A stretch of DNA of 53,370 nt from Eubacteriales bacterium. GTDB lineage: Bacteria; Bacillota; Clostridia; Oscillospirales; CAG-272. Positions 1 through 53,370 of the stretch are shown here, in pieces. The DNA lies in NCBI GenBank assembly GCA_045133915.1, contig JBGUUX010000070.1:1-53370 (forward strand), given 5' to 3'. A program made the position numbers and the translations under genes. Each line of letters starts with the position of its first letter. Within the stretch, counting starts at the first letter, position 1. The notes below the pieces were generated by a model, which saw only the letters and a list, made by a program, of their open reading frames with translations, had not been told where the DNA came from and made no database searches.

Positions 1-839
1 TCTTCACCCTGTGCATTTGTAAGGAATTCACCCATAAGCTTCTTTTCACCTGTAGCGGGGTCACGTGTGAACGCAACGCCTGTACCACAGTCTTCACCCA
101 TGTTACCAAACGCCATTGCCTGAACGTTAACAGCAGTACCCCAAGAATAAGGAATATCGTTGTCACGTCTGTAAACGTTTGCTCTGGGGTTGTCCCAAGA
201 ACGGAATACTGCCTTGACGGCACCCATAAGCTGCTCCTTGGGATCGCTGGGGAAATCGGTTCCGATCTTAGCCTTGTACTCAGCCTTGAACTGACCAGCG
301 AGCTCCATAAGGTCCTCTGCAGTAAGGTCAACGTCCTGAGTAACGCCCTTTGCTTCCTTCATCTCATCGATGAGCTCTTCAAAGTACTTCTTACCAACCT
401 CCATAACAACGTCGGAGTACATCTGAATAAATCTTCTGTAGCAGTCCCATGCCCAACGAGCATTACCGGACTTTTCAGCCATAACAGCAACAACCTCATC
501 GTTAAGACCGAGGTTAAGAATTGTATCCATCATACCGGGCATGGATGCACGAGCACCGGAACGAACGGAAACGAGGAGGGGATTCTCCTTATCACCGAAC
601 TTCTTGCCGGTGATGCCTTCCATCTTGTCAATGTACTCCATGATCTGAGCCTGGATGTCATCATTGATCTTCTTGCCGTCCTCGTAGTAAGCGGTACAAG
701 CTTCAGTGGTTACGGTGAAACCCTGGGGAACAGGAAGACCGATCTTGGTCATTTCTGCGAGGTTAGCACCCTTACCGCCGAGAAGCTCACGCATGGAAGC
801 GTCGCCCTCAGAGAACAAATAAACAAATTTCTTTGCCAT
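1..839 (-). CDS. ppdK: pyruvate, phosphate dikinase, N-terminal ~279 codons (gene continues past the left window edge)
   Basis: Absent from the ORF track because it is open at the window edge. My reverse-strand translation from the ATG at 839-837 reads MAKKFVYLFSEGDASMRELLGGKGANLAEMTKIGLPVPQGFTVTTEAC...VRSGARASMPGMMDTILNLGLND, the conserved PPDK N-terminal nucleotide-binding region. GGAGGA at 852-847. Confidence 0.9.
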   Translation of the reverse strand, partial: MAKKFVYLFSEGDASMRELLGGKGANLAEMTKIGLPVPQGFTVTTEACTAYYEDGKKINDDIQAQIMEYIDKMEGITGKKFGDKENPLLVSVRSGARASMPGMMDTILNLGLNDEVVAVMAEKSGNARWAWDCYRRFIQMYSDVVMEVGKKYFEELIDEMKEAKGVTQDVDLTAEDLMELAGQFKAEYKAKIGTDFPSDPKEQLMGAVKAVFRSWDNPRANVYRRDNDIPYSWGTAVNVQAMAFGNMGEDCGTGVAFTRDPATGEKKLMGEFLTNAQGE

Positions 840-959
840 TGTTGGATCCTCCATATATTAAATATTATTTTTTGTCTATACAACGGATGCATTATAACAT
901 ATTTAAGGATACTTTGCTACCTTCAATACCCAAAATTAACAAAATGTTTATCAAATTCC

Positions 960-988
960 TTGCAATTATGCAGATTATAATATATAAT
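960..988 (+). promoter_or_regulatory. candidate sigma-A promoter for pth-mfd (TTGCAA, 17 nt spacer, TATAAT)
   Basis: TTGCAA at 960-965 and TATAAT at 983-988 with a 17-nt spacer, about 50 nt upstream of pth. The AT-rich context makes chance matches likely. Confidence 0.35.
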
Positions 989-1036
989 ATATAATATAAA
1001 ATGGTTTAGTTTATATATATTAAAGGATTTTACGTA

Positions 1037-1660
1037 ATGGCGAATATATTTGACCTTTTTAAGCAGATATCAAGTGAAAATAATACTCCCAAAGGACCTG
1101 TCACCCATATCGTTGCAGGCTTGGGTAACCCGGGCGCTAAGTATGCCCAGACACGCCACAATGCAGGATTTATGGCTCTTGATTATATAGAAGAAAAGTA
1201 TAATTTCAAAACCAATAAGGTTAAGTTTAAATCCCTTGTGGGAGAGACGACCTTTGCGGGTAAGAGCGTACTCTTTATGCGACCCCAGACCTTTATGAAC
1301 CTCTCAGGCGAGGCAATAAGAGAAGCGGCGGATTTCTACAAGGTACCCTCTGACAATATCATTATAATATATGATGACGTCAGCTTTGACCCCGGCACCA
1401 TGCGCATCAAGCGTAAGGGAAGCGCAGGCGGTCATAACGGCATCAAGAATATCATATTGCAGCTTGACACAGACGTATTTCCCCGTATCAAGCTGGGGGT
1501 TGGTATAAAACCCAAGGAATACGATATGGTAGACTGGGTGCTTGGTAAGATGCCTCCAGATACACACAAGGACTTTTTTGCTACCCTTGAAAAGACACCC
1601 GAGGCTCTTGAGCTTATTATATCGGGCAATCTTGATAAGGCGATGAACCAATTTAACTGA
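1037..1660 (+). CDS. pth: peptidyl-tRNA hydrolase
   Basis: 207 aa with the GLGNPGAKYAQTRHNAGF and GGHNGIKNI motifs typical of Pth. The conserved pth-mfd order supports the call. Confidence 0.95.
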   Translation: MANIFDLFKQISSENNTPKGPVTHIVAGLGNPGAKYAQTRHNAGFMALDYIEEKYNFKTNKVKFKSLVGETTFAGKSVLFMRPQTFMNLSGEAIREAADFYKVPSDNIIIIYDDVSFDPGTMRIKRKGSAGGHNGIKNIILQLDTDVFPRIKLGVGIKPKEYDMVDWVLGKMPPDTHKDFFATLEKTPEALELIISGNLDKAMNQFN

Positions 1661-4600
1661 TGAAACGTATTACCGATTACTTAAAAGAAAATAAGGAATA
1701 TAAGCAGGTATACGACTGCTTTACCGAGCAGAGAAGCGCACGCAAGCCCCTACCCATGACGGTAACTGGACTGTGTGACGGCGCACGCTCTGCCTTTTGT
1801 CGTGCTATCGTTGAGGATTATCGCCGTGACGGAGGCGGTGCCATACTCATTATCGCACCTGATGAAAAGACGGCTAACCGTATCAACGAGACACTTTCGC
1901 TCTCTCTTACAGGTGCGGTGTATATCTACCGTGATTATATGTTCCATAACGTGGTAGCTTCCCACGAGTTTGAATATGAGCGTATCTTTGCTCTCTCGGG
2001 TCTTCTTGACGACAGACTTGACTATATCGTGGCGACCCCCGACGCTATGCTTCAGTATACCATGCCTGCAGACGTGCTTGAGGCCTCCCGCCGCCGTCTT
2101 GAGCCGGGTTATGAGTGTGACCCCGAGGAGCTTTGCGCACATCTTGTATCCCTTGGCTATGCCAGATGCGAGACTATAGACGGTAAAGGTCAGTTCTCGG
2201 TGAGAGGCGGTATCCTTGATATCTTTTCTCCCGATATGGATACACCTGTCCGTATAGAGTTTTTTGGCGATGAGATAGACACCATCACCGCCTTTGATAT
2301 AATGACTCAGCGCCGCAGTGACCCCGTTGATATAATTGATATAACTCCTTGCCGAGAGATAATTCTCACAAAGGAAAAGACGGCTGAGCTTATAGATATC
2401 ATTTCTGCCGAAGCTAAAAAACAGAACGATTTCAGCAAAAAAGAGGTCTTTGACCGTGAGCTTGAGGCTCTGCGCAGCGGTACCGATATACATTTTATAG
2501 ATAAATATATCTCTGCGGTATATCCCGAAAGAGAAACTCTTCTTGATTACCTCGGTGTAAACGTTCCTTATATATTGATCGAGGAAAACGCCGTTACAAA
2601 GCGTCTTGAAGCTTACGACTGGCAGCTTAACCAGACCACAACCGAGCTTCTCTCTGCAGGTGTAGACAAGAAGATATGTGACTACGGTAAGTGGAAGCAG
2701 GACTTTGACGTTAAGCTCTCTACCTCAAGCGGTATTCTTTGCGATACCTTTTTGACCTCGTCTGGTGGTGCTAAGCGCTCGGGCGTGTTCAGCTTTATGA
2801 CCAAGCAGACCGCTTCGTATTTTGATAAATACGATCTTCTGTTTGAGGATCTTCTGTCGTATCTGCGCTCCGACTACCGTGTCATTATCCTCTGCGAAAA
2901 CAAGGCGGCGATAAAGGAGCTGACATCGGCACTTGACGAGAACAATATAACCGCCCTTACCGAGTCGGATCCCGAATACGGTAAGCCGCTCCTTATATAT
3001 AACGACAATCTCCCCTGCTTTGAGCTGACCGCATCAAAGTTCGTATGTCTTACTACTCTAAAGGGAAATGAACGTGTCCGTGCCAAGCTTCAAAAGGCAA
3101 AAAAGAAGCACAAGAAAAAGGACGGACGTGAGAGCATCATGTCCTATGCCGATCTTAATATCGGCGACTTTGTGGTACACGAAAACCACGGTATAGGACA
3201 GTATCTGGGTATGCAGAGCCTTACACTTGAGGGTGTACGACGTGACTTTGTCAAGATAAAGTACCACGGTACCGATATGCTCTATCTGCCCTGTGACCAG
3301 CTTGATTCTATAGCAAAGTATATCGGCGCAGGTTCGGATGACGGAAGCGTAAAGCTTTCCAAGATGGGCGGTAACGAATGGGTCAAGGCTAAGGCTAAGG
3401 CTAAACGTGCCGCAACCGATATGGCAAAGGATCTTATACAGCTCTACGCACAGCGTCTGAGACAGAAGGGTCACGCCTACGACCCCGACGATGATTTTCA
3501 GAGACAGTTTGAGGATGAGTTTGAATACGAAGAGACCGACGGTCAGCTTCTTGCGGTAGAAGAGATCAAGCGGGATATGGAAAGCGAACATCCCATGGAC
3601 CGTCTGCTCTGCGGTGACGTAGGCTTTGGTAAGACCGAGGTAGCACTGCGAGCTGCATTTAAGGCAGTTAACGGCTCAAAGCAGGTTGCAGTTCTTGTGC
3701 CTACCACCATACTTGCAATGCAGCATTATCAGACTATAGCCTCCCGTATGAGAGGATTTCCCATCAAGGTGGATATGCTCTCCCGCTTCAGAACAAACAA
3801 GCAGCAGGAGGAGACTATACGTAAGCTCCGCCGAGGTGAGATAGACATTATCGTGGGTACTCACCGTATGCTGTCAAAGGATATAGTTTTCCACGATCTC
3901 GGACTTGTTATCGTAGACGAGGAACAGCGCTTCGGTGTTGCCCAAAAGGAGAAGCTGAAGCAGCTTTCAAAGAACGTTGACGTTCTTACGTTAACGGCTA
4001 CCCCTATCCCCAGAACCCTCAATATGGCTATGAGCGGTATCCGCGATATGTCTGTGCTTGAGGAGGCTCCGGGAGACCGTATGCCTGTACAGAGCTACGT
4101 TCTTGAGTATGATGATACCATTATAGCTGAAGCTATAAACAAGGAGCTTCGTCGAGGCGGTCAGGTATTCTATCTGTATAACCGCGTTGACAATATCAAT
4201 AACGTAGCATCCCGCATATCCGCTATGGCGCCTGATGCCAAGGTGGCAGTTGCCCACGGACAGATGGATAAGGAACAGATGAGCGAGATATGGGAGCAGA
4301 TGGTAACGGGAGATATAGATATCCTTGTCAGCACCACTATTATAGAAACAGGCGTTGATATCCCTAACGCCAATACTCTCGTTATAGAAAACTCCGACCG
4401 TATGGGTCTTAGTCAGCTTCATCAGATAAGAGGACGTATAGGTAGAAGCAACCGCCGTGCTTATGCATATTTTACCTATTCCAAGGGCAAGGTGCTTTCC
4501 GAGATATCGGAAAAGAGACTGTCAGCTGTACGCGATTATACCGAGTTCGGCTCCGGCTTCAAGATAGCTCTTCGTGACCTTGAGATAAGAGGTGCAGGTA

Positions 4601-5166
4601 ATCTCCTTGGCTCAGAGCAGCACGGTAATATCGAAAGCGTAGGTTACGATCTCTATATCAAGATACTCAATCAGGCTATCCTTGAGGAGAAGGGTGAGCT
4701 TATTCCCGAAAAGCCTGAGTGTACGGTTGACATCAAGGTAAACGCCTTTATCCCCGAAGCATATATAACCTCCTCGGCACAGCGTATTGAGGCTTATAAG
4801 AAGATAGCTTCTATCGAGAACGAGGATGACTATTGGGATATAGTAGACGAGCTTCTTGACCGTTACGGCGAGATGCCCATGCAGGTAGAGAACCTTTGCC
4901 GTATATCCTATATACGTGCCCTTGGCAGAACTGCGGGGCTTAGTAAGATAGTAATGTCGGGTACGTCAATGAACTTCTATTCAGAGCCTATTGACGTAAG
5001 AACCTGGACGGTACTTGCGGGAGAATATAAGGGTAAGATACTTCTTAATCTTTCATCCAAGCCCTATGCTACCTACCGTATGGCGGGCGAAAAAAATCCC
5101 CTTGCCAAGACCATAGGCGTTCTTGCAAAATATATTCAGTATCAGAAATCAGAGGAAACAAAATGA
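1660..5166 (+). CDS. mfd: transcription-repair coupling factor
   Basis: 1168 aa. Contains a CarD/TRCF segment (DFVVHENHGIGQY) and helicase motifs GDVGFGKTEVA, DEEQRFG and QLHQIRGRIGR. The start overlaps the pth stop (TGATG). Confidence 0.95.
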   Translation: MKRITDYLKENKEYKQVYDCFTEQRSARKPLPMTVTGLCDGARSAFCRAIVEDYRRDGGGAILIIAPDEKTANRINETLSLSLTGAVYIYRDYMFHNVVASHEFEYERIFALSGLLDDRLDYIVATPDAMLQYTMPADVLEASRRRLEPGYECDPEELCAHLVSLGYARCETIDGKGQFSVRGGILDIFSPDMDTPVRIEFFGDEIDTITAFDIMTQRRSDPVDIIDITPCREIILTKEKTAELIDIISAEAKKQNDFSKKEVFDRELEALRSGTDIHFIDKYISAVYPERETLLDYLGVNVPYILIEENAVTKRLEAYDWQLNQTTTELLSAGVDKKICDYGKWKQDFDVKLSTSSGILCDTFLTSSGGAKRSGVFSFMTKQTASYFDKYDLLFEDLLSYLRSDYRVIILCENKAAIKELTSALDENNITALTESDPEYGKPLLIYNDNLPCFELTASKFVCLTTLKGNERVRAKLQKAKKKHKKKDGRESIMSYADLNIGDFVVHENHGIGQYLGMQSLTLEGVRRDFVKIKYHGTDMLYLPCDQLDSIAKYIGAGSDDGSVKLSKMGGNEWVKAKAKAKRAATDMAKDLIQLYAQRLRQKGHAYDPDDDFQRQFEDEFEYEETDGQLLAVEEIKRDMESEHPMDRLLCGDVGFGKTEVALRAAFKAVNGSKQVAVLVPTTILAMQHYQTIASRMRGFPIKVDMLSRFRTNKQQEETIRKLRRGEIDIIVGTHRMLSKDIVFHDLGLVIVDEEQRFGVAQKEKLKQLSKNVDVLTLTATPIPRTLNMAMSGIRDMSVLEEAPGDRMPVQSYVLEYDDTIIAEAINKELRRGGQVFYLYNRVDNINNVASRISAMAPDAKVAVAHGQMDKEQMSEIWEQMVTGDIDILVSTTIIETGVDIPNANTLVIENSDRMGLSQLHQIRGRIGRSNRRAYAYFTYSKGKVLSEISEKRLSAVRDYTEFGSGFKIALRDLEIRGAGNLLGSEQHGNIESVGYDLYIKILNQAILEEKGELIPEKPECTVDIKVNAFIPEAYITSSAQRIEAYKKIASIENEDDYWDIVDELLDRYGEMPMQVENLCRISYIRALGRTAGLSKIVMSGTSMNFYSEPIDVRTWTVLAGEYKGKILLNLSSKPYATYRMAGEKNPLAKTIGVLAKYIQYQKSEETK

Positions 5167-6254
5167 AAAGAATAACACTTTTAATCCTGTGTATATGTCT
5201 CTGCGTATCCCTTTGCGCATGCACCGGTGCAGAGGGTAAGGCGATAATGTCCTATAAGGGTGCAAAGGCGACAGAAAGCCTGTATTCCTATTGGATGTCT
5301 ACCTATAAGAGTAATTTCTTGTATTACTATAACGACGGTATAGACAGCGACGAGTTTTGGGACACCCTTATATCGGATGACCAAAGCTATGAGGAATACG
5401 TTGTCAACTGGATAGATACCGAGATGCAGTACCGTACCGTTGCTCTCTGGCTCTTTGATGAGTATAAGCTTAAGCTTTCGGATGCACGTATTGCCGAGAT
5501 CGATGCCGATATTGCAGAAAAGATAGAATACGCAGGTACAAGAGAGCAGATAAATACCGAACTTTCAAAGTTAGGTATGAATCTTGATATGCTCCGCGAG
5601 GTGTACATCGCTAACGCCAAATATGACGCCGTTTACGAGTATCTCTACGGCGCAGGGGGTAAGGAAGCTCCCACAGATAGCGACAGGGCAGAGTATTATA
5701 ATGATAACTACTACTGTCTCAAGTATATAACCATCTATTCCGGCGCCAGCCTCAAGACTGACGAAAGCGGTAACTACGTCTATGACGATGACGGTCAGAT
5801 AGAGCTTGTACGTCTTACCGAGGACGAAAAAAAGGTAAAGCAGCAGCTTATAGATACGGTGGTTGCAGGAGTTACGGCAGGCGGTGACTTTGACCAATAT
5901 ATCAAGGAGTTTTCCGAGGTGGACTATAGCGACTATCCCGACGGATTTCTTGTATCAGAGAACGATTACAGCCGTTTTGGAAGCGATATAGTCAAGGCTG
6001 CAACCGAACTCAAGGTAGGCGAGATAAGAACGGTATCCGATGAAAACGTAACCTATATCATACAGAAGTGCGCCCTTACCGAATACACCTCTCTTACTCA
6101 GAACAATAAGACCCAGCTTGAAAATATGGACGATTATATAGTAAGAGAAAAGTATACCGAAAAATTTGGCGCTTACGCCAAAGACGTAGTGGTAAATACA
6201 GACCTTAAGGACAGCTACAATATCCGTAAGGTATCCGAAAACTCTTATTTTTAA
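5163..6254 (+). CDS. lipoprotein, possibly a SurA-N/PrsA-like chaperone without a recognisable rotamase domain
   Basis: Signal peptide plus lipobox (LCVSLCAC). ATG overlaps the mfd stop (ATGA). It occupies the position after mfd where Firmicutes often encode a PrsA/SurA-like protein. I saw no PPIase motif. Confidence 0.5.
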   Translation: MKRITLLILCICLCVSLCACTGAEGKAIMSYKGAKATESLYSYWMSTYKSNFLYYYNDGIDSDEFWDTLISDDQSYEEYVVNWIDTEMQYRTVALWLFDEYKLKLSDARIAEIDADIAEKIEYAGTREQINTELSKLGMNLDMLREVYIANAKYDAVYEYLYGAGGKEAPTDSDRAEYYNDNYYCLKYITIYSGASLKTDESGNYVYDDDGQIELVRLTEDEKKVKQQLIDTVVAGVTAGGDFDQYIKEFSEVDYSDYPDGFLVSENDYSRFGSDIVKAATELKVGEIRTVSDENVTYIIQKCALTEYTSLTQNNKTQLENMDDYIVREKYTEKFGAYAKDVVVNTDLKDSYNIRKVSENSYF

Positions 6255-6266
6255 AGGACAGTATAT

Positions 6267-7439
6267 ATGATAAAGCTTTTAAGTTCTATCTTTATTAAGG
6301 ATAGGGATAATACAGGCGATCCCGCAGTAAGAACTGCATACGGAACCCTGTGCAGTATCTTTGGTATATTTCTCAATCTTCTGCTTTTTGCAGGTAAGCT
6401 TGCATGCGGTCTTATAAGCGGATCTATTGCAATAACCGCAGATTCATTTAACAACTTAGCCGATGCAGGCTCAAGCATCGTTACTCTTTTTGGTTTCAGA
6501 TTAGCAAACATGAAGCCCGACCCCGAGCATCCCTTCGGTCACGGCAGATTTGAGTATATCTCGGGTCTGGTTGTTTCCTTTGCTATACTTCTTATGGGAT
6601 TTGAGTTGGCAAAAAGCTCGGTGTCTGCTATTGCTAATCCCGAGCCGGTAGAGTTCTCCGTGCTTTCGCTTATTATCCTTGCAGTTTCGGTAGCCGTAAA
6701 GCTTTATATGGCATTCTATAACAGAGCCATAGGTAAAAAGATATCTTCTGCGGCAATGGATGCAACCGCTAAGGATAGCTTAAGCGATGCCGTATCTACA
6801 GGCGTTATCCTTGTTATCGCAATAGTAACACCCTATATTCCCTTTGCCATCGACGGTTGGGCCGGTCTTGTGGTATCCGCGCTTATCCTTTGGGCGGGTA
6901 TAAACTCGGTTAAGGATACCATTTCGCCTCTTCTCGGACAGAGCCCCGACAAGGAGTTTGTTTCTGATATAGAGAAGATAGTTATGAGCTATCCCAACGT
7001 GTCGGGTATACACGATCTTGTGGTACACGACTACGGTCCCGGAAGACTTATGATAAGTCTGCATGCCGAGGTGCCGGTATCTATGAATATCAACGTTGCC
7101 CACGATATGATCGACAATATCGAGGTGCATCTGACAAAGGAGCTTAACTGTCACGCCGTTATACATATGGACCCCGTTGACTACGACGATCCCAAGACCG
7201 TTGAGCTTCGTGTTAAGGTAAACGAGATAGTCAAGGGACTTTGCGGTAACGCATCTATTCATGATTTTCGCGTAGTGTACGGTAACACCCACACCAACCT
7301 TGTTTTTGACGTGGTGTTGCCCTTTGATACAGACTTTGGTGATAAAGATTTTATTTCAAAGGTAGAAAAGCGTGTCAAAGCATATGACGAAAACCTCAAC
7401 TGCGTAATACACATAGATAAAGATTATACCGGTCATTGA
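6267..7439 (+). CDS. cation diffusion facilitator (CDF) family metal efflux transporter
   Basis: 390 aa with multiple TM helices, the FNNLADAGSS and HPFGHGRFEY motifs typical of CDF proteins, and a C-terminal cytoplasmic domain. Confidence 0.85.
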   Translation: MIKLLSSIFIKDRDNTGDPAVRTAYGTLCSIFGIFLNLLLFAGKLACGLISGSIAITADSFNNLADAGSSIVTLFGFRLANMKPDPEHPFGHGRFEYISGLVVSFAILLMGFELAKSSVSAIANPEPVEFSVLSLIILAVSVAVKLYMAFYNRAIGKKISSAAMDATAKDSLSDAVSTGVILVIAIVTPYIPFAIDGWAGLVVSALILWAGINSVKDTISPLLGQSPDKEFVSDIEKIVMSYPNVSGIHDLVVHDYGPGRLMISLHAEVPVSMNINVAHDMIDNIEVHLTKELNCHAVIHMDPVDYDDPKTVELRVKVNEIVKGLCGNASIHDFRVVYGNTHTNLVFDVVLPFDTDFGDKDFISKVEKRVKAYDENLNCVIHIDKDYTGH

Positions 7440-7492
7440 TATTTTATAATAAGTGTGTTATAATATATCTATCAAAAAACAGGAGAAAAGCA

Positions 7493-8989
7493 ATGAAAAA
7501 GATTATTTCTGTTGTATTAGCTATGATCATGCTGATACTTTGCATCCCATCTTCCGCCGAAACGGTAAGTTTTCCCGACGTTAAGGAAAGCGCTTGGTAC
7601 TATGATGCAGTTACATACTGTGCGGGAAAGGGAATATTCAACGGCAACAAGGACGGCAGCTTTGCTCCCGCAAAGTCTATAACAAGAGCTGAATTTGTTG
7701 TAGCCCTTGCCAACTATTCCGGTGAGGATATTAGTGCCGAAGAATGTGACCGATTTACCGATATTAAGCCATCCCATTGGTTTTACAGCGCAGTAGCTTG
7801 GGCGGCAAATAAAGGTATCGTTTCAGGCACTTCTGAGACCACGTATTCTCCCTCAAAGCAGATAAGCCGTCAGGATCTCTGTCTTATGCTTATGAACTAC
7901 CTTAAATATAAAGGCATTGAGCTTGAGTCTGATATGTCAGCACCCTTTGCAGACGATGCAAAGATAGGCGCTTGGGCAAAGGATGCGGTATACGCTATCA
8001 AGAAAGCGGGTATCGTAGCAGGTATGGGCGAAAACAAGTTTGATCCCAGAGGTAACGCTACAAGAGCTCAGGTTGCACAGATGATGATGCAGTTTGATAA
8101 ATTTATGGAAAGCGCAGGCACTTCTCCTATGAAAGTTGAAAAAATTAAGATAACTATCCCAGGTGTAGAGGGCTCTGTCAAGTTTATGCATTTAAGCGAC
8201 AGCCATCTGACCCTCTTTGATGAGACCGACTCTGAAAAGGCGGTTGCAGAGATGACCGAAAGAGGAGCAATGTTTGATAAGCAGGTGGGCGACGGAATCA
8301 AACGCGAGGACAAGCTTGCCGGGTTCTATGCAATGGCTGAGGAAGAGGGCGTAGATGAGATCCTTCTTTCAGGTGATATAATCGACGCTCCCAGTAACGG
8401 TAATATGAAGTTCCTTGCCGATCTTGTAAGCAATTCCAAGATCCCTTCAATATACACTCTCGGTAATCACGACTGGTCTTTCTCTGATAACTATCAGGGT
8501 GAAAGAGACAAATACGTTCCCGGATTTGCCGAGATCTTCGGAACCATTGACCCCGATACCGAGGTTAAATATTGGGATGACGTTTGCAGCGTTTATGAGT
8601 ACGACGGCTTTGTTCTTGTAACCGTTGATAACAGTAACGATCAGGTACCTTCTGCGGCAACTTCTATTCTTAAGAGCTACGCAAAGTCAGGCACTCCTGT
8701 TATACTTATGCTTCACGTACCCGTAAGCTGCGAGAGCGCAGTTGCAGACGTAACAAATATGTGGGGCAGAGATATTGCTATAGGTTCTGCCGCTCTTAAC
8801 CCCAACGCATCAACAAAGCAGTTTGTAGAATTTCTCAGATCCAACGAGTCTACTGTTGTGGCAATCCTTGCAGGACATACACATTTAAGCCACGTAGACG
8901 ACGTAAGCCCCAACAATGATACAGTGCAGTACACCCTCGGAGCAACCTTTGAGGATTATGCAAGAATATTTGAAATAGTAGGTGAATGA
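7493..8989 (+). CDS. secreted SLH-domain (x3) protein fused to a calcineurin-like metallophosphoesterase
   Basis: Start trimmed to MKKIISVV (ATG 7493, AGGAGA upstream). Signal peptide present. Three SLH-like repeats (FPDVKESAWYYDAV, FTDIKPSHWFYSAV, FADDAKIGAWAKDAV). Phosphoesterase motifs LSDSH, SGDIID, GNHD and GHTH. Confidence 0.8.
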   Translation: MKKIISVVLAMIMLILCIPSSAETVSFPDVKESAWYYDAVTYCAGKGIFNGNKDGSFAPAKSITRAEFVVALANYSGEDISAEECDRFTDIKPSHWFYSAVAWAANKGIVSGTSETTYSPSKQISRQDLCLMLMNYLKYKGIELESDMSAPFADDAKIGAWAKDAVYAIKKAGIVAGMGENKFDPRGNATRAQVAQMMMQFDKFMESAGTSPMKVEKIKITIPGVEGSVKFMHLSDSHLTLFDETDSEKAVAEMTERGAMFDKQVGDGIKREDKLAGFYAMAEEEGVDEILLSGDIIDAPSNGNMKFLADLVSNSKIPSIYTLGNHDWSFSDNYQGERDKYVPGFAEIFGTIDPDTEVKYWDDVCSVYEYDGFVLVTVDNSNDQVPSAATSILKSYAKSGTPVILMLHVPVSCESAVADVTNMWGRDIAIGSAALNPNASTKQFVEFLRSNESTVVAILAGHTHLSHVDDVSPNNDTVQYTLGATFEDYARIFEIVGE

Positions 8990-8990
8990 T

Positions 8991-11240
8991 ATGGGTTTTG
9001 TAAGTACATTTATTGATAACAGCGAACATTATCCCTCTCTTATAGAACAGGGCGAATCTTATGCGGTGCAGTTTAATGCCCTTGTACCCTTTGACGGATA
9101 TCATTATATCTGTCCCCGCATGTCAGCCCATGACGGTATTCTCCACTTATCTCTCTACAAGTGGAACCGTACATACAACGAAACCGTAAACGGTGAAGCT
9201 ATTGCTACCACCGTTTGCGACCTTGCCAACGGTACGACCATGGAGTTCTATTTCCCCGAGCAGCAGCCGGGTGAGTACCTTATCGTAGCTCACGACGGTA
9301 CCCGCGGTGTAGGTTTCTGCGGTCTTATCGATTCCTTTGACGGTGCGCTTATCTATATCAACGGCACACCTGCTGACGGCAGTATCGAGGGCTACGTTAA
9401 GTTTACTCAGGATGCCGAAGAGTATTTCGGTGAGCTTTCTATGGATTTTGAGGCTATCAAGCCCGTAAAGCCTATGCCCAAGCAGATGCTCTCCATCAAT
9501 CACCCCATCAATGCAATGAAGGTGGATAACGAGAGCTTTACTGCAATCGACGGTCTGGGCCGTAAGCTTCCCACCTTTGAAGAGGTAGGCGAAAAGAGAA
9601 AAAGGAAGAGCGTAGGTCTTTTCTACTGGGATTGGCACTATCACTACGAGCTTTCCAAGCCCTGTAACGTAAGCAAGATAATCGCAGAGCATCCCGATGC
9701 CAAGAATGATTACAATCATCCCATCTGGGCGGATAATCAGGCAGAGGCATACTTCTGGAACGAGCCTGTTTACGGTTATTATACCTCTAACGATAAGTAC
9801 GTTCTCCGCCGTCAGGCAGAGCTTTTGGCTGATGCAGGTGTAGACTTCATCGTATTCGACTGTACCAACGGCTCCTATACCTGGAAGGTAGGCTACGAGA
9901 CTCTTCTTGAGACCTTCCACGAAGCGAGAATGGACGGTATCAAGACACCTCAGGTTGCATTTATGTTTAACTTTGCACCCTTCCGTTCTACCCACGTAAT
10001 GCTCCGTAAGGTATATACCGATATCTACCGCCGCGGCAGATATAAGGATCTGTGGTACTACTATGACGGCAAGCCTCTTGTTATCGGCTTTGACGATATC
10101 TTCAAGACCGGCAGAAGACTTGATAACGAGATCCTTGATTTCTTCACCTTCAGACGTAACGATCCTCTCTATTTTACCAAGGAATCCCCCACTCCCGACT
10201 CCTGGGGCTGGCTCTCTATCAATCCTCAGGCTAAGTACGCTCCCCGTGAGGACGGAAGCTTTGAGCAGATGACGGTAGGTGTAGCACATAACGCAAGCGT
10301 TCACGGTCTTGTTCCCATGAACGATATCAGAGGCGGTGTATACGGCAGAAGCCATACCACCAACCCCGATTATTCTTATACCTATAAGAGAGCAGGCAAG
10401 GACTTTACCGCAAAGGCGGGAATTGAGAACGATCATTATTACGGTCTTAACTTCCAGGAACAGTTTGATTATGCAATAGAGTCTGATCCCGACGTACTCT
10501 TTATCACAGGCTATAACGAATGGGTTGCAGGCAGACATCCCGTATGGCAGGAATCTCCCAACGCATTCCCCGACCAGTATTCTGATGAGTTCAGCCGTGA
10601 CGTAGAGCCTACCAAGGGTCCCTTAAAGGATTTCTACTATTATCAGATGGCGGCTAACATCAGACGCTTCAAAGGTCTTTCTAAGCCTCAGGCTCACGCA
10701 GTAGAAAAGAGCATTAATTGTATTTGCGATTGGAACGATGTTCCCGCAGTTAACCTCTATCTCAACACCGCACCCAAGCGTGACAACGACGGTTGGGCAG
10801 GCACACACTACGTAAACGATACTGCACGTAATAACGTCGCAGTTACAAAGTGTGCCTATGATAACGAGAACGTATACTTCTACGCTAAGTGTATGGCTGA
10901 TATCACAGCTCCCGAGGCTGACAACTGGATGAGACTCTTTATCTCAACCGACGACACTAAGCCCAATTGGGAAGGTTTCAACTATTATGTCAGCTGCTTT
11001 GAGCGTAGGTTAAAGGTAAGCACGGGCGGTTGGAGCTTTGAAGACATAGCGGACGCCGAGGTAGCCGTTACAGGCGACACTCTTACCGTTAAGATCCCCC
11101 GTTCAGCCCTCGGTCAGGATAAGCTTAACTTCTCCTTTAAGTGGTCGGACAACGCACAGAACGACGGCGATATCATGGACTTCTACGTAAGCGGTAACGT
11201 AGCACCCTGCGGAAGATATTCTATTCCCGTAAAAGAATGA
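8991..11240 (+). CDS. hypothetical protein, possibly a glycoside-hydrolase-like TIM-barrel with flanking beta-sandwich domains; no signal peptide
   Basis: Long ORF with normal codon bias. ATG 8991 is preferred over GTG 8982 because AGGTGA lies at 8979-8984. The central segment LLADAGVDFIVFDCTNG...GYNEW resembles carbohydrate-active TIM barrels, but the family is not recognised. Confidence 0.55.
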   Translation: MGFVSTFIDNSEHYPSLIEQGESYAVQFNALVPFDGYHYICPRMSAHDGILHLSLYKWNRTYNETVNGEAIATTVCDLANGTTMEFYFPEQQPGEYLIVAHDGTRGVGFCGLIDSFDGALIYINGTPADGSIEGYVKFTQDAEEYFGELSMDFEAIKPVKPMPKQMLSINHPINAMKVDNESFTAIDGLGRKLPTFEEVGEKRKRKSVGLFYWDWHYHYELSKPCNVSKIIAEHPDAKNDYNHPIWADNQAEAYFWNEPVYGYYTSNDKYVLRRQAELLADAGVDFIVFDCTNGSYTWKVGYETLLETFHEARMDGIKTPQVAFMFNFAPFRSTHVMLRKVYTDIYRRGRYKDLWYYYDGKPLVIGFDDIFKTGRRLDNEILDFFTFRRNDPLYFTKESPTPDSWGWLSINPQAKYAPREDGSFEQMTVGVAHNASVHGLVPMNDIRGGVYGRSHTTNPDYSYTYKRAGKDFTAKAGIENDHYYGLNFQEQFDYAIESDPDVLFITGYNEWVAGRHPVWQESPNAFPDQYSDEFSRDVEPTKGPLKDFYYYQMAANIRRFKGLSKPQAHAVEKSINCICDWNDVPAVNLYLNTAPKRDNDGWAGTHYVNDTARNNVAVTKCAYDNENVYFYAKCMADITAPEADNWMRLFISTDDTKPNWEGFNYYVSCFERRLKVSTGGWSFEDIADAEVAVTGDTLTVKIPRSALGQDKLNFSFKWSDNAQNDGDIMDFYVSGNVAPCGRYSIPVKE

Positions 11241-11245
11241 TAAAC

Positions 11246-11281
11246 AAAAATCCCGAACGGAATTTCCGTTCGGGATTTTTT
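11246..11281. terminator. bidirectional intrinsic terminator
   Basis: AAAAATCCCGAACGG-AATTT-CCGTTCGGGATTTTT: an 11-bp stem flanked by an A-run and a T-run, lying between convergent genes. Confidence 0.85.
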
Positions 11282-11876
11282 ATAGTTCTATCTTTCTGTC
11301 CTTAAAATAATATTCCTTATCTCTGTCATTTATCTCTCTGAGTACTTTGCAGGGATTACCTACCGCAACTACGTTTGAAGGTAAGTCCTTTGTGACAACC
11401 GAGCCTGCACCCACAACGGTGTTGTCACCGATAGTAACACCGGGCAGGACAATAACACCTGCGCCAAGCCAGCAGTTACGCCCTATATGGACGGGCATAT
11501 TGTACTGATACGCCAGTTCACGAAGCTCCGGCAGTATGGGATGACCTGCGGTAGCTATGACAACGTTAGGACCGAACATAGTACAGTCGCCAACGTATAT
11601 GTGGGTATCGTCAACCAAAGTAAGATTGAAGTTTGCATATATATTATTACCGAAATGTACGTGAGCACCGCCCCAGTTTGCGTGCAGGGGAGGCTCTATA
11701 TAACAATCCTCACCTATCTCAGCAAACATATCCTTTAACATTTCGGTTCGTTTTTCAAGCTCTGTGGGTCTTGTCTGATTAAAATCATAAAGCTTATCAA
11801 GACACTCTATTTGTTTTTCAAATATCTCTTTGTCGTTTGGCAGATACAGATCTCCCGTGTGCATCTTATTTATCAT
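11280..11876 (-). CDS. sugar O-acetyltransferase (maltose/galactoside acetyltransferase family, hexapeptide repeat)
   Basis: 198 aa. N-terminal Mac-type region (GDLYLPND) followed by left-handed beta-helix hexapeptide repeats (GRNCWLGAGVIVLPGVTIGDNTVVGAGSVV). Overlaps the end of the upstream GH2 gene by 11 nt. Confidence 0.85.
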   Translation of the reverse strand: MINKMHTGDLYLPNDKEIFEKQIECLDKLYDFNQTRPTELEKRTEMLKDMFAEIGEDCYIEPPLHANWGGAHVHFGNNIYANFNLTLVDDTHIYVGDCTMFGPNVVIATAGHPILPELRELAYQYNMPVHIGRNCWLGAGVIVLPGVTIGDNTVVGAGSVVTKDLPSNVVAVGNPCKVLREINDRDKEYYFKDRKIEL

Positions 11877-13542
11877 TATTCACCTCGTTAAATTTATCAA
11901 ACAATGCCTTTGACATATCCTGCATTACCTTGACATCGGTTTTAATGACCTTGCGGTCATAGGTAACAAGACCGTTGGTCTCGTCCTCGATATCGCTTAC
12001 CTGAGTAAGCACGGTAGCGCACAGACCCTTTTCTATGTTGGGAATGATTTCGTTCCTGTACAGGTTGTCAAGGGCTTTTGTAAAGTCATCTGTATTTTCA
12101 AAATACTTATACCCATAAGTCTTTGACAGATTAAAGGAATGCTCGGGTATCTTGCAGCTGTAACCTCCGAACTCGGAAAGAACCAAGGGCTTGTCGGAAG
12201 GCTTTAAGTTGATCTTTCTAAAATAAACGTGCTCACTTACCACGTCGCTTTCTTTTGTTCTGAACCAGCCCGATGCAGTATCGTATATCCTCGAGGGGTC
12301 AAAGCTCTTGAACTTACGGTAGAGCTTGTCACCGTCGTGCTGACCCCAGCCTTCGTTGAATATGGTGTAGTAGCATACCGAAGGGTGATTATACAGAAGG
12401 CGCATCATATCCATAGATATCCGACGGAACTCTGCCTTTGTCTTATCGTTTACGGGACGGGTAAGACCTTTTTTGATGCCCACGGTAGGCAGTACAGTAT
12501 CAAGCAGATAGTTGTACCCGCCGCAGTTCACCATATCCTGAAAAACTATCATTCCGTACTTGTCACAGTAATAATAGAATAATTCGGGCTCGATCTTGAT
12601 ATGCTTACGAAGGGTGTTGAACCCCAAACGCTTCATAGTAAGGATATCGTATTTATATCCCTCGGGAGATGCGGGAGTGTATATTCCGTCAGAGTAATAC
12701 CCCTGATCCAGTATACCGTGGAAGAAATAAGGCTTACCGTTAAGACATATATAGTTCTTATCCACAGTGACGGTACGCAGAGCAAAATAAGATTGAACCT
12801 TATCATCACCGCATTCGATTGTAAAATCATATAAATACGGATTTTCGGGTATCCAGTGTATAGGGTTATCGATATCTATCTTGATATAGCTTCCGTCAAA
12901 CTCGTATACCTTATCACCAAGGGTGAGCTTTTTATGCTTTGCTCCTCCGACGGTCTCTATCTTTACCGAGTCAAGTGTGGGAGTTATCCATAAGCTCTTG
13001 ATATATTCCTTGGGAACCTCCTCCAGCCATACAGTCTGCCATATACCGCTTATGGGGGTATACCACATACCTCCGCGTTTTTTGCATTGCTTACCGTAGG
13101 CGCTTGTACGGTCAAGATCGTCTGTAACGACTACACGAAGGGTGTTTGCCGACTCAAGATGTTCTGTGATATCAACCTCAAAGGGCAGATAACCTCCGTT
13201 ATGAGTAGTCACAAGTATACCGTTTATATATACCTCTGCTACCTGATCCACAGCACCAAAATGAAGAATAACGCGCTTGTCGGTCTTAATCGAAAACTCT
13301 CTTACATAGACATACTGTTCACCCTTTTTAAGCTCGCGGCATATACCCGAAAGTACCGATTCGGGCGGAAAGGGTACTTTTATCTTTCCGATATGTTCTT
13401 CAGTTCCGTTCTTTAATACAGACAAGTCCCATTCTCCTAAGAGGGGAATATAGCCGTCTCTTTTAAGGGTAGGTCTTGGATATTCCTTTTCCCATGTTAT
13501 ACTGCTATCGGTAAACGGTGTATATAAATGCTGTAACTTCAT
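11866..13542 (-). CDS. glycoside hydrolase family 2 protein (beta-galactosidase/beta-glucuronidase-like)
   Basis: 558 aa with the GH2 sugar-binding and TIM regions (FGAVDQVAEVYINGILVTTHNGGYLPFEVDIT, NTLRKHIK, TIFNEGWGQ). Confidence 0.8.
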   Translation of the reverse strand: MKLQHLYTPFTDSSITWEKEYPRPTLKRDGYIPLLGEWDLSVLKNGTEEHIGKIKVPFPPESVLSGICRELKKGEQYVYVREFSIKTDKRVILHFGAVDQVAEVYINGILVTTHNGGYLPFEVDITEHLESANTLRVVVTDDLDRTSAYGKQCKKRGGMWYTPISGIWQTVWLEEVPKEYIKSLWITPTLDSVKIETVGGAKHKKLTLGDKVYEFDGSYIKIDIDNPIHWIPENPYLYDFTIECGDDKVQSYFALRTVTVDKNYICLNGKPYFFHGILDQGYYSDGIYTPASPEGYKYDILTMKRLGFNTLRKHIKIEPELFYYYCDKYGMIVFQDMVNCGGYNYLLDTVLPTVGIKKGLTRPVNDKTKAEFRRISMDMMRLLYNHPSVCYYTIFNEGWGQHDGDKLYRKFKSFDPSRIYDTASGWFRTKESDVVSEHVYFRKINLKPSDKPLVLSEFGGYSCKIPEHSFNLSKTYGYKYFENTDDFTKALDNLYRNEIIPNIEKGLCATVLTQVSDIEDETNGLVTYDRKVIKTDVKVMQDMSKALFDKFNEVNNDK

Positions 13543-13610
13543 TCTATCACATCCTTTTATTTGATTTTATCATTGTCGAATGAAATAGTCAATTAATTTC
13601 AAGAAATCGG

Positions 13611-13639
13611 TTTACAATGGAAATTATTTGTGTTAAAAT
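13611..13639 (+). promoter_or_regulatory. candidate promoter of tRNA-Arg (TTTACA, 17 nt spacer, TGtTAAAAT)
   Basis: -35 at 13611-13616 and an extended -10 at 13634-13639. The predicted TSS is only a few nt before the mature tRNA 5' end. Confidence 0.5.
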
Positions 13640-13649
13640 ACATAGGTAT

Positions 13650-13726
13650 CCGCCTTTAGCTCAGCTGGATAGAGTACCGGATTCCGATTCCGTTGGTCGC
13701 AGGTTCGAATCCTGTAAGGCGGGCCA
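13650..13726 (+). tRNA. tRNA-Arg (anticodon CCG), CCA encoded
   Basis: Hand-folded cloverleaf. Acceptor CCGCCTT/AAGGCGG, D arm GCTC-AGCTGGATA-GAGT, anticodon arm CCGGA-TTCCGAT-TCCGT, variable loop TGGTC, T arm GCAGG-TTCGAAT-CCTGT, discriminator G, then CCA. 77 nt. Confidence 0.85.
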
Positions 13727-13730
13727 AAAA

Positions 13731-13756
13731 ACCAAGTCTTCGACTTGGTTTTTTTA
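13731..13756 (+). terminator. intrinsic terminator after the tRNA
   Basis: ACCAAGTC-TTC-GACTTGGT followed by a T-run. Confidence 0.85.
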
Positions 13757-13802
13757 TCCAAGCCAAAAGGCTTGGTGTATCATTCATATTCAGAGGTGCA
13801 AT

Positions 13803-14453
13803 ATGATCAACATAACCATCTGGCTTGACAATTTTATAAATACGTTAGAAAACACCTTCGGTAACCGCATTTGGTTTGTAGGTCTGCAGGGTAGCTATGC
13901 AAGAGGTGAAGCTACAGAAACAAGCGATATTGATACCGTCGTTATCCTTGACACCCTTACTACGGAGGATATCACGGCATATAACGCTATGCTTGATACT
14001 CTGCCTCACAGAGAGCTTATCTGCGGCTTTATTTCGGGTAAGAGTGAAATACTTAACTGGGAGCCCTCGGATCTCTTTCAGTTTTATTATGATACCAAGC
14101 CCATAAAAGGCAGTCTTGATGATCTGCTTGAAGTAATAGACGGTACAGTCGTTGACAGAGCAATTAAAACAGGTGCCTGTAACATCTATCACGGCTGTGT
14201 ACACAATATGCTCCATACAAAGAGCGACGATATTCTTCGCGGTTTATATAAAGCCGCATCCTTTGTCATTCAGGCAATCTGCTTTAAAGAAACAGGGAAG
14301 TATATCACCCGCCGTACCGATCTTCTGGAATTTGTTTCAGGTGAGGAACAGAAGATATTAAAAATTATTATTTCATTAAATAACGGTGACAATATCGAGT
14401 TTTCCAAAATGTCCGAAGCCTTGTTTGCCTGGTCACAAAAGCTGATCGGTTGA
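13803..14453 (+). CDS. nucleotidyltransferase-domain protein (pol-beta superfamily; KNTase/ANT-like two-domain layout)
   Basis: The track ORF starts at 13617 but overlaps the tRNA and its terminator. A realistic start is ATG 13803 (MINITIW, AGAGGTG upstream). Contains GLQGSYARGEATETSDIDTVVIL, the G-S-x(n)-DxD NTase motif, plus a helical C-terminal half. Confidence 0.7.
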   Translation: MINITIWLDNFINTLENTFGNRIWFVGLQGSYARGEATETSDIDTVVILDTLTTEDITAYNAMLDTLPHRELICGFISGKSEILNWEPSDLFQFYYDTKPIKGSLDDLLEVIDGTVVDRAIKTGACNIYHGCVHNMLHTKSDDILRGLYKAASFVIQAICFKETGKYITRRTDLLEFVSGEEQKILKIIISLNNGDNIEFSKMSEALFAWSQKLIG

Positions 14454-14506
14454 CAAAAGATACCGGATATGATATCTTAACCTTATAAAATCTTCAGAGG
14501 TTTATT

Positions 14507-15448
14507 ATGTATTTACTTTGGATTATCCCCTTATCTATAGTAGTTTTAATATTACTTCCATCCTTAGTTTGCTTTATGATAGTATTCTATTCTCCCAAGC
14601 GTAAGGTGTTGGGTGATGACGAGTACGAGATCCCCGAGGGGGAGATATACGAGGTGCACCGTGATTATATGGTAACCTGGATAAAGAACTCCCGCACCAT
14701 GCCCCACGAGGATATGTGTATTACCTCATACGACGGACTTAAGCTCCGAGGAAGATATTATGAGTATTCCAAGGACGCTGTCGTTGAGATCCTGTTTCAC
14801 GGCTACAGAGGCTCCGGAGAGCGTGATCTTGCAGGAGCTATAGACAGATGCTTTCAGTTAGGCAGGAGCGCTCTTATCGTCGATCAGAGAGGTAGCGGAC
14901 TAAGTGACGGACACGTTATTACCTTTGGTATCAAGGAGAGATACGATTGCCTTAGCTGGATAGAACACTGCATCAAGCGCTTCGGAGAGAACGTAAGGAT
15001 CAAGATAACGGGAGTCTCTATGGGCGCGGCAACGGTTATGATGGCTTCAGGTCTTGAACTGCCGCGGAACGTTATCGGTGTTCTTGCCGATTGCGGTTAT
15101 ACCTCTCCTAAGGAAATCATAAAAAAAGTCATTAAGGATATTAAACTCCCCGTATTTGTTTTCTATCCCTTGATACGTTTAGGCGGTGTACTTTACGGCG
15201 GCTTTGATATAGAGTCCGCCTCTCCCATAGAAGCAGTCAAAAACTGTAAATTACCCATACTTATCTTCCACGGAGACGAGGATGCATTTGTTCCGTATTA
15301 TATGGCGCAGGAACTTTATGATGCCTGCGGCTCTGACAAAAAGCATTTCCATACGGTCAAGGGTGCAGGTCACGGACTTGCCTTTCCAGCTGACAGAAAA
15401 GGATATCTTGACACGGTACGCAGAACCTCAAAGGAATGGGGAATATAA
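14507..15448 (+). CDS. membrane-anchored alpha/beta hydrolase
   Basis: N-terminal TM helix, the GVSMGAAT nucleophile elbow (GxSxG), and late D and H residues (HGDEDAFVP, GAGHG). Confidence 0.8.
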   Translation: MYLLWIIPLSIVVLILLPSLVCFMIVFYSPKRKVLGDDEYEIPEGEIYEVHRDYMVTWIKNSRTMPHEDMCITSYDGLKLRGRYYEYSKDAVVEILFHGYRGSGERDLAGAIDRCFQLGRSALIVDQRGSGLSDGHVITFGIKERYDCLSWIEHCIKRFGENVRIKITGVSMGAATVMMASGLELPRNVIGVLADCGYTSPKEIIKKVIKDIKLPVFVFYPLIRLGGVLYGGFDIESASPIEAVKNCKLPILIFHGDEDAFVPYYMAQELYDACGSDKKHFHTVKGAGHGLAFPADRKGYLDTVRRTSKEWGI

Positions 15449-15474
15449 CCTAATAAAATTCGGGCATATGCCCT

Positions 15475-15503
15475 AAAAAAGCCCGAAAACATCGGGCTTT
15501 TTA
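15475..15503 (+). terminator. intrinsic terminator
   Basis: AAAAAAGCCCGA-AAACA-TCGGGCTTTTT. Confidence 0.8.
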
Positions 15504-15585
15504 TGATTTTATATAAGGAATTTTATATCTCCAATTCGTATAATAAGTGAAGGGGTCGAAAAATGACCCGCAGGAGGATAAAACT

Positions 15586-16134
15586 ATGGATAACGGTGCA
15601 AGTAGCTACCGCCGTTTTCTTGATGGTGACGAAGCCTCCTTTGACGATATAATGAAGGAGTATTTTTACGGACTTGTATTCTTTATAAACCGCTACGTGC
15701 AGGACGTTCATGCGGCAGAGGATATAGCTGTAGATGCTTTCAGCGATCTTATTGTTAATAAGCATAGGTATAATTTCAAGGTTACCTTAAAGACTTATCT
15801 GTATATGTTAGGCAGAAGTCGTGCTCTTGATTATATAAGACACAGAAAAGCAATCGATTTCACCGAGCTGTCTGATGCAAACGCAATAGCAGACATAAAC
15901 TCTCTTGAAGAACTGGTTATCACAGAGGAACGTAAACGCATAATACATAAGGCTATAGCAGAGCTTCCAAAGGATATGGGTATTGCGGTACATCTAATAT
16001 ACTTTGAGGATATGAGTTATGCTGATGCCGCAAGGGTAATGAAAAAGACCGGTAAACAGGTGGACAATCTCTTATATCGTGCAAAGAAAGAGCTTCGCAC
16101 TATTCTCGGAGAGGACGGTGAAGCGTTGTTATGA
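15586..16134 (+). CDS. ECF-type sigma-70 family RNA polymerase sigma factor
   Basis: ATG 15586 has an AGGAGGA RBS, so it is preferred over the track's GTG at 15547. Region 2 (FYGLVFFINRYVQDVHAAEDIAVDAF) and a region 4 HTH (SYADAARVMKKTGKQVDNLLYRAKKEL). Confidence 0.85.
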   Translation: MDNGASSYRRFLDGDEASFDDIMKEYFYGLVFFINRYVQDVHAAEDIAVDAFSDLIVNKHRYNFKVTLKTYLYMLGRSRALDYIRHRKAIDFTELSDANAIADINSLEELVITEERKRIIHKAIAELPKDMGIAVHLIYFEDMSYADAARVMKKTGKQVDNLLYRAKKELRTILGEDGEALL

Positions 16135-16763
16135 AGCAATTAAAGGAATATAAGGCGGAGATATTCCGCCGAAGTGAAGAAATAATACTCGAAAGAACAG
16201 AAAATAAAAAGAGAAGAAAAAAGATCTTAATGTCTCTATGCGTACCGCTGTGTCTTGCAGTAGTCATAAGCTCTGTTATGATATTACCTTCGCTTATTCA
16301 AGGTGATCACGTTTCTAATGAAGAAGATAAAATTATAAGTGATGCAGACGGTGCAGCTCCTGTTGATACGCATGCTCGGAGCTATCTGTATGCAGATATT
16401 AGTTTTTGTGATGAAGATAAGCAAAACAGAATAGATGCCCCTGAAAAGTTAAACGAGCTTTCTGAGCTGATAAGATGTGCCTACGCTGACAGTTATCTAT
16501 ATTATGATATTACCGAACGGGGAAAAGGGGCAGAGGATGACGAAGGTGATTTTGTTGACAATGAAATGTACGATGCCGTTGATGAATCTGTTTCCGAAAA
16601 TGAAGTTGAACGCTATACTATCACTCTTACCGCACCGGACGGCTACCAAAAGAAAATTATAATAGAGGGTAACACTATCAGCGACCCCGAGCTTGACATT
16701 GAGGCTACCTTAAAGGAAAAACGCTTAGAGCAGTTAAAGGAGCTTTTGATTTCTGTATATTGA
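16131..16763 (+). CDS. single-pass membrane protein, putative anti-sigma factor (no zf-HC2 motif)
   Basis: ATGA overlap with the sigma gene. Short cytoplasmic N-terminus, KKRRKK then a TM helix, and an acidic extracytoplasmic domain. The call rests on position only. Confidence 0.4.
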   Translation: MKQLKEYKAEIFRRSEEIILERTENKKRRKKILMSLCVPLCLAVVISSVMILPSLIQGDHVSNEEDKIISDADGAAPVDTHARSYLYADISFCDEDKQNRIDAPEKLNELSELIRCAYADSYLYYDITERGKGAEDDEGDFVDNEMYDAVDESVSENEVERYTITLTAPDGYQKKIIIEGNTISDPELDIEATLKEKRLEQLKELLISVY

Positions 16764-16777
16764 TTGGAGGCGTATTG

Positions 16778-17797
16778 ATGAAAAAAGTAATTTTCATTTT
16801 TCTTGGTTTCTTACTTACGGTATGTACAGTGATCACAGTCCTTATCCTGTGCGACAGATATGGAACTGTAACCAACATCTCAACCAAAACCGATGATACT
16901 ACCATTGAAAAAAAGCTACAGACAGACGTTGAGTTTACAGTCGAATATGCCCGTACAGGCAGTTATATTGAGGAGAATTATTATCCCATAGTAGAAACGA
17001 TCACCTCGTACGATGCTCTGAACGAATACTACGAAGATAATAAGGACACCTATTATTTTGGCAGAGCGGATAAAAGCTATGGGGACTCAAGCACAGGCTT
17101 TCTTGACGCCTGCGACATGTACACCGAGGAATTCTTTGGGGAAAAGTCACTGATTTTCGTAATATTGGAAGAACCCAGCGGTTCTATACGGCATAGCGTT
17201 GAGTACGTTAAGCTTACAGACGGTATTATGGATATCGGAATAGATTCCATTGTTCCCGAAGCCTGTACCGACGATATGGCAATATGGCATATTATTGTTT
17301 CGCTTGATAAAAACGCAATCCCCGAAAGCGAGGAAAATATCCGCATATTCTCTGACGGCAAGGAGATGGTAAGGGAGTATTTTGACTTCTTTATCAGGTG
17401 GAATACCTACGGTATCAGTTCTTATGACAGCAGAACAGGTCTGCTTATAAAGAGTAACGATGCCACACGTCCCGAGGATTATATTACAGGATGTTATCTG
17501 TCAAATGAACAGATGAAGAATATACGAAAAATCGTAGATGAACTTGATATCACAAGCTATCCTGATGAATATAACCCACACGGTAAAGGTGTTTCGATGC
17601 CTTATATGACGTTAGAATTATCTGTAGCTACAGAGAACTACACCAAAACCGTAAAAGTACCAGAAACGATACTGTCCTTTGAGGCGGATAACGCCCGGGG
17701 ACAGCGATTCTTAAATGCTTTTGGTTCGATAATAGACATACTTACCAATACCGATGAATGGAGAGCTCTGCCTGATTACGAATTTTTCTATGACTGA
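16778..17797 (+). CDS. membrane-anchored or secreted hypothetical protein
   Basis: ATG 16778 follows GGAGG. N-terminal hydrophobic anchor. The segment LEEPSGSIRHSVEYVKL is faintly PrcB-C-like. Family not recognised. Confidence 0.6.
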   Translation: MKKVIFIFLGFLLTVCTVITVLILCDRYGTVTNISTKTDDTTIEKKLQTDVEFTVEYARTGSYIEENYYPIVETITSYDALNEYYEDNKDTYYFGRADKSYGDSSTGFLDACDMYTEEFFGEKSLIFVILEEPSGSIRHSVEYVKLTDGIMDIGIDSIVPEACTDDMAIWHIIVSLDKNAIPESEENIRIFSDGKEMVREYFDFFIRWNTYGISSYDSRTGLLIKSNDATRPEDYITGCYLSNEQMKNIRKIVDELDITSYPDEYNPHGKGVSMPYMTLELSVATENYTKTVKVPETILSFEADNARGQRFLNAFGSIIDILTNTDEWRALPDYEFFYD

Positions 17798-17811
17798 GAG
17801 GAGACATTAAT

Positions 17812-18909
17812 ATGAAAAATAAAATATGGATACCGATAGCCGCAGTAGTTGTGTTACTTGCTGTATTGTTTATCCCGGTACCCAAGTCAAGCTATGACGA
17901 TGGAGGAACAAAAGAATATGTTGCTCTGACCTATAAAATTGTATCTTGGCACAGAATCACATCCGGTAATGAAGTATATAAGAATATAAATATATATTTC
18001 GGTCAAGACAGAAATAAATCTATTGACGAGTTGTGGGAGCTTGAATATGAAGAGAAGGATTTACAAAGCTCTTATATACATGAATATACCAATACCTTGT
18101 ACGAATTTCTCGCCGTTATAGTAGAGTATAACGGCAACCTTGTGGTTGTCGAACCTCTTGAGGGCGAAGAAGAACGTAATTCTTGTAGCCGCATATCATT
18201 TTCGGTAGGTGAGCTTGAGGACATCGAACCCTGTGTGGGCGATACGGTACGGGTGTATTATACAGGCGGTATAATGGAGACCTATCCTGCACAGATAAAT
18301 GCAAGCTCTTGGGAGCATTACAATTTGGAGCCTTACTTTGACGTGTCAAACGGCTATGATATAGTTGATGAAAAACCTGTAATATATCTTTATCCAGAAA
18401 GAGAAACCGAGGTATCGGTCAAATTAAAGCTTGACGGAGAGTTGACTTGTACCTATCCCGAATACAAAGACGGCTGGAGCGTAACCGCATCCCCCGACGG
18501 AACATTGACCGATGCAGAGGGTCAAAGCTATAACTATCTCTATTGGGAAGGCAGTAGTAACGCAGAATACGATCTTACAAAGGGCTTTTGCATCAAAGGA
18601 GATGACACAGCCGCTTTTCTTGAAAAGGCACTTGAAAATCTTGGACTTAACCGCCGTGAAGCGAATGAATTTATTGTTTATTGGCTTCCTAAAATGGAAT
18701 CTAACCCCTACAATATAATCACTTTCCAGACCGATACATACACCGACTCGGCGAAGCTTATGGTAGCTCCCACTCCAGACACGATTATCCGTGTGTTTAT
18801 GGCGTGGCAGGTAAGTGATGAATATGTTTCTATGCCTGAACAGGAGCTTACTGCATCCGAGCGTACCGGTTTTACCGTTGTAGAATGGGGCGGAGCAGAG
18901 ATCAAATAA
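17812..18909 (+). CDS. membrane-anchored hypothetical protein
   Basis: GAGGAGA RBS, an N-terminal TM helix, 365 aa, no recognisable motif. Confidence 0.6.
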   Translation: MKNKIWIPIAAVVVLLAVLFIPVPKSSYDDGGTKEYVALTYKIVSWHRITSGNEVYKNINIYFGQDRNKSIDELWELEYEEKDLQSSYIHEYTNTLYEFLAVIVEYNGNLVVVEPLEGEEERNSCSRISFSVGELEDIEPCVGDTVRVYYTGGIMETYPAQINASSWEHYNLEPYFDVSNGYDIVDEKPVIYLYPERETEVSVKLKLDGELTCTYPEYKDGWSVTASPDGTLTDAEGQSYNYLYWEGSSNAEYDLTKGFCIKGDDTAAFLEKALENLGLNRREANEFIVYWLPKMESNPYNIITFQTDTYTDSAKLMVAPTPDTIIRVFMAWQVSDEYVSMPEQELTASERTGFTVVEWGGAEIK

Positions 18910-18914
18910 ATAAC

Positions 18915-18941
18915 AAAAGTCCCGAAATTCGGGACTTTATC
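18915..18941. terminator. bidirectional intrinsic terminator
   Basis: AAAAGTCCCGAA-ATT-CGGGACTTTAT between convergent genes. Confidence 0.75.
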
Positions 18942-20197
18942 TATTTTCTTACTTTCTTCAGATGCATCTGATATATTTCCTCGGTAGCAAGGGAGAGCTT
19001 GGTTACAACGTTTTCCTTATCGGGGTAACAGTAGAATGAATCGCTCTCGGTGGAAATATCCACACAGTCATAGGGTTTGATATGGGGAAAATCATATTCC
19101 ACGTGGAGGCTGTTAGACTGTAAGGGCATACGCTGAATACGGTAGTTTTCGCCGTTGTAATATCCCTCAAGCACAAAACCGTTTTGGGGGTCGTGGGTGA
19201 GCTTGGCTACTCCCAAAGGGATGAATTTCCAGCAGTGGGGCATAGAATGAACGTCAACCTTACACTCAAAGTGATATCGGCCTTCCTCTATCTCACGGCG
19301 TACCTCTTGGCGTTCCCACTTGAACCAGTCGGGTACGTGGGTAAATTCGGTATTGCCGTCAAGAGCGGTCAAAGTGCCGTCTTCGTTTTGATGCCAACGC
19401 TTCCCGCATTTTCTACAGAATATATCGGCACCCTTACTGTCCATGACCGACTCTGCCATACAATGGGGACACTTGTACAGGATCTTGTGCAAGCCTTCGG
19501 CACGGTAGGGCTCGGTTATGAGGATCCCGTTATCCTTCTGATATTTGTATTCGTCGTATTCAAAGGCTTCTCTTATCTTAGCGTTTATCTCCTCTGTAGA
19601 TAACGATGCCACGTCCTCTGCGGTCAATATCTGAGTAAGGGTAGTATGGAGCGGAACTTTTCTCTTTTTCTTTACGTTCCATACGGGGGAATGGAGATAA
19701 TTACCTCGGTGCAGAGCCACCACTACGGGAACCTTGTTTCTCTTAACCAGCATACCTACCGAATCGGGCAGATATGAGGTTATACCGCATTGGCTGTATC
19801 TTGCCTCGGGGTACATGGTAAGCACGTCGCCGCGTTCCAGAACCTTTTTTATAGAACGTAAAAGGAACATATCGTTTGTAAACTTACGAGTACAGATAGC
19901 ACCTATCCACTCCATAAGCCAGGGACGCATATAATAGCCGTCGATATTTACTACGTTATTCATGCGCTGAGGATAAGTACCCTCGGCTACCAGCTCAAAG
20001 TCGATAAATGCCTGATGGTTAGAAAGCAGAAAATACGGCGGCTTAAGTCCCTCCATATTGATACGCTCAACCTTGCGCTTTTTGCCGATAAGCATTATTT
20101 TTGAAAGAACCCAGATAAGCCAGGTCAGGTAGATAGGCTGTCTTATGGGATACTTTGCGGTCTTATAGAATTTTGGGTTTTTATAATTAACCTTCAT
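18941..20197 (-). CDS. lysophospholipid (PlsC-type) acyltransferase with a C-terminal CxxC...CxxC zinc-ribbon-containing extension
   Basis: TM helix, the HX4D motif (SNHQAFIDFE), YPEARYS, then CPHCMAES...CRKCGKRW and about 150 further residues. Confidence 0.7.
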   Translation of the reverse strand: MKVNYKNPKFYKTAKYPIRQPIYLTWLIWVLSKIMLIGKKRKVERINMEGLKPPYFLLSNHQAFIDFELVAEGTYPQRMNNVVNIDGYYMRPWLMEWIGAICTRKFTNDMFLLRSIKKVLERGDVLTMYPEARYSQCGITSYLPDSVGMLVKRNKVPVVVALHRGNYLHSPVWNVKKKRKVPLHTTLTQILTAEDVASLSTEEINAKIREAFEYDEYKYQKDNGILITEPYRAEGLHKILYKCPHCMAESVMDSKGADIFCRKCGKRWHQNEDGTLTALDGNTEFTHVPDWFKWERQEVRREIEEGRYHFECKVDVHSMPHCWKFIPLGVAKLTHDPQNGFVLEGYYNGENYRIQRMPLQSNSLHVEYDFPHIKPYDCVDISTESDSFYCYPDKENVVTKLSLATEEIYQMHLKKVRK

Positions 20198-20266
20198 AAT
20201 ACCGTCCTCCGATATAGATAAGACATTATACTACAAAATTTTGTAAAAAACAAGACTAATATTATC

Positions 20267-20295
20267 TTGAAATAAGAATAAAAAGGGTATATAAT
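20267..20295 (+). promoter_or_regulatory. candidate promoter of the ABC operon (TTGAAA, 17 nt spacer, TATAAT)
   Basis: -35 at 20267-20272 and -10 at 20290-20295. Confidence 0.5.
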
Positions 20296-20326
20296 GTAAT
20301 TATTGTATACGAAAGGACGTATTCCT

Positions 20327-21412
20327 ATGAAGGTCACGTTAAAAAATCTGACAAAAAAGTTTCCGTCGAGAAATAAAAAGAATCCCGATGCTGTTGTAGC
20401 GGTAAACGATTTTACCCTTGATATAGAGGACGGCACGCTTATAGCTCTCCTTGGTCCCTCGGGTTGCGGTAAATCAACTACCCTTAATCTTCTTTCAGGT
20501 TTACAGAAGCCTACCACCGGAGAAATATATTTCGGTGACGACGATGTTACAGAGCTGCCTCCCGAAAACAGAGGTGTGGGCTTGGTGTTCCAGAACTACG
20601 CCTTATACCCCCATTTGACGGTAAAACAGAATATAACCTTTCCCCTTGAAAACCGTCGCGGCAAGGATAAGCTAAGTAAAACCGAGATGTCAAAGATGGC
20701 GGAGGAGACCGCAAAACTGGTGCAGATAGAGGAACTGCTCGACCGTAAACCCTCCGAGCTCTCAGGCGGTCAGCAGCAGCGTGTTGCTATAGCCAGAGCT
20801 CTTGTAAAGGAACCAAGAATACTTCTTCTCGATGAACCTCTTTCTAATCTTGATGCAAGACTGAGACTCCAGACCAGAGAAGAGATACGCCGTATTCAGC
20901 GTTCAACGGGTGTTACTACTATATTCGTTACCCACGACCAGGAGGAGGCAATGTCTATCTCTGATATGATCGTGGTTATGAAGGACGGTATACTTCAGCA
21001 AAAGGGAAGACCTCAGGAGGTCTACGATAACCCCTGCAATCTCTTTGTGGCAAAGTTCCTTGGCACTCCTCCTATAAACGTATTTGACGGTGAAATTAAG
21101 AACGGTAAGCTCTATATAGGGGACGAGGCTGTAATAAGCTTTGATGCACCTGACGCACCTGTTGACGTTGCTATACGCCCCGAGGGCTTTACCCTTGACG
21201 GTGAGGGTACCTTTACCTGTAAACTCGACCGTATTGAGGTCATGGGCAGAGATATCAGCGTTGTGGCAGGACACACCGCTTCACAGAACGAGGTCATCCG
21301 TGCTATCGTCGATTCTGATAATCTGGCTGATATACATGGTGACAAGGTTTGCTTTAGCCTTAAAGCAAACAAGGTCTACGTCTTTGACAAGACAACGGGT
21401 GAAAGAATATGA
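20327..21412 (+). CDS. sugar ABC transporter ATP-binding protein (MalK/UgpC/MsmK type)
   Basis: ATG 20327 is preferred. Walker A GPSGCGKST, signature LSGGQQQRVAIARAL, Walker B ILLLDEPLSNLD, and a C-terminal TOBE-like domain. Confidence 0.9.
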   Translation: MKVTLKNLTKKFPSRNKKNPDAVVAVNDFTLDIEDGTLIALLGPSGCGKSTTLNLLSGLQKPTTGEIYFGDDDVTELPPENRGVGLVFQNYALYPHLTVKQNITFPLENRRGKDKLSKTEMSKMAEETAKLVQIEELLDRKPSELSGGQQQRVAIARALVKEPRILLLDEPLSNLDARLRLQTREEIRRIQRSTGVTTIFVTHDQEEAMSISDMIVVMKDGILQQKGRPQEVYDNPCNLFVAKFLGTPPINVFDGEIKNGKLYIGDEAVISFDAPDAPVDVAIRPEGFTLDGEGTFTCKLDRIEVMGRDISVVAGHTASQNEVIRAIVDSDNLADIHGDKVCFSLKANKVYVFDKTTGERI

Positions 21413-22296
21413 AAAACAACCTCAAAGGCTGGTTGTATCTTCTGCCTGCCATACTCTTTTTAGGAGTGTTTATGGTCTATCCTCTGATAGACGTATTCGT
21501 GTACTCCTTTGAAGAGGGTTACAACTTTGCTTCACAGACGTATTTCGGCGTGGGTGAATATAATTTCTCTTACGTTCTCCACGATCCTTATTTTCTGCAG
21601 GCCCTTAAAAACACCTTTATTCTCGTTATCATAACCGTTCCGCTGTCTACCGGTCTTGCGTTACTTATCTCGGTAGGACTGAGCTCTATAAAGAAGCTCC
21701 GTGAACTCTATCAGACGGTATACTTTTTGCCTTACGTTACAAACACCTTGGCAGTAGGTCTGGTGTTTATGATACTCTTTAAGCAGACCCCTTACAGCGA
21801 CGGATTGGCAAACACCGTGTTGTCTTGGTTCGGGGTTGCTCCCATAGACTTTATCGGCGGCCCCTATTGGGCAAAGATGCTTGTGCTTTGTATCTATACC
21901 ATATGGGTGGTTATGCCCTTTAAGGTGCTTATACTCACAAGTGCTCTTGCATCTGTAAACGAGACTTATTACAATGCGGCAAAGGTGGACGGTACCTCAA
22001 AGTTCCGTATATTCCGTAAGATAACACTGCCTATGATATCGCCCACGCTGTTTTATCTTATCATCACAGGCTTTATCGGTGCGTTCAAGGCATATTCTGA
22101 TGCGGTAGCTTTGTTCGGTACAGACCTCAACGCTGCCGAGATGAATACCATAGTCGGCTATATCTACGATATGCTCTACGGAAACTCGGGCGGTTATCCT
22201 TCCTATGCATCGGCTGCAGCTATTATCCTGTTTGTTATAGTGTTGACCATAACCTGCATCAACCTGCTTGTCAGCCGTAAGAACGTTCATTATTGA
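21409..22296 (+). CDS. sugar ABC transporter permease (MalF/UgpA type)
   Basis: Six TM segments and the EAA-like loop (YYNAAKVDGTSKFRIFRKITLPM). ATGA overlap with the ATPase gene. Confidence 0.9.
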   Translation: MKNNLKGWLYLLPAILFLGVFMVYPLIDVFVYSFEEGYNFASQTYFGVGEYNFSYVLHDPYFLQALKNTFILVIITVPLSTGLALLISVGLSSIKKLRELYQTVYFLPYVTNTLAVGLVFMILFKQTPYSDGLANTVLSWFGVAPIDFIGGPYWAKMLVLCIYTIWVVMPFKVLILTSALASVNETYYNAAKVDGTSKFRIFRKITLPMISPTLFYLIITGFIGAFKAYSDAVALFGTDLNAAEMNTIVGYIYDMLYGNSGGYPSYASAAAIILFVIVLTITCINLLVSRKNVHY

Positions 22297-22306
22297 GAGG
22301 TGGCAT

Positions 22307-23170
22307 ATGAATTACGAAAAGATAGAAAAAGCCGCCTTAACAAAAAAGCGGATAAGCAACGTTATAGTATATACCCTCCTTACGGTATGGGGTATCATAG
22401 TTCTGTTTCCTTTTTATTGGATGATACTCACCTCTGTAAAGGAATACGGAGCATATAACTCAGAGTGGGTACCTAAGCTGTATACCTTAGCCCCTACCCT
22501 GGAAAACTATAGATCAGCCTTTACTGAAGTGCCCTTGGGCGGATATTTCCTCAATACGGTGATATTCACCCTTGCCACCACCGCAATAATGCTTGTGGTG
22601 ACGGTGCTTTCCGCCTTTGCATTCTCAAGGCTTGATTTTAAGGGTAAGGATCTTGTGTTTACACTTTTCCTGTCCCTTATGATGATACCTAACGAGCTTG
22701 TTATCATCACAAACTACGTAACGGTAACAAACCTTGATCTAAGAAATACCTTTACCGGACTGATACTTCCGTCGGTGACCTCTGTGTTCTATATCTATCT
22801 GTTAAAGGAGAATTTCTCGCAGATACCTGACGAGCTCTATTATGCCGCCAAGGTTGACGGAACAAGCGATTTCAGATATCTTACCAAGGTCATGGTGCCT
22901 ATATGCAGACCTACCGTGGTTACCATAACCATACTCAAGGTCATAGAATGTTGGAACTCATATGTATGGCCGAGACTTGTAACCGACGATCAGGCTTACT
23001 TCCTTGTTTCCAACGGTATACAGGAGATACGCGAGAACGGCTTTGGACGTGACAACATACCGGCTATGATGGCGGCTGTGGTCGTTATCAGCTTACCGCT
23101 TATCATACTCTTCCTTGTTTTCAGAAAGAAGATTATGGCAGGTGTATCGAGAGGAGGTCTTAAGCAGTGA
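22307..23170 (+). CDS. sugar ABC transporter permease (MalG/UgpE type)
   Basis: ATG 22307 follows GAGAGGTGG. EAA loop YYAAKVDGTSDFRYLTKVMVPI. Confidence 0.9.
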   Translation: MNYEKIEKAALTKKRISNVIVYTLLTVWGIIVLFPFYWMILTSVKEYGAYNSEWVPKLYTLAPTLENYRSAFTEVPLGGYFLNTVIFTLATTAIMLVVTVLSAFAFSRLDFKGKDLVFTLFLSLMMIPNELVIITNYVTVTNLDLRNTFTGLILPSVTSVFYIYLLKENFSQIPDELYYAAKVDGTSDFRYLTKVMVPICRPTVVTITILKVIECWNSYVWPRLVTDDQAYFLVSNGIQEIRENGFGRDNIPAMMAAVVVISLPLIILFLVFRKKIMAGVSRGGLKQ

Positions 23171-24750
23171 AGAAGATAATTTCGCTTATGCTTATAATTG
23201 TAACTCTCCTTACTCTCACCTCTTGCCACGGCTCAAAGGAAAAGAAGGTCTTTGAGATACCCGAAAACTTTGACGAAACAAAGCAGTACGAGATCTCATT
23301 TTGGGCAAAGAACGATACCAACATGACGCAGGTGGATATCTACAAAAAGGCTATATCCGATTTTGAAGCTTTGTATCCCAACATTAAGGTCAATCTCAGA
23401 CTATATACAGACTACGGAAAGATATATAACGACGTTATAACCAATATATCTACAGATACCACGCCAAACGTGTGTATAACCTATCCCGACCATATTGCCA
23501 CATATCTTACGGGTGAGGATACGGTAGTACCGCTTGACGAGCTCTTTGTAAACGAAAAGTACGGTCTTGGAGGAAGTGAGCTTAAGTTTGATTCTCCTAG
23601 ATTTGACGAGCTTATACCTCAGTTTATAGGTGAATGTGAGTTTAACGGTCACTATTATGCAGTACCCTATATGCGTTCCACCGAGGCTTGCTACGTTAAT
23701 AAGACCTACGTAGAGAAGCTTGGCTTTACTCTCCCCGAGACTCTTACCTGGGACTTTATATGGGAGGTCAGCGAAGCGGCGACCGCAAAGAACCCGGACG
23801 GAACTTTTAAGGTAAACGGACAAAAGGTGCTTATACCCTTTATCTACAAGTCAACCGACAATATGATGATACAGATGCTCAAGCAGAGGGATGCCGGATA
23901 TTCCACGGCTATGGGTGAGGTAAAGCTCTTTAATGAGACTACCGATGAAATACTCACCGATATTGCCGCTCACGTTGAAAGCGGTGCTTTTGACACCTTC
24001 AAGCACGCAGGATATCCCGCAAACTTCCTAAATGCAGGCCAGTGTATATTTGCCATAGATTCTACGGCAGGAGCTACCTGGATGGGCTCTGACGCTCCTC
24101 TTGTTGATATAGACGAGGATAAGCTTGTTGATTTTGAGACCGAGGTCATGACAGTACCTCAGTATGATCCCGAAAACCCTGTTATGATATCCCAAGGTCC
24201 TTCTATGTGTGTGTTTAACAAGGCAGATTCAGATGAGGTGATGGCATCATGGCTCTTCTGTCAGTTTATGTTGACAAACGAGGTGCAGATAGCATACTCA
24301 CAGACCGAGGGCTACTGTCCTGTTACAACCAAGGCACAGGGAAGTAAAGAATACAAGGATTACCTTTCAAGAGCGGGAGAGGATAACGGGATGTATTATG
24401 ACGTTAAGCTCATGGCAACAAACCTTTTGCTTGACAATACAGCCAATACCTTTGTTACTCCTGTATTTAACGGTTCCGCTTCTCTTCGTAACGCCGCAGG
24501 CCAGCTTATAGAGAACGTTAACAAGACGGTCAGACGTAAGCAGACCTTCGATGACAAATATCTTGACGACCTGGAAAAGGAAATGATATCCCTTTACCGA
24601 CTTGACCAGATAACTACCTCACAGGGCAAGGTCACCCTCGGCGCTTTACCGACCGGGTCTGTCATATTGCTATCTTGCATAGGAATATGCTGGATAGGAA
24701 TTGTAGCATATGTCATAAAGGAGAAAATAAAGGCCAAGTCTGTCAAATAG
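23167..24750 (+). CDS. extracellular solute-binding lipoprotein with an additional C-terminal TM helix
   Basis: GTG start overlapping the permease stop. Lipobox LLTLTSC. SBP family-1-like body. The C-terminus has the hydrophobic stretch GSVILLSCIGICWIGIVAYVI followed by KEKIKAK. Confidence 0.8.
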   Translation: MKKIISLMLIIVTLLTLTSCHGSKEKKVFEIPENFDETKQYEISFWAKNDTNMTQVDIYKKAISDFEALYPNIKVNLRLYTDYGKIYNDVITNISTDTTPNVCITYPDHIATYLTGEDTVVPLDELFVNEKYGLGGSELKFDSPRFDELIPQFIGECEFNGHYYAVPYMRSTEACYVNKTYVEKLGFTLPETLTWDFIWEVSEAATAKNPDGTFKVNGQKVLIPFIYKSTDNMMIQMLKQRDAGYSTAMGEVKLFNETTDEILTDIAAHVESGAFDTFKHAGYPANFLNAGQCIFAIDSTAGATWMGSDAPLVDIDEDKLVDFETEVMTVPQYDPENPVMISQGPSMCVFNKADSDEVMASWLFCQFMLTNEVQIAYSQTEGYCPVTTKAQGSKEYKDYLSRAGEDNGMYYDVKLMATNLLLDNTANTFVTPVFNGSASLRNAAGQLIENVNKTVRRKQTFDDKYLDDLEKEMISLYRLDQITTSQGKVTLGALPTGSVILLSCIGICWIGIVAYVIKEKIKAKSVK

Positions 24751-24761
24751 CTCTTAATTAC

Positions 24762-24790
24762 TTGATTTTTACTGTAAAAGATAGTATAAT
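24762..24790 (+). promoter_or_regulatory. candidate promoter (TTGATT, 17 nt spacer, TATAAT)
   Basis: -35 at 24762-24767 and -10 at 24785-24790, 44 nt upstream of the lipoprotein ATG. Confidence 0.55.
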
Positions 24791-24833
24791 ATTTGCTGTG
24801 ATAAATTTTTCACAAGAAAAGGAGATTAAAATT

Positions 24834-25592
24834 ATGAAGAAGATTTTTGCAATTCTTATGGTTGCAGTTATGGTGTTTGCTTTTGCAGCATGTGCTACAA
24901 CCAATGAGCCTGAGGTAAAAGAGCCCGTAAATAACGATGCTGTTGATACCGAAGAAGTAGTAGCAGACGACGTTACCGTTATGAGTTATGACGAGTACGT
25001 TGCAGCTGAGCTTGATTCTCAGGTTACTGTTGAGACCTACGTACAGGCTAAGCAGGGCTGGTGGGAAAAGGACGGCGTTGGCGTAGCTACATTCTACACC
25101 CAGAACGAGGACGGCGCATTCTTTGTTTACGAGATGCCCTGTTCCGAGGACGACTACAACAACAAGCTTGTTAAGGGCGCTAAGATCCGTGTAAGCGGTA
25201 CTAAGGCTGAATGGGCAGGCGAGGTTGAGATCGTTGATGCAACATACGAGGTTCTTGAGGGCGAGTTCGTTGCTGAGGCTAAGGATCTTACCGACAAGCT
25301 CGGTACAGATGAGCTCATTAACTATCAGAACCAGCTCGCAATCTTTAAGGGTATGACCGTTGAGTCTATCGAGTACAAGAACGGCACACCCGGTGAAGAT
25401 ATCTACGTAACTCTCGGTTACAACGGCGCTTCCTACAGCTTCTGCGTAGAATCATACCTTACAGGTCCCGATTCTGACGTTTACACCGCAGTCGGCGCAC
25501 TCAACGCAGGTGATGTTGTTGACGTTGAAGGCTTTGTATACTGGTACGAGGGCGTTAATACCCATATTACATCCGTTGCAGTTGCAGGTTAA
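24834..25592 (+). CDS. acidic lipoprotein of unknown function (two OB-fold-like halves?)
   Basis: ATG 24834 with AAGGAG, so the track start at 24675 is an overextension. Lipobox FAFAAC. Codon usage is strongly biased. Confidence 0.7.
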   Translation: MKKIFAILMVAVMVFAFAACATTNEPEVKEPVNNDAVDTEEVVADDVTVMSYDEYVAAELDSQVTVETYVQAKQGWWEKDGVGVATFYTQNEDGAFFVYEMPCSEDDYNNKLVKGAKIRVSGTKAEWAGEVEIVDATYEVLEGEFVAEAKDLTDKLGTDELINYQNQLAIFKGMTVESIEYKNGTPGEDIYVTLGYNGASYSFCVESYLTGPDSDVYTAVGALNAGDVVDVEGFVYWYEGVNTHITSVAVAG

Positions 25593-25610
25593 TTTAATTG
25601 ATCTATAACA

Positions 25611-25647
25611 AATAAGCACCGCATTTGCGGTGCTTATTGTTTTTTTA
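25611..25647 (+). terminator. intrinsic terminator
   Basis: AATAAGCACCGCA-TT-TGCGGTGCTTATT followed by a T-run. Confidence 0.9.
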
Positions 25648-25693
25648 GGATATATGTGTTATAATGTATTATCAAATTTGTAAAGGTGATACT

Positions 25694-26464
25694 ATGAAAA
25701 TTGCAGTTATAACAGGAGCATCCTCCGGCATAGGTAAGGAATTTGTCAAGCAGATAGACGCCCTTGAAGCCCTTGACGAGATATGGCTTATTGCCAGAAG
25801 AGAAGATAAACTGAAAGCGATAGCTTCCGAGCTTAAGAACAAGAGCAGAATCATCCCTCTTGATCTCTTGAGATCCGAAAGCTTTGACGCTTATAAAAAT
25901 ATGCTTAACGAAGATATAAACGTCAGATATCTAGTCAATGCCTCAGGCTTTGGCAATATGGGAGACTGGTCTGAGATATCAAACGACGCTCAGATGCAGA
26001 TGATAGATCTTAACGTCAAGGCGCTTGTCAGTATGACTAATATAACCATACCACATATGAAGAAGGGAAGTATGATACTGCAGATGGGTTCTGCTTCCGT
26101 GTTCAATCCCTTGCCTTATTTCAACATATATGCATCTACCAAGAGCTTTGTAAGACATTATTCAAGGGCTCTCCACGAGGAGCTTAAGCCTCTTGGTATC
26201 CACGTTACCGTTGTGTGTCCCGGCTGGGTACGTACCGAATTTTTTGATCATACAAATGACAGTAACGTAAGCTACTCGCCTAAGAACTATAAGCCTATGA
26301 CTGAGGCAAAGGACGTAGTACGCCGTGCACTGCGTCATGCAAAGCGAAATAAAGCCTTAAGCATCTACGGCTGGTTTACCAAAACACAGCATATATTAGG
26401 CAAGCTCCTGCCTCATAGCCTTATTATGAAAATGTGGAAGGGTATGCTAAAAGAGAATAAATAA
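25694..26464 (+). CDS. SDR-family short-chain dehydrogenase/reductase
   Basis: ATG 25694 (MKIAVITGASSGIGKEF, the TGxxxGIG motif) and the catalytic YxxxK (YASTK). Confidence 0.85.
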   Translation: MKIAVITGASSGIGKEFVKQIDALEALDEIWLIARREDKLKAIASELKNKSRIIPLDLLRSESFDAYKNMLNEDINVRYLVNASGFGNMGDWSEISNDAQMQMIDLNVKALVSMTNITIPHMKKGSMILQMGSASVFNPLPYFNIYASTKSFVRHYSRALHEELKPLGIHVTVVCPGWVRTEFFDHTNDSNVSYSPKNYKPMTEAKDVVRRALRHAKRNKALSIYGWFTKTQHILGKLLPHSLIMKMWKGMLKENK

Positions 26465-26490
26465 AAAGTCCACCTCGGTGGACTTTTATT
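26463..26490. terminator. bidirectional intrinsic terminator
   Basis: AAAAAGTCCACC-TC-GGTGGACTTTTATT. Confidence 0.8.
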
Positions 26491-26491
26491 T

Positions 26492-26566
26492 ATGTATAGG
26501 AATTTGTGTTGTTGCGTGTGCTAAGTAAACGTCGTTTACTTAGCCGCAGAGCAGGCAACTTGCCGC
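26492..26566 (-). repeat. stop-codon-abutting intergenic repeat element, copy E1
   Basis: The minus strand reads TAA-GCGGCAAGTTGCCTGC-TCTGCGG-CTAAGTAAACGACGTTTACTTAG-CACACGCAACAACACAAATTCCTATACAT. Near-identical segments occur in the copy at 31808-31894. Confidence 0.8.
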
Positions 26567-28003
26567 TTATTTCTTTTTCTTTGCATCCTTTGCAGACTTA
26601 GCAACGATAGAGCCAAGTGCAACGAGAGCAAATGCGTTGGGGATTACCATTAAGTAGTTAAAGAAGTCTGTAAGCTCCCATACGAGATCGTTCTTAAGAA
26701 CAGAACCGAGGAATATGAAAGCTACGGATACAACGGAGTATACAACAACCGCTACCTTTGCATTCTTCTTAAAGAGGTACTGAACGTTGATCTTACCAAA
26801 GAAGTTCCAGCTGATGATGGTAGAGAATGCGAAGAAGAGCAGACATACTGCGATAAAGATAGTACCTACGTCTTCCATACCGGAGGGAAGAGCGGAGCTG
26901 AATGCCTTCTGCATAGCATCAGTCTTGGAAACTATTGCTGCATCGCCGGAGGTAGCTGAGATATAATCAGCACCGAACTTACCTGCAAGGATGCCACCCT
27001 TAGCATAAAGGGAAGAGATAACGACGAGGGCTGTCATGGTGAGAACGACAAAGGTATCGATAAACACACCGATCATAGCAACAACACCCTGATCGTGAGG
27101 CTTCTCTACGTTAGCCATTGCATGGGCGTGAGGTGTAGAACCCATACCTGCTTCGTTGGAGAAGAGACCTCTCTTTGCACCCTGGCTTACAGCGGTCTTG
27201 ATTGCTATACCAACAGCACCGCCGACGAGAGCATCAGGCTTAAACGCGTACTTAAAGATCATACCGAAGGTCTCGGGAATCTGCTTGAAGTTACAACCGA
27301 GAACGATGAAACCGCCGATGAGAAAGAGAACTGCCATTACGGGAACAAGCTTCTCTGTAACGGATGCTATTCTCTGGATACCGCCGATGAAGATAAAGGC
27401 TGCAGCAGCGGTTACTATAAGACCGATAACCCACGTAGGAATTACGGGGAATGCGTTGTTAAAGGATTCTGCAATAGAGTTTGACTGAACCATAGAGCCC
27501 ATGAAGCCAAGTGCAAGTGTAATAGCAACGGCAAAGAATACTGCAAGGAATTTACCGAAGTTACCCTTGAAAGCTTCCTTAATATAGTATACGGGACCGC
27601 CGTGTACGGCGCCGTCTTCGTCAACTTCTCTGGTCTTCTGTGCGAGAATTGCCTCTGCATAGATGGTAGACATACCGAGAAATGCGATAACCCACATCCA
27701 GAAGATAGCACCGGGACCACCTACAAGGATAGCGCCGGAAGCACCTACTATATTACCTGTACCAACCTGAGCTGCAACTGCGGTAGCAAGAGCCTGGAAG
27801 GATGAAAGACCGGACTTGTTCTTTTTACCTCTGAGAGAGATGCCTCCAAATACTCGCTTAAGACCTTCGCCGAAGCAACGTACCTGAACAAAGCGTGTTC
27901 TGACGGTGAAGTAAAGACCTACACCGATGAGCAGGATTATAAGGATATAATCCGCCAGATAACTGTTGATAGTCGCAACTATCTTTAAAAGTGTTTCCTG
28001 CAT
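26567..28003 (-). CDS. alanine/glycine:cation symporter (AGCS family)
   Basis: About 478 aa and polytopic, with the AGCS motifs SSFQALATAVAAQVGTGNIVG and GLFSNEAGMGS. ATG 28003 follows GGAGGC, and the track's TTG at 28015 lies in the terminator T-run just upstream of that RBS. Confidence 0.9.
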   Translation of the reverse strand: MQETLLKIVATINSYLADYILIILLIGVGLYFTVRTRFVQVRCFGEGLKRVFGGISLRGKKNKSGLSSFQALATAVAAQVGTGNIVGASGAILVGGPGAIFWMWVIAFLGMSTIYAEAILAQKTREVDEDGAVHGGPVYYIKEAFKGNFGKFLAVFFAVAITLALGFMGSMVQSNSIAESFNNAFPVIPTWVIGLIVTAAAAFIFIGGIQRIASVTEKLVPVMAVLFLIGGFIVLGCNFKQIPETFGMIFKYAFKPDALVGGAVGIAIKTAVSQGAKRGLFSNEAGMGSTPHAHAMANVEKPHDQGVVAMIGVFIDTFVVLTMTALVVISSLYAKGGILAGKFGADYISATSGDAAIVSKTDAMQKAFSSALPSGMEDVGTIFIAVCLLFFAFSTIISWNFFGKINVQYLFKKNAKVAVVVYSVVSVAFIFLGSVLKNDLVWELTDFFNYLMVIPNAFALVALGSIVAKSAKDAKKKK

Positions 28004-28013
28004 AAATGCCTCC

Positions 28014-28500
28014 AAAAAAAATAAAAGTTGCTAATAATAGCAACTCCGGAAAAACAGCATATAATTCTACTATATACTAACTCTATCCTTTTGCCTGAGA
28101 GATTCGGATCTGATAATAATTATTACCGTCACCTTGCACCTTCGGCACTCAGTTTAAGTTGAGAAGATTCGAATTATCACGGTTTTATGCGGCTGATAAC
28201 TGCCATCTCATTGTCAGCGATCTAGTCAATATCGCCTATATTGCCGTCAATCGCTTCCGCAATCTGACAGCTATCAGCCCGCCTAAAACTGTATAGCACA
28301 TTCGGACGAGAGATTTTTGAGAAAGTTTAGTCGGCGAAGTCCGCAGGCTTACTTGGATGCAAGTCAAGGACGAGACGGCTGAAATAGCCTAAAATCTCCG
28401 TCCTAATGCGTGACAATTCGATTCTTCTCAACTTACGAGATTCTCCAGAGTTTCCTCCACCTTCAGTCATCCTAAAGGTTTCACAGGAATTATTAACTTG
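28014..28500 (-). promoter_or_regulatory. glycine riboswitch leader: one complete aptamer with a greatly expanded P2, plus an intrinsic terminator
   Basis: The minus strand carries CTCTGGAGAA (28450-28441), TGCCGAAGGTGCAA (28147-28134), AATCTCTCAGGCAAAAGGATAGAG (28104-28081), and the hairpin AGTTGCTATTATTAGCAACT (28045-28026) plus a U-run. The downstream gene class is a classic glycine-riboswitch target. Confidence 0.75.
28155..28435 (-). other. 281-nt structured insertion nested in riboswitch P2 (26-nt inverted arms plus a 229-nt multi-helix core)
   Basis: Arms 28155-28180 and 28410-28435 are complementary at 24 of 26 positions, plus one G:U on the minus strand. Internal helices pair 28189-28205 with 28265-28282 and 28304-28317 with 28391-28403. 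No ORF. Confidence 0.7.
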
Positions 28501-28506
28501 GGCATG

Positions 28507-28535
28507 AGTATATCACAGTAAAACAAAAAAATCAA
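28507..28535 (-). promoter_or_regulatory. candidate promoter of the riboswitch leader (TTGATT, 17 nt spacer, TGaTATACT)
   Basis: Reverse strand: -35 at 28535-28530 and an extended -10 at 28512-28507. Confidence 0.5.
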
Positions 28536-28554
28536 TACTTTTTGTCAAAAAAGT

Positions 28555-28583
28555 TTGAATTTTTTTAATTTTTATGTTACAAT
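28555..28583 (+). promoter_or_regulatory. candidate promoter of the MgtC-family gene (TTGAAT, 17 nt spacer, TGtTACAAT)
   Basis: -35 at 28555-28560 and an extended -10 at 28578-28583. Divergent from the riboswitch promoter. Confidence 0.5.
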
Positions 28584-28607
28584 ATAAAAAACTAAAAAGA
28601 GGGCAGT

Positions 28608-29300
28608 ATGGAAATAATAAATTGGTTTCGTGAATTTAATATATATACCGCTTTTATAAGGCTTGCACTTGCCTTTGTGCTTGCGGGTATCGTAGGCTTT
28701 GAGCGAGAAAAAAAGGGACATGCGGCAGGTCTCAGAACGCATATACTTGTGTGTATGGGGGCGGCGTTGACCGTTCTGACCGGTATTTTTTGTGCGGATA
28801 CTCTTGGCTTTGGTTCGGATCCCATGCGTGTAGGAGCGCAGGTGGTATCCGGCATAGGTTTTATCGGTGCGGGCAGTATTATGGTCACCAGGGGTACTCA
28901 CGTTCGCGGATTAACAACTGCAGCAGGTCTTTGGAGTACGGCGGCAATAGGACTGGCGTTAGGCGCCGGATTTTACGAGGGTGCTATAGTATGTACCTTA
29001 TTTATATCGATAGTAATATCCCGTCTCAAGGGGTTGGATCATTTACTTAACAGAAAAAAGAAGTATATCGCAGTATATATTGAGATCCACGGTACACAGA
29101 ACGTAAATTTTGTGTTGGATGAGATCAACCGTCAGGGCCTTGGAATATACGAAGCGGATATTACCGCTCCCAAGAGTTCTAATCTTAACAACGTGGGTGT
29201 TAGCTTTGAACTCTATTCTAAAAATAAGGAAAAATTAACAGATAAGGAAGTAACACAACTTATACTGGGTATCGATAATGTAGAGATCGTACTCATATAA
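28608..29300 (+). CDS. mgtC: MgtC/SapB family membrane protein
   Basis: 230 aa with [36 protein letters not shown], typical of the MgtC N-terminal domain, plus a soluble C-terminal domain. Confidence 0.8.
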
Positions 29301-29320
29301 GGACAAGCAGGAGGTTATTT

Positions 29321-30046
29321 ATGTTTGATGCAATTAATGTTAAAAATCAGTGTGTAGAGTGGATCAGAAATTTCTTTGAGGAAAACGGCAAGGGCTGTAA
29401 CGCAGTTATCGGTATATCCGGCGGCAAGGACTCTTCAGTAGCTGCAGCGCTTTGCGCAGAAGCGTTAGGTACGGACAGAGTTATAGGCGTACTCATGCCC
29501 AAGGGAGAACAGTTTGATATAGATATGGCGTATCTGCTCTGCGATCACCTGGGTATAAAGAGATATGAAGTAAATATAAAAGCGGCTGTAGAAGGATTGC
29601 TTGGCGCTATGCCTGCTGATCTTGAGCTTTCAAATCAGTCTATGGTAAATCTTCCTCCCCGTATACGTATGGCTACCCTTTACGCAGTTTCACAGTCTGT
29701 CAACGGCAGAGTTTGCAATACCTGCAATCTTTCCGAGGACTGGGTAGGCTATTCTACCCGTTACGGCGATGCCGCGGGAGATTTCAGCCCCATGTGCTTT
29801 ATGACGGTGCAGGAGGTCAAGGAGGTAGGACGAGTTCTCGGTCTGCCCGACGTTCTTGTGGACAAGACCCCCATTGACGGTCTTTGCGGTAAGACCGACG
29901 AGGATAACCTTGGCTTTACCTATGCAGAGCTTGACCGATATATCAGAACAGGTCAGATCGAGGATCAGGCAAAGAAGGAGCGTATCGACTATCTCCACCG
30001 TATCAATCAGTTCAAGCTGCAGATGATGCCCATGTTTAAGTTCTGA
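29321..30046 (+). CDS. nadE: ammonia-dependent NAD+ synthetase
   Basis: 241 aa with the PP-loop GISGGKDSSVAAAL and the conserved FTYAELDRY region. Confidence 0.85.
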   Translation: MFDAINVKNQCVEWIRNFFEENGKGCNAVIGISGGKDSSVAAALCAEALGTDRVIGVLMPKGEQFDIDMAYLLCDHLGIKRYEVNIKAAVEGLLGAMPADLELSNQSMVNLPPRIRMATLYAVSQSVNGRVCNTCNLSEDWVGYSTRYGDAAGDFSPMCFMTVQEVKEVGRVLGLPDVLVDKTPIDGLCGKTDEDNLGFTYAELDRYIRTGQIEDQAKKERIDYLHRINQFKLQMMPMFKF

Positions 30047-30205
30047 GACGAAATTTAACTATATATGCAATTTATGTAGTAATTTGAATCGTTCAACTGT
30101 ACTTAGTTATGAAAACCAACATTAACCACAGCCAATATATGTCATATTATTGATTTATTCATATATTTATGTTATACTATTGGCAATAAAGCACTAAACG
30201 GAGGT

Positions 30206-31693
30206 ATGAAAATGAAGAAATTAAGTGCAATTTTATTAACAGCGTGCATGCTCGTTACATCACTTGCTATGTTTGTAAACGCGAGCCCCCACGGTATCAT
30301 CGAAAACGATCCCGTTTCTGTTCCTACCGCAACTCCTACTGTTGACGGTGTGATCGATGCAGGTGACGGTTGGTCCGAACCCGCAAAGATGGACTACGAT
30401 ACCTGCGGCTTCTTCTGGCAGCAGAATCCTATGTCTTCTAAGGCTGATCTCTACTTCGCATACGACGAAGAGGGTCTCTACTATGCAGCAGACATTACCG
30501 AAGGTCTTGAGTGTGTACACGAGATCACCGGTGAGGATATGACCGGTAGAAACAAGTTCCTGTACTCCACAGGTGAAGACTGGATCGACGTAAACGCAGA
30601 TGATCCCACCGAGCATTACGGTTATGACGGCGACGTATTCGGTCTCCTCGTTGACCCCGCTGAGGGTATGCTCAACGGCGGTTTCTCCTCTGACTATACT
30701 CCTTGGTATCTCGTTGGTCTCTTTGAAGGCGAAAACGGTGACGTTGCCAAGATGTACAGACAGAAGATCAATCAGGGCGATATTACCGAAGAAGAGGGCG
30801 TTGAGGTTGCAGGTGCTAAGACCGAGAACGGTTGGCGCTTTGAAGCTAAGATTGCTTGGGATATCATCATTGCAGATATCGAAAGCATTACATACGGTGA
30901 TGTAGTTCTTACCGTTGACGATATTATCGCAAACGGCGCTATCTCCAAGGTAGCAGGTATGTATCAGGACAGATTCTATGATGAAGAAGCAGGCGAAGTT
31001 GCAACATGGGGCCGTTACGTAACCGCTCCCGAGTCTCAGGCAGACGGTACACCCGGTCATATGGGTTCCGGTGACCTTGTTTGCTCCTGCGGTATCACTC
31101 TCGTAGCAGGCAGCGGCGTTTATGAAAATCCTTTCACCGACGTTAAGGATAACCACTGGTTTGCAGAGTCTGTTAAGTACTGTGTACAGAAGGGTTATGC
31201 TTCCGGTATGACCGCTACAACATTTGTTCCTAACGGTATACTTACCAGAGCTCAGTTCCTTACTCTCCTTGCTAAGCTTGACGGTGTTGATCTTGAGCAG
31301 TATGCTACAACAGACGCAGGTTTTGAAGACGTTAAGGTTGCTCATTGGTACAACAAGGTTGTATGCTGGGCGGTTGAAAAGGAACTTACTGCAGGTCTTA
31401 CACCTACTACATTTGGTCCTAACAATTCCGTAACCAGAGCGCAGGTTGCAAGATTCCTTTACGTATATTCCGAGAAGAACGGTATTGACGTTTCCGGCAA
31501 GGCTGATATCTCCGTATATCCCGATGCATCTAAGGTTGCTAACTGGGCACAGGATGCTATAGCATGGGCGGTTGACGCAGGCGTTATCGGCGGTGTTAAG
31601 AAGGACGACGTTAACTATCTTGAGCCCAACGGTACAGCAACAAGAGCTCAGGCTACCGTAATGTTCAAGGCTTTTGACGCATTTAGAAAATAA
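30206..31693 (+). CDS. secreted protein with an N-terminal carbohydrate-binding-like (CBM9/DOMON-like, tentative) domain and three C-terminal SLH repeats
   Basis: Signal peptide. SLH repeats FTDVKDNHWFAESVKY, FEDVKVAHWYNKVVCW and YPDASKVANWAQDAIAW, each followed by the TRAQ motif. Confidence 0.75.
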   Translation: MKMKKLSAILLTACMLVTSLAMFVNASPHGIIENDPVSVPTATPTVDGVIDAGDGWSEPAKMDYDTCGFFWQQNPMSSKADLYFAYDEEGLYYAADITEGLECVHEITGEDMTGRNKFLYSTGEDWIDVNADDPTEHYGYDGDVFGLLVDPAEGMLNGGFSSDYTPWYLVGLFEGENGDVAKMYRQKINQGDITEEEGVEVAGAKTENGWRFEAKIAWDIIIADIESITYGDVVLTVDDIIANGAISKVAGMYQDRFYDEEAGEVATWGRYVTAPESQADGTPGHMGSGDLVCSCGITLVAGSGVYENPFTDVKDNHWFAESVKYCVQKGYASGMTATTFVPNGILTRAQFLTLLAKLDGVDLEQYATTDAGFEDVKVAHWYNKVVCWAVEKELTAGLTPTTFGPNNSVTRAQVARFLYVYSEKNGIDVSGKADISVYPDASKVANWAQDAIAWAVDAGVIGGVKKDDVNYLEPNGTATRAQATVMFKAFDAFRK

Positions 31694-31770
31694 GCAGCGC
31701 GGCGCTGCATCCAAACTGCGCTCCATTGCTTTGTGATTCAATTCACACAGAATATCGAATCCTAAACTAT
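31694..31770 (+). repeat. stop-codon-abutting repeat element, copy E3 (divergent; outer boundary approximate)
   Basis: TAA-GCAGCGCGGCGCTGC-ATCCAAACTGCGCTCC...TTCAATTCACACAGAAT. It shares ACTGCGCT and TTCAATTCACAC(A/C)GAAT with the copy at 43305-43383. Confidence 0.6.
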
Positions 31771-31775
31771 AAAAC

Positions 31776-31806
31776 ACAAAAAGGTTCGCTTCGGCGAACC
31801 TTTTTC
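31776..31806. terminator. bidirectional intrinsic terminator
   Basis: AAAAAGGTTCGC-TTCG-GCGAACCTTTTT. Confidence 0.9.
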
Positions 31807-31807
31807 A

Positions 31808-31894
31808 ATGTATAGGAATTTGCGATGTGGCGTGTGATAAGTAATCGTTGGTTACTTAGCCTCATAGCGCAGTTCGGGTGGGGCAACTTGCCCC
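31808..31894 (-). repeat. stop-codon-abutting repeat element, copy E2
   Basis: The minus strand reads TAG-GGGCAAGTTGCCCC-ACCCGAACTGCGCTATGAGG-CTAAGTAACCAACGATTACTTAT-CACACGCCACATCGCAAATTCCTATACAT. The hairpin shares one nucleotide with the stop codon. Confidence 0.8.
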
Positions 31895-33069
31895 TAGTTA
31901 ATTTTACGTGCTTCACAATAGTAACGTTTGCTTTCGGCCTCACCCATAGAGAAGGTCTTACGGGGAAGTGATCCCTTGCTTGAAACAAAGGGGAAGAGCT
32001 CGCCCTTATCCATTCCATCAAAGATAAGACCGATACGGCCGTCTTCTTTACAGAGCGAAAGTGTAGACTCGATGCCGTGGATATAGTCGCATACCACCTC
32101 GGGATTTTCCTTGATATAGTTGTCGATAAAGGGTTGCAGCGAACCTACGGTAAGTCCGCTTGTATAAACCTCACCTTCGTTATTCTTTGTATACCACTTG
32201 ACGGTCTTGGGACCCTCGGTAAACTCGGCGTTCAGTTTTGTTATAAAATCCTCTGTATCAACGTTAAAGAGCACACGGTATATAGGCTCAAACTCAAGAG
32301 CCTCGTCGTGGACATTTACAACCTCTACAAGAGCATATCTGTTAAGCTCGTTGGGGGCGCTCAGATAACAGGTACGGGCAGTAGCAAGAGAGTGATTTCC
32401 GTCGCCAACTGCAAAGAGCAGAGGTTCATCACCTGCTTTTTCCTTAAGAGAGGATATAGCATTAAGTATGTTATCCTGAATTTCCTTTGGAATGAGTGAG
32501 CCTTTAAGATGTCCACCGCCCTGCATGAGCTCAAAATCGTAGAGTACGGTAAGCTCTGCATTTTTCAAAGGTTCGATAACTGTTCTTTCGATATCGTCTA
32601 TAAGGAGCATAATATGCGGCAGCTCCAAGGGGGCATTGCGGCGAACCTCAACACGGGGTGGAATGCGTTCAAGCACGGTACCTTCGGTTGCTCTGATAAG
32701 CGATTTTGACCCGACTGAAAAATCGTATTCCTTAAGGTCAACTGCGCCTATGATACCGTAGCGAACCTTACCCTTGGGCAGAGTTCGTTCCACAAATATC
32801 ATTGCATCTTTATATTCCTTAAAAATACCGTCATTAAGGTAATCGGTCATTGTACGATTGATAGCGTCGGTTTTTTCTGCGTTATCCTTTGATAAAAAGG
32901 CTTCGGGAAGTACCATATTAAAGGCAGAAGGTGCATCGCCGACTATTTCTGCGGTTTTATGCCAGTACTCAGGTTCACTTGTAAACTGATCACAGGCCAC
33001 GACAGACCATTTGTTATATTCACATTTAGGCAGAAGTATATCTGCGGGATAAAAGGCTGTATTATTCAT
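31894..33069 (-). CDS. DUF1015-like conserved hypothetical protein
   Basis: 391 aa. The layout and the motifs VVACDQFTSEPEYW, IRATEGTVLERIPPRVEVRR and AVGDGNHSLATAR resemble DUF1015 as I recall it. Not verified. Confidence 0.45.
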   Translation of the reverse strand: MNNTAFYPADILLPKCEYNKWSVVACDQFTSEPEYWHKTAEIVGDAPSAFNMVLPEAFLSKDNAEKTDAINRTMTDYLNDGIFKEYKDAMIFVERTLPKGKVRYGIIGAVDLKEYDFSVGSKSLIRATEGTVLERIPPRVEVRRNAPLELPHIMLLIDDIERTVIEPLKNAELTVLYDFELMQGGGHLKGSLIPKEIQDNILNAISSLKEKAGDEPLLFAVGDGNHSLATARTCYLSAPNELNRYALVEVVNVHDEALEFEPIYRVLFNVDTEDFITKLNAEFTEGPKTVKWYTKNNEGEVYTSGLTVGSLQPFIDNYIKENPEVVCDYIHGIESTLSLCKEDGRIGLIFDGMDKGELFPFVSSKGSLPRKTFSMGEAESKRYYCEARKIN

Positions 33070-33133
33070 ATTATTTCCTTTCGGTGTTATACAGTTATTC
33101 TATCATATTGACACCTACTTTTCAAGATGTTTA

Positions 33134-33162
33134 TTGACATTGCGATCTTTATATTGTAAAAT
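33134..33162 (+). promoter_or_regulatory. candidate promoter (TTGACA, 17 nt spacer, TGTAAAAT)
   Basis: -35 at 33134-33139 and an extended -10 at 33157-33162. Confidence 0.55.
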
Positions 33163-33180
33163 GGTATATACGGAGGAATA

Positions 33181-34410
33181 ATGATGAAACGTATAATTTC
33201 CTGTATTTTAATTATTGTTATTATGTCGGCTTTTGCCGTAAATATATCCGCATTCAGCTATACACAGATAGCAAGTGAGAGCGAATGGCAACTCCTTGAT
33301 CTGATCAACAGACAGCGTAGGGAAGCTGCTACTATGTTTATTTCGCTTCAGGATGCGGCTCACACAAGATCAAACGAGCTTTTAGCTGAGCTTTCTCATT
33401 ACAGACCCGACGGAGATCCCTGGTATACAGTGCTTACCGACAAGGGCGTTGGATATGACACCGAGAGCTTTGAGATAATCGGTGCAAATTTCGGTACTCC
33501 TAAGGCCTTTCTTGATGCGGTGCTTAAATCTGATATGAAGGACAAGCTCTTAAACGGCGGTGTTCATATAGGTGTGGGACATACCTCTGCCGCAGGCGCA
33601 AAGAACTCAGATGCTTGGTGCATCATTGGCGTAAGCTGTAAGGGTATCAGTGCAATATCCCTTCATTATGATGATATTCATCTTACCGCAGGCGGTAACT
33701 TATCTACGGTTGACGCTACCGTTGAGGCAGAATGTGAGCATACACGTTCCTACATGAAGCTGCTTCCCAATATGATAAGCGGTTACGATAATTCCAAAAT
33801 AGGCACTCAGATATTAAAGGCTGCTTATAAGGGTAAAAGTGCAGAGCTTGTAATAACCAACGACTATAAGGACGTTAAGCCGGGTGTATGGTATTACAGT
33901 CCTATAATGAACTGTACAGCACAGGGCTATTATTCGGGTGTAGGTAACGGTAATTTCAATCCCTCGGGACAGATGACAAGAGAGATGTTTGTAACAGTAT
34001 TAGGTAGGCTTGCGGATATAGACGTTACAAAATATACCGGTACAAGCTTTGGTGACGTAAAGAGCGACCGTTGGTCTGCTCCCTATATCAAATGGGCGTC
34101 GGATAACGGTATTGTATCGGGATATAACGACGGCAGCTTTGCTCCTACAAAGGGAATAACCCGACAGGAAATGTGTTCCGTGGTCAAGCGCTATCTTGAT
34201 AAGTATGATATAACAATAGAGCAGACAAACGCCGAAAAAGACTTTACAGACAGTAATATGATAGCCTCCTGGGCAAAGGAAGCTGTAAGCTACTGTCAGA
34301 CAAGGGGTATAATCTCAGGCGACGCTAAGGGCGCGTTTAACCCGTCTAAAACGGCTACCCGCGCCGAGGTTGCGGTGATAATAACAAATCTGGATAACAA
34401 AATAAAATGA
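33181..34410 (+). CDS. secreted CAP/SCP-like domain protein with C-terminal SLH repeats
   Basis: Signal peptide. N-terminal region resembling the bacterial SCP/CAP domain (ELLDLINRQRRE...HIGVGH). SLH repeats YKDVKPGVWYYSPI, FGDVKSDRWSAPYIKW and FTDSNMIASWAKEAVSY. Confidence 0.7.
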   Translation: MMKRIISCILIIVIMSAFAVNISAFSYTQIASESEWQLLDLINRQRREAATMFISLQDAAHTRSNELLAELSHYRPDGDPWYTVLTDKGVGYDTESFEIIGANFGTPKAFLDAVLKSDMKDKLLNGGVHIGVGHTSAAGAKNSDAWCIIGVSCKGISAISLHYDDIHLTAGGNLSTVDATVEAECEHTRSYMKLLPNMISGYDNSKIGTQILKAAYKGKSAELVITNDYKDVKPGVWYYSPIMNCTAQGYYSGVGNGNFNPSGQMTREMFVTVLGRLADIDVTKYTGTSFGDVKSDRWSAPYIKWASDNGIVSGYNDGSFAPTKGITRQEMCSVVKRYLDKYDITIEQTNAEKDFTDSNMIASWAKEAVSYCQTRGIISGDAKGAFNPSKTATRAEVAVIITNLDNKIK

Positions 34411-34438
34411 GCAGTCATATGACTGCTCATTATTTTTA
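34408..34438. terminator. bidirectional intrinsic terminator overlapping both stop codons
   Basis: TGAGCAGTCA-TA-TGACTGCTCA followed by TTATTTTTA. Confidence 0.8.
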
Positions 34439-37400
34439 TATGTTTATTACGTAGTAGTTATAGGATTCGTCGTCATACTGTACACAGAAAGTATATATAC
34501 CTGATTTGAGATCCTTTACGGCTATAACGCCGTCAACTATCTTGTCAGCCTTGAGCGCTTTTGAACCCTTAGCCGCCTTGATCTGGCTCGACGTTGTATA
34601 TTCCCCCATAGCGTATCTTATCATCACCATTCCGTCAAGCTCACCAAAGATAACTGTATTATCTTTCTGCTCAACGGTAGGAAGCTTCTTTGTTACGTTA
34701 TAGTGATATACCTTCTGATATCCGTTGTTATATTCAACGATTATTGTGACCATACCTTCTTCTCTGTACTGTATTGTATAAGGGTCTTTACCCTTGATTG
34801 CAGTCTTTGCAGAGAAATTACGTATAGTGTCGGTAGCCTTAAGCTCCTTAACAGTATTCCATTTGCCGTATGCGGTACGGATGACCTTTACGTCAGGGAG
34901 ATTGGATACAGTTACCTGCAAGCCGTTGACGGTAAATACAGGCTCGTCTACTACAAGAGTTTCGTGGAACACCTTATAACTGCCGTCATTGTATCTGATA
35001 AGCACAGTATGTACACCGGGCTCGTATACGGTATAGTTGTATTCGTGCTTGCCCTGTATCTTGTTTACACCGGCGCTGAATATATAACCGTTTTGCTTAA
35101 TCTCGGAATAACTGTTAAATTCACCCTTAGCAATAAAGAAGTCTTTTACATCATAGAGGTTATGTATTGTAATCTTAACACCGTAAGCTGAAACGTAGGG
35201 TGTGAAGTTAGTTACGTCCATAGCCTTCAGGAAGGTAGTTCCGTCAATCATTCTTACCCATACGGTATAGTAACCGCCGTTGGGAATGTTATATACAAAG
35301 TCAGAGCCAACTATTCGCTTTTCTATGAAAGACTTGTCAAGATTTACACAGTCGGCAGCGTTACGGATAGATGCTGCTGTTTCGTGTACACCGCTTGCAT
35401 ATCTGATATGGTCTATGTCAGATGCGTTTGTCATGGTAACGGTGTAGTTATCAACCGTGATCTCTGTGTTGAGTACGGGTATCTCGTAGATATCTCTGTT
35501 TGTGGCTGTAAGCACAAACTGAGAGAACTTGTCTACCTCGACTGTTACGGTATCCTCATTTGTGTCAAGATCGGCTATTACAGATACCTCACCCTTATGC
35601 TCGTGGAGGATAAAGTAGTGTTTGTAGCCACGGTGCGCTTCGGGAATATCAATTGTTATTCTCAGCTTACCCATAGCCGATGTCTCTTTTGAAATATCGG
35701 TAATATTGGAAGTAACGCCGTCGGTAGTCTTGGTAAGGGTTATATCATAGTACTTAAGTATAGTTTTGTTTTCAGCTGCATCAAGGATCTCCTGAGCAAC
35801 AAACTCGTCATAAGTATTGATACCGTCGTTATCTATTGTGGGAGCTTCTATCTCGTTTGCGGTAACTTCAAATGAGACGTCTTTGCTGTTGGCTATATCC
35901 TCGCTTGTTACGATAAGACCGTTCATGGAAAGGTCAAAACCGTCGGTAGAAGTAAAGCTACAACCGCAGAGAAGAGCACACATAGACTCAAGCTTTGTAA
36001 CGTACAGCTCTGACAGATAAAGTCTTTCAGACTCGGTAAGGGAGTCGTATATTGCCTTTTCACGGGAAACTCTTGCTCTGTAGGCTTCGGCTTCTGCCGA
36101 TGTGGAGCAGGTGGGAACCTCGTCAAAGAACGCCTTTTCAATATTTGTTATCTTAACGTTCTTTTCGATTTCGATAGTACTGTCACCGTATACCGCACCG
36201 TTAGATATGACCACTGTAGCATAGCCAACGCCACCGTCGTCGGTAGTTGCTCTTACGGTGAATATACCTTCACCAACGTAGCCAAAGTGGTACTTACCGT
36301 TGGAGAGGGTAGTCATTCTTGCACGCTCACGTCCGCTCTGATAGTAGAGTACAACCTCTGCTTCGGTAGTCTTGCCGTCACGGTATACTGTACCGCGGAT
36401 GTTAGACATATCGTTTTCGGCTTCCTGCATAGTCAGTGCACCGACGTTGGAGACACCTTCACCCGTAACCTCAACGATCGTATAGGTTCTAAGGTTATAT
36501 ATCTTGTTATAACCAAGGCCGCTGGGACGGTATTCGTTTGTAGTGCAGGAGAGTATATAGGTTCCTGCGGGTACACCCTCTATCGTAAAGCATCCGTTTT
36601 CGTCACTGTTAAGGGATGCTACGTTTCTACGGTCAGAGAGTCTTGCCAGACCTATCATAGCATAGGGTCTGAGCTTAACCGTAGTGTCTCTGTTTTCTAT
36701 GTATGTAAAACCTGTGATACTGCCGCAGGGCTGCTTTGTGCCCTCTACGTATATATCGGTCAGGTCACCGCCGGAAACGGTGATGTCCTTGAGCTCTGTA
36801 CCGAACTCATTTTCTATTTTGAGTATATAGTCGCCTGTGGGAATATTGTCAAAGCTGAAGCTGCCATCCTCGGGAACAACACTATCAATAATATTACCCT
36901 CGGTATCTGTTATCGTAACTTTGGTGACGTCATCGGATACGTTACCGCTGACAGTGAAGCCCTTGTTGAGAACAAGCGACGTATCGCCTGTAAGGATAAC
37001 GTCAAAGGCGTCGAGACGCTTTACATTTACCTTGGTAAAGTACTGACCCTCGGGGGCTTGTGCACGGATAGTGTAGCTTCCTACCTCGGCATAGGTGAGG
37101 ACGTATCTGCCGTCGGAACCGGTAATGACACTTTCCTTTACAACACCGTCGTTATAGAGGATGTCTACCTTTACTCCTACGGCAGGTGTACCGTCGGTAT
37201 ACTTAACGCTGCCTACGATGCTTGTACCGTAAGCAATATCGGGATTGCCTGTCTTACGCAGTACGAAGTGAAGCAGGTTATATGTACGGCACCACTCCAG
37301 AGACTCGGTATTGTCGTATACCAGCTTGATGGTGTTGGCAGAGAAGGCGTCGTCAGCAAGATAACGTATGCTTGCGGGGATAAGAACCATCTTGATAGAA

Positions 37401-40400
37401 TCACAATCTGCAAATACTCTGGTGCTTATCTGCTCGATGCCCTCGCCTATGGTAACCTTACTGATGCTTGTACCCTCAAAGGCGGAGTTAAAGAGGTTGT
37501 ATACACTTCCGGGGATATGTATCTCGGTTATAGAGCTACATCCGTAGAATGCCCTTTCGCCTATATGCTCAAGCCCCTCGGGAAGAACTACGCCTGTGAG
37601 CTTGAGACAGTTTGTGAAGGCATAGTTCTCTATGCGACGCAGACCATCGTGCATTATAGCGGTTTCCATCTTGTCGCATTTTACAAAGGCGTTCTGACCG
37701 ATACAGGTAACACCCTTGCCGAGGTCGATATATTTTAGGTTGCGACAGTAATAGAAGGTATTATCCTTTATCTCTGTAACTGTGTCGGGGATGACGATAG
37801 ACTCTATCTTTGAATTATAGAATGCGTTGTCACCAAGATAGGTGAGAGAGTCGGGCATATCTATCTCGGCAAACGCCGTAGCATAGAAGGCATATGAACC
37901 GATATATTCAACGCTGTCGGGAATGGTGATGCTTGTAAGGGAGCTACATCCTCTGAAGGAGTTATCTCCTATCTTGCGCACTCCGTCACTTAATATGACC
38001 GATTTAAGAGATTTTGCACCGTCAAATGTGCCTCTTATCTCAACCACGGGGGCATCTCCTATATAAGCGGGCACGGTGACCTCGGTAGCCACACCGTCAA
38101 ACCTAAAGGCAATAGCCTCACCGTTGTATATAAAGTAGGATATACCGTCAACAGTGACGATCTCGATGGCAGAGTCGGCGTTGCTTATAATGTACATATA
38201 GCCGTTATCCTCGGCAAAGCTTTGAGCGTAGCTGCCTTCCGCAACGATAAGGATAGCAGTGGCGGGAATAGCACTGGATGAAATTGTGGTAGTAGAGGCA
38301 GGAATCACTATAGTAGCAAGACTGCCACAGGAATTAAATGCATTAGAGCTTATTTGGTATACGCCTTCCTCGATTGTTACTTTTTCGAGAGAGTAACACT
38401 CTGCGAAAGCATAGTTATATATGTTACCAATGCTACCGGGGATCGTTACCTCTGTGAGAGAGGTGCAACGGTAGAATGCATAGCTGGTCATAAACACACC
38501 GTCGGGGTTTTCGGGAAGTCTTACCTCTTTAAGCAAGCTGCACTGTGAGAACGCATACTGACCTATAGATGTGATATTATCGCCTAAGTAGATAGACTCA
38601 AGGGCAGTACAACGGTTAAAGGTAGACATACCGATACTTGTAATACCTTCAGAGAGCTTTACACTCTTAAGGGCGGTACAGTTGGTGAATGCAGAGGTAC
38701 CTAAGGTGGTTACGGTATCAGGCATTTCAACACTTAAAAGTCCGTCGCAGCCGTAGAATGCCTCGGAGCCGATGTAGGTAAGTCCCTCGGGCAGCTCGAT
38801 GCCGGTGAGCCCGTCACAGTTATAGAAGGCATCGTCGCCTATATATTCGATGCTTGCAGACATCTTGATCTCACTTAAGTTATAACATCCCGAGAAGGTA
38901 GCGGCACCGATAGTAGTAACGCTGTCGGGAATTGTAACCTTCTTAAGAGAAGATGTGTTACTGAAGCATCCGCGAAGCTCGGTTACGGGGTAGCCGTTGA
39001 CCTCAGCGGGGATATTGAGCTCGGTCTGATTCTTTTCCGACTTGAATGCTATTGCATGATCCTCGATGATACAGTAAGTAACACCGTCGATTACGGGGAA
39101 CACGGGATCTGTGCCGTCATAAATAACGTATAGAAGTCCGTTATCTCTTGCAATCTTATGGGCATTGGAATCCTGATATACAAGAAGGAAGGTAGTGGAA
39201 GGGAAGCTTCCGTCATAGAAGTATCCGATATCCTTGGGCATACGTACCATCTCAAGCTTATCGCAATCACGGAACGCCTGATACATAACGCCGTCAACAC
39301 CTTCACCGAGGGTAACCTCGGCAAGCTCATAACAGCTGTCAAAGGCATTGTTGCCGACACCCTCGACCGTTCCGGGGATGGTTACGCTTTTAAGGCCCTT
39401 ACAGTAGCCGAAGCTGTAGTAGGTAAGATATTTAAGTCCCTCGGGTAAAACAACGTTTTCAAGGGCGTGACAAGCGTTAAAGGCATAGTTGTCGATCTGT
39501 TCGAGCTTAGGTGAGAAGATAAGCTCTGTCATAGCATCACATCTGGCGAATGCATAGTAGCCTACGTAGGTTACGTTAGCACCCATATATACAGACTTAA
39601 GCTTACGGCATTCCTGGAAGGTAGCGTACTTGATTTCGCTTACGTTGTCTGATATACGAACCGATGTTATTCCGGAATACTGGAACGCATAGGATTCTAT
39701 CTCTGTTACCGAGTCGGGGATATAGATATCAGCTTCTCCAATGCTTGCAAAAGCGTAAGATCCGATATAGGTTACGGTCTCGGGAATGTTTACCTCAGTA
39801 AGAGCGCTGCATCCGTAGAATGCTTCGTCCTCAATACGGCGAAGACCCTCGGGCAGAGTTACTTTGGTAAGAGTAGTTGCGTTCTTAAAGGCTCCGTGTA
39901 TTTCGGTTACGGGATAACCCTGTATCGTTGCGGGAACGGTAACCTCGCTTACAGAACCGTCAAAGCCGTTAAGATAAGCCTGACCGTTATAGAGGTAATA
40001 GGTAAGACAGCCCTCGGTTACTGTGATGGGGGTAGCGGAGGTGGTCATAAGCTCGTAGCTTAAAGAGTTCTCCATAGCGTAGATATGAGCCTCAGAGCCC
40101 TCGTCACACCATATCTTAAGGTCAGAGCACAGGGCAAATGCCTCGGGTGCTATAGCGGTAACACCCTCGTAGAGAACGATAGAGTTCATAGCATCACAGC
40201 TATAGAAGGCGCCCGCACCAATGGTGGTAAGCATATGGGTGGTTACGATACAAACAAGGTTATCTGCATCATAGAACGCTTCGTCACCTATCTCGGTGAC
40301 GGTAATAGGAAGGGCAACGCTGTTGATAACGTCGTTATCCTTAAATGCCCCTTCGGCAACCTTTGTAACCTTAAGACCTTCTATCTCCGAAGGCACGTAT

Positions 40401-40564
40401 ACATCGGTATCGTTACCGTTATACTTTGTTACAGCAATGCCGTCACCGTATGCTTCGTATTCCCATTCAGTTGCAGCCTCACTCTCTTCTGCGCTTACAG
40501 AAAAGGGAATACCGCATATTAAAAATGAAAACACTAAAATTAAAGACAATATTTTTTTAAACAT
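34436..40564 (-). CDS. giant secreted surface protein (2042 aa): three BspA-type leucine-rich-repeat modules, CarboxypepD_reg-like beta-sandwiches, and four C-terminal ~85-aa repeats
   Basis: ATG 40564 with GGAGAA (MFKKILSLILVFSFLICGIPFSVSAEE signal peptide). Dozens of repeats follow the pattern xVTxIGxxAFxxCxxLxxVxIP. There are three paralogous module heads (GYPVTEIHGAF, GYPVTELRGCF, DAPVVEIRGTF). No LPXTG, SLH or C-terminal TM. Confidence 0.85.
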   Translation of the reverse strand: MFKKILSLILVFSFLICGIPFSVSAEESEAATEWEYEAYGDGIAVTKYNGNDTDVYVPSEIEGLKVTKVAEGAFKDNDVINSVALPITVTEIGDEAFYDADNLVCIVTTHMLTTIGAGAFYSCDAMNSIVLYEGVTAIAPEAFALCSDLKIWCDEGSEAHIYAMENSLSYELMTTSATPITVTEGCLTYYLYNGQAYLNGFDGSVSEVTVPATIQGYPVTEIHGAFKNATTLTKVTLPEGLRRIEDEAFYGCSALTEVNIPETVTYIGSYAFASIGEADIYIPDSVTEIESYAFQYSGITSVRISDNVSEIKYATFQECRKLKSVYMGANVTYVGYYAFARCDAMTELIFSPKLEQIDNYAFNACHALENVVLPEGLKYLTYYSFGYCKGLKSVTIPGTVEGVGNNAFDSCYELAEVTLGEGVDGVMYQAFRDCDKLEMVRMPKDIGYFYDGSFPSTTFLLVYQDSNAHKIARDNGLLYVIYDGTDPVFPVIDGVTYCIIEDHAIAFKSEKNQTELNIPAEVNGYPVTELRGCFSNTSSLKKVTIPDSVTTIGAATFSGCYNLSEIKMSASIEYIGDDAFYNCDGLTGIELPEGLTYIGSEAFYGCDGLLSVEMPDTVTTLGTSAFTNCTALKSVKLSEGITSIGMSTFNRCTALESIYLGDNITSIGQYAFSQCSLLKEVRLPENPDGVFMTSYAFYRCTSLTEVTIPGSIGNIYNYAFAECYSLEKVTIEEGVYQISSNAFNSCGSLATIVIPASTTTISSSAIPATAILIVAEGSYAQSFAEDNGYMYIISNADSAIEIVTVDGISYFIYNGEAIAFRFDGVATEVTVPAYIGDAPVVEIRGTFDGAKSLKSVILSDGVRKIGDNSFRGCSSLTSITIPDSVEYIGSYAFYATAFAEIDMPDSLTYLGDNAFYNSKIESIVIPDTVTEIKDNTFYYCRNLKYIDLGKGVTCIGQNAFVKCDKMETAIMHDGLRRIENYAFTNCLKLTGVVLPEGLEHIGERAFYGCSSITEIHIPGSVYNLFNSAFEGTSISKVTIGEGIEQISTRVFADCDSIKMVLIPASIRYLADDAFSANTIKLVYDNTESLEWCRTYNLLHFVLRKTGNPDIAYGTSIVGSVKYTDGTPAVGVKVDILYNDGVVKESVITGSDGRYVLTYAEVGSYTIRAQAPEGQYFTKVNVKRLDAFDVILTGDTSLVLNKGFTVSGNVSDDVTKVTITDTEGNIIDSVVPEDGSFSFDNIPTGDYILKIENEFGTELKDITVSGGDLTDIYVEGTKQPCGSITGFTYIENRDTTVKLRPYAMIGLARLSDRRNVASLNSDENGCFTIEGVPAGTYILSCTTNEYRPSGLGYNKIYNLRTYTIVEVTGEGVSNVGALTMQEAENDMSNIRGTVYRDGKTTEAEVVLYYQSGRERARMTTLSNGKYHFGYVGEGIFTVRATTDDGGVGYATVVISNGAVYGDSTIEIEKNVKITNIEKAFFDEVPTCSTSAEAEAYRARVSREKAIYDSLTESERLYLSELYVTKLESMCALLCGCSFTSTDGFDLSMNGLIVTSEDIANSKDVSFEVTANEIEAPTIDNDGINTYDEFVAQEILDAAENKTILKYYDITLTKTTDGVTSNITDISKETSAMGKLRITIDIPEAHRGYKHYFILHEHKGEVSVIADLDTNEDTVTVEVDKFSQFVLTATNRDIYEIPVLNTEITVDNYTVTMTNASDIDHIRYASGVHETAASIRNAADCVNLDKSFIEKRIVGSDFVYNIPNGGYYTVWVRMIDGTTFLKAMDVTNFTPYVSAYGVKITIHNLYDVKDFFIAKGEFNSYSEIKQNGYIFSAGVNKIQGKHEYNYTVYEPGVHTVLIRYNDGSYKVFHETLVVDEPVFTVNGLQVTVSNLPDVKVIRTAYGKWNTVKELKATDTIRNFSAKTAIKGKDPYTIQYREEGMVTIIVEYNNGYQKVYHYNVTKKLPTVEQKDNTVIFGELDGMVMIRYAMGEYTTSSQIKAAKGSKALKADKIVDGVIAVKDLKSGIYTFCVQYDDESYNYYVINI

Positions 40565-40587
40565 ATATTCTCCTATAGTCACAAAGA

Positions 40588-40612
40588 GGCTTGATAAGAA
40601 TATTATCAAGCC
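40588..40612 (-). terminator. hairpin after valS (weak U-tract)
   Basis: The minus strand reads GGCTTGATA-ATATTCT-TATCAAGCC followed by TCTTTGTG. It lies 18 nt after the valS stop and 23 nt before the LRR gene ATG. Confidence 0.45.
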
Positions 40613-40630
40613 ACTTTACTGAAAGTCTAA

Positions 40631-43270
40631 TTACTTATTGATCTTTGCTATAGCTGCTTCAACGCCTGCGAGAACGTCCTTGTACTTAGCAAGCTTTGCC
40701 TTTTCGCCTTCCACAACTGCTGCGGGAGCCTTAGCCACAAAGCCTTCGTTGCCAAGCTTCTTCTCAAGTCTTTCTATCTCGCCGATGGTCTTTTCGCGTT
40801 CCTTTGTAAGACGCTCAAGCTCCTTTTCCATATCAAGAACCTCTGCAAGAGGAATAAATACGGTGCAGGAGGGAGTTACTATCTGAACTGCGTCAGTATC
40901 GGCATACTCGGAAACAACCTCAACCTCGGATGCGGAAGCCAGTCTCTGGAAGAATACAAAGGTATCCTCGTTGAATATGTCGGTACGGTCGGTAACGATA
41001 TAGTTCTTTGCCTTCTTTGAGGGAGGAACGTTCATTTCGTTACGGCGTACACGGATAGCCTTTATAGCCTCGATAAGAGCGTTCATCTTTTCCTCGTCTT
41101 CGGGGAAGTTCAGGCACTCACAAGCTGTGGGATACTCGGAAACCATGATAGAGTCGCCCTCGTGGGGAAGGGTCTGCCAGATCTCCTCTGTGATAAAGGG
41201 CATAAAGGGATGCAGAAGCTTAAGAGTGTTTGAAAGAACGTAGGAGATAACCTGCTGAGCGGACTTAGAGCCTGCGTTAAGTCTGGGCTTAAGAAGCTCG
41301 ATATACCAGTCGCAGAAGATATCCCAGATAAAGTCGTAGAGCTTGGAGAGTGCAACACCCAGCTCGTAGTTTTCGATGTTCTGGGTAACCTCACTTACAA
41401 GACGGTTGTAGAGAGAAAGGATCCACTTATCCTCGATCTGCATATCCTCTACAGCGGGAAGCTCAAGCTTTTCGATATCAAGATTCATAAGAACAAATCT
41501 TGCGGCATTCCATACCTTGTTGTTAAAGTTTCTTGCCGCTTCGATCTTCTCGGGGGAGTATCTCATATCGTTTCCGGGAGAGTTACCTGTTGCAAGAGCA
41601 AATCTCAGCGCGTCTGCGCCGTACTTCTCAATCTCTATAAGGGGATCGATACCGTTACCGAGGGACTTTGACATCTTACGTCCCTGAGCATCACGAACAA
41701 GACCGTGGATAAATACGTCGGGGAAAGGAATAGCGTCCTTTGTTTCCTTGCCTTCCATGGTATCAAGGGACATAAAGATCATCTTGGATACCCAGAAGGT
41801 GATGATATCGTATGCGGTAACGAGAACGTTTGTGGGATAGTAGTAGTTAAGCTCCTTTGTATCCTCGGGCCATCCGAGAGTAGAGAAGGGCCAAAGAGCA
41901 GAGGAGAACCAGGTATCAAGAACGTCGTCTTCCTGCTTGATGTTAGTGCTCTTACACTTAACGCACTCGTGTACGTCGGTCTCGCTCACCATAACCTCGC
42001 CGCAGTCCTTACAGTAGTATGCGGGGATACGGTGACCCCACCAGAGCTGACGGGAGATACACCAGTCGTGGATGTTTTCCATCCAGTAGAGATAGTTCTT
42101 GGAGAAACGGTCGGGAATATATCTGATGTTGCCTTCTTTAACTACCTTGATTGCAGGCTCAGCAAGGGGCTTCATCTTAACGAACCACTGCTTTGATGCA
42201 AGAGGCTCGATTACTGTTCCGCAACGGTAGCAGTGAGCTACGTTGTGGCTGTGCTTTTCGGTCTTTACAAGATAGCCTTCAGCTTCAAGGTCTGCAACAA
42301 GTGCCTTTCTTGCCTCGTAGCGATCCATACCCTTATACTTGCCACCTGCCTCGGTGATAGTACCGTCTTCGTCGATAGCAAATATCATAGGAAGGTCGTG
42401 GCGTGTACCAACCTCAAAGTCGTTGGGGTCGTGGCAGGGAGTGATCTTAACACAGCCTGTACCAAAATCCTTTTCAACGTACTCGTCGGCAATGATGGGT
42501 ATCTCACGGTCTGTCATAGGCAGCTTGAGCATCTTGCCGATAAGGTGGGTATATCTTTCGTCCTCGGGGTGAACTGCAACTGCGGTATCACCGAACATTG
42601 TCTCGGGACGGGTAGTAGCGATGGTAAGGTACTCGTCTGTACCAACGATGGGGTATCTGATATGCCAGAAGGAGCCTTCAAGATCCTTGTACTCAACCTC
42701 TGCATCAGAAAGCGCAGTGTTACAGTGAGGACACCAGTTTGTTATACGAAGTCCACGGTAGATAAGTCCCTTGTCGTAGAGACGAACGAAGGTCTTTTTA
42801 ACTGCAGCGGAGAGGGTATCGCTCATTGTAAAAGCTTCTCTTGTCCAGTCGCAGGAAGAACCAAGCTTCTTGAGCTGACCGATAATAGTACCGCCGTACT
42901 GCTCCTTCCACTGCCAAACAAGCTTAAGGAACTCCTCACGACCGATATCGTGGCGGGTAAGACCCTTTTCCTTACGGAGCACCTCTTCTACCTTGATCTG
43001 TGTTGCAATACCTGCATGGTCACAGCCGGGAACCCAAAGGGTAGAGTAGCCCTGCATACGCTTGGTACGGATAATGATATCCTGAAGGGTATTGTTGAGG
43101 GCGTGTCCCATGTGGAGCTGACCTGTAACGTTAGGCGGGGGAATAACTATAGAGAAGGGTTTCTTCTTTTCATCCATCTCGGGGGTAAAGTAGCCGTTAT
43201 CGCACCAGAACTGATATAAACGGTCCTCTATCTCCGCGGGAGAATATGTCTTGTTAAGTTCTTTTTTCAT
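40631..43270 (-). CDS. valS: valine--tRNA ligase
   Basis: 879 aa with HIGH ([12 protein letters not shown]), KMSKS, and a C-terminal coiled coil. Confidence 0.97.
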
Positions 43271-43304
43271 TGATATATCTCCTTAAATTGTTTATAAAAT
43301 AAAA

Positions 43305-43383
43305 GGGGCAAGTTGCCTCACCCAGACTGCGCTCGTAAGCTCGGCGTTTCAATTCACACCGAATGAAGCAATTTCATATGTAT
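43305..43383 (+). repeat. repeat element copy E4, inside the valS 5' UTR and inverted relative to the transcript
   Basis: GGGGCAAGTTGCCTC-ACCCAGACTGCGCTCGTAAGC...TTCAATTCACACCGAATGAAGCAATTTCATATGTAT, alignable with the copy at 31808-31894 read on the minus strand. Confidence 0.75.
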
Positions 43384-43385
43384 TT

Positions 43386-43595
43386 AAAAAAGCACCCTGA
43401 TGAAAACATCAGGGCGCCGTAAAACGCTGTACCACCTGAATTCACCCTATACGGGCGCACTCTTTCCTTGCTGTAACGGGCAGGACCCGTTGACTCATGG
43501 ACAACTTCTCAGGGGACATAACGGATGCTCGCAGCCAAGGCATCCTTCTCTGGAATTACATCTTGTCCCGATACTACTCCCAATCAACGCCAATA
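43386..43595 (-). promoter_or_regulatory. T-box riboswitch leader, valine specifier GUU
   Basis: Minus strand features: AGTA box (GGGAGTAGTA), AGAGA, the GGGACA/TGTCCC stem flanking the specifier loop CTGAGAA-GTT-G (codon at 43505-43503), the T-box AATTCAGGTGGTACAGCG, and the terminator GGCGCCCTGATG-TTTT-CATCAGGGTGC plus a U-run (43418-43386). Confidence 0.85.
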
Positions 43596-43601
43596 TATAA
43601 T

Positions 43602-43630
43602 ATAATATCATAATAAATATTTTTTGTCAA
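43602..43630 (-). promoter_or_regulatory. candidate valS promoter (TTGACA, 17 nt spacer, TATTAT)
   Basis: Reverse strand: -35 at 43630-43625 and -10 at 43607-43602. Confidence 0.55.
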
Positions 43631-43701
43631 GTTATAAGATTCATTGACTTTAAAGATAAATTATGTTAAAATTATATACAATATTTAAACAGGTGGTAAA
43701 T

Positions 43702-44526
43702 ATGGAATTGAAACAACAAATATTAAATACAGAGCTGCTTTCTTCTCAGGCGGCTGTTTGGTATCTCGGACAGGAATCTATGCTTGTCAAGGTAAAGGAT
43801 AAGTATCTGCTTTTTGACCCCTATCTTTCCGACTACGTTGACAGAGTATGTTCAAGTGAGGAGATAGTATGGAAGCGCCGTTATCCCGTTCCCGTAGAGC
43901 CCTCTGAGCTTGATTTTGTGGACTACGTATTTCTGTCCCACGACCACGAGGATCACTGCGATCCCGACACTCTTACCCCCTTTGCCGCAGTAAACAAAAA
44001 GGCAAAGTATTTTGCTCCGCCCAATGCTAAGGGGACTCTTAACCGTTGCGGTATAGATGATAAGGATATCTTCTACTGTCAGGGCGGCAAGGAGATAGTT
44101 TTTGACGGTATAAAGGTACTGCCTGTGCCTGCAGCCCATGAGGAGCTTCACTATGATGCCCACGGCAACTTCATGGAGCTTGGATATACAGTTGAGATAG
44201 GCGGTATACGCTTCTTCCATTCGGGAGATATGTGCCCTTACGCTGAGATAGATAACTATATCACCGACTGCAATGTAGCAATGATAGCCACCAACGGCAG
44301 AGATGCATACAGACTGGCTAACGGTATAGAGGGTAATTTCAATTCTTCAGAAGCTATAGATCTTGCGCTCAAGATGCATGCAGATATTCTTATTCCCATG
44401 CACTTTGATCTCTATGACGTCAATTCTGTTCCTATGGGTGAACTGTTTGACGTTATGGAAAAAGAAAACAAATTTATTCCCGCACATATCTTTATGCCCG
44501 GGGAGAGATATATCTATATGAGGTAA
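43702..44526 (+). CDS. MBL-fold metallo-hydrolase (UlaG-like)
   Basis: ATG 43702 follows AGGTGG. Contains LSHDHEDHCD (the HxHxDH motif) and later His/Asp ligands. Confidence 0.75.
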   Translation: MELKQQILNTELLSSQAAVWYLGQESMLVKVKDKYLLFDPYLSDYVDRVCSSEEIVWKRRYPVPVEPSELDFVDYVFLSHDHEDHCDPDTLTPFAAVNKKAKYFAPPNAKGTLNRCGIDDKDIFYCQGGKEIVFDGIKVLPVPAAHEELHYDAHGNFMELGYTVEIGGIRFFHSGDMCPYAEIDNYITDCNVAMIATNGRDAYRLANGIEGNFNSSEAIDLALKMHADILIPMHFDLYDVNSVPMGELFDVMEKENKFIPAHIFMPGERYIYMR

Positions 44527-44531
44527 CGACT

Positions 44532-45680
44532 ATGATCATCAACACGCCGCCTATGGGCTGGAACTCCTGGAATACCTTTGGTCATAACCTAAACGAGGAG
44601 CTCATAAAGGAAATGGCTGACGTTATGGTAGCAGACGGCTATCTTGACGCAGGCTATGAATATCTTGTAATTGACGATTGCTGGCAGGCTGACACCCGTG
44701 ACAGAAACGGCAGACTTGCTCCCGATAAGAATAAATTTCCCAACGGTATGAAGGCAGTAGCCGACTACGTTCATTCTAAGGGACTTAAGTTCGGTATCTA
44801 TTCCTGCGCAGGACAGCTTACCTGCGAGGGTTTCCCCGGAAGCTATGAGCATGAGTTTATAGATGCCGAGACCTTTGCCGAATGGGGAGTGGACTTTTTA
44901 AAGTACGATTTCTGCTTTAAGCCTAAGGGGGCAGATACGGCGTGTCTCTACCGCCGTATGGGTATGGCACTTGCCAACTGCGGACGTGATATACTCTTTT
45001 CGGCTTGCTCCTGGGGAGCAGAGGAGACCAGAAAGTGGGCAAAGACCACGGGTGCTCATATGTGGCGTTCTACAGGGGATATCGTTGATTCCGCCGCATC
45101 TATCAAGGATCACGCTAACGTGATAGACCGTGACCTCAAATATACTTCTACTTCCTCGTACGCTGATTTTGATATGCTTGTTGTAGGTATGCACGGCGAG
45201 GGCAACGTAGGTGTAGGCGGCGCTACAGACGAAATGTACCGCAGTCACTTCACCTTCTGGGCACAGATGAGTTCACCTCTTATGATAGGCGCAGATCTCC
45301 GCAAGGTTAACGAGTATACAAAGCAGACCCTTCTTAATAAGGACATAATAGCCATAAACAAAGAAAGCTACTGGCAGCCCTACGAGATAGGACAGATAGG
45401 AAGCTGGAATCCTAAGGGAAACCCCGTATACTGTAAGCTTCTCTCTACAGGAGAGCTTGCTATCGGTATATATAACTTCTATGAGGATGAAGCCAATCTC
45501 TCCACACCTCTTGACCGTATCGGTCTTAATATGTCAACGGGCAAGACTCTTGAGATGACAGAGATATGGTCAGGGCAGAAGGAGATAGTACATAACGGCG
45601 TACATAAGGTAAAGATCGAGCCCTGGGGCTGTAAGCTTTACCGTTGCCGTATAGTTGATCTGCAGTATGGCGATATGTAA
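44532..45680 (+). CDS. alpha-galactosidase, glycoside hydrolase family 27
   Basis: PPMGWNSWNTF, YLVIDDCW and LKYDFC are hallmark GH27 motifs. No signal peptide. Confidence 0.9.
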   Translation: MIINTPPMGWNSWNTFGHNLNEELIKEMADVMVADGYLDAGYEYLVIDDCWQADTRDRNGRLAPDKNKFPNGMKAVADYVHSKGLKFGIYSCAGQLTCEGFPGSYEHEFIDAETFAEWGVDFLKYDFCFKPKGADTACLYRRMGMALANCGRDILFSACSWGAEETRKWAKTTGAHMWRSTGDIVDSAASIKDHANVIDRDLKYTSTSSYADFDMLVVGMHGEGNVGVGGATDEMYRSHFTFWAQMSSPLMIGADLRKVNEYTKQTLLNKDIIAINKESYWQPYEIGQIGSWNPKGNPVYCKLLSTGELAIGIYNFYEDEANLSTPLDRIGLNMSTGKTLEMTEIWSGQKEIVHNGVHKVKIEPWGCKLYRCRIVDLQYGDM

Positions 45681-45864
45681 TAAATGCGGTCGTGAGCTCC
45701 ATAAGGACGAAAAGGCAATATATAAAAGACTTATCAACCGTGCCGCAACCGAGGACGATCTGCTTTGTAAAAGCTGCTTGGCAGAGCATCTGTGTGTCAC
45801 CGAATCTGTAATTGATGAAAAAATCAAGCATTTTAGAGATATCGGATGTACGTTATTTATGTGA
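45667..45864 (+). CDS. small (65 aa) CxxC...CxxC zinc-ribbon-like hypothetical protein
   Basis: MAICNKCGRE...LLCKSCLAEH. ATG 45667 overlaps the last 14 nt of the GH27 gene and is followed by a terminator. No clear RBS. Confidence 0.45.
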   Translation: MAICNKCGRELHKDEKAIYKRLINRAATEDDLLCKSCLAEHLCVTESVIDEKIKHFRDIGCTLFM

Positions 45865-45872
45865 GTAATAAA

Positions 45873-45898
45873 AAGGAGACAGCGTTTGCTGTCTCCTT
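45873..45898. terminator. bidirectional hairpin terminator
   Basis: AAGGAGACAGC-GTTT-GCTGTCTCCTT. Confidence 0.7.
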
Positions 45899-46868
45899 AA
45901 ATTTTACCAAGCTGTCTTAAGATCAGGTAGGTAGTATATAGTACGTAGGTCAGTACCATTGTTACACCCAGACCTCTGCCGACCTTCTTCTTTATTGCTA
46001 TAGGGATAAAGAATATAACCGATATAGCGAGCAGGATACCTATATCATAGATATAAGTGGTGCTTACGTTCATAGGAAGGATAGTTGCGGAGGTGCCGAG
46101 AATAAGCAGGATATTGAATATGTTGGAGCCTACCACGTTACCTACCGCAATGTCAGACTCGCCCTTCTTTGCCGCTACGATAGAGGTAACCAACTCAGGC
46201 AGGGAAGTACCCAGGGCAACTACGGTAAGACCTATAAGCGCCTCACTTAAGCCGAAGAAGCGTGCGATCTCCTTTGCTCCGTCTACGGTCATATCACCGC
46301 CGATGATGATACCCGCAAGTCCGAGAGCGGTGAGGATAAGGGTAAGCCATAAGGGCTTGCGCTTTTCCTCGGTTTCCTCAGATTCTGCCTCGTCACGGTT
46401 CTTTAAGCCCTCGCGGATAACAAGGAACATAAATCCCGCAAAGCAGAGAAGGAGTATGATACCGTCTATACGGCCTATGGTCATATTTTCGGCGCCGAAC
46501 ACCTTGTCCAGGCAGAATATACCCAGCAACAGGGTTATAAAAAGTGAGATAGGATAATCAACCTTGATGATAGACTTCTGAACGATAACAGGTGTTATCG
46601 CAGCGCTTGCGCCAAGTACTACAAGAGTGTTGAAGATGTTTGATCCAACAACGTTACCGATAGCAATGTCGTTAGAGCCCTTGAGGGCGGCAGTCATACT
46701 TACTGCAAGTTCGGGCGCACTTGTACCGAAGGCTACTATTGTCAAGCCGATAACGATACTGGGTATGCGGAGCTTTTTTGCTATATCAGAAGCACCGTCC
46801 ACAAAATAATCGGCACCTTTAACAAGAAGGGCAAAACCGATAACTAAAAATATAATTGCTTTTATCAT
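45897..46868 (-). CDS. Ca2+/Na+ antiporter (CaCA/YrbG family)
   Basis: ATG 46868 follows AGGTGA. Two alpha-repeats GTSAPELAVS and GTSLPELVTS, and GNVVGSNIFN occurs twice. Confidence 0.9.
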   Translation of the reverse strand: MIKAIIFLVIGFALLVKGADYFVDGASDIAKKLRIPSIVIGLTIVAFGTSAPELAVSMTAALKGSNDIAIGNVVGSNIFNTLVVLGASAAITPVIVQKSIIKVDYPISLFITLLLGIFCLDKVFGAENMTIGRIDGIILLLCFAGFMFLVIREGLKNRDEAESEETEEKRKPLWLTLILTALGLAGIIIGGDMTVDGAKEIARFFGLSEALIGLTVVALGTSLPELVTSIVAAKKGESDIAVGNVVGSNIFNILLILGTSATILPMNVSTTYIYDIGILLAISVIFFIPIAIKKKVGRGLGVTMVLTYVLYTTYLILRQLGKI

Positions 46869-46936
46869 ATAATCACCTTGAAATGTTGCAAGGAAAAAAT
46901 CAAAGGGATGCATGGAGCATCCCTTTAAATTTGATC

Positions 46937-47113
46937 TTACTTGTACTTACGCTTTCTAGCAGCTTCAGACTTCTTCTTACGCTTAACGCTAGGCTTTTCG
47001 TAATGCTCTCTCTTACGGAGCTCTGCGAGTACACCGCTTCTTGCGCACTGTCTCTTGAATCTACGAAGAGCGCTGTCTAAAGATTCATTATCCTTTACTT
47101 TAATTTCTGCCAT
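46937..47113 (-). CDS. rpsU: 30S ribosomal protein S21
   Basis: [29 protein letters not shown]...; ATG 47113 follows GAGGGGAGGG. Confidence 0.95.
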
Positions 47114-47163
47114 TTTCAACCCTCCCCTCGCTTGTCCAAAGAGATCTTAAAATTTACCATACA

Positions 47164-47192
47164 ATTATACACTAACTTTTAAATTATGTCAA
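47164..47192 (-). promoter_or_regulatory. candidate rpsU promoter (TTGACA, 17 nt spacer, TATAAT)
   Basis: Reverse strand: consensus -35 at 47192-47187 and consensus -10 at 47169-47164. Confidence 0.65.
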
Positions 47193-47220
47193 TAGGTTTA
47201 TTGAAATAAAATTGATATAA

Positions 47221-47295
47221 TTGTACAAAAATTACATTTTGTGTGATTTGTAGAACTGAGCTCTCCTGCACAGTATGGCAGGGGCGAATCGCCCC
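47221..47295 (-). repeat. stop-codon-abutting repeat element, copy E5 (GGGGCG subfamily)
   Basis: The minus strand reads TAA-GGGGCGATTCGCCCC-TGCCATACTGTGCA...TACAAATCACACAAAATG. Closely parallels the copy at 53285-53361. Confidence 0.75.
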
Positions 47296-49719
47296 TTATT
47301 TTGCAACGATGTTTACCAGCTTACCGGGGACGTAGATCTCCTTAACGATGTTCTTGCCGTCAATAAAGGACTTTACGTTCTCGTTTTCCTTGGCGGAAGC
47401 AATGATAGCATCCTTTGCATCGTCAACTGCGATCATCATAGTACCTCTGAGCTTACCGTTGACCTGAATTGCGATCTCAACGGTGTTGTCAACAGTCTTT
47501 GCTTCATCATATACAGGCCATGCTGCAAGAGAGAGCAGACCTTCGCCGCCAAACTCGCTCCAGATCTCCTCAGTAAGGTGAGGAGCAAAGGGGTTAAGCA
47601 GGGTGATAAGAGTTTTAAGCTCGTCTACAGATGCGTTGCCGCGTGCGTAGAGGTCGTTTGTAAGGGACATCATAGCAGCGATAGCGGTATTGAACTTCAT
47701 CGCATCTATATCCTCGGTAACCTTCTTGATAGTCTTGTGGAAGGTGGACTCAAGGTCTGCGCCGTATCCGGTCTTTGTCTCGTCTATCATATTACGGAGG
47801 TTTGCTACACGGTCAAGGAACTTCTTACAACCCTTGATGCTCTCTGTAGACCAGGGAGCAGACTTTTCAAAGTCACCGATAAACATCTCGTAGAGTCTGA
47901 GTGTATCTGCGCCGTACTCAGCAATAACGTCGTCGGGATTGATTACGTTACCTCTGGACTTGGACATCTTTTCGCCGTTAGCACCAAGGATCATACCGTG
48001 TGCAGTACGCTTGAGGTAAGGCTCCTTGCAGGAAAGTACGCCGATATCGTAGAGGAACTTAGCCCAGAAACGGGAGTAGAGCAGATGGAGAGTTACGTGC
48101 TCCATACCGCCGTTGTACCAGTCAACGGGCATCCAGTAGTCAAGTGCTTCCTTAGCAGCACAAGCCTCTGTGTTGTTAGGATCACAGTAACGCATGAAGT
48201 ACCAGGAGCTACCTGCCCAGTTAGGCATGGTATCTGTCTCACGCTGAGCGGGGCCTCCGCAGTGAGGACAGGTGGTGTTTACCCAGTCTGTACACTTGGA
48301 CAGAGGAGATTCACCTGTGTCTGTAGGCTCGTAAGCGTCAACGTCGGGAAGCATAAGAGGAAGCTGATCCTCGGGCAGGGGAACCCAGCCGCACTTCTCG
48401 CAGTATACCATAGGAACGGGTTCGCCCCAGTATCTCTGACGGGAGAATACCCAGTCACGGAGCTTATAGTTTACCTTCTTATGACCGAGACCCTCGGACT
48501 CAAGCCATTCGATTATCTTAACCTTTGCATCAGCTACTTCAAGACCGTCAAGGAATCCGGAGTTGACCATCTTGCCGCTCTCAACGTCGGTAAATGCTTC
48601 GTTCTGAACGTCGCCGCCTGCAACTACCTCGATGATGGGAAGCTCAAACTTCTTTGCAAACTCCCAGTCACGGGTATCGTGTGCGGGAACTGCCATGATA
48701 GCGCCTGTACCGTAGGTTGCAAGAACGTAGTCGGAGATGTAGATGGGTATCTCCTTGCCGTTTACTGGATTGATAGCGTGAACACCCATGAGGCGTACAC
48801 CTGTCTTATCCTTTGCAAGCTCTGTTCTCTCAAAGTCGCTCTTCTTTGCAGCTTCCTTCTGATATGCCTGAATCTCGTCGAGGTTTGTCAGCTTGTCAGC
48901 CCACTTCTCTATAAGAGCGTGCTCGGGAGAAATAACCATGTATGTTGCACCGAAAAGGGTGTCGGGACGGGTTGTATATACGATGATCTCATCGCCCTCA
49001 GAGGACTTAAAGTTAACCTCTGCGCCCTCACTTCTGCCGATCCAGTTGATCTCCTGGGTCTTTACTCTCTCAATAAAGTCAAGGTCTGCAAGGTCGTCGA
49101 TAAGACGCTGAGCGTACTCGGTGATCTTGAGCATCCACTGGCTCTTAACCTTGTGAACAACCTCGCTGCCGCAACGCTCACATACGCCGTTAACAACCTC
49201 TTCGTTTGCAAGAACAACCTTACAGGAGGTACAGAAGTTAACGTTCATTTCCTTCTTATATGCAAGACCGTGCTTGTAGAGCTGAAGGAATATCCACTGT
49301 GTCCACTTGTAGTACTCGGGAGAGGATGTATTGATCTCACGGGACCAGTCAAAGCTGAGACCCAGAGCCTGAAGCTGGCTCTTGAAGCGGGCAACGTTTC
49401 TCTCGGTTACGATGGTAGGATGGATGTGGTTCTTGATAGCATAGTTCTCGGTAGGCAGACCAAAAGCGTCCCAACCGATGGGGTAGAGAACGTTGTAGCC
49501 CTGCATTCTCTTCTTACGGGAAACTATGTCAAGAGCGGTATAAGGTCTGGGATGGCCGATGTGGAGTCCCTGTCCGGAAGGGTAAGGGAACTCAACAAGC
49601 GCAAAATACTTGGGCTTGGAATAGTCTGTGGTAGCTTCAAAAGCCTTCTTGTCAGCCCATTCCTTCTGCCACTTTGAGTCTATTTTAGAAAACTCGTATC
49701 TGTTGTCGAACTTACTCAT
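47296..49719 (-). CDS. leuS: leucine--tRNA ligase
   Basis: About 807 aa with HIGH ([13 protein letters not shown]) and KMSKS. ATG 49719 ([10 protein letters not shown]) overlaps the rsfS stop by 8 nt. Confidence 0.97.
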
Positions 49720-50110
49720 TTGTTTCTTCTTCCTTCTGTATATACTGTTCAATGTCTACGACCTCGGAGTCGTTCCAAAGCTTTTCAAGATTATAGAATT
49801 CGCGGCTTTCACGGTTGAAGATGTGAACTATAACGGATGCATAGTCCATAACTATCCATGAAGCTTCGCTGAATCCCTCTATAGAGGTGGGAGCAAGACC
49901 CTTCTCGGATGTCTTCATATCAAGCTCGTCAGCAAGAGCTTTGATCTGTGTGTTGGAGTTACCTGTACAGATAACAAAATAATCGGTAATAGTGGTCTGA
50001 TCCTTAACGTGGAGCAGCTTGATGTTGTGAGCCTTTTTGTTGTAAAGTATATTTACTATTTCCTTTGCAAGTTCAAGAGGCTCTTTGTGAGATAAAATTT
50101 TTTCGTTCAT
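49712..50110 (-). CDS. rsfS: ribosome silencing factor RsfS (iojap)
   Basis: 132 aa with the typical [20 protein letters not shown] and [14 protein letters not shown] motifs. Confidence 0.92.
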
Positions 50111-50138
50111 TTCTTTCTCCGGAATAAAAATTATTTAA

Positions 50139-50166
50139 TGCAGAATGCAGAGTGCAGAATGCAGAA
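50139..50166. repeat. four tandem heptamers TGCAGAA/TGCAGAG/TGCAGAA/TGCAGAA
   Basis: Read directly from the sequence. Located 29-56 nt upstream of the rsfS ATG. Confidence 0.9.
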
Positions 50167-50319
50167 TTATGGTGGGAAAGAGTTGCAGGCAACTCTTTCC
50201 TCCATTATATTTTAACTAAATTTGGTGCGCTTTAATCGGGTTTATCTAACCTCAACCTCGTGTGGTGACTTGCAAAAACAACTTACTTCACCCGATTAAA
50301 GGGTTAAGAGGCTTTGCCC

Positions 50320-51477
50320 TTACCAAGCGTGGTTGATGTCGATACCGCCCTGCTGAATATCGTCAGCTCCAAGTACACCCTCAAACTCTTCTGTTGAATA
50401 GTAGATAGAGTTTACACCGTTGTGGGTGGTAAGTGTGAAGTTGAGATCCTTATCGAAGCTTGTCTCAGGAATATCGGTATCAAAGAGATTGTAATTCTCG
50501 TTTATGATCTTATACATAGCAGCTCTGTGGATAACAACGTAGGAGCCGCGGTTATATGTGATAGGTGTGTTGGGTGCGGTAAACATAGTGATGTTAGAGA
50601 AGTCCATCTGCATTGCTTCCTTAACAAAGTATGCCGCATCGCTGACAGAAAGGGAGTGCTCAAGGTTGTTAAGTATAGCTGTAACAACGGGAACAACGTT
50701 TGTAATAGATATCTTATTTTTGAAGGATTCCATAAATGCTGTCATAAAGAGCTTCTGCGCATCCTGTCTGCCAAGGTCACCCTCAACGTAGCTTGCACGG
50801 AAACGTACGAACTGCTGTGCCATATCTCCGTCAAGTGTCTGCTGACCCTCGTAAAGGTTAATGTGGAGAGGGGGATTCTGATATATGTCGTCGTACTTCA
50901 TACGGAAGGGTACGTACATATCAACGCCGCCGATGGCATCAACTATAGCGCCGAATCCCTCAAGGTTCATGTAAGCGTAGAAGTCGATATTGATAGCAAG
51001 ATTTGAGGCAAGTGTCTGTGCAAGACCCTTCATACCGTCGTTGATTCTACCTTCGTCATTGGAAGCGGAAGATGCGTTATAGAATGTACCGAATACGGAA
51101 TTGAGCTTTCGGGGAGTTCCGTCAAGGGTGATAAAGGTATCACGGGGCATCTGCATAATGGTCATGGAATCGTCATCAAGGTCAAGGTTGACGATCATCA
51201 TAACGTCTGTGTTAAGAGCTACTATGTCTCTACCTACAACAAGGAAGTTGTAGGAACCTTCCTCACGTTTAACGGGGGTAGCGTTGGGGGTGTTTGCTTC
51301 GTCGTTCTGCCAGGGAGTGTTTGTGTCAACTGCGGGAGCAGTCTCCATCATGTTATCAACGACCGCATATGCGATCATACCGCCGATTGCAAGTACAAGG
51401 AGTACTATAAGTACGATAAGCAGGGCCTTGGAGCCGCCGCGCTTTCTCTTAGGTGTTCTTAAATTTTTCTTACTCAT
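50320..51477 (-). CDS. LytR-CpsA-Psr (LCP) family cell-envelope phosphotransferase
   Basis: N-terminal TM helix, then FLVVGRD...TDVMMIVNLD...MQMPRDT, typical of the LCP domain. Confidence 0.85.
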   Translation of the reverse strand: MSKKNLRTPKRKRGGSKALLIVLIVLLVLAIGGMIAYAVVDNMMETAPAVDTNTPWQNDEANTPNATPVKREEGSYNFLVVGRDIVALNTDVMMIVNLDLDDDSMTIMQMPRDTFITLDGTPRKLNSVFGTFYNASSASNDEGRINDGMKGLAQTLASNLAINIDFYAYMNLEGFGAIVDAIGGVDMYVPFRMKYDDIYQNPPLHINLYEGQQTLDGDMAQQFVRFRASYVEGDLGRQDAQKLFMTAFMESFKNKISITNVVPVVTAILNNLEHSLSVSDAAYFVKEAMQMDFSNITMFTAPNTPITYNRGSYVVIHRAAMYKIINENYNLFDTDIPETSFDKDLNFTLTTHNGVNSIYYSTEEFEGVLGADDIQQGGIDINHAW

Positions 51478-52085
51478 TTTATAACCTCGCTGTTCTTCAA
51501 TAAGTAGTTTCTTGCTTTTACCGTTTCAATTGCTATCTCTCTGCCTGTGCGCAGAAGATAACTTATGGTTCCGTCAAGGGACTTGACGATAGCTCGGTCA
51601 AGCAGTTTTTTCGGATCGTTGTTTGCCACGTTGTTATGGAAGAAGTCTCTTAGCTCCATGCAGGATTCGTGCTTTCGGGTAGCTTCGGTAGAATCTGCAA
51701 GGAAGAGTATCTTCTGCTTCAATGTCATGTTTTCTCTGCCTGTGGTATGTGTGTCTATAAGTTCTTTTACCTCATCGGTACAAACCGAAGGGAAGAGCTT
51801 ATGAGCAAACACACCGCCTGTCAGAGAGTGGAACAAAGCAGGGGTAGAAAGATATGCTTTGTCAAACTCTATATTATAAACCCGACATATGGAGATATGC
51901 TCGTCGGGAGTTTTTTCTTTTGTAATATCGTGAAAAAGCGCAGCGCGGTACAGTATATCGCGTTCATGCTCACATAAGCCGAAGATGTCGGCGTAATACA
52001 TACATTCTTCTGCTACAGCCAAAGTATGCGAATAACGCTTATCACTTAGGTTCTTTTTTAAATATTCCTTAATTTCACTGTACAT
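51474..52085 (-). CDS. yqeK: HD-domain phosphohydrolase YqeK (bis(5'-nucleosyl)-tetraphosphatase family)
   Basis: RYSHTLAVAEE...LFHDITKE. Conserved position after nadD. Confidence 0.85.
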   Translation of the reverse strand: MYSEIKEYLKKNLSDKRYSHTLAVAEECMYYADIFGLCEHERDILYRAALFHDITKEKTPDEHISICRVYNIEFDKAYLSTPALFHSLTGGVFAHKLFPSVCTDEVKELIDTHTTGRENMTLKQKILFLADSTEATRKHESCMELRDFFHNNVANNDPKKLLDRAIVKSLDGTISYLLRTGREIAIETVKARNYLLKNSEVIK

Positions 52086-52671
52086 ACAGTTCGTTTTCCT
52101 CTATATAACGGGATACAGCCTCGGGAAGATAAGGCGTTTTGTCTAAGGCGTTACGTATAAGTGTGGAGGAAAGCTCAAGAGGCTTCATTTTTAACTCCTC
52201 TATACGGAAACCGTATTCTGACTTTAACATTTTTATCTGTTCTTCTATGTCAGCATCAAGGTCTCTGTCGTACTCTCGTCTTGTGTATACAAGGGTTGCC
52301 AGCTTCGCAATCTCATCACAGCGGTACCACTGATGCATACAGAGAAGCATGTCTGTTCCGCATAGAAAGTACAAGTCAACGTCGGGAGAGCTGAAATGTC
52401 CAAGTGTCTCGACCGAATAGCTTTTACCATCTTTTTCTAACTCATACGCGGATACCTCAATTCCCTCGATACCGTCAAAAGCAAGCTTGAGCATATTAAG
52501 ACGGTGAAGGGGAGTGTCACCCTTGGGCATATCCTTGTGGGGAGCAATGTTTGCAGGGATGATAAGAAGCTTATCAAGTCCGAACTGTCTTTTAAATTCC
52601 AGAGCCGCACCTATGTGTCCGTTGTGTACAGGCGCATAGGTGCCTCCGTATATACCTAATTTAATTTTCAT
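52075..52671 (-). CDS. nadD: nicotinate-nucleotide adenylyltransferase
   Basis: GIYGGTYAPVHNGHI ((T/H)xGH motif) and the SSTLIR motif. Confidence 0.92.
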   Translation of the reverse strand: MKIKLGIYGGTYAPVHNGHIGAALEFKRQFGLDKLLIIPANIAPHKDMPKGDTPLHRLNMLKLAFDGIEGIEVSAYELEKDGKSYSVETLGHFSSPDVDLYFLCGTDMLLCMHQWYRCDEIAKLATLVYTRREYDRDLDADIEEQIKMLKSEYGFRIEELKMKPLELSSTLIRNALDKTPYLPEAVSRYIEENELYVQ

Positions 52672-53275
52672 TAATTGCCTTTATAAACTCTTTTGCAAAG
52701 AGCTTCATCGCATTGGCACGGTGGCTGACAGAGTTCTTCTCCTCCTGTGTCATCTCGGCGAAGGTCTTACCGATAGAAGGAACGAAGAAGAGAGGGTCGT
52801 AGCCAAAGCCTCCGTCTCCCTGATATTCGGTAAGTATCATACCCTCGCACTTACCCTCGCAAACGATCTCACGTCCGTCGGGGAATACACATGCAATGGC
52901 GGAAACAAAGCGGGAGGTTTTTTCCTCGGGCTTGTAGTCCTTTAATTTACCCAGCAGCTTCTCGTTGTTGGCGTGGTCGCCAAGCTCGTCTCCTGCGTGG
53001 TCTACCGCATATCTTGCAGAGTAAACACCGGGCTCACCGTCAAGCACGTCTACCATAAGTCCCGAGTCATCCGCAATAATGGGATAATCGCACTTAGGAG
53101 CTTTGCACTTGATAAGGGCGTTTGCCGCAAAGGTGTCACCATCCTCAACTATGTCACCGTAGAATCCTACGTCGTCAAGGGAGAGAACGGTAATATCCTT
53201 ACCGCAGAGCTCTGAGAGCAGACCCTGCATCTCAACTATCTTTTTCTTATTTCTTGATGCTAATACTACTTTCAT
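52661..53275 (-). CDS. rdgB: XTP/dITP diphosphatase (RdgB/HAM1 family)
   Basis: ASRNKKKIVEM, ADDSGL, GFGYDPLF and SHRANA motifs. Confidence 0.9.
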   Translation of the reverse strand: MKVVLASRNKKKIVEMQGLLSELCGKDITVLSLDDVGFYGDIVEDGDTFAANALIKCKAPKCDYPIIADDSGLMVDVLDGEPGVYSARYAVDHAGDELGDHANNEKLLGKLKDYKPEEKTSRFVSAIACVFPDGREIVCEGKCEGMILTEYQGDGGFGYDPLFFVPSIGKTFAEMTQEEKNSVSHRANAMKLFAKEFIKAINEN

Positions 53276-53284
53276 AAATACTAT

Positions 53285-53361
53285 AGACCTTATATATCAA
53301 TATTGCGTGTGATTTGTACCGCTGTGCTTAAGTGCGCAGTATAGCCGGGGCGCTTCGCCCC
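53285..53361 (-). repeat. stop-codon-abutting repeat element, copy E6 (GGGGCG subfamily)
   Basis: The minus strand reads (GAGGAA)TAA-GGGGCGAAGCGCCCC-GGCTATACTGCGCA...GTACAAATCACACGCAATA. The upstream gene is off the window; only its last two codons and stop (53370-53362) are visible. Confidence 0.7.
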
Positions 53362-53370
53362 TTATTCCTC

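Follow-up and report, generated by a model that had tools for sequence, protein, structure and literature searches.

Six short, similar stretches of non-coding DNA, five of them at gene ends, lie in the 53,370 nt analyzed here (hereafter the window), which is contig JBGUUX010000070.1 of the Eubacteriales bacterium (CAG-272) assembly GCA_045133915.1. The question raised by this locus is whether these stretches, which an earlier note on the DNA had described as transcribed in the 3' untranslated regions (UTRs) of unrelated genes, are a control signal or sequences that have moved into those places. A covariance model made from 24 copies found the same six copies in the window that the earlier note had described and no more, with scores of 63-92 bits, bearing out their places while refining their limits, and the six stretches align as one family. 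Chance is excluded, since ACTGYGC-N15-45-CACAC has five occurrences in the window where 0.18 would be expected, and none of 100 shuffled sequences reached five. With copies from other genomes added, the consensus was extended to [AA]GGGGCAAGTTGCCCC-ACCCAAACTGCGCTC-[variable hairpin 20-30 nt]-TCACACGCCACAACGCAATTTCCTATAT(G)TT, giving a non-coding repeat unit of approximately 80-97 bp and approximately 45% GC. The order of modules that had been described, namely a GC hairpin, ACTG(C/T)GC, a variable second hairpin, CACAC and an AT-rich tail, is correct, and middle hairpins fall into a small set of discrete types, a short type and a long type among them. Here "forward" denotes the strand on which the GC hairpin (hairpin 1) comes first, which is also the strand read in the earlier note. 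One side of the element is GGGGCAAGTTGCCCC..ACCCAAACTGCGC and the other ..CAATTTCCTATAT, and the junctions of filled and empty sites set its ends at 5'-GGGGC ... CTATA(N)2-6-3'. No named family had been recognized in the repeat from its letters; an Rfam search of the whole window at the gathering score likewise gave no family for it, only a tRNA and a glycine riboswitch, a search of positions 31650-31950 at E <= 10 gave terminator-like chance hits and nothing else, and BLAST against plasmid and phage collections gave no match.

In the first copy, E1 (26492-26566, minus strand; 62.9 bits), the middle hairpin, CTAAGTAAACG-A-CGTTTACTTAG, is of the long type, and hairpin 1 is followed by an internal deletion of 13 nt. 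This copy is located between the TAA of a Na/Ala symporter gene (26567-28015, minus strand) and a bidirectional intrinsic terminator at 26464-26487, a 10-pair stem called on both strands, which is common to the symporter gene and an SDR gene (25664-26464, plus strand) and is faced by the tail of E1. E2 (31808-31894, minus strand; 92.4 bits) is the nearest of the window copies to the family consensus and abuts the end of a DUF1015 gene (31894-33069, minus strand), with the TAG across the junction made up of TA from the gene and G from the element. E3 (31694-31771, plus strand; 66.8 bits), which has a short-type middle, comes directly after the TAA of an SLH-domain gene (30206-31693, plus strand). 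Between the convergent SLH and DUF1015 genes lies a second bidirectional terminator (31778-31805), AAAAAGGTTCGC-TTCG-GCGAACCTTTTT, flanked by E3 and E2 with both tails pointing at its hairpin, so that one copy is possible on each side of such a terminator; this hairpin is kept in the relatives L036, L037 and L040. E4 (43305-43385, plus strand; 81 bits) is antisense to valS and has no adjoining stop codon; on one side of it is the T-run of the T-box terminator of valS, and on the other the ribosome-binding site of that gene. The valS T-box region spans 43386-43596 on the minus strand (leader 43407-43596; terminator hairpin and T-run 43386-43418) and scores 83.9 bits against RF00230 (E 7.6e-19), slightly under the gathering score of 93. 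E5 (47215-47295, minus strand; 62.8 bits), with the hairpin GGGGCGAWKCGCCCC, is found directly after the TAA of leuS (47296-49752, minus strand) and upstream of the rpsU promoter. It belongs to the same subfamily as E6 (53277-53361, minus strand; 69.3 bits), which is in sense orientation inside an operon, between the TAA of the preceding gene, which is ftsY-like in relatives, and the start codon (ATG) of a Ham1-family gene (52661-53275, minus strand). No terminator hairpin was found near E5 or E6.

That the elements begin at stop codons, as had been claimed, is true of five of the six window copies (E1, E2, E3, E5 and E6), the exception being E4 in the valS leader. TAA stands immediately before the hairpin in E1, E3, E5 and E6, and the genes that end at window copies encode a Na/Ala symporter, an SLH-domain protein, a DUF1015 protein, LeuRS and the product of one unseen gene. 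Contact with the stop codon favors the view taken in the earlier note, that the element is transcribed as a 3' UTR. Carried further, this view would make the repeat a cis-acting RNA element, transcribed hairpin first and kept by selection, with possible roles as a barrier to 3' exonucleases, a processing site or a tRNA-like minihelix (hairpin plus NNCCA). Further points in its favor are that at 11 of 21 sites a co-oriented gene ends no more than 18 nt before hairpin 1 and has its own terminator after the tail, and that hairpin 1 covaries (98.5% of cells paired, with compensatory changes in three of five pairs). A position between stop codon and terminator does imply co-transcription, as a 3' UTR or an operon spacer, and to this extent, for five window copies and for those 11 sites, the 3'-UTR reading stood. 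Contact with the stop codon, however, results from where the element lands and does not signify a function in the 3' UTR.

The landing site was characterized from the flanks. The 5' flank ends in AA at 19 of 21 sites, and the orientation of the element relative to the A/T tract is fixed, with the hairpin-1 end straight after ..AA. An A-run and GC hairpin were present 2-16 nt past the tail at 14 of 20 independent sites, as compared with 5.1% of random non-ORF oriented positions (binomial p = 2e-14). Seen from the other strand, the element is positioned directly 3' of the T-tract of an intrinsic terminator. The terminator hairpins beyond the tails have no sequence relationship to one another, not even where two copies are >90% alike in their cores, and they are thus part of the target and not of the element; they are not obligatory in the target, since E5 and E6 have none nearby. 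Stop codons are touched because TAA usually falls within the A-tract that precedes the terminator in low-GC genomes. At seven sites (E4, L010/L016, L012/L019, L007, L008, L021 and L023) the element has the reverse orientation and lies just behind a terminator, and the seven sites at which copies are antisense to, or downstream of, the adjacent transcription units argue against a 3'-UTR function. Two of the insertions behind terminators occurred independently behind those of T-boxes, one at valS in the window and one at a PALP+ACT threonine-dehydratase-like (ilvA-like) gene (L010/L016). The remaining sites are A-rich spacers, either within operons or near a start codon (E6, the L002/L003 atpB-atpE copy, L009 and L022) or after a stop codon (E5).

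In order to compare filled and empty orthologous sites, the valS neighborhoods of relatives whose valS protein is 98, 97, 94, 94 and 88% identical were aligned with the window. The E4 site is empty in L036, L037, L038 and L039, where T-box terminator, T-run and ribosome-binding site are contiguous, while the valS leaders of L040 and L041 hold other inserts that are unrelated to the repeat. The E5 site after the leuS TAA is empty in L036, L038 and L039, and the E6 site in the ftsY-like/Ham1 spacer is empty in L038 and L039, with the L038 genes only 1 nt apart (GAGGAATAA-T-ATG). At the DUF1015 gene end, the E2 site is empty in L036/L037, which read ..AAATAA, then CAAC, then the terminator, and filled in L040, where the junction is identical and the interior different. 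The E3 site has an orthologous copy of approximately 93% identity in L040 and a copy with a different middle and tail in L036/L037. Over the syntenic stretch there are four copies in the window, two in L040, one in L036 and none in L038, L039 or L041. The absence of E2, E4, E5 and E6 from relatives that are 88-98% identical in valS protein marks the element as an insertion, and these four absences point to recent insertion rather than to a conserved regulatory element. They also count against the 3'-UTR view, as does the atpB|atpE spacer, which is empty in L042 (95%) and L044 (88%) and holds an unrelated repeat in L043 and L045. This spacer and the valS leader are hot spots, empty in some relatives and occupied by unrelated repeats in others. 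Formally, precise deletion instead of insertion could account for any single site.

From these patterns of presence and absence we infer mobility, and the explanation that we think probable is a non-autonomous mobile DNA repeat of approximately 80-97 bp, comparable to SPRITE and BOX, with a choice of site that resembles that of group IIC introns.

The structural signals are not on the strand read in the earlier note: a G·U-containing helix, the lower folding energy and the hairpin with its T-run are all on the opposite strand. A T-rich run comes after hairpin 1 on that reverse strand in approximately 17 of 24 copies, and terminator-like calls (hairpin 1 plus T-run) were obtained for E1, E5 and the L012 units, while on the forward strand, where the sequence after hairpin 1 is ACCCAAAC, it does not have the form of an intrinsic terminator. 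Reverse-strand folding is 4.5 kcal/mol more stable (29 copies, p = 3e-5), a difference that is due in part to G/U-rich composition. The two most invariant motifs of the element, GUGU (the complement of CACAC) and GCGC, can pair on the reverse strand only, in a helix with two G·U pairs that is formed in 26 of 26 copies. Three variants of this helix were seen and all preserve pairing, with U·G changed to U-A in E5 and L011 and to C-G in L040b; GUGA/UCAC takes the place of this closing helix in a divergent subfamily. Such strand-specific pairing is what would be expected if one strand alone were recognized, as RNA or as DNA with G·T pairs, and does not fit a forward-strand 3'-UTR structure, since the sole helix common to all copies needs opposite-strand G·U pairs and the forward strand folds worse. 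Taken with the empty sites, we consider the 3'-UTR element an unlikely explanation.

Several other structures and signals were tried and rejected. A 10-bp helix, AAAUUGCGUU/AGCGCAGUUU, has 78% of its cells paired and competes with the universal GUGU/GCGC helix. An H-type pseudoknot in short-type copies (ACTGC/GCAGT plus TTTGT/ACAAA) is confined to canonical copies and lost in E4-E6. A small reverse-strand ORF (Met-Trp-Arg-Val...) is disrupted by changes in the length of the middle that are not multiples of 3 and that introduce stop codons. A sigma-70-like promoter in the tail (ATCACA-N16-18-TATAxx), flagged once, is inconsistent across copies and would fire into the terminator, and comparison by eye with SigH, sigma-54 and sporulation-sigma motifs gave no convincing match. 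Kinship of the GGGUGG segment with T-boxes was dismissed, as the element is not hit by the T-box model.

Some copies are arranged in tandem head-to-tail arrays: L012 has three 94-bp units, the orthologous L019 site has two, and L024 has two, with GCC-TTTTTTT-AAC at the junction between units. Because hairpin 1 and its T's re-create the preferred target, further insertion together with unequal crossing-over could explain these arrays. Decayed and internally deleted copies are also present. We looked for separate head or tail segments that might be the ends of a longer autonomous element and found only full, deleted and decayed copies in approximately 260 kb of related sequence. In certain orthologous copies the junctions and an unusual hairpin 1 are kept but the type of middle hairpin has changed; this is so for E2 and L040a, for E3 and its L036 counterpart, and for the third L012 unit and the second L019 unit. 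We read these swaps as recombination or conversion between copies.

The features of the reverse strand raise the alternative that the repeats are small RNA genes on that strand, each giving an RNA of approximately 75-85 nt that ends at hairpin 1 and its U-tract and is often antisense to the 3' end of a convergent gene. The T-rich run behind hairpin 1, the terminator-like calls, the conserved G·U helix and better folding energy of that strand, and the placement of several copies alone between a terminator and the next promoter are all consistent with such genes. Yet no promoter was found for them, the scans giving only the promoters of neighboring genes. The element begins 3-10 nt past the T-run of an unrelated terminator, which leaves no space for -35 and -10 boxes, and units in arrays are separated by T7 alone. 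Moreover, the T's behind hairpin 1 are target sequence, and in E5 are even coding sequence, and presence or absence in close relatives is unlike a conserved sRNA regulon. We regard small RNA genes as very improbable, more so than a 3'-UTR element.

A host-recruited terminator or insulator, spread or retained as back-up termination against read-through and convergent transcription, would also account for the terminator-like calls on the reverse strand and for copies just behind existing terminators and between convergent genes, and a parallel suggestion has been made for SPRITE (PMC3049150). The orientation of copies within operons bears on this. All four copies that precede a co-oriented ribosome-binding site and start codon (E6, L002/L003, L009 and L022) are forward; in three of the four a co-oriented gene is documented to end upstream, while L009 has no called ORF on its hairpin-1 side. 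If the reverse orientation terminated transcription, the restriction to forward copies would be explained, and it is consistent with real terminator activity in reversed copies. However, termination needs only approximately 15 of the 85-95 nt, leaving the conserved core and the tail unexplained, and two copies lie between a T-box leader and its gene (valS and the ilvA-like gene), where termination would be harmful. On the valS strand, hairpin 1 of E4 carries an A·C mismatch (GAGGC/GCCCC), and this mismatch ahead of an essential gene would be consistent with selection against termination. Occurrence is also patchy in close relatives. We judge recruitment of this kind improbable as the explanation of the family, a shade less so than small RNA genes; it is compatible with a mobile element and no replacement for it.

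Conservation of individual copies was considered as evidence for selection. In the atpB-atpE spacer, L002 and L003 are 100% identical over approximately 175 nt that include the copy, as compared with 79-91% in the flanking coding sequence, and this had seemed to favor a function in the 3' UTR. Purifying selection on this copy is weakened as an explanation by the empty or differently filled orthologous sites in relatives, which make the tract look imported rather than selected, and a short import by homologous recombination would be the simpler reading. The L010/L016 copy is 94-95% identical, against approximately 90% for coding sequence and about equal to the adjoining T-box, which leaves some room for constraint. 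Both of these copies are above neutral-site conservation, for which recombination may be the explanation, as selection would be also. We infer that the copies are for the most part neutral passengers of 3' UTRs; expression may be altered by a few of them, for example by E4 in the leader of valS and by the copy within the T-box leader of the ilvA-like gene.

How might such a repeat move? It has no terminal inverted repeats, its ends, GGGGCAAGTTGCCCC.. and ..CAATTTCCTATATGTT, being without complementarity. The longest word shared between a copy's own flanks averaged 6.2 nt versus 5.6 nt for mismatched flanks (18 copies, p = 0.05, a value driven by one 16-nt case), and no duplication was seen when the E6 and E2 junctions were compared with empty sites; at E4 an extra 4-5 T are possible, though ambiguous. 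Target-site duplication was accordingly rejected, candidate pairs such as TTAAAAAA/TTAAAAAA being no better than those of mismatched flanks. The lack of inverted repeats and duplications, together with G·U pairing that is specific to one strand, suggests that the intermediate is single-stranded, whether DNA or RNA. The sites show that entry is into A/T tracts in a fixed orientation, with the hairpin-1 end after ..AA and the tail (..CAATTTCCTATAT) facing the A-run. For a mobile repeat, we propose that hairpin 1 and the T's would rebuild a terminator-like site on the reverse strand; that copies would recombine among themselves, swapping the middle hairpin module; and that movement would be brought about in trans by a separate enzyme. 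A Pfam search of the 29 window ORFs gave no transposase, reverse transcriptase or recombinase. A more specific proposal, which we advance only as a possibility and think rather doubtful, is that the element of approximately 90 nt is moved by a mechanism that recognizes intrinsic terminators or oligo-T tracts by way of a single-stranded intermediate, and homes like a group IIC intron without the ribozyme. A HUH-type enzyme, a reverse transcriptase or another enzyme would then drive homing, and the structure recognized would be the terminal hairpin together with the invariant G·U helix of GUGU and GCGC, and the same process would perhaps cover two other repeat families at the same hot spots.

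Among described elements, the closest in kind is SPRITE of S. pneumoniae, which was compared by its published description, so that the likeness is one of kind only. SPRITE is approximately 105 bp long and terminator-like with AAAA/TTTT ends, is found preferentially at the 3' ends of genes and in the spacers of convergent pairs, has no matching IS and no known duplication, and has been read as a mobile repeat possibly co-opted as a terminator (PMC3049150). Both repeats are approximately 100 bp, non-coding and restricted in species, with a hairpin and T-rich tract, A/T ends and a location near gene 3' ends and between convergent genes, and for neither is there a matching IS or an established target duplication; the features of this type found in the present repeat are its terminator-like calls, its A/T flanks and the 11 of 21 sites that lie within 18 nt of a gene end. 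They differ in that SPRITE is 28% GC with an 18-bp duplex, while the repeat described here is approximately 45% GC, begins or ends in a GC hairpin of only 5-6 bp, and has a core that is conserved and single-stranded and a middle hairpin that can be swapped. They differ also in that empty sites were found for this repeat, whereas SPRITE offered none. The pneumococcal BOX elements (boxA-boxB(n)-boxC) are likewise modular with a variable middle, intergenic and co-transcribed, and one BOX forms a composite with T-box riboswitches (PMC3049150), which recalls the two copies in T-box leaders. In contrast to this repeat, BOX has terminal inverted repeats, target duplications and a variable number of boxB; here the ends are dissimilar and the middle module varies in type, not in number.

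In its choice of site the repeat resembles group IIC introns, which insert after terminator motifs (PMC1702495). As in those introns, insertion is behind an intrinsic terminator and in the same orientation when viewed on the structured strand (14 of 20 sites). However, a group IIC intron is a ribozyme longer than 600 nt, usually with a reverse transcriptase gene inside it, whereas the repeat is approximately 90 nt. Neither the 5' GUGYG nor domain V or domain VI of group II introns was found in it, and no Rfam intron was hit at the gathering score or at E <= 10.

Like REP/BIME and elements derived from IS200/IS605, the repeat is a small extragenic hairpin sequence that is often in 3' UTRs and clustered, lacks terminal inverted repeats and target duplication, and has strand-specific imperfect hairpins. 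Hairpins of that sort would be anticipated if transposition were of the single-strand (HUH) type. IS200/IS605 has similar hairpins at its left and right ends, whereas the two hairpins of this repeat are dissimilar and one is terminal. In place of the fixed 4-5-nt target of IS200/IS605 there is only ..AA, at 19 of 21 sites, and the six window copies are of mixed orientation. REP/BIME elements are palindromes of 20-40 nt with a GTAG/CGTC tag that often form inverted doublets (PMC3733652), while the units here are 80-97 nt, have no tag and no doublets, and are arrayed as head-to-tail direct repeats; membership in REP/BIME was rejected because the tag is missing. No gene for a RAYT (Y1 HUH transposase) was seen in the window. 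MITEs such as RUP, Correia/nemis and bcr1 are also short, structured, non-coding and patchy, with empty and filled sites. Their defining marks are inverted repeats at the termini and a target duplication of fixed length, 5-bp direct repeats in the case of bcr1 (PMC3184786), and since this repeat has neither, it was not assigned to them. An integron attC site (R'' RYYYAAC, R' GTTRRRY) was likewise rejected, as there is a single ACCCAAAC that lacks an inverted partner on its strand, and there are no cassettes.

Outside the window, approximately 25 further copies were found, all of them, among everything searched, in related ruminant-gut Clostridia metagenome-assembled genomes (MAGs). A scan of 185,579 species-representative genomes gave true relatives of the repeat in RGIG1713, RGIG1815, RGIG7194, SGB_1607 and SGB_6839 only, the remaining hits being GC-rich chance matches. 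Divergent relatives also exist that have the hairpin followed by ACC(C/T)..., another middle and ..CACACG. A pattern scan of JGI metagenomes gave seven hits, all GC-rich chance matches, and a scan of viral contigs gave two, both by chance; a protein-word search with the element translated in three frames, as in read-through ORFs or arrays, gave no hits. By valS, SGB_6839 and RGIG1815 are 98% and 97% identical to the window organism, and the nearest named relative is Candidatus Colimorpha enterica, at approximately 73%; no record matched the window's valS or symporter protein exactly. The repeat is limited to Clostridia of the ruminant gut, all within a narrow and uncultured clade.

The repeat is thus not a new gene-control signal but a new family of small interspersed, probably selfish, bacterial repeats, of a kind that is already familiar and with a target preference that is informative. 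For the annotation of gut MAGs it provides a defined repeat that can be masked or labeled, so that it is not confused with an sRNA, a riboswitch or a terminator. It also identifies the hot spots of insertion in this clade, namely the spacers between stop codon and terminator, the positions behind T-box terminators, and short operon spacers, which have been struck repeatedly by at least three unrelated small repeats. Presence and absence among genomes that are 88-98% identical in valS supply strain-level markers, and also natural experiments in gene expression, for example a terminator-like hairpin, with a weakening mismatch, placed between a T-box and the essential valS. The mobilizing enzyme, if found, may prove to be an insertion system directed to terminators or T-tracts.

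A second repeat besides the studied element, which we call family C, was very abundant, with ~30 matches in ~340 kb of sequence. Family C has three to six tandem heptamers whose unit varies by site and is mostly AATNNNN (units seen were AATGCAG, AATTCGG, AATGCAA, AATTCTC and AATTACG), and 3' of the heptamers there follow AATTA(A/T)GG.GG, a long hairpin and then CCTCCATTA. These period-7 triplet arrays are reminiscent of HutP-type protein-binding sites. Family C was placed directly after stop codons and to either side of terminators. Examples, beyond which further sites exist, lie at 50137-50215 of the window and, in loci from related ruminant-gut Clostridia MAGs (positions local to each locus), at L002 1316-1410, L003 3583-3660, L010 4816-4900 and 5034-5061, L044 7224-7441 and L045 519-756, as well as at 2137-2164 and 2766-2850 of two valS neighborhoods of close relatives, L036 and L040, respectively. 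The LytR-RsfS spacer, which holds family C in the window, is 209 nt there versus 9 nt in L038, another valS neighborhood.

A third repeat, family B, is ~110 nt long (CCTCCCTTGCCTAAAGGGAGG ... GGTGGAGGGATAT) and shares its hot spots with the studied element; these sites are empty in some relatives and filled in others. It was found at the valS T-box-leader site of L041 (3678-3752) and in the atpB|atpE spacer of both L043 (10680-10800) and L045 (10690-10800).

In the window, the valS T-box leader itself (43407-43596, minus strand) was missed by the default Rfam scan because it scored 83.9 bits, below the gathering score of 93. The Na/Ala symporter gene, at whose stop codon E1 (one of the window copies of the studied element) starts, has a glycine riboswitch aptamer upstream of it, at 28073-28181 on the minus strand (RF00504, 40.1 bits). 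With leuS on one side and the Na/Ca exchanger gene on the other, rpsU (S21) lies at about 46937-47113 on the minus strand; at 58 aa it falls below the 100-aa minimum of the ORF list. The rpsU promoter, a perfect TTGACA-17-TATAAT, is at 47164-47192 (minus strand), and the copy E5 sits between it and the leuS stop.

Next to valS in L040, from a 98%-identical relative, is a D5_N/DUF5906 primase-like gene (5871-8036), whereas the window has at the matching position a gene for a 2057-aa BspA-type LRR protein (34436-40609); the difference points to other mobile DNA, or to rearrangement, in this region. Downstream of a two-unit array in L024, a repeat cluster (4640-4790) is made up of short inverted and direct repeats containing TCGATAT, plus GC hairpins (..tcgatatatttgcatttggcaaattcgatatg..).

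A copy of the studied element in L022 (2650-2790) is without the normal tail and has on its two sides a 16-nt direct repeat, AAAAATCTATAAGGGG, into which the initial G's of hairpin 1 fall. The copy resembles a junction formed through microhomology or template switching more than it does a standard insertion. At 16300-16530 of L045 (minus strand) there are two divergent units in tandem, and one and the same terminator hairpin, CCTCCCTTTCGGGAGG, comes after each of them; here the duplication seems to have covered both unit and terminator.

Follow-up and report, generated by a model that had tools for sequence, protein, structure and literature searches.

The window analysed here, the complete MAG contig JBGUUX010000070.1 (53,370 nt) of an uncultured gut or rumen Clostridia bacterium, carries on its minus strand an intact gene for a 478-aa symporter of the AGCS family, preceded by a leader in which a glycine riboswitch aptamer is split by 281 nt of non-coding DNA. 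On direct reading of the minus strand of 28600-27900, the three aptamer motifs CTCTGGAGAA (28450-28441), TGCCGAAGGTGCAA (28147-28134) and AATCTCTCAGGCAAAAGGATAGAG (28104-28081) lie 5' of the AGCS gene and are followed by a terminator with its U-run and by a ribosome binding site (RBS), all of them, together with the two arms of an inverted repeat, exactly where the initial annotation of this locus had placed them. The parts of the leader are given below in the order of the minus strand, where TIR stands for terminal inverted repeat, H1 and H2 for the internal helices of the inserted element, L001 and L002 for two relatives without the insertion, and L003, L112 and L113 for loci from three samples with a shortened form of it.

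28507..28535 (-): leader promoter candidate, TTGATT-17-TATACT with a TG extension, also kept in L001 and L002
28453..28488 (-): P0/kink-turn-like element and ghost-aptamer stem-loop (ACCUUUAG-GAUGA-CUGAAGGU), with a partial RF03166 alignment
28441..28452 (-): P1 5' strand AACUCU and conserved GGAGAA junction, the switching strand
28436..28440 (-): P2 5' half (UCUCG)
28155..28435 (-): inserted palindromic element, 281 nt, non-coding, in the P2 loop
28410..28435 (-): left TIR, TAAGTTGAGAAGAATCGAATTGTCAC
28231..28352 (-): 122-nt segment deleted in L003, L112 and L113 (element nt 84-205), holding the H1 3' arm and the H2 5' arm
28155..28180 (-): right TIR, with 2 mismatches relative to the left TIR
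28148..28154 (-): AAC bulge and P2 3' half (UGAG)
28079..28147 (-): remaining glycine aptamer (GCCGAAGG..GCAA, P3, CUCAGGCAAAAGGA and the P1 3' strand), from the RF00504 alignment
28084-28079 (-): P1 3' strand AGAGUU
28042..28049 (-): putative antiterminator 3' strand CCGGAGUU, a second complement of the P1 5' strand that overlaps the terminator 5' arm
28014..28047 (-): intrinsic terminator hairpin (28047-28024) and U-tract
28013-28009 (-): RBS GGAGG, followed by the ATG at 28003
26567..28003 (-): AGCS gene (Na+/alanine-glycine symporter, PF01235), intact, 478 aa

Elsewhere in the window, the sole tRNA is a tRNA-Arg(CCG) at 13650-13726 (+), overlapped by a mechanical ORF at 13617-14453; in one of the relatives compared (L108) a homologous tRNA lies directly downstream of the AGCS gene, so the synteny there differs from that of the window. 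Two very large adjoining ORFs of 2057 aa and 879 aa occupy 34436-43270 (-) and, together with two SLH-domain proteins nearby (30206-31693 and 33181-34410), may form a cell-surface protein cluster. An extra gene for a 750-aa LRR_5/SLH surface protein lies between the AGCS and short-chain dehydrogenase genes of L001 (L001:4551-6803), and the window and L002 are without it. A 969-bp contig (L107:1-969) joins window positions 26072-26515 (+) to 27087-26555 (-), which would reflect either an inversion or rearrangement near the 3' half of the AGCS gene or a chimeric assembly.

The hallmarks of a glycine aptamer are present in order on either side of the insertion, with AACUCU (28452-28447) and AGAGUU (28084-28079) closing the junction around GGAGA, GCCGAAGG.GCAA and CUCAGGCAAAAGGA. 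A ghost stem-loop with P0/kink-turn (28488-28453) stands 5' of this single aptamer; its 8-bp stem has compensatory changes relative to L001 (GUUUCCGG/CCGGGAAU) and is present in the predicted folds. Since the ghost stem-loop is positioned upstream of the aptamer, we assign the leader to the type-2 singlet glycine riboswitches as defined by Ruff et al. 2016 (PMC5066625), of which it is an ordinary member. It shares with that class (PMC5066625; RF00504) the ghost stem and P0/kink-turn-like element followed by one aptamer, the GGAGA, GCCGAAGG..GCAA and CUCAGGCAAAAGGA cores, and a short P1 as the switching helix. It differs in P2: the hairpin is 281 nt longer in the window, roughly tenfold the largest P2 among 72 orthologues. 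Because of these extra nucleotides the Rfam model recovers only the 3' part of the aptamer with a false P1: RF00504 matches the window at 28181-28073 only (40.1 bits, with a gathering threshold of 32 bits), and the P1 in this match is poor, mismatched and borrowed from the right arm of the inverted repeat. The match to RF00504 proposed as a check in the initial annotation was obtained for the 3' part of the aptamer, with a spurious closing helix, against about 57 bits for the same aptamer in relatives with an empty site.

The AGCS protein cluster at 90% identity or more has four other members. Two of them, L001 and L002, share the MgtC / NAD-synthase / AGCS synteny of the window, with an intergenic region about 280 nt shorter. 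When aligned with the window, the whole leader is conserved, and the 281 nt are absent exactly between the TCTC and TGAG of P2, where both relatives read TCTCTTAAGTGAG. The aptamer at these empty sites is contiguous and matches RF00504 at 57.0 bits in L001 and 57.3 bits in L002, with AACUCU/AGAGUU as P1. Because the flanking motifs form one contiguous 57-bit aptamer at these empty sites, the reading of the window as a split aptamer is correct. The DNA of L002 shares 95-97% identity with that of the window across 7.4 kb, which places it in the same species, and L001 (82-90% identical) is a sister species. Three more distant loci (L108-110, about 80% amino-acid identity) are likewise empty, with TCTCTTAAATGAG at this point. 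The distance from GGAGA to GCCGAAGG was also taken in 72 orthologous leaders of GTDB species representatives and near relatives; it ranges over 13-31 nt, most often 17, compared with about 297 nt in the window. The earlier description of a single glycine aptamer interrupted in P2, with the two arms extending P2, is right. Neither the same-species relative nor any of the 77 others examined has the insertion. Since the relatives and orthologous leaders are uninterrupted, the riboswitch is an old and conserved feature, and only a sub-lineage of one gut/rumen Clostridia species carries the insert.

The expression platform suggests how the leader would work. A second sequence complementary to the P1 5' strand with the adjoining GG (AACUCUGG) is CCGGAGUU at 28049-28042 (-). 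An equivalent complement lies 33-59 nt past the 3' strand of P1 in 52 of 63 orthologous AGCS leaders, with a perfect 8/8 match in about 27, and it changes along with P1, as when GGCUCUGG occurs with UUGGAGCC or GACUUUGG with CCAAAGUC. With glycine bound, P1 (AACUCU/AGAGUU) would form, leaving the terminator free to fold and AGCS expression off; with no glycine, the P1 5' strand would pair with CCGGAGUU just upstream of the terminator and block it. We infer that the AGCS leader acts as a glycine-OFF transcription-termination switch. The covarying complement (28042-28049; leaders L027-L106) would also define a conserved antiterminator, and hence glycine-OFF logic, throughout this type-2 singlet clade. 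In S. pyogenes a glycine riboswitch represses an AGCS/SAF gene (PMC5829553), and the same OFF logic is predicted here because of the covarying antiterminator/terminator arrangement. The two systems have the gene family in common, and glycine repression of the S. pyogenes Na+:alanine symporter proceeds by premature termination (PMC5829553); that switch is a tandem aptamer without an insertion, whereas the OFF behavior of the present leader is a prediction from sequence.

The insertion itself is a palindrome. Its two 26-nt TIRs differ at 2 of 26 positions and form 24 Watson-Crick pairs, one G:U and one A:A, precisely the pairing first described for them, and an equivalent inverted-repeat match arose in none of 100 shuffles. 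Both of the additional long helices that had been picked out in the 229-nt core enclosed by the TIRs exist (H1, element nt 33-45/119-132; H2, nt 154-171/231-247). No ORF of at least 60 aa overlaps the element, the longest being 43-47 aa, also in agreement with the initial annotation. The GC content of the element (44.5%, and 47% for the core) is close to the contig average of 44.9%, unlike that of the surrounding leader (30-35%), which is consistent with imported DNA. At E up to 10 Rfam recovered, besides the glycine aptamer itself, a partial match of glycine-GGAnGA to the ghost stem upstream and a twister-P3 alignment due to chance; the search of the core for a known RNA family, proposed when the element was first noticed, gave nothing at the gathering threshold or at E up to 10 beyond that twister-P3 alignment (E = 6.2, far under threshold). 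A short stretch near the left end, AUUAGGACGGAGAU (28394-28407, element nt 29-42), partly mimics the P1-3' motif AAAGGAUAGAG of the aptamer and is aligned there by RF03166; it could be a decoy partner for the P1 5' strand and is unused in the predicted folding.

Several of these features are those of a MITE. The 26-nt TIRs stand at the exact ends of a 281-nt non-coding insertion whose boundaries are set by the empty sites, and the insertion is polymorphic for presence and absence, with an intact empty site in both L002 and L001. It lies at a TA within TTAA, and a TA model gives the symmetric junction TCTCG-TA-[AGTTGAG...CTCAACT]-TA-AACTGAG, from which excision would leave a 16-nt P2 resembling that of the relatives. 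No clear target-site duplication was found at the junctions: both ends have TA or TTAA, but this sequence is itself a palindrome and runs on into the TIRs. At two positions the flanks of the element differ from the empty sites, with a T to G change at 28436 and an extra C at 28152.

Searches for other copies were uniformly negative. There was no second copy in the 53-kb window (blastn, word size 7) or in 106 related loci totalling 1.35 Mb (blastn and nhmmer), and the exact 20-nt TIR pattern had 0 matches in 185,579 species-representative (GTDB) genomes. The 22 matches to the TIR pattern in JGI metagenomes were all due to chance and limited to the 18-22-nt pattern, and the IMG/VR viral contigs gave 1 chance match to the TIR and 0 to two internal patterns. 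Similarly, the element was not found in plasmid or phage collections (distant mode), and its concatenated six-frame translation, used to catch any spurious ORF annotated on another copy, had no match at E up to 10 among 5.8 billion protein clusters. A Pfam scan of ten window ORFs (230-495 aa; five close to the leader, the other five from elsewhere in the window) revealed no transposase, and no exact 18-20-nt TIR match extended into a parent IS in the GTDB representatives, JGI metagenomes or IMG/VR. In all, no similarity of the element to any annotated record was found, and it is represented by one locus with two allelic forms. The anatomy of the element, with its clean 26-bp TIRs, no reverse transcriptase or other gene and no Rfam match, speaks against a retron, a group II intron, attC and IS200/IS605 ends, all of which were rejected.

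The closest likeness is to the Correia elements of Neisseria and other IS630-type MITEs, which are also short and non-coding, have TIRs of about 26 bp, insert at TA, are co-transcribed, form long hairpins in mRNA (predicted here) and vary in presence and absence among strains. In those families a genome contains tens to hundreds of copies, and the cognate transposase is known, whereas the present element was found at one locus. Another IS630-type bacterial MITE is RUP of S. pneumoniae. Because no second copy, clear target duplication or parent IS was found, we class the element only as MITE-like; it is probably a MITE-like or IS-remnant insertion at TA/TTAA in the P2 loop. Of the two origins envisaged in the initial annotation, a MITE-like palindrome tolerated through extension of P2 fits the evidence.

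The same insertion, at the same site and lacking 122 nt, occurs in three independent samples (L003, ERZ28614150; L112, ERZ28633682; L113, ERZ27297164). The carriers thus amount to four samples, three of them with the 122-nt deletion, and the TIRs are intact in every one. Lost with these 122 nt are H1's 3' arm (nt 119-132) and H2's 5' arm (nt 154-171), so that the partner arms are orphaned with no compensation, and the resulting 159-nt form, which has lost 43% of the length of the element, refolds on the same terminal stem. Since the deletion orphans the partner arms of H1 and H2, the short form is derived from the long one. The opposite order, with an ancestral 159-nt form that acquired a nested 122-nt insertion, was rejected: neither inverted ends nor a duplication mark the 122-nt segment, and it provides the partners for the H1 and H2 arms left orphaned in the short form. 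The insertion is a recent one, with its interior already decaying and its terminal stem kept.

Some peculiarities of the carrier contigs may be mentioned here. The ENA assemblies L112 and L113, which come from different samples, share an endpoint within the right TIR, to the base (L112:1 and L113:1; window 28171), and the end of a Logan contig falls 14 nt outside the left TIR (L111:1; window 28449); contig ends at or near the TIRs could be assembly breaks at the palindrome or reflect allele heterogeneity in those samples. In L003 the leader and element are 99.7-100% identical to the window and the gene body 97.7%, which suggests recombination around the locus. The AGCS gene of L003 departs from that of the window in its last 48 nt or so and beyond (1947-2064), giving a product of 475 aa as opposed to 478 aa, and the terminator U-tract (around 520-545) has a 7-nt insertion.

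Partition-function folding of the nascent transcript gave pair probabilities of about 1.0 for the TIRs, with the ghost stem formed and the P1 5' strand without a partner inside the element. For the completed aptamer with the insert, P1 had a pair probability of 0.82-0.88, and the ghost stem, P1 and P3 were predicted as in the excised version. Because predicted folding with the insert keeps these three helices, the element behaves in the model as an autonomous extension of P2 via a 3-nt bulge. Relatives differ in the length of P2 (13-31 nt), so an extension closed by a helix is plausibly tolerated, and the switch can plausibly still fold. Differences in the AGCS ORF are mostly synonymous (20 synonymous and 6 non-synonymous relative to L002; 118 and 22 relative to L001). 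We infer that the riboswitch with its insert still works.

Taken as a whole, the locus is probably best explained as a type-2 singlet OFF switch that carries a MITE or IS-remnant palindrome as a tolerated passenger in P2. In a sub-lineage of a single species, a 281-bp element with 26-bp TIRs entered the P2 loop at TA/TTAA. Once transcribed, the TIRs would pair into a helix of about 26 bp that stacks on the 4-bp P2 across the 3-nt bulge, and the 281 nt would act as a self-contained extension of a naturally length-variable hairpin, leaving the ghost aptamer, P1, P3 and the expression platform untouched. The element would then be a passenger and not a sensor, with its interior being lost and its terminal stem kept.

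That the insert is instead a selected functional RNA module grafted on P2 (a second sensor, protein-binding platform or ribozyme), the other reading offered in the initial annotation, we regard as highly improbable. The element does have a very stable fold on the transcript strand (-116.8 kcal/mol, z -9.1 against shuffles), 6.9 kcal/mol more stable than the opposite strand's, and the allele persists in four samples. Furthermore, the three wobbles in the named helices are all G:U on the transcript strand, an asymmetry that had been taken as a sign of selection on the RNA fold. However, three of three is not significant (two-sided p 0.25), G:U pairs in the minimum-free-energy folds number 9 for the transcript strand against 6 for the opposite strand, and the latter folds nearly as well (-109.9 kcal/mol, z -8.4). 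Because both strands fold strongly, the structure of the element is chiefly a matter of DNA-level palindromy. The core also lacks an Rfam match, and homologues beyond the same locus were not found, hence there is no covariation to support a conserved structured domain; the only variant is the 122-nt deletion. This deletion, which destroys both internal helices in three of the four carriers, largely refutes a grafted module, and its lack of compensation, together with the absence of the insert from the same-species relative and all other relatives examined, contradicts that reading on the terms set for it in advance. A riboswitch is joined to a ribozyme in one composite leader in Clostridioides difficile, where a c-di-GMP-II riboswitch is combined with a group I intron. 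The present leader resembles it in that a riboswitch is physically linked to another large structured RNA; in C. difficile, however, the parts are conserved, adjacent and functionally coupled, whereas the element described here is nested, belongs to no known family, is strain-specific and loses 43% of its length. Nor does an origin other than a transposon seem at all likely, whether the palindrome arose by an error of replication or recombination or was captured as a foreign or chromosomal fragment with inverted ends. Such an origin would account for the failure to find another copy, a parent IS or an unambiguous target duplication, and is in keeping with a core GC content at the genome average and with a Y-shaped arrangement of three nested palindromes, unlike the simple two-end structure of many MITEs. 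Against it, clean 26-bp TIRs begin exactly at the insertion boundaries, at TA/TTAA, the insertion is precise with the flanking aptamer sequence intact, and a source sequence was not found in the window or the related loci.

An inserted palindrome of the same origin might also disable or rewire the switch, resulting in constitutive termination or read-through of AGCS, and this we consider doubtful, though less so than the alternatives above. Only the P1 5' switching strand is located 5' of the insert, with all else 3' of it, and cleavage by RNase III of the duplex of about 30 bp made by P2 and the TIRs could sever this strand from the aptamer and platform; alternatively, the remainder now follows the switching strand with a delay of 281 nt, which could alter the kinetics. 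The predicted transcript contains a perfect-enough duplex of at least 26 bp, the TIR stems of Correia elements in mRNAs are substrates that RNase III cleaves (PMC10969869), and UUAGGACGGAGAU inside the element partly mimics the P1 3' motif. Nevertheless, the predicted folds keep P1, the ghost stem and P3 unchanged with the switching strand free, P2 naturally varies in length (13-31 nt), the AGCS ORF is intact, and the allele has lasted long enough to acquire a secondary deletion and spread to four samples. It is rather improbable, finally, that the insertion allele is a naturally re-engineered switch kept by selection, in which an RNase III site or a folding delay changes the glycine response of AGCS; such a switch would account for the survival of the terminal stem alongside the loss of the interior.

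With the insert taken as a tolerated passenger, this leader offers a clean natural case of a palindrome of the mobile-element type inside a riboswitch aptamer, with no conserved nucleotide touched. It reveals no new RNA class or regulatory principle, and its significance is modest unless the insertion allele regulates differently. For annotation with covariance models it is a caution, since insertions of this kind yield a truncated aptamer with a false P1. Finally, public metagenomes offer all three allelic states of the locus, with no element, with the full 281 nt or with the deleted form of 159 nt, and this allelic series constitutes a ready-made experiment on the load of foreign structured RNA that a peripheral aptamer helix may bear.
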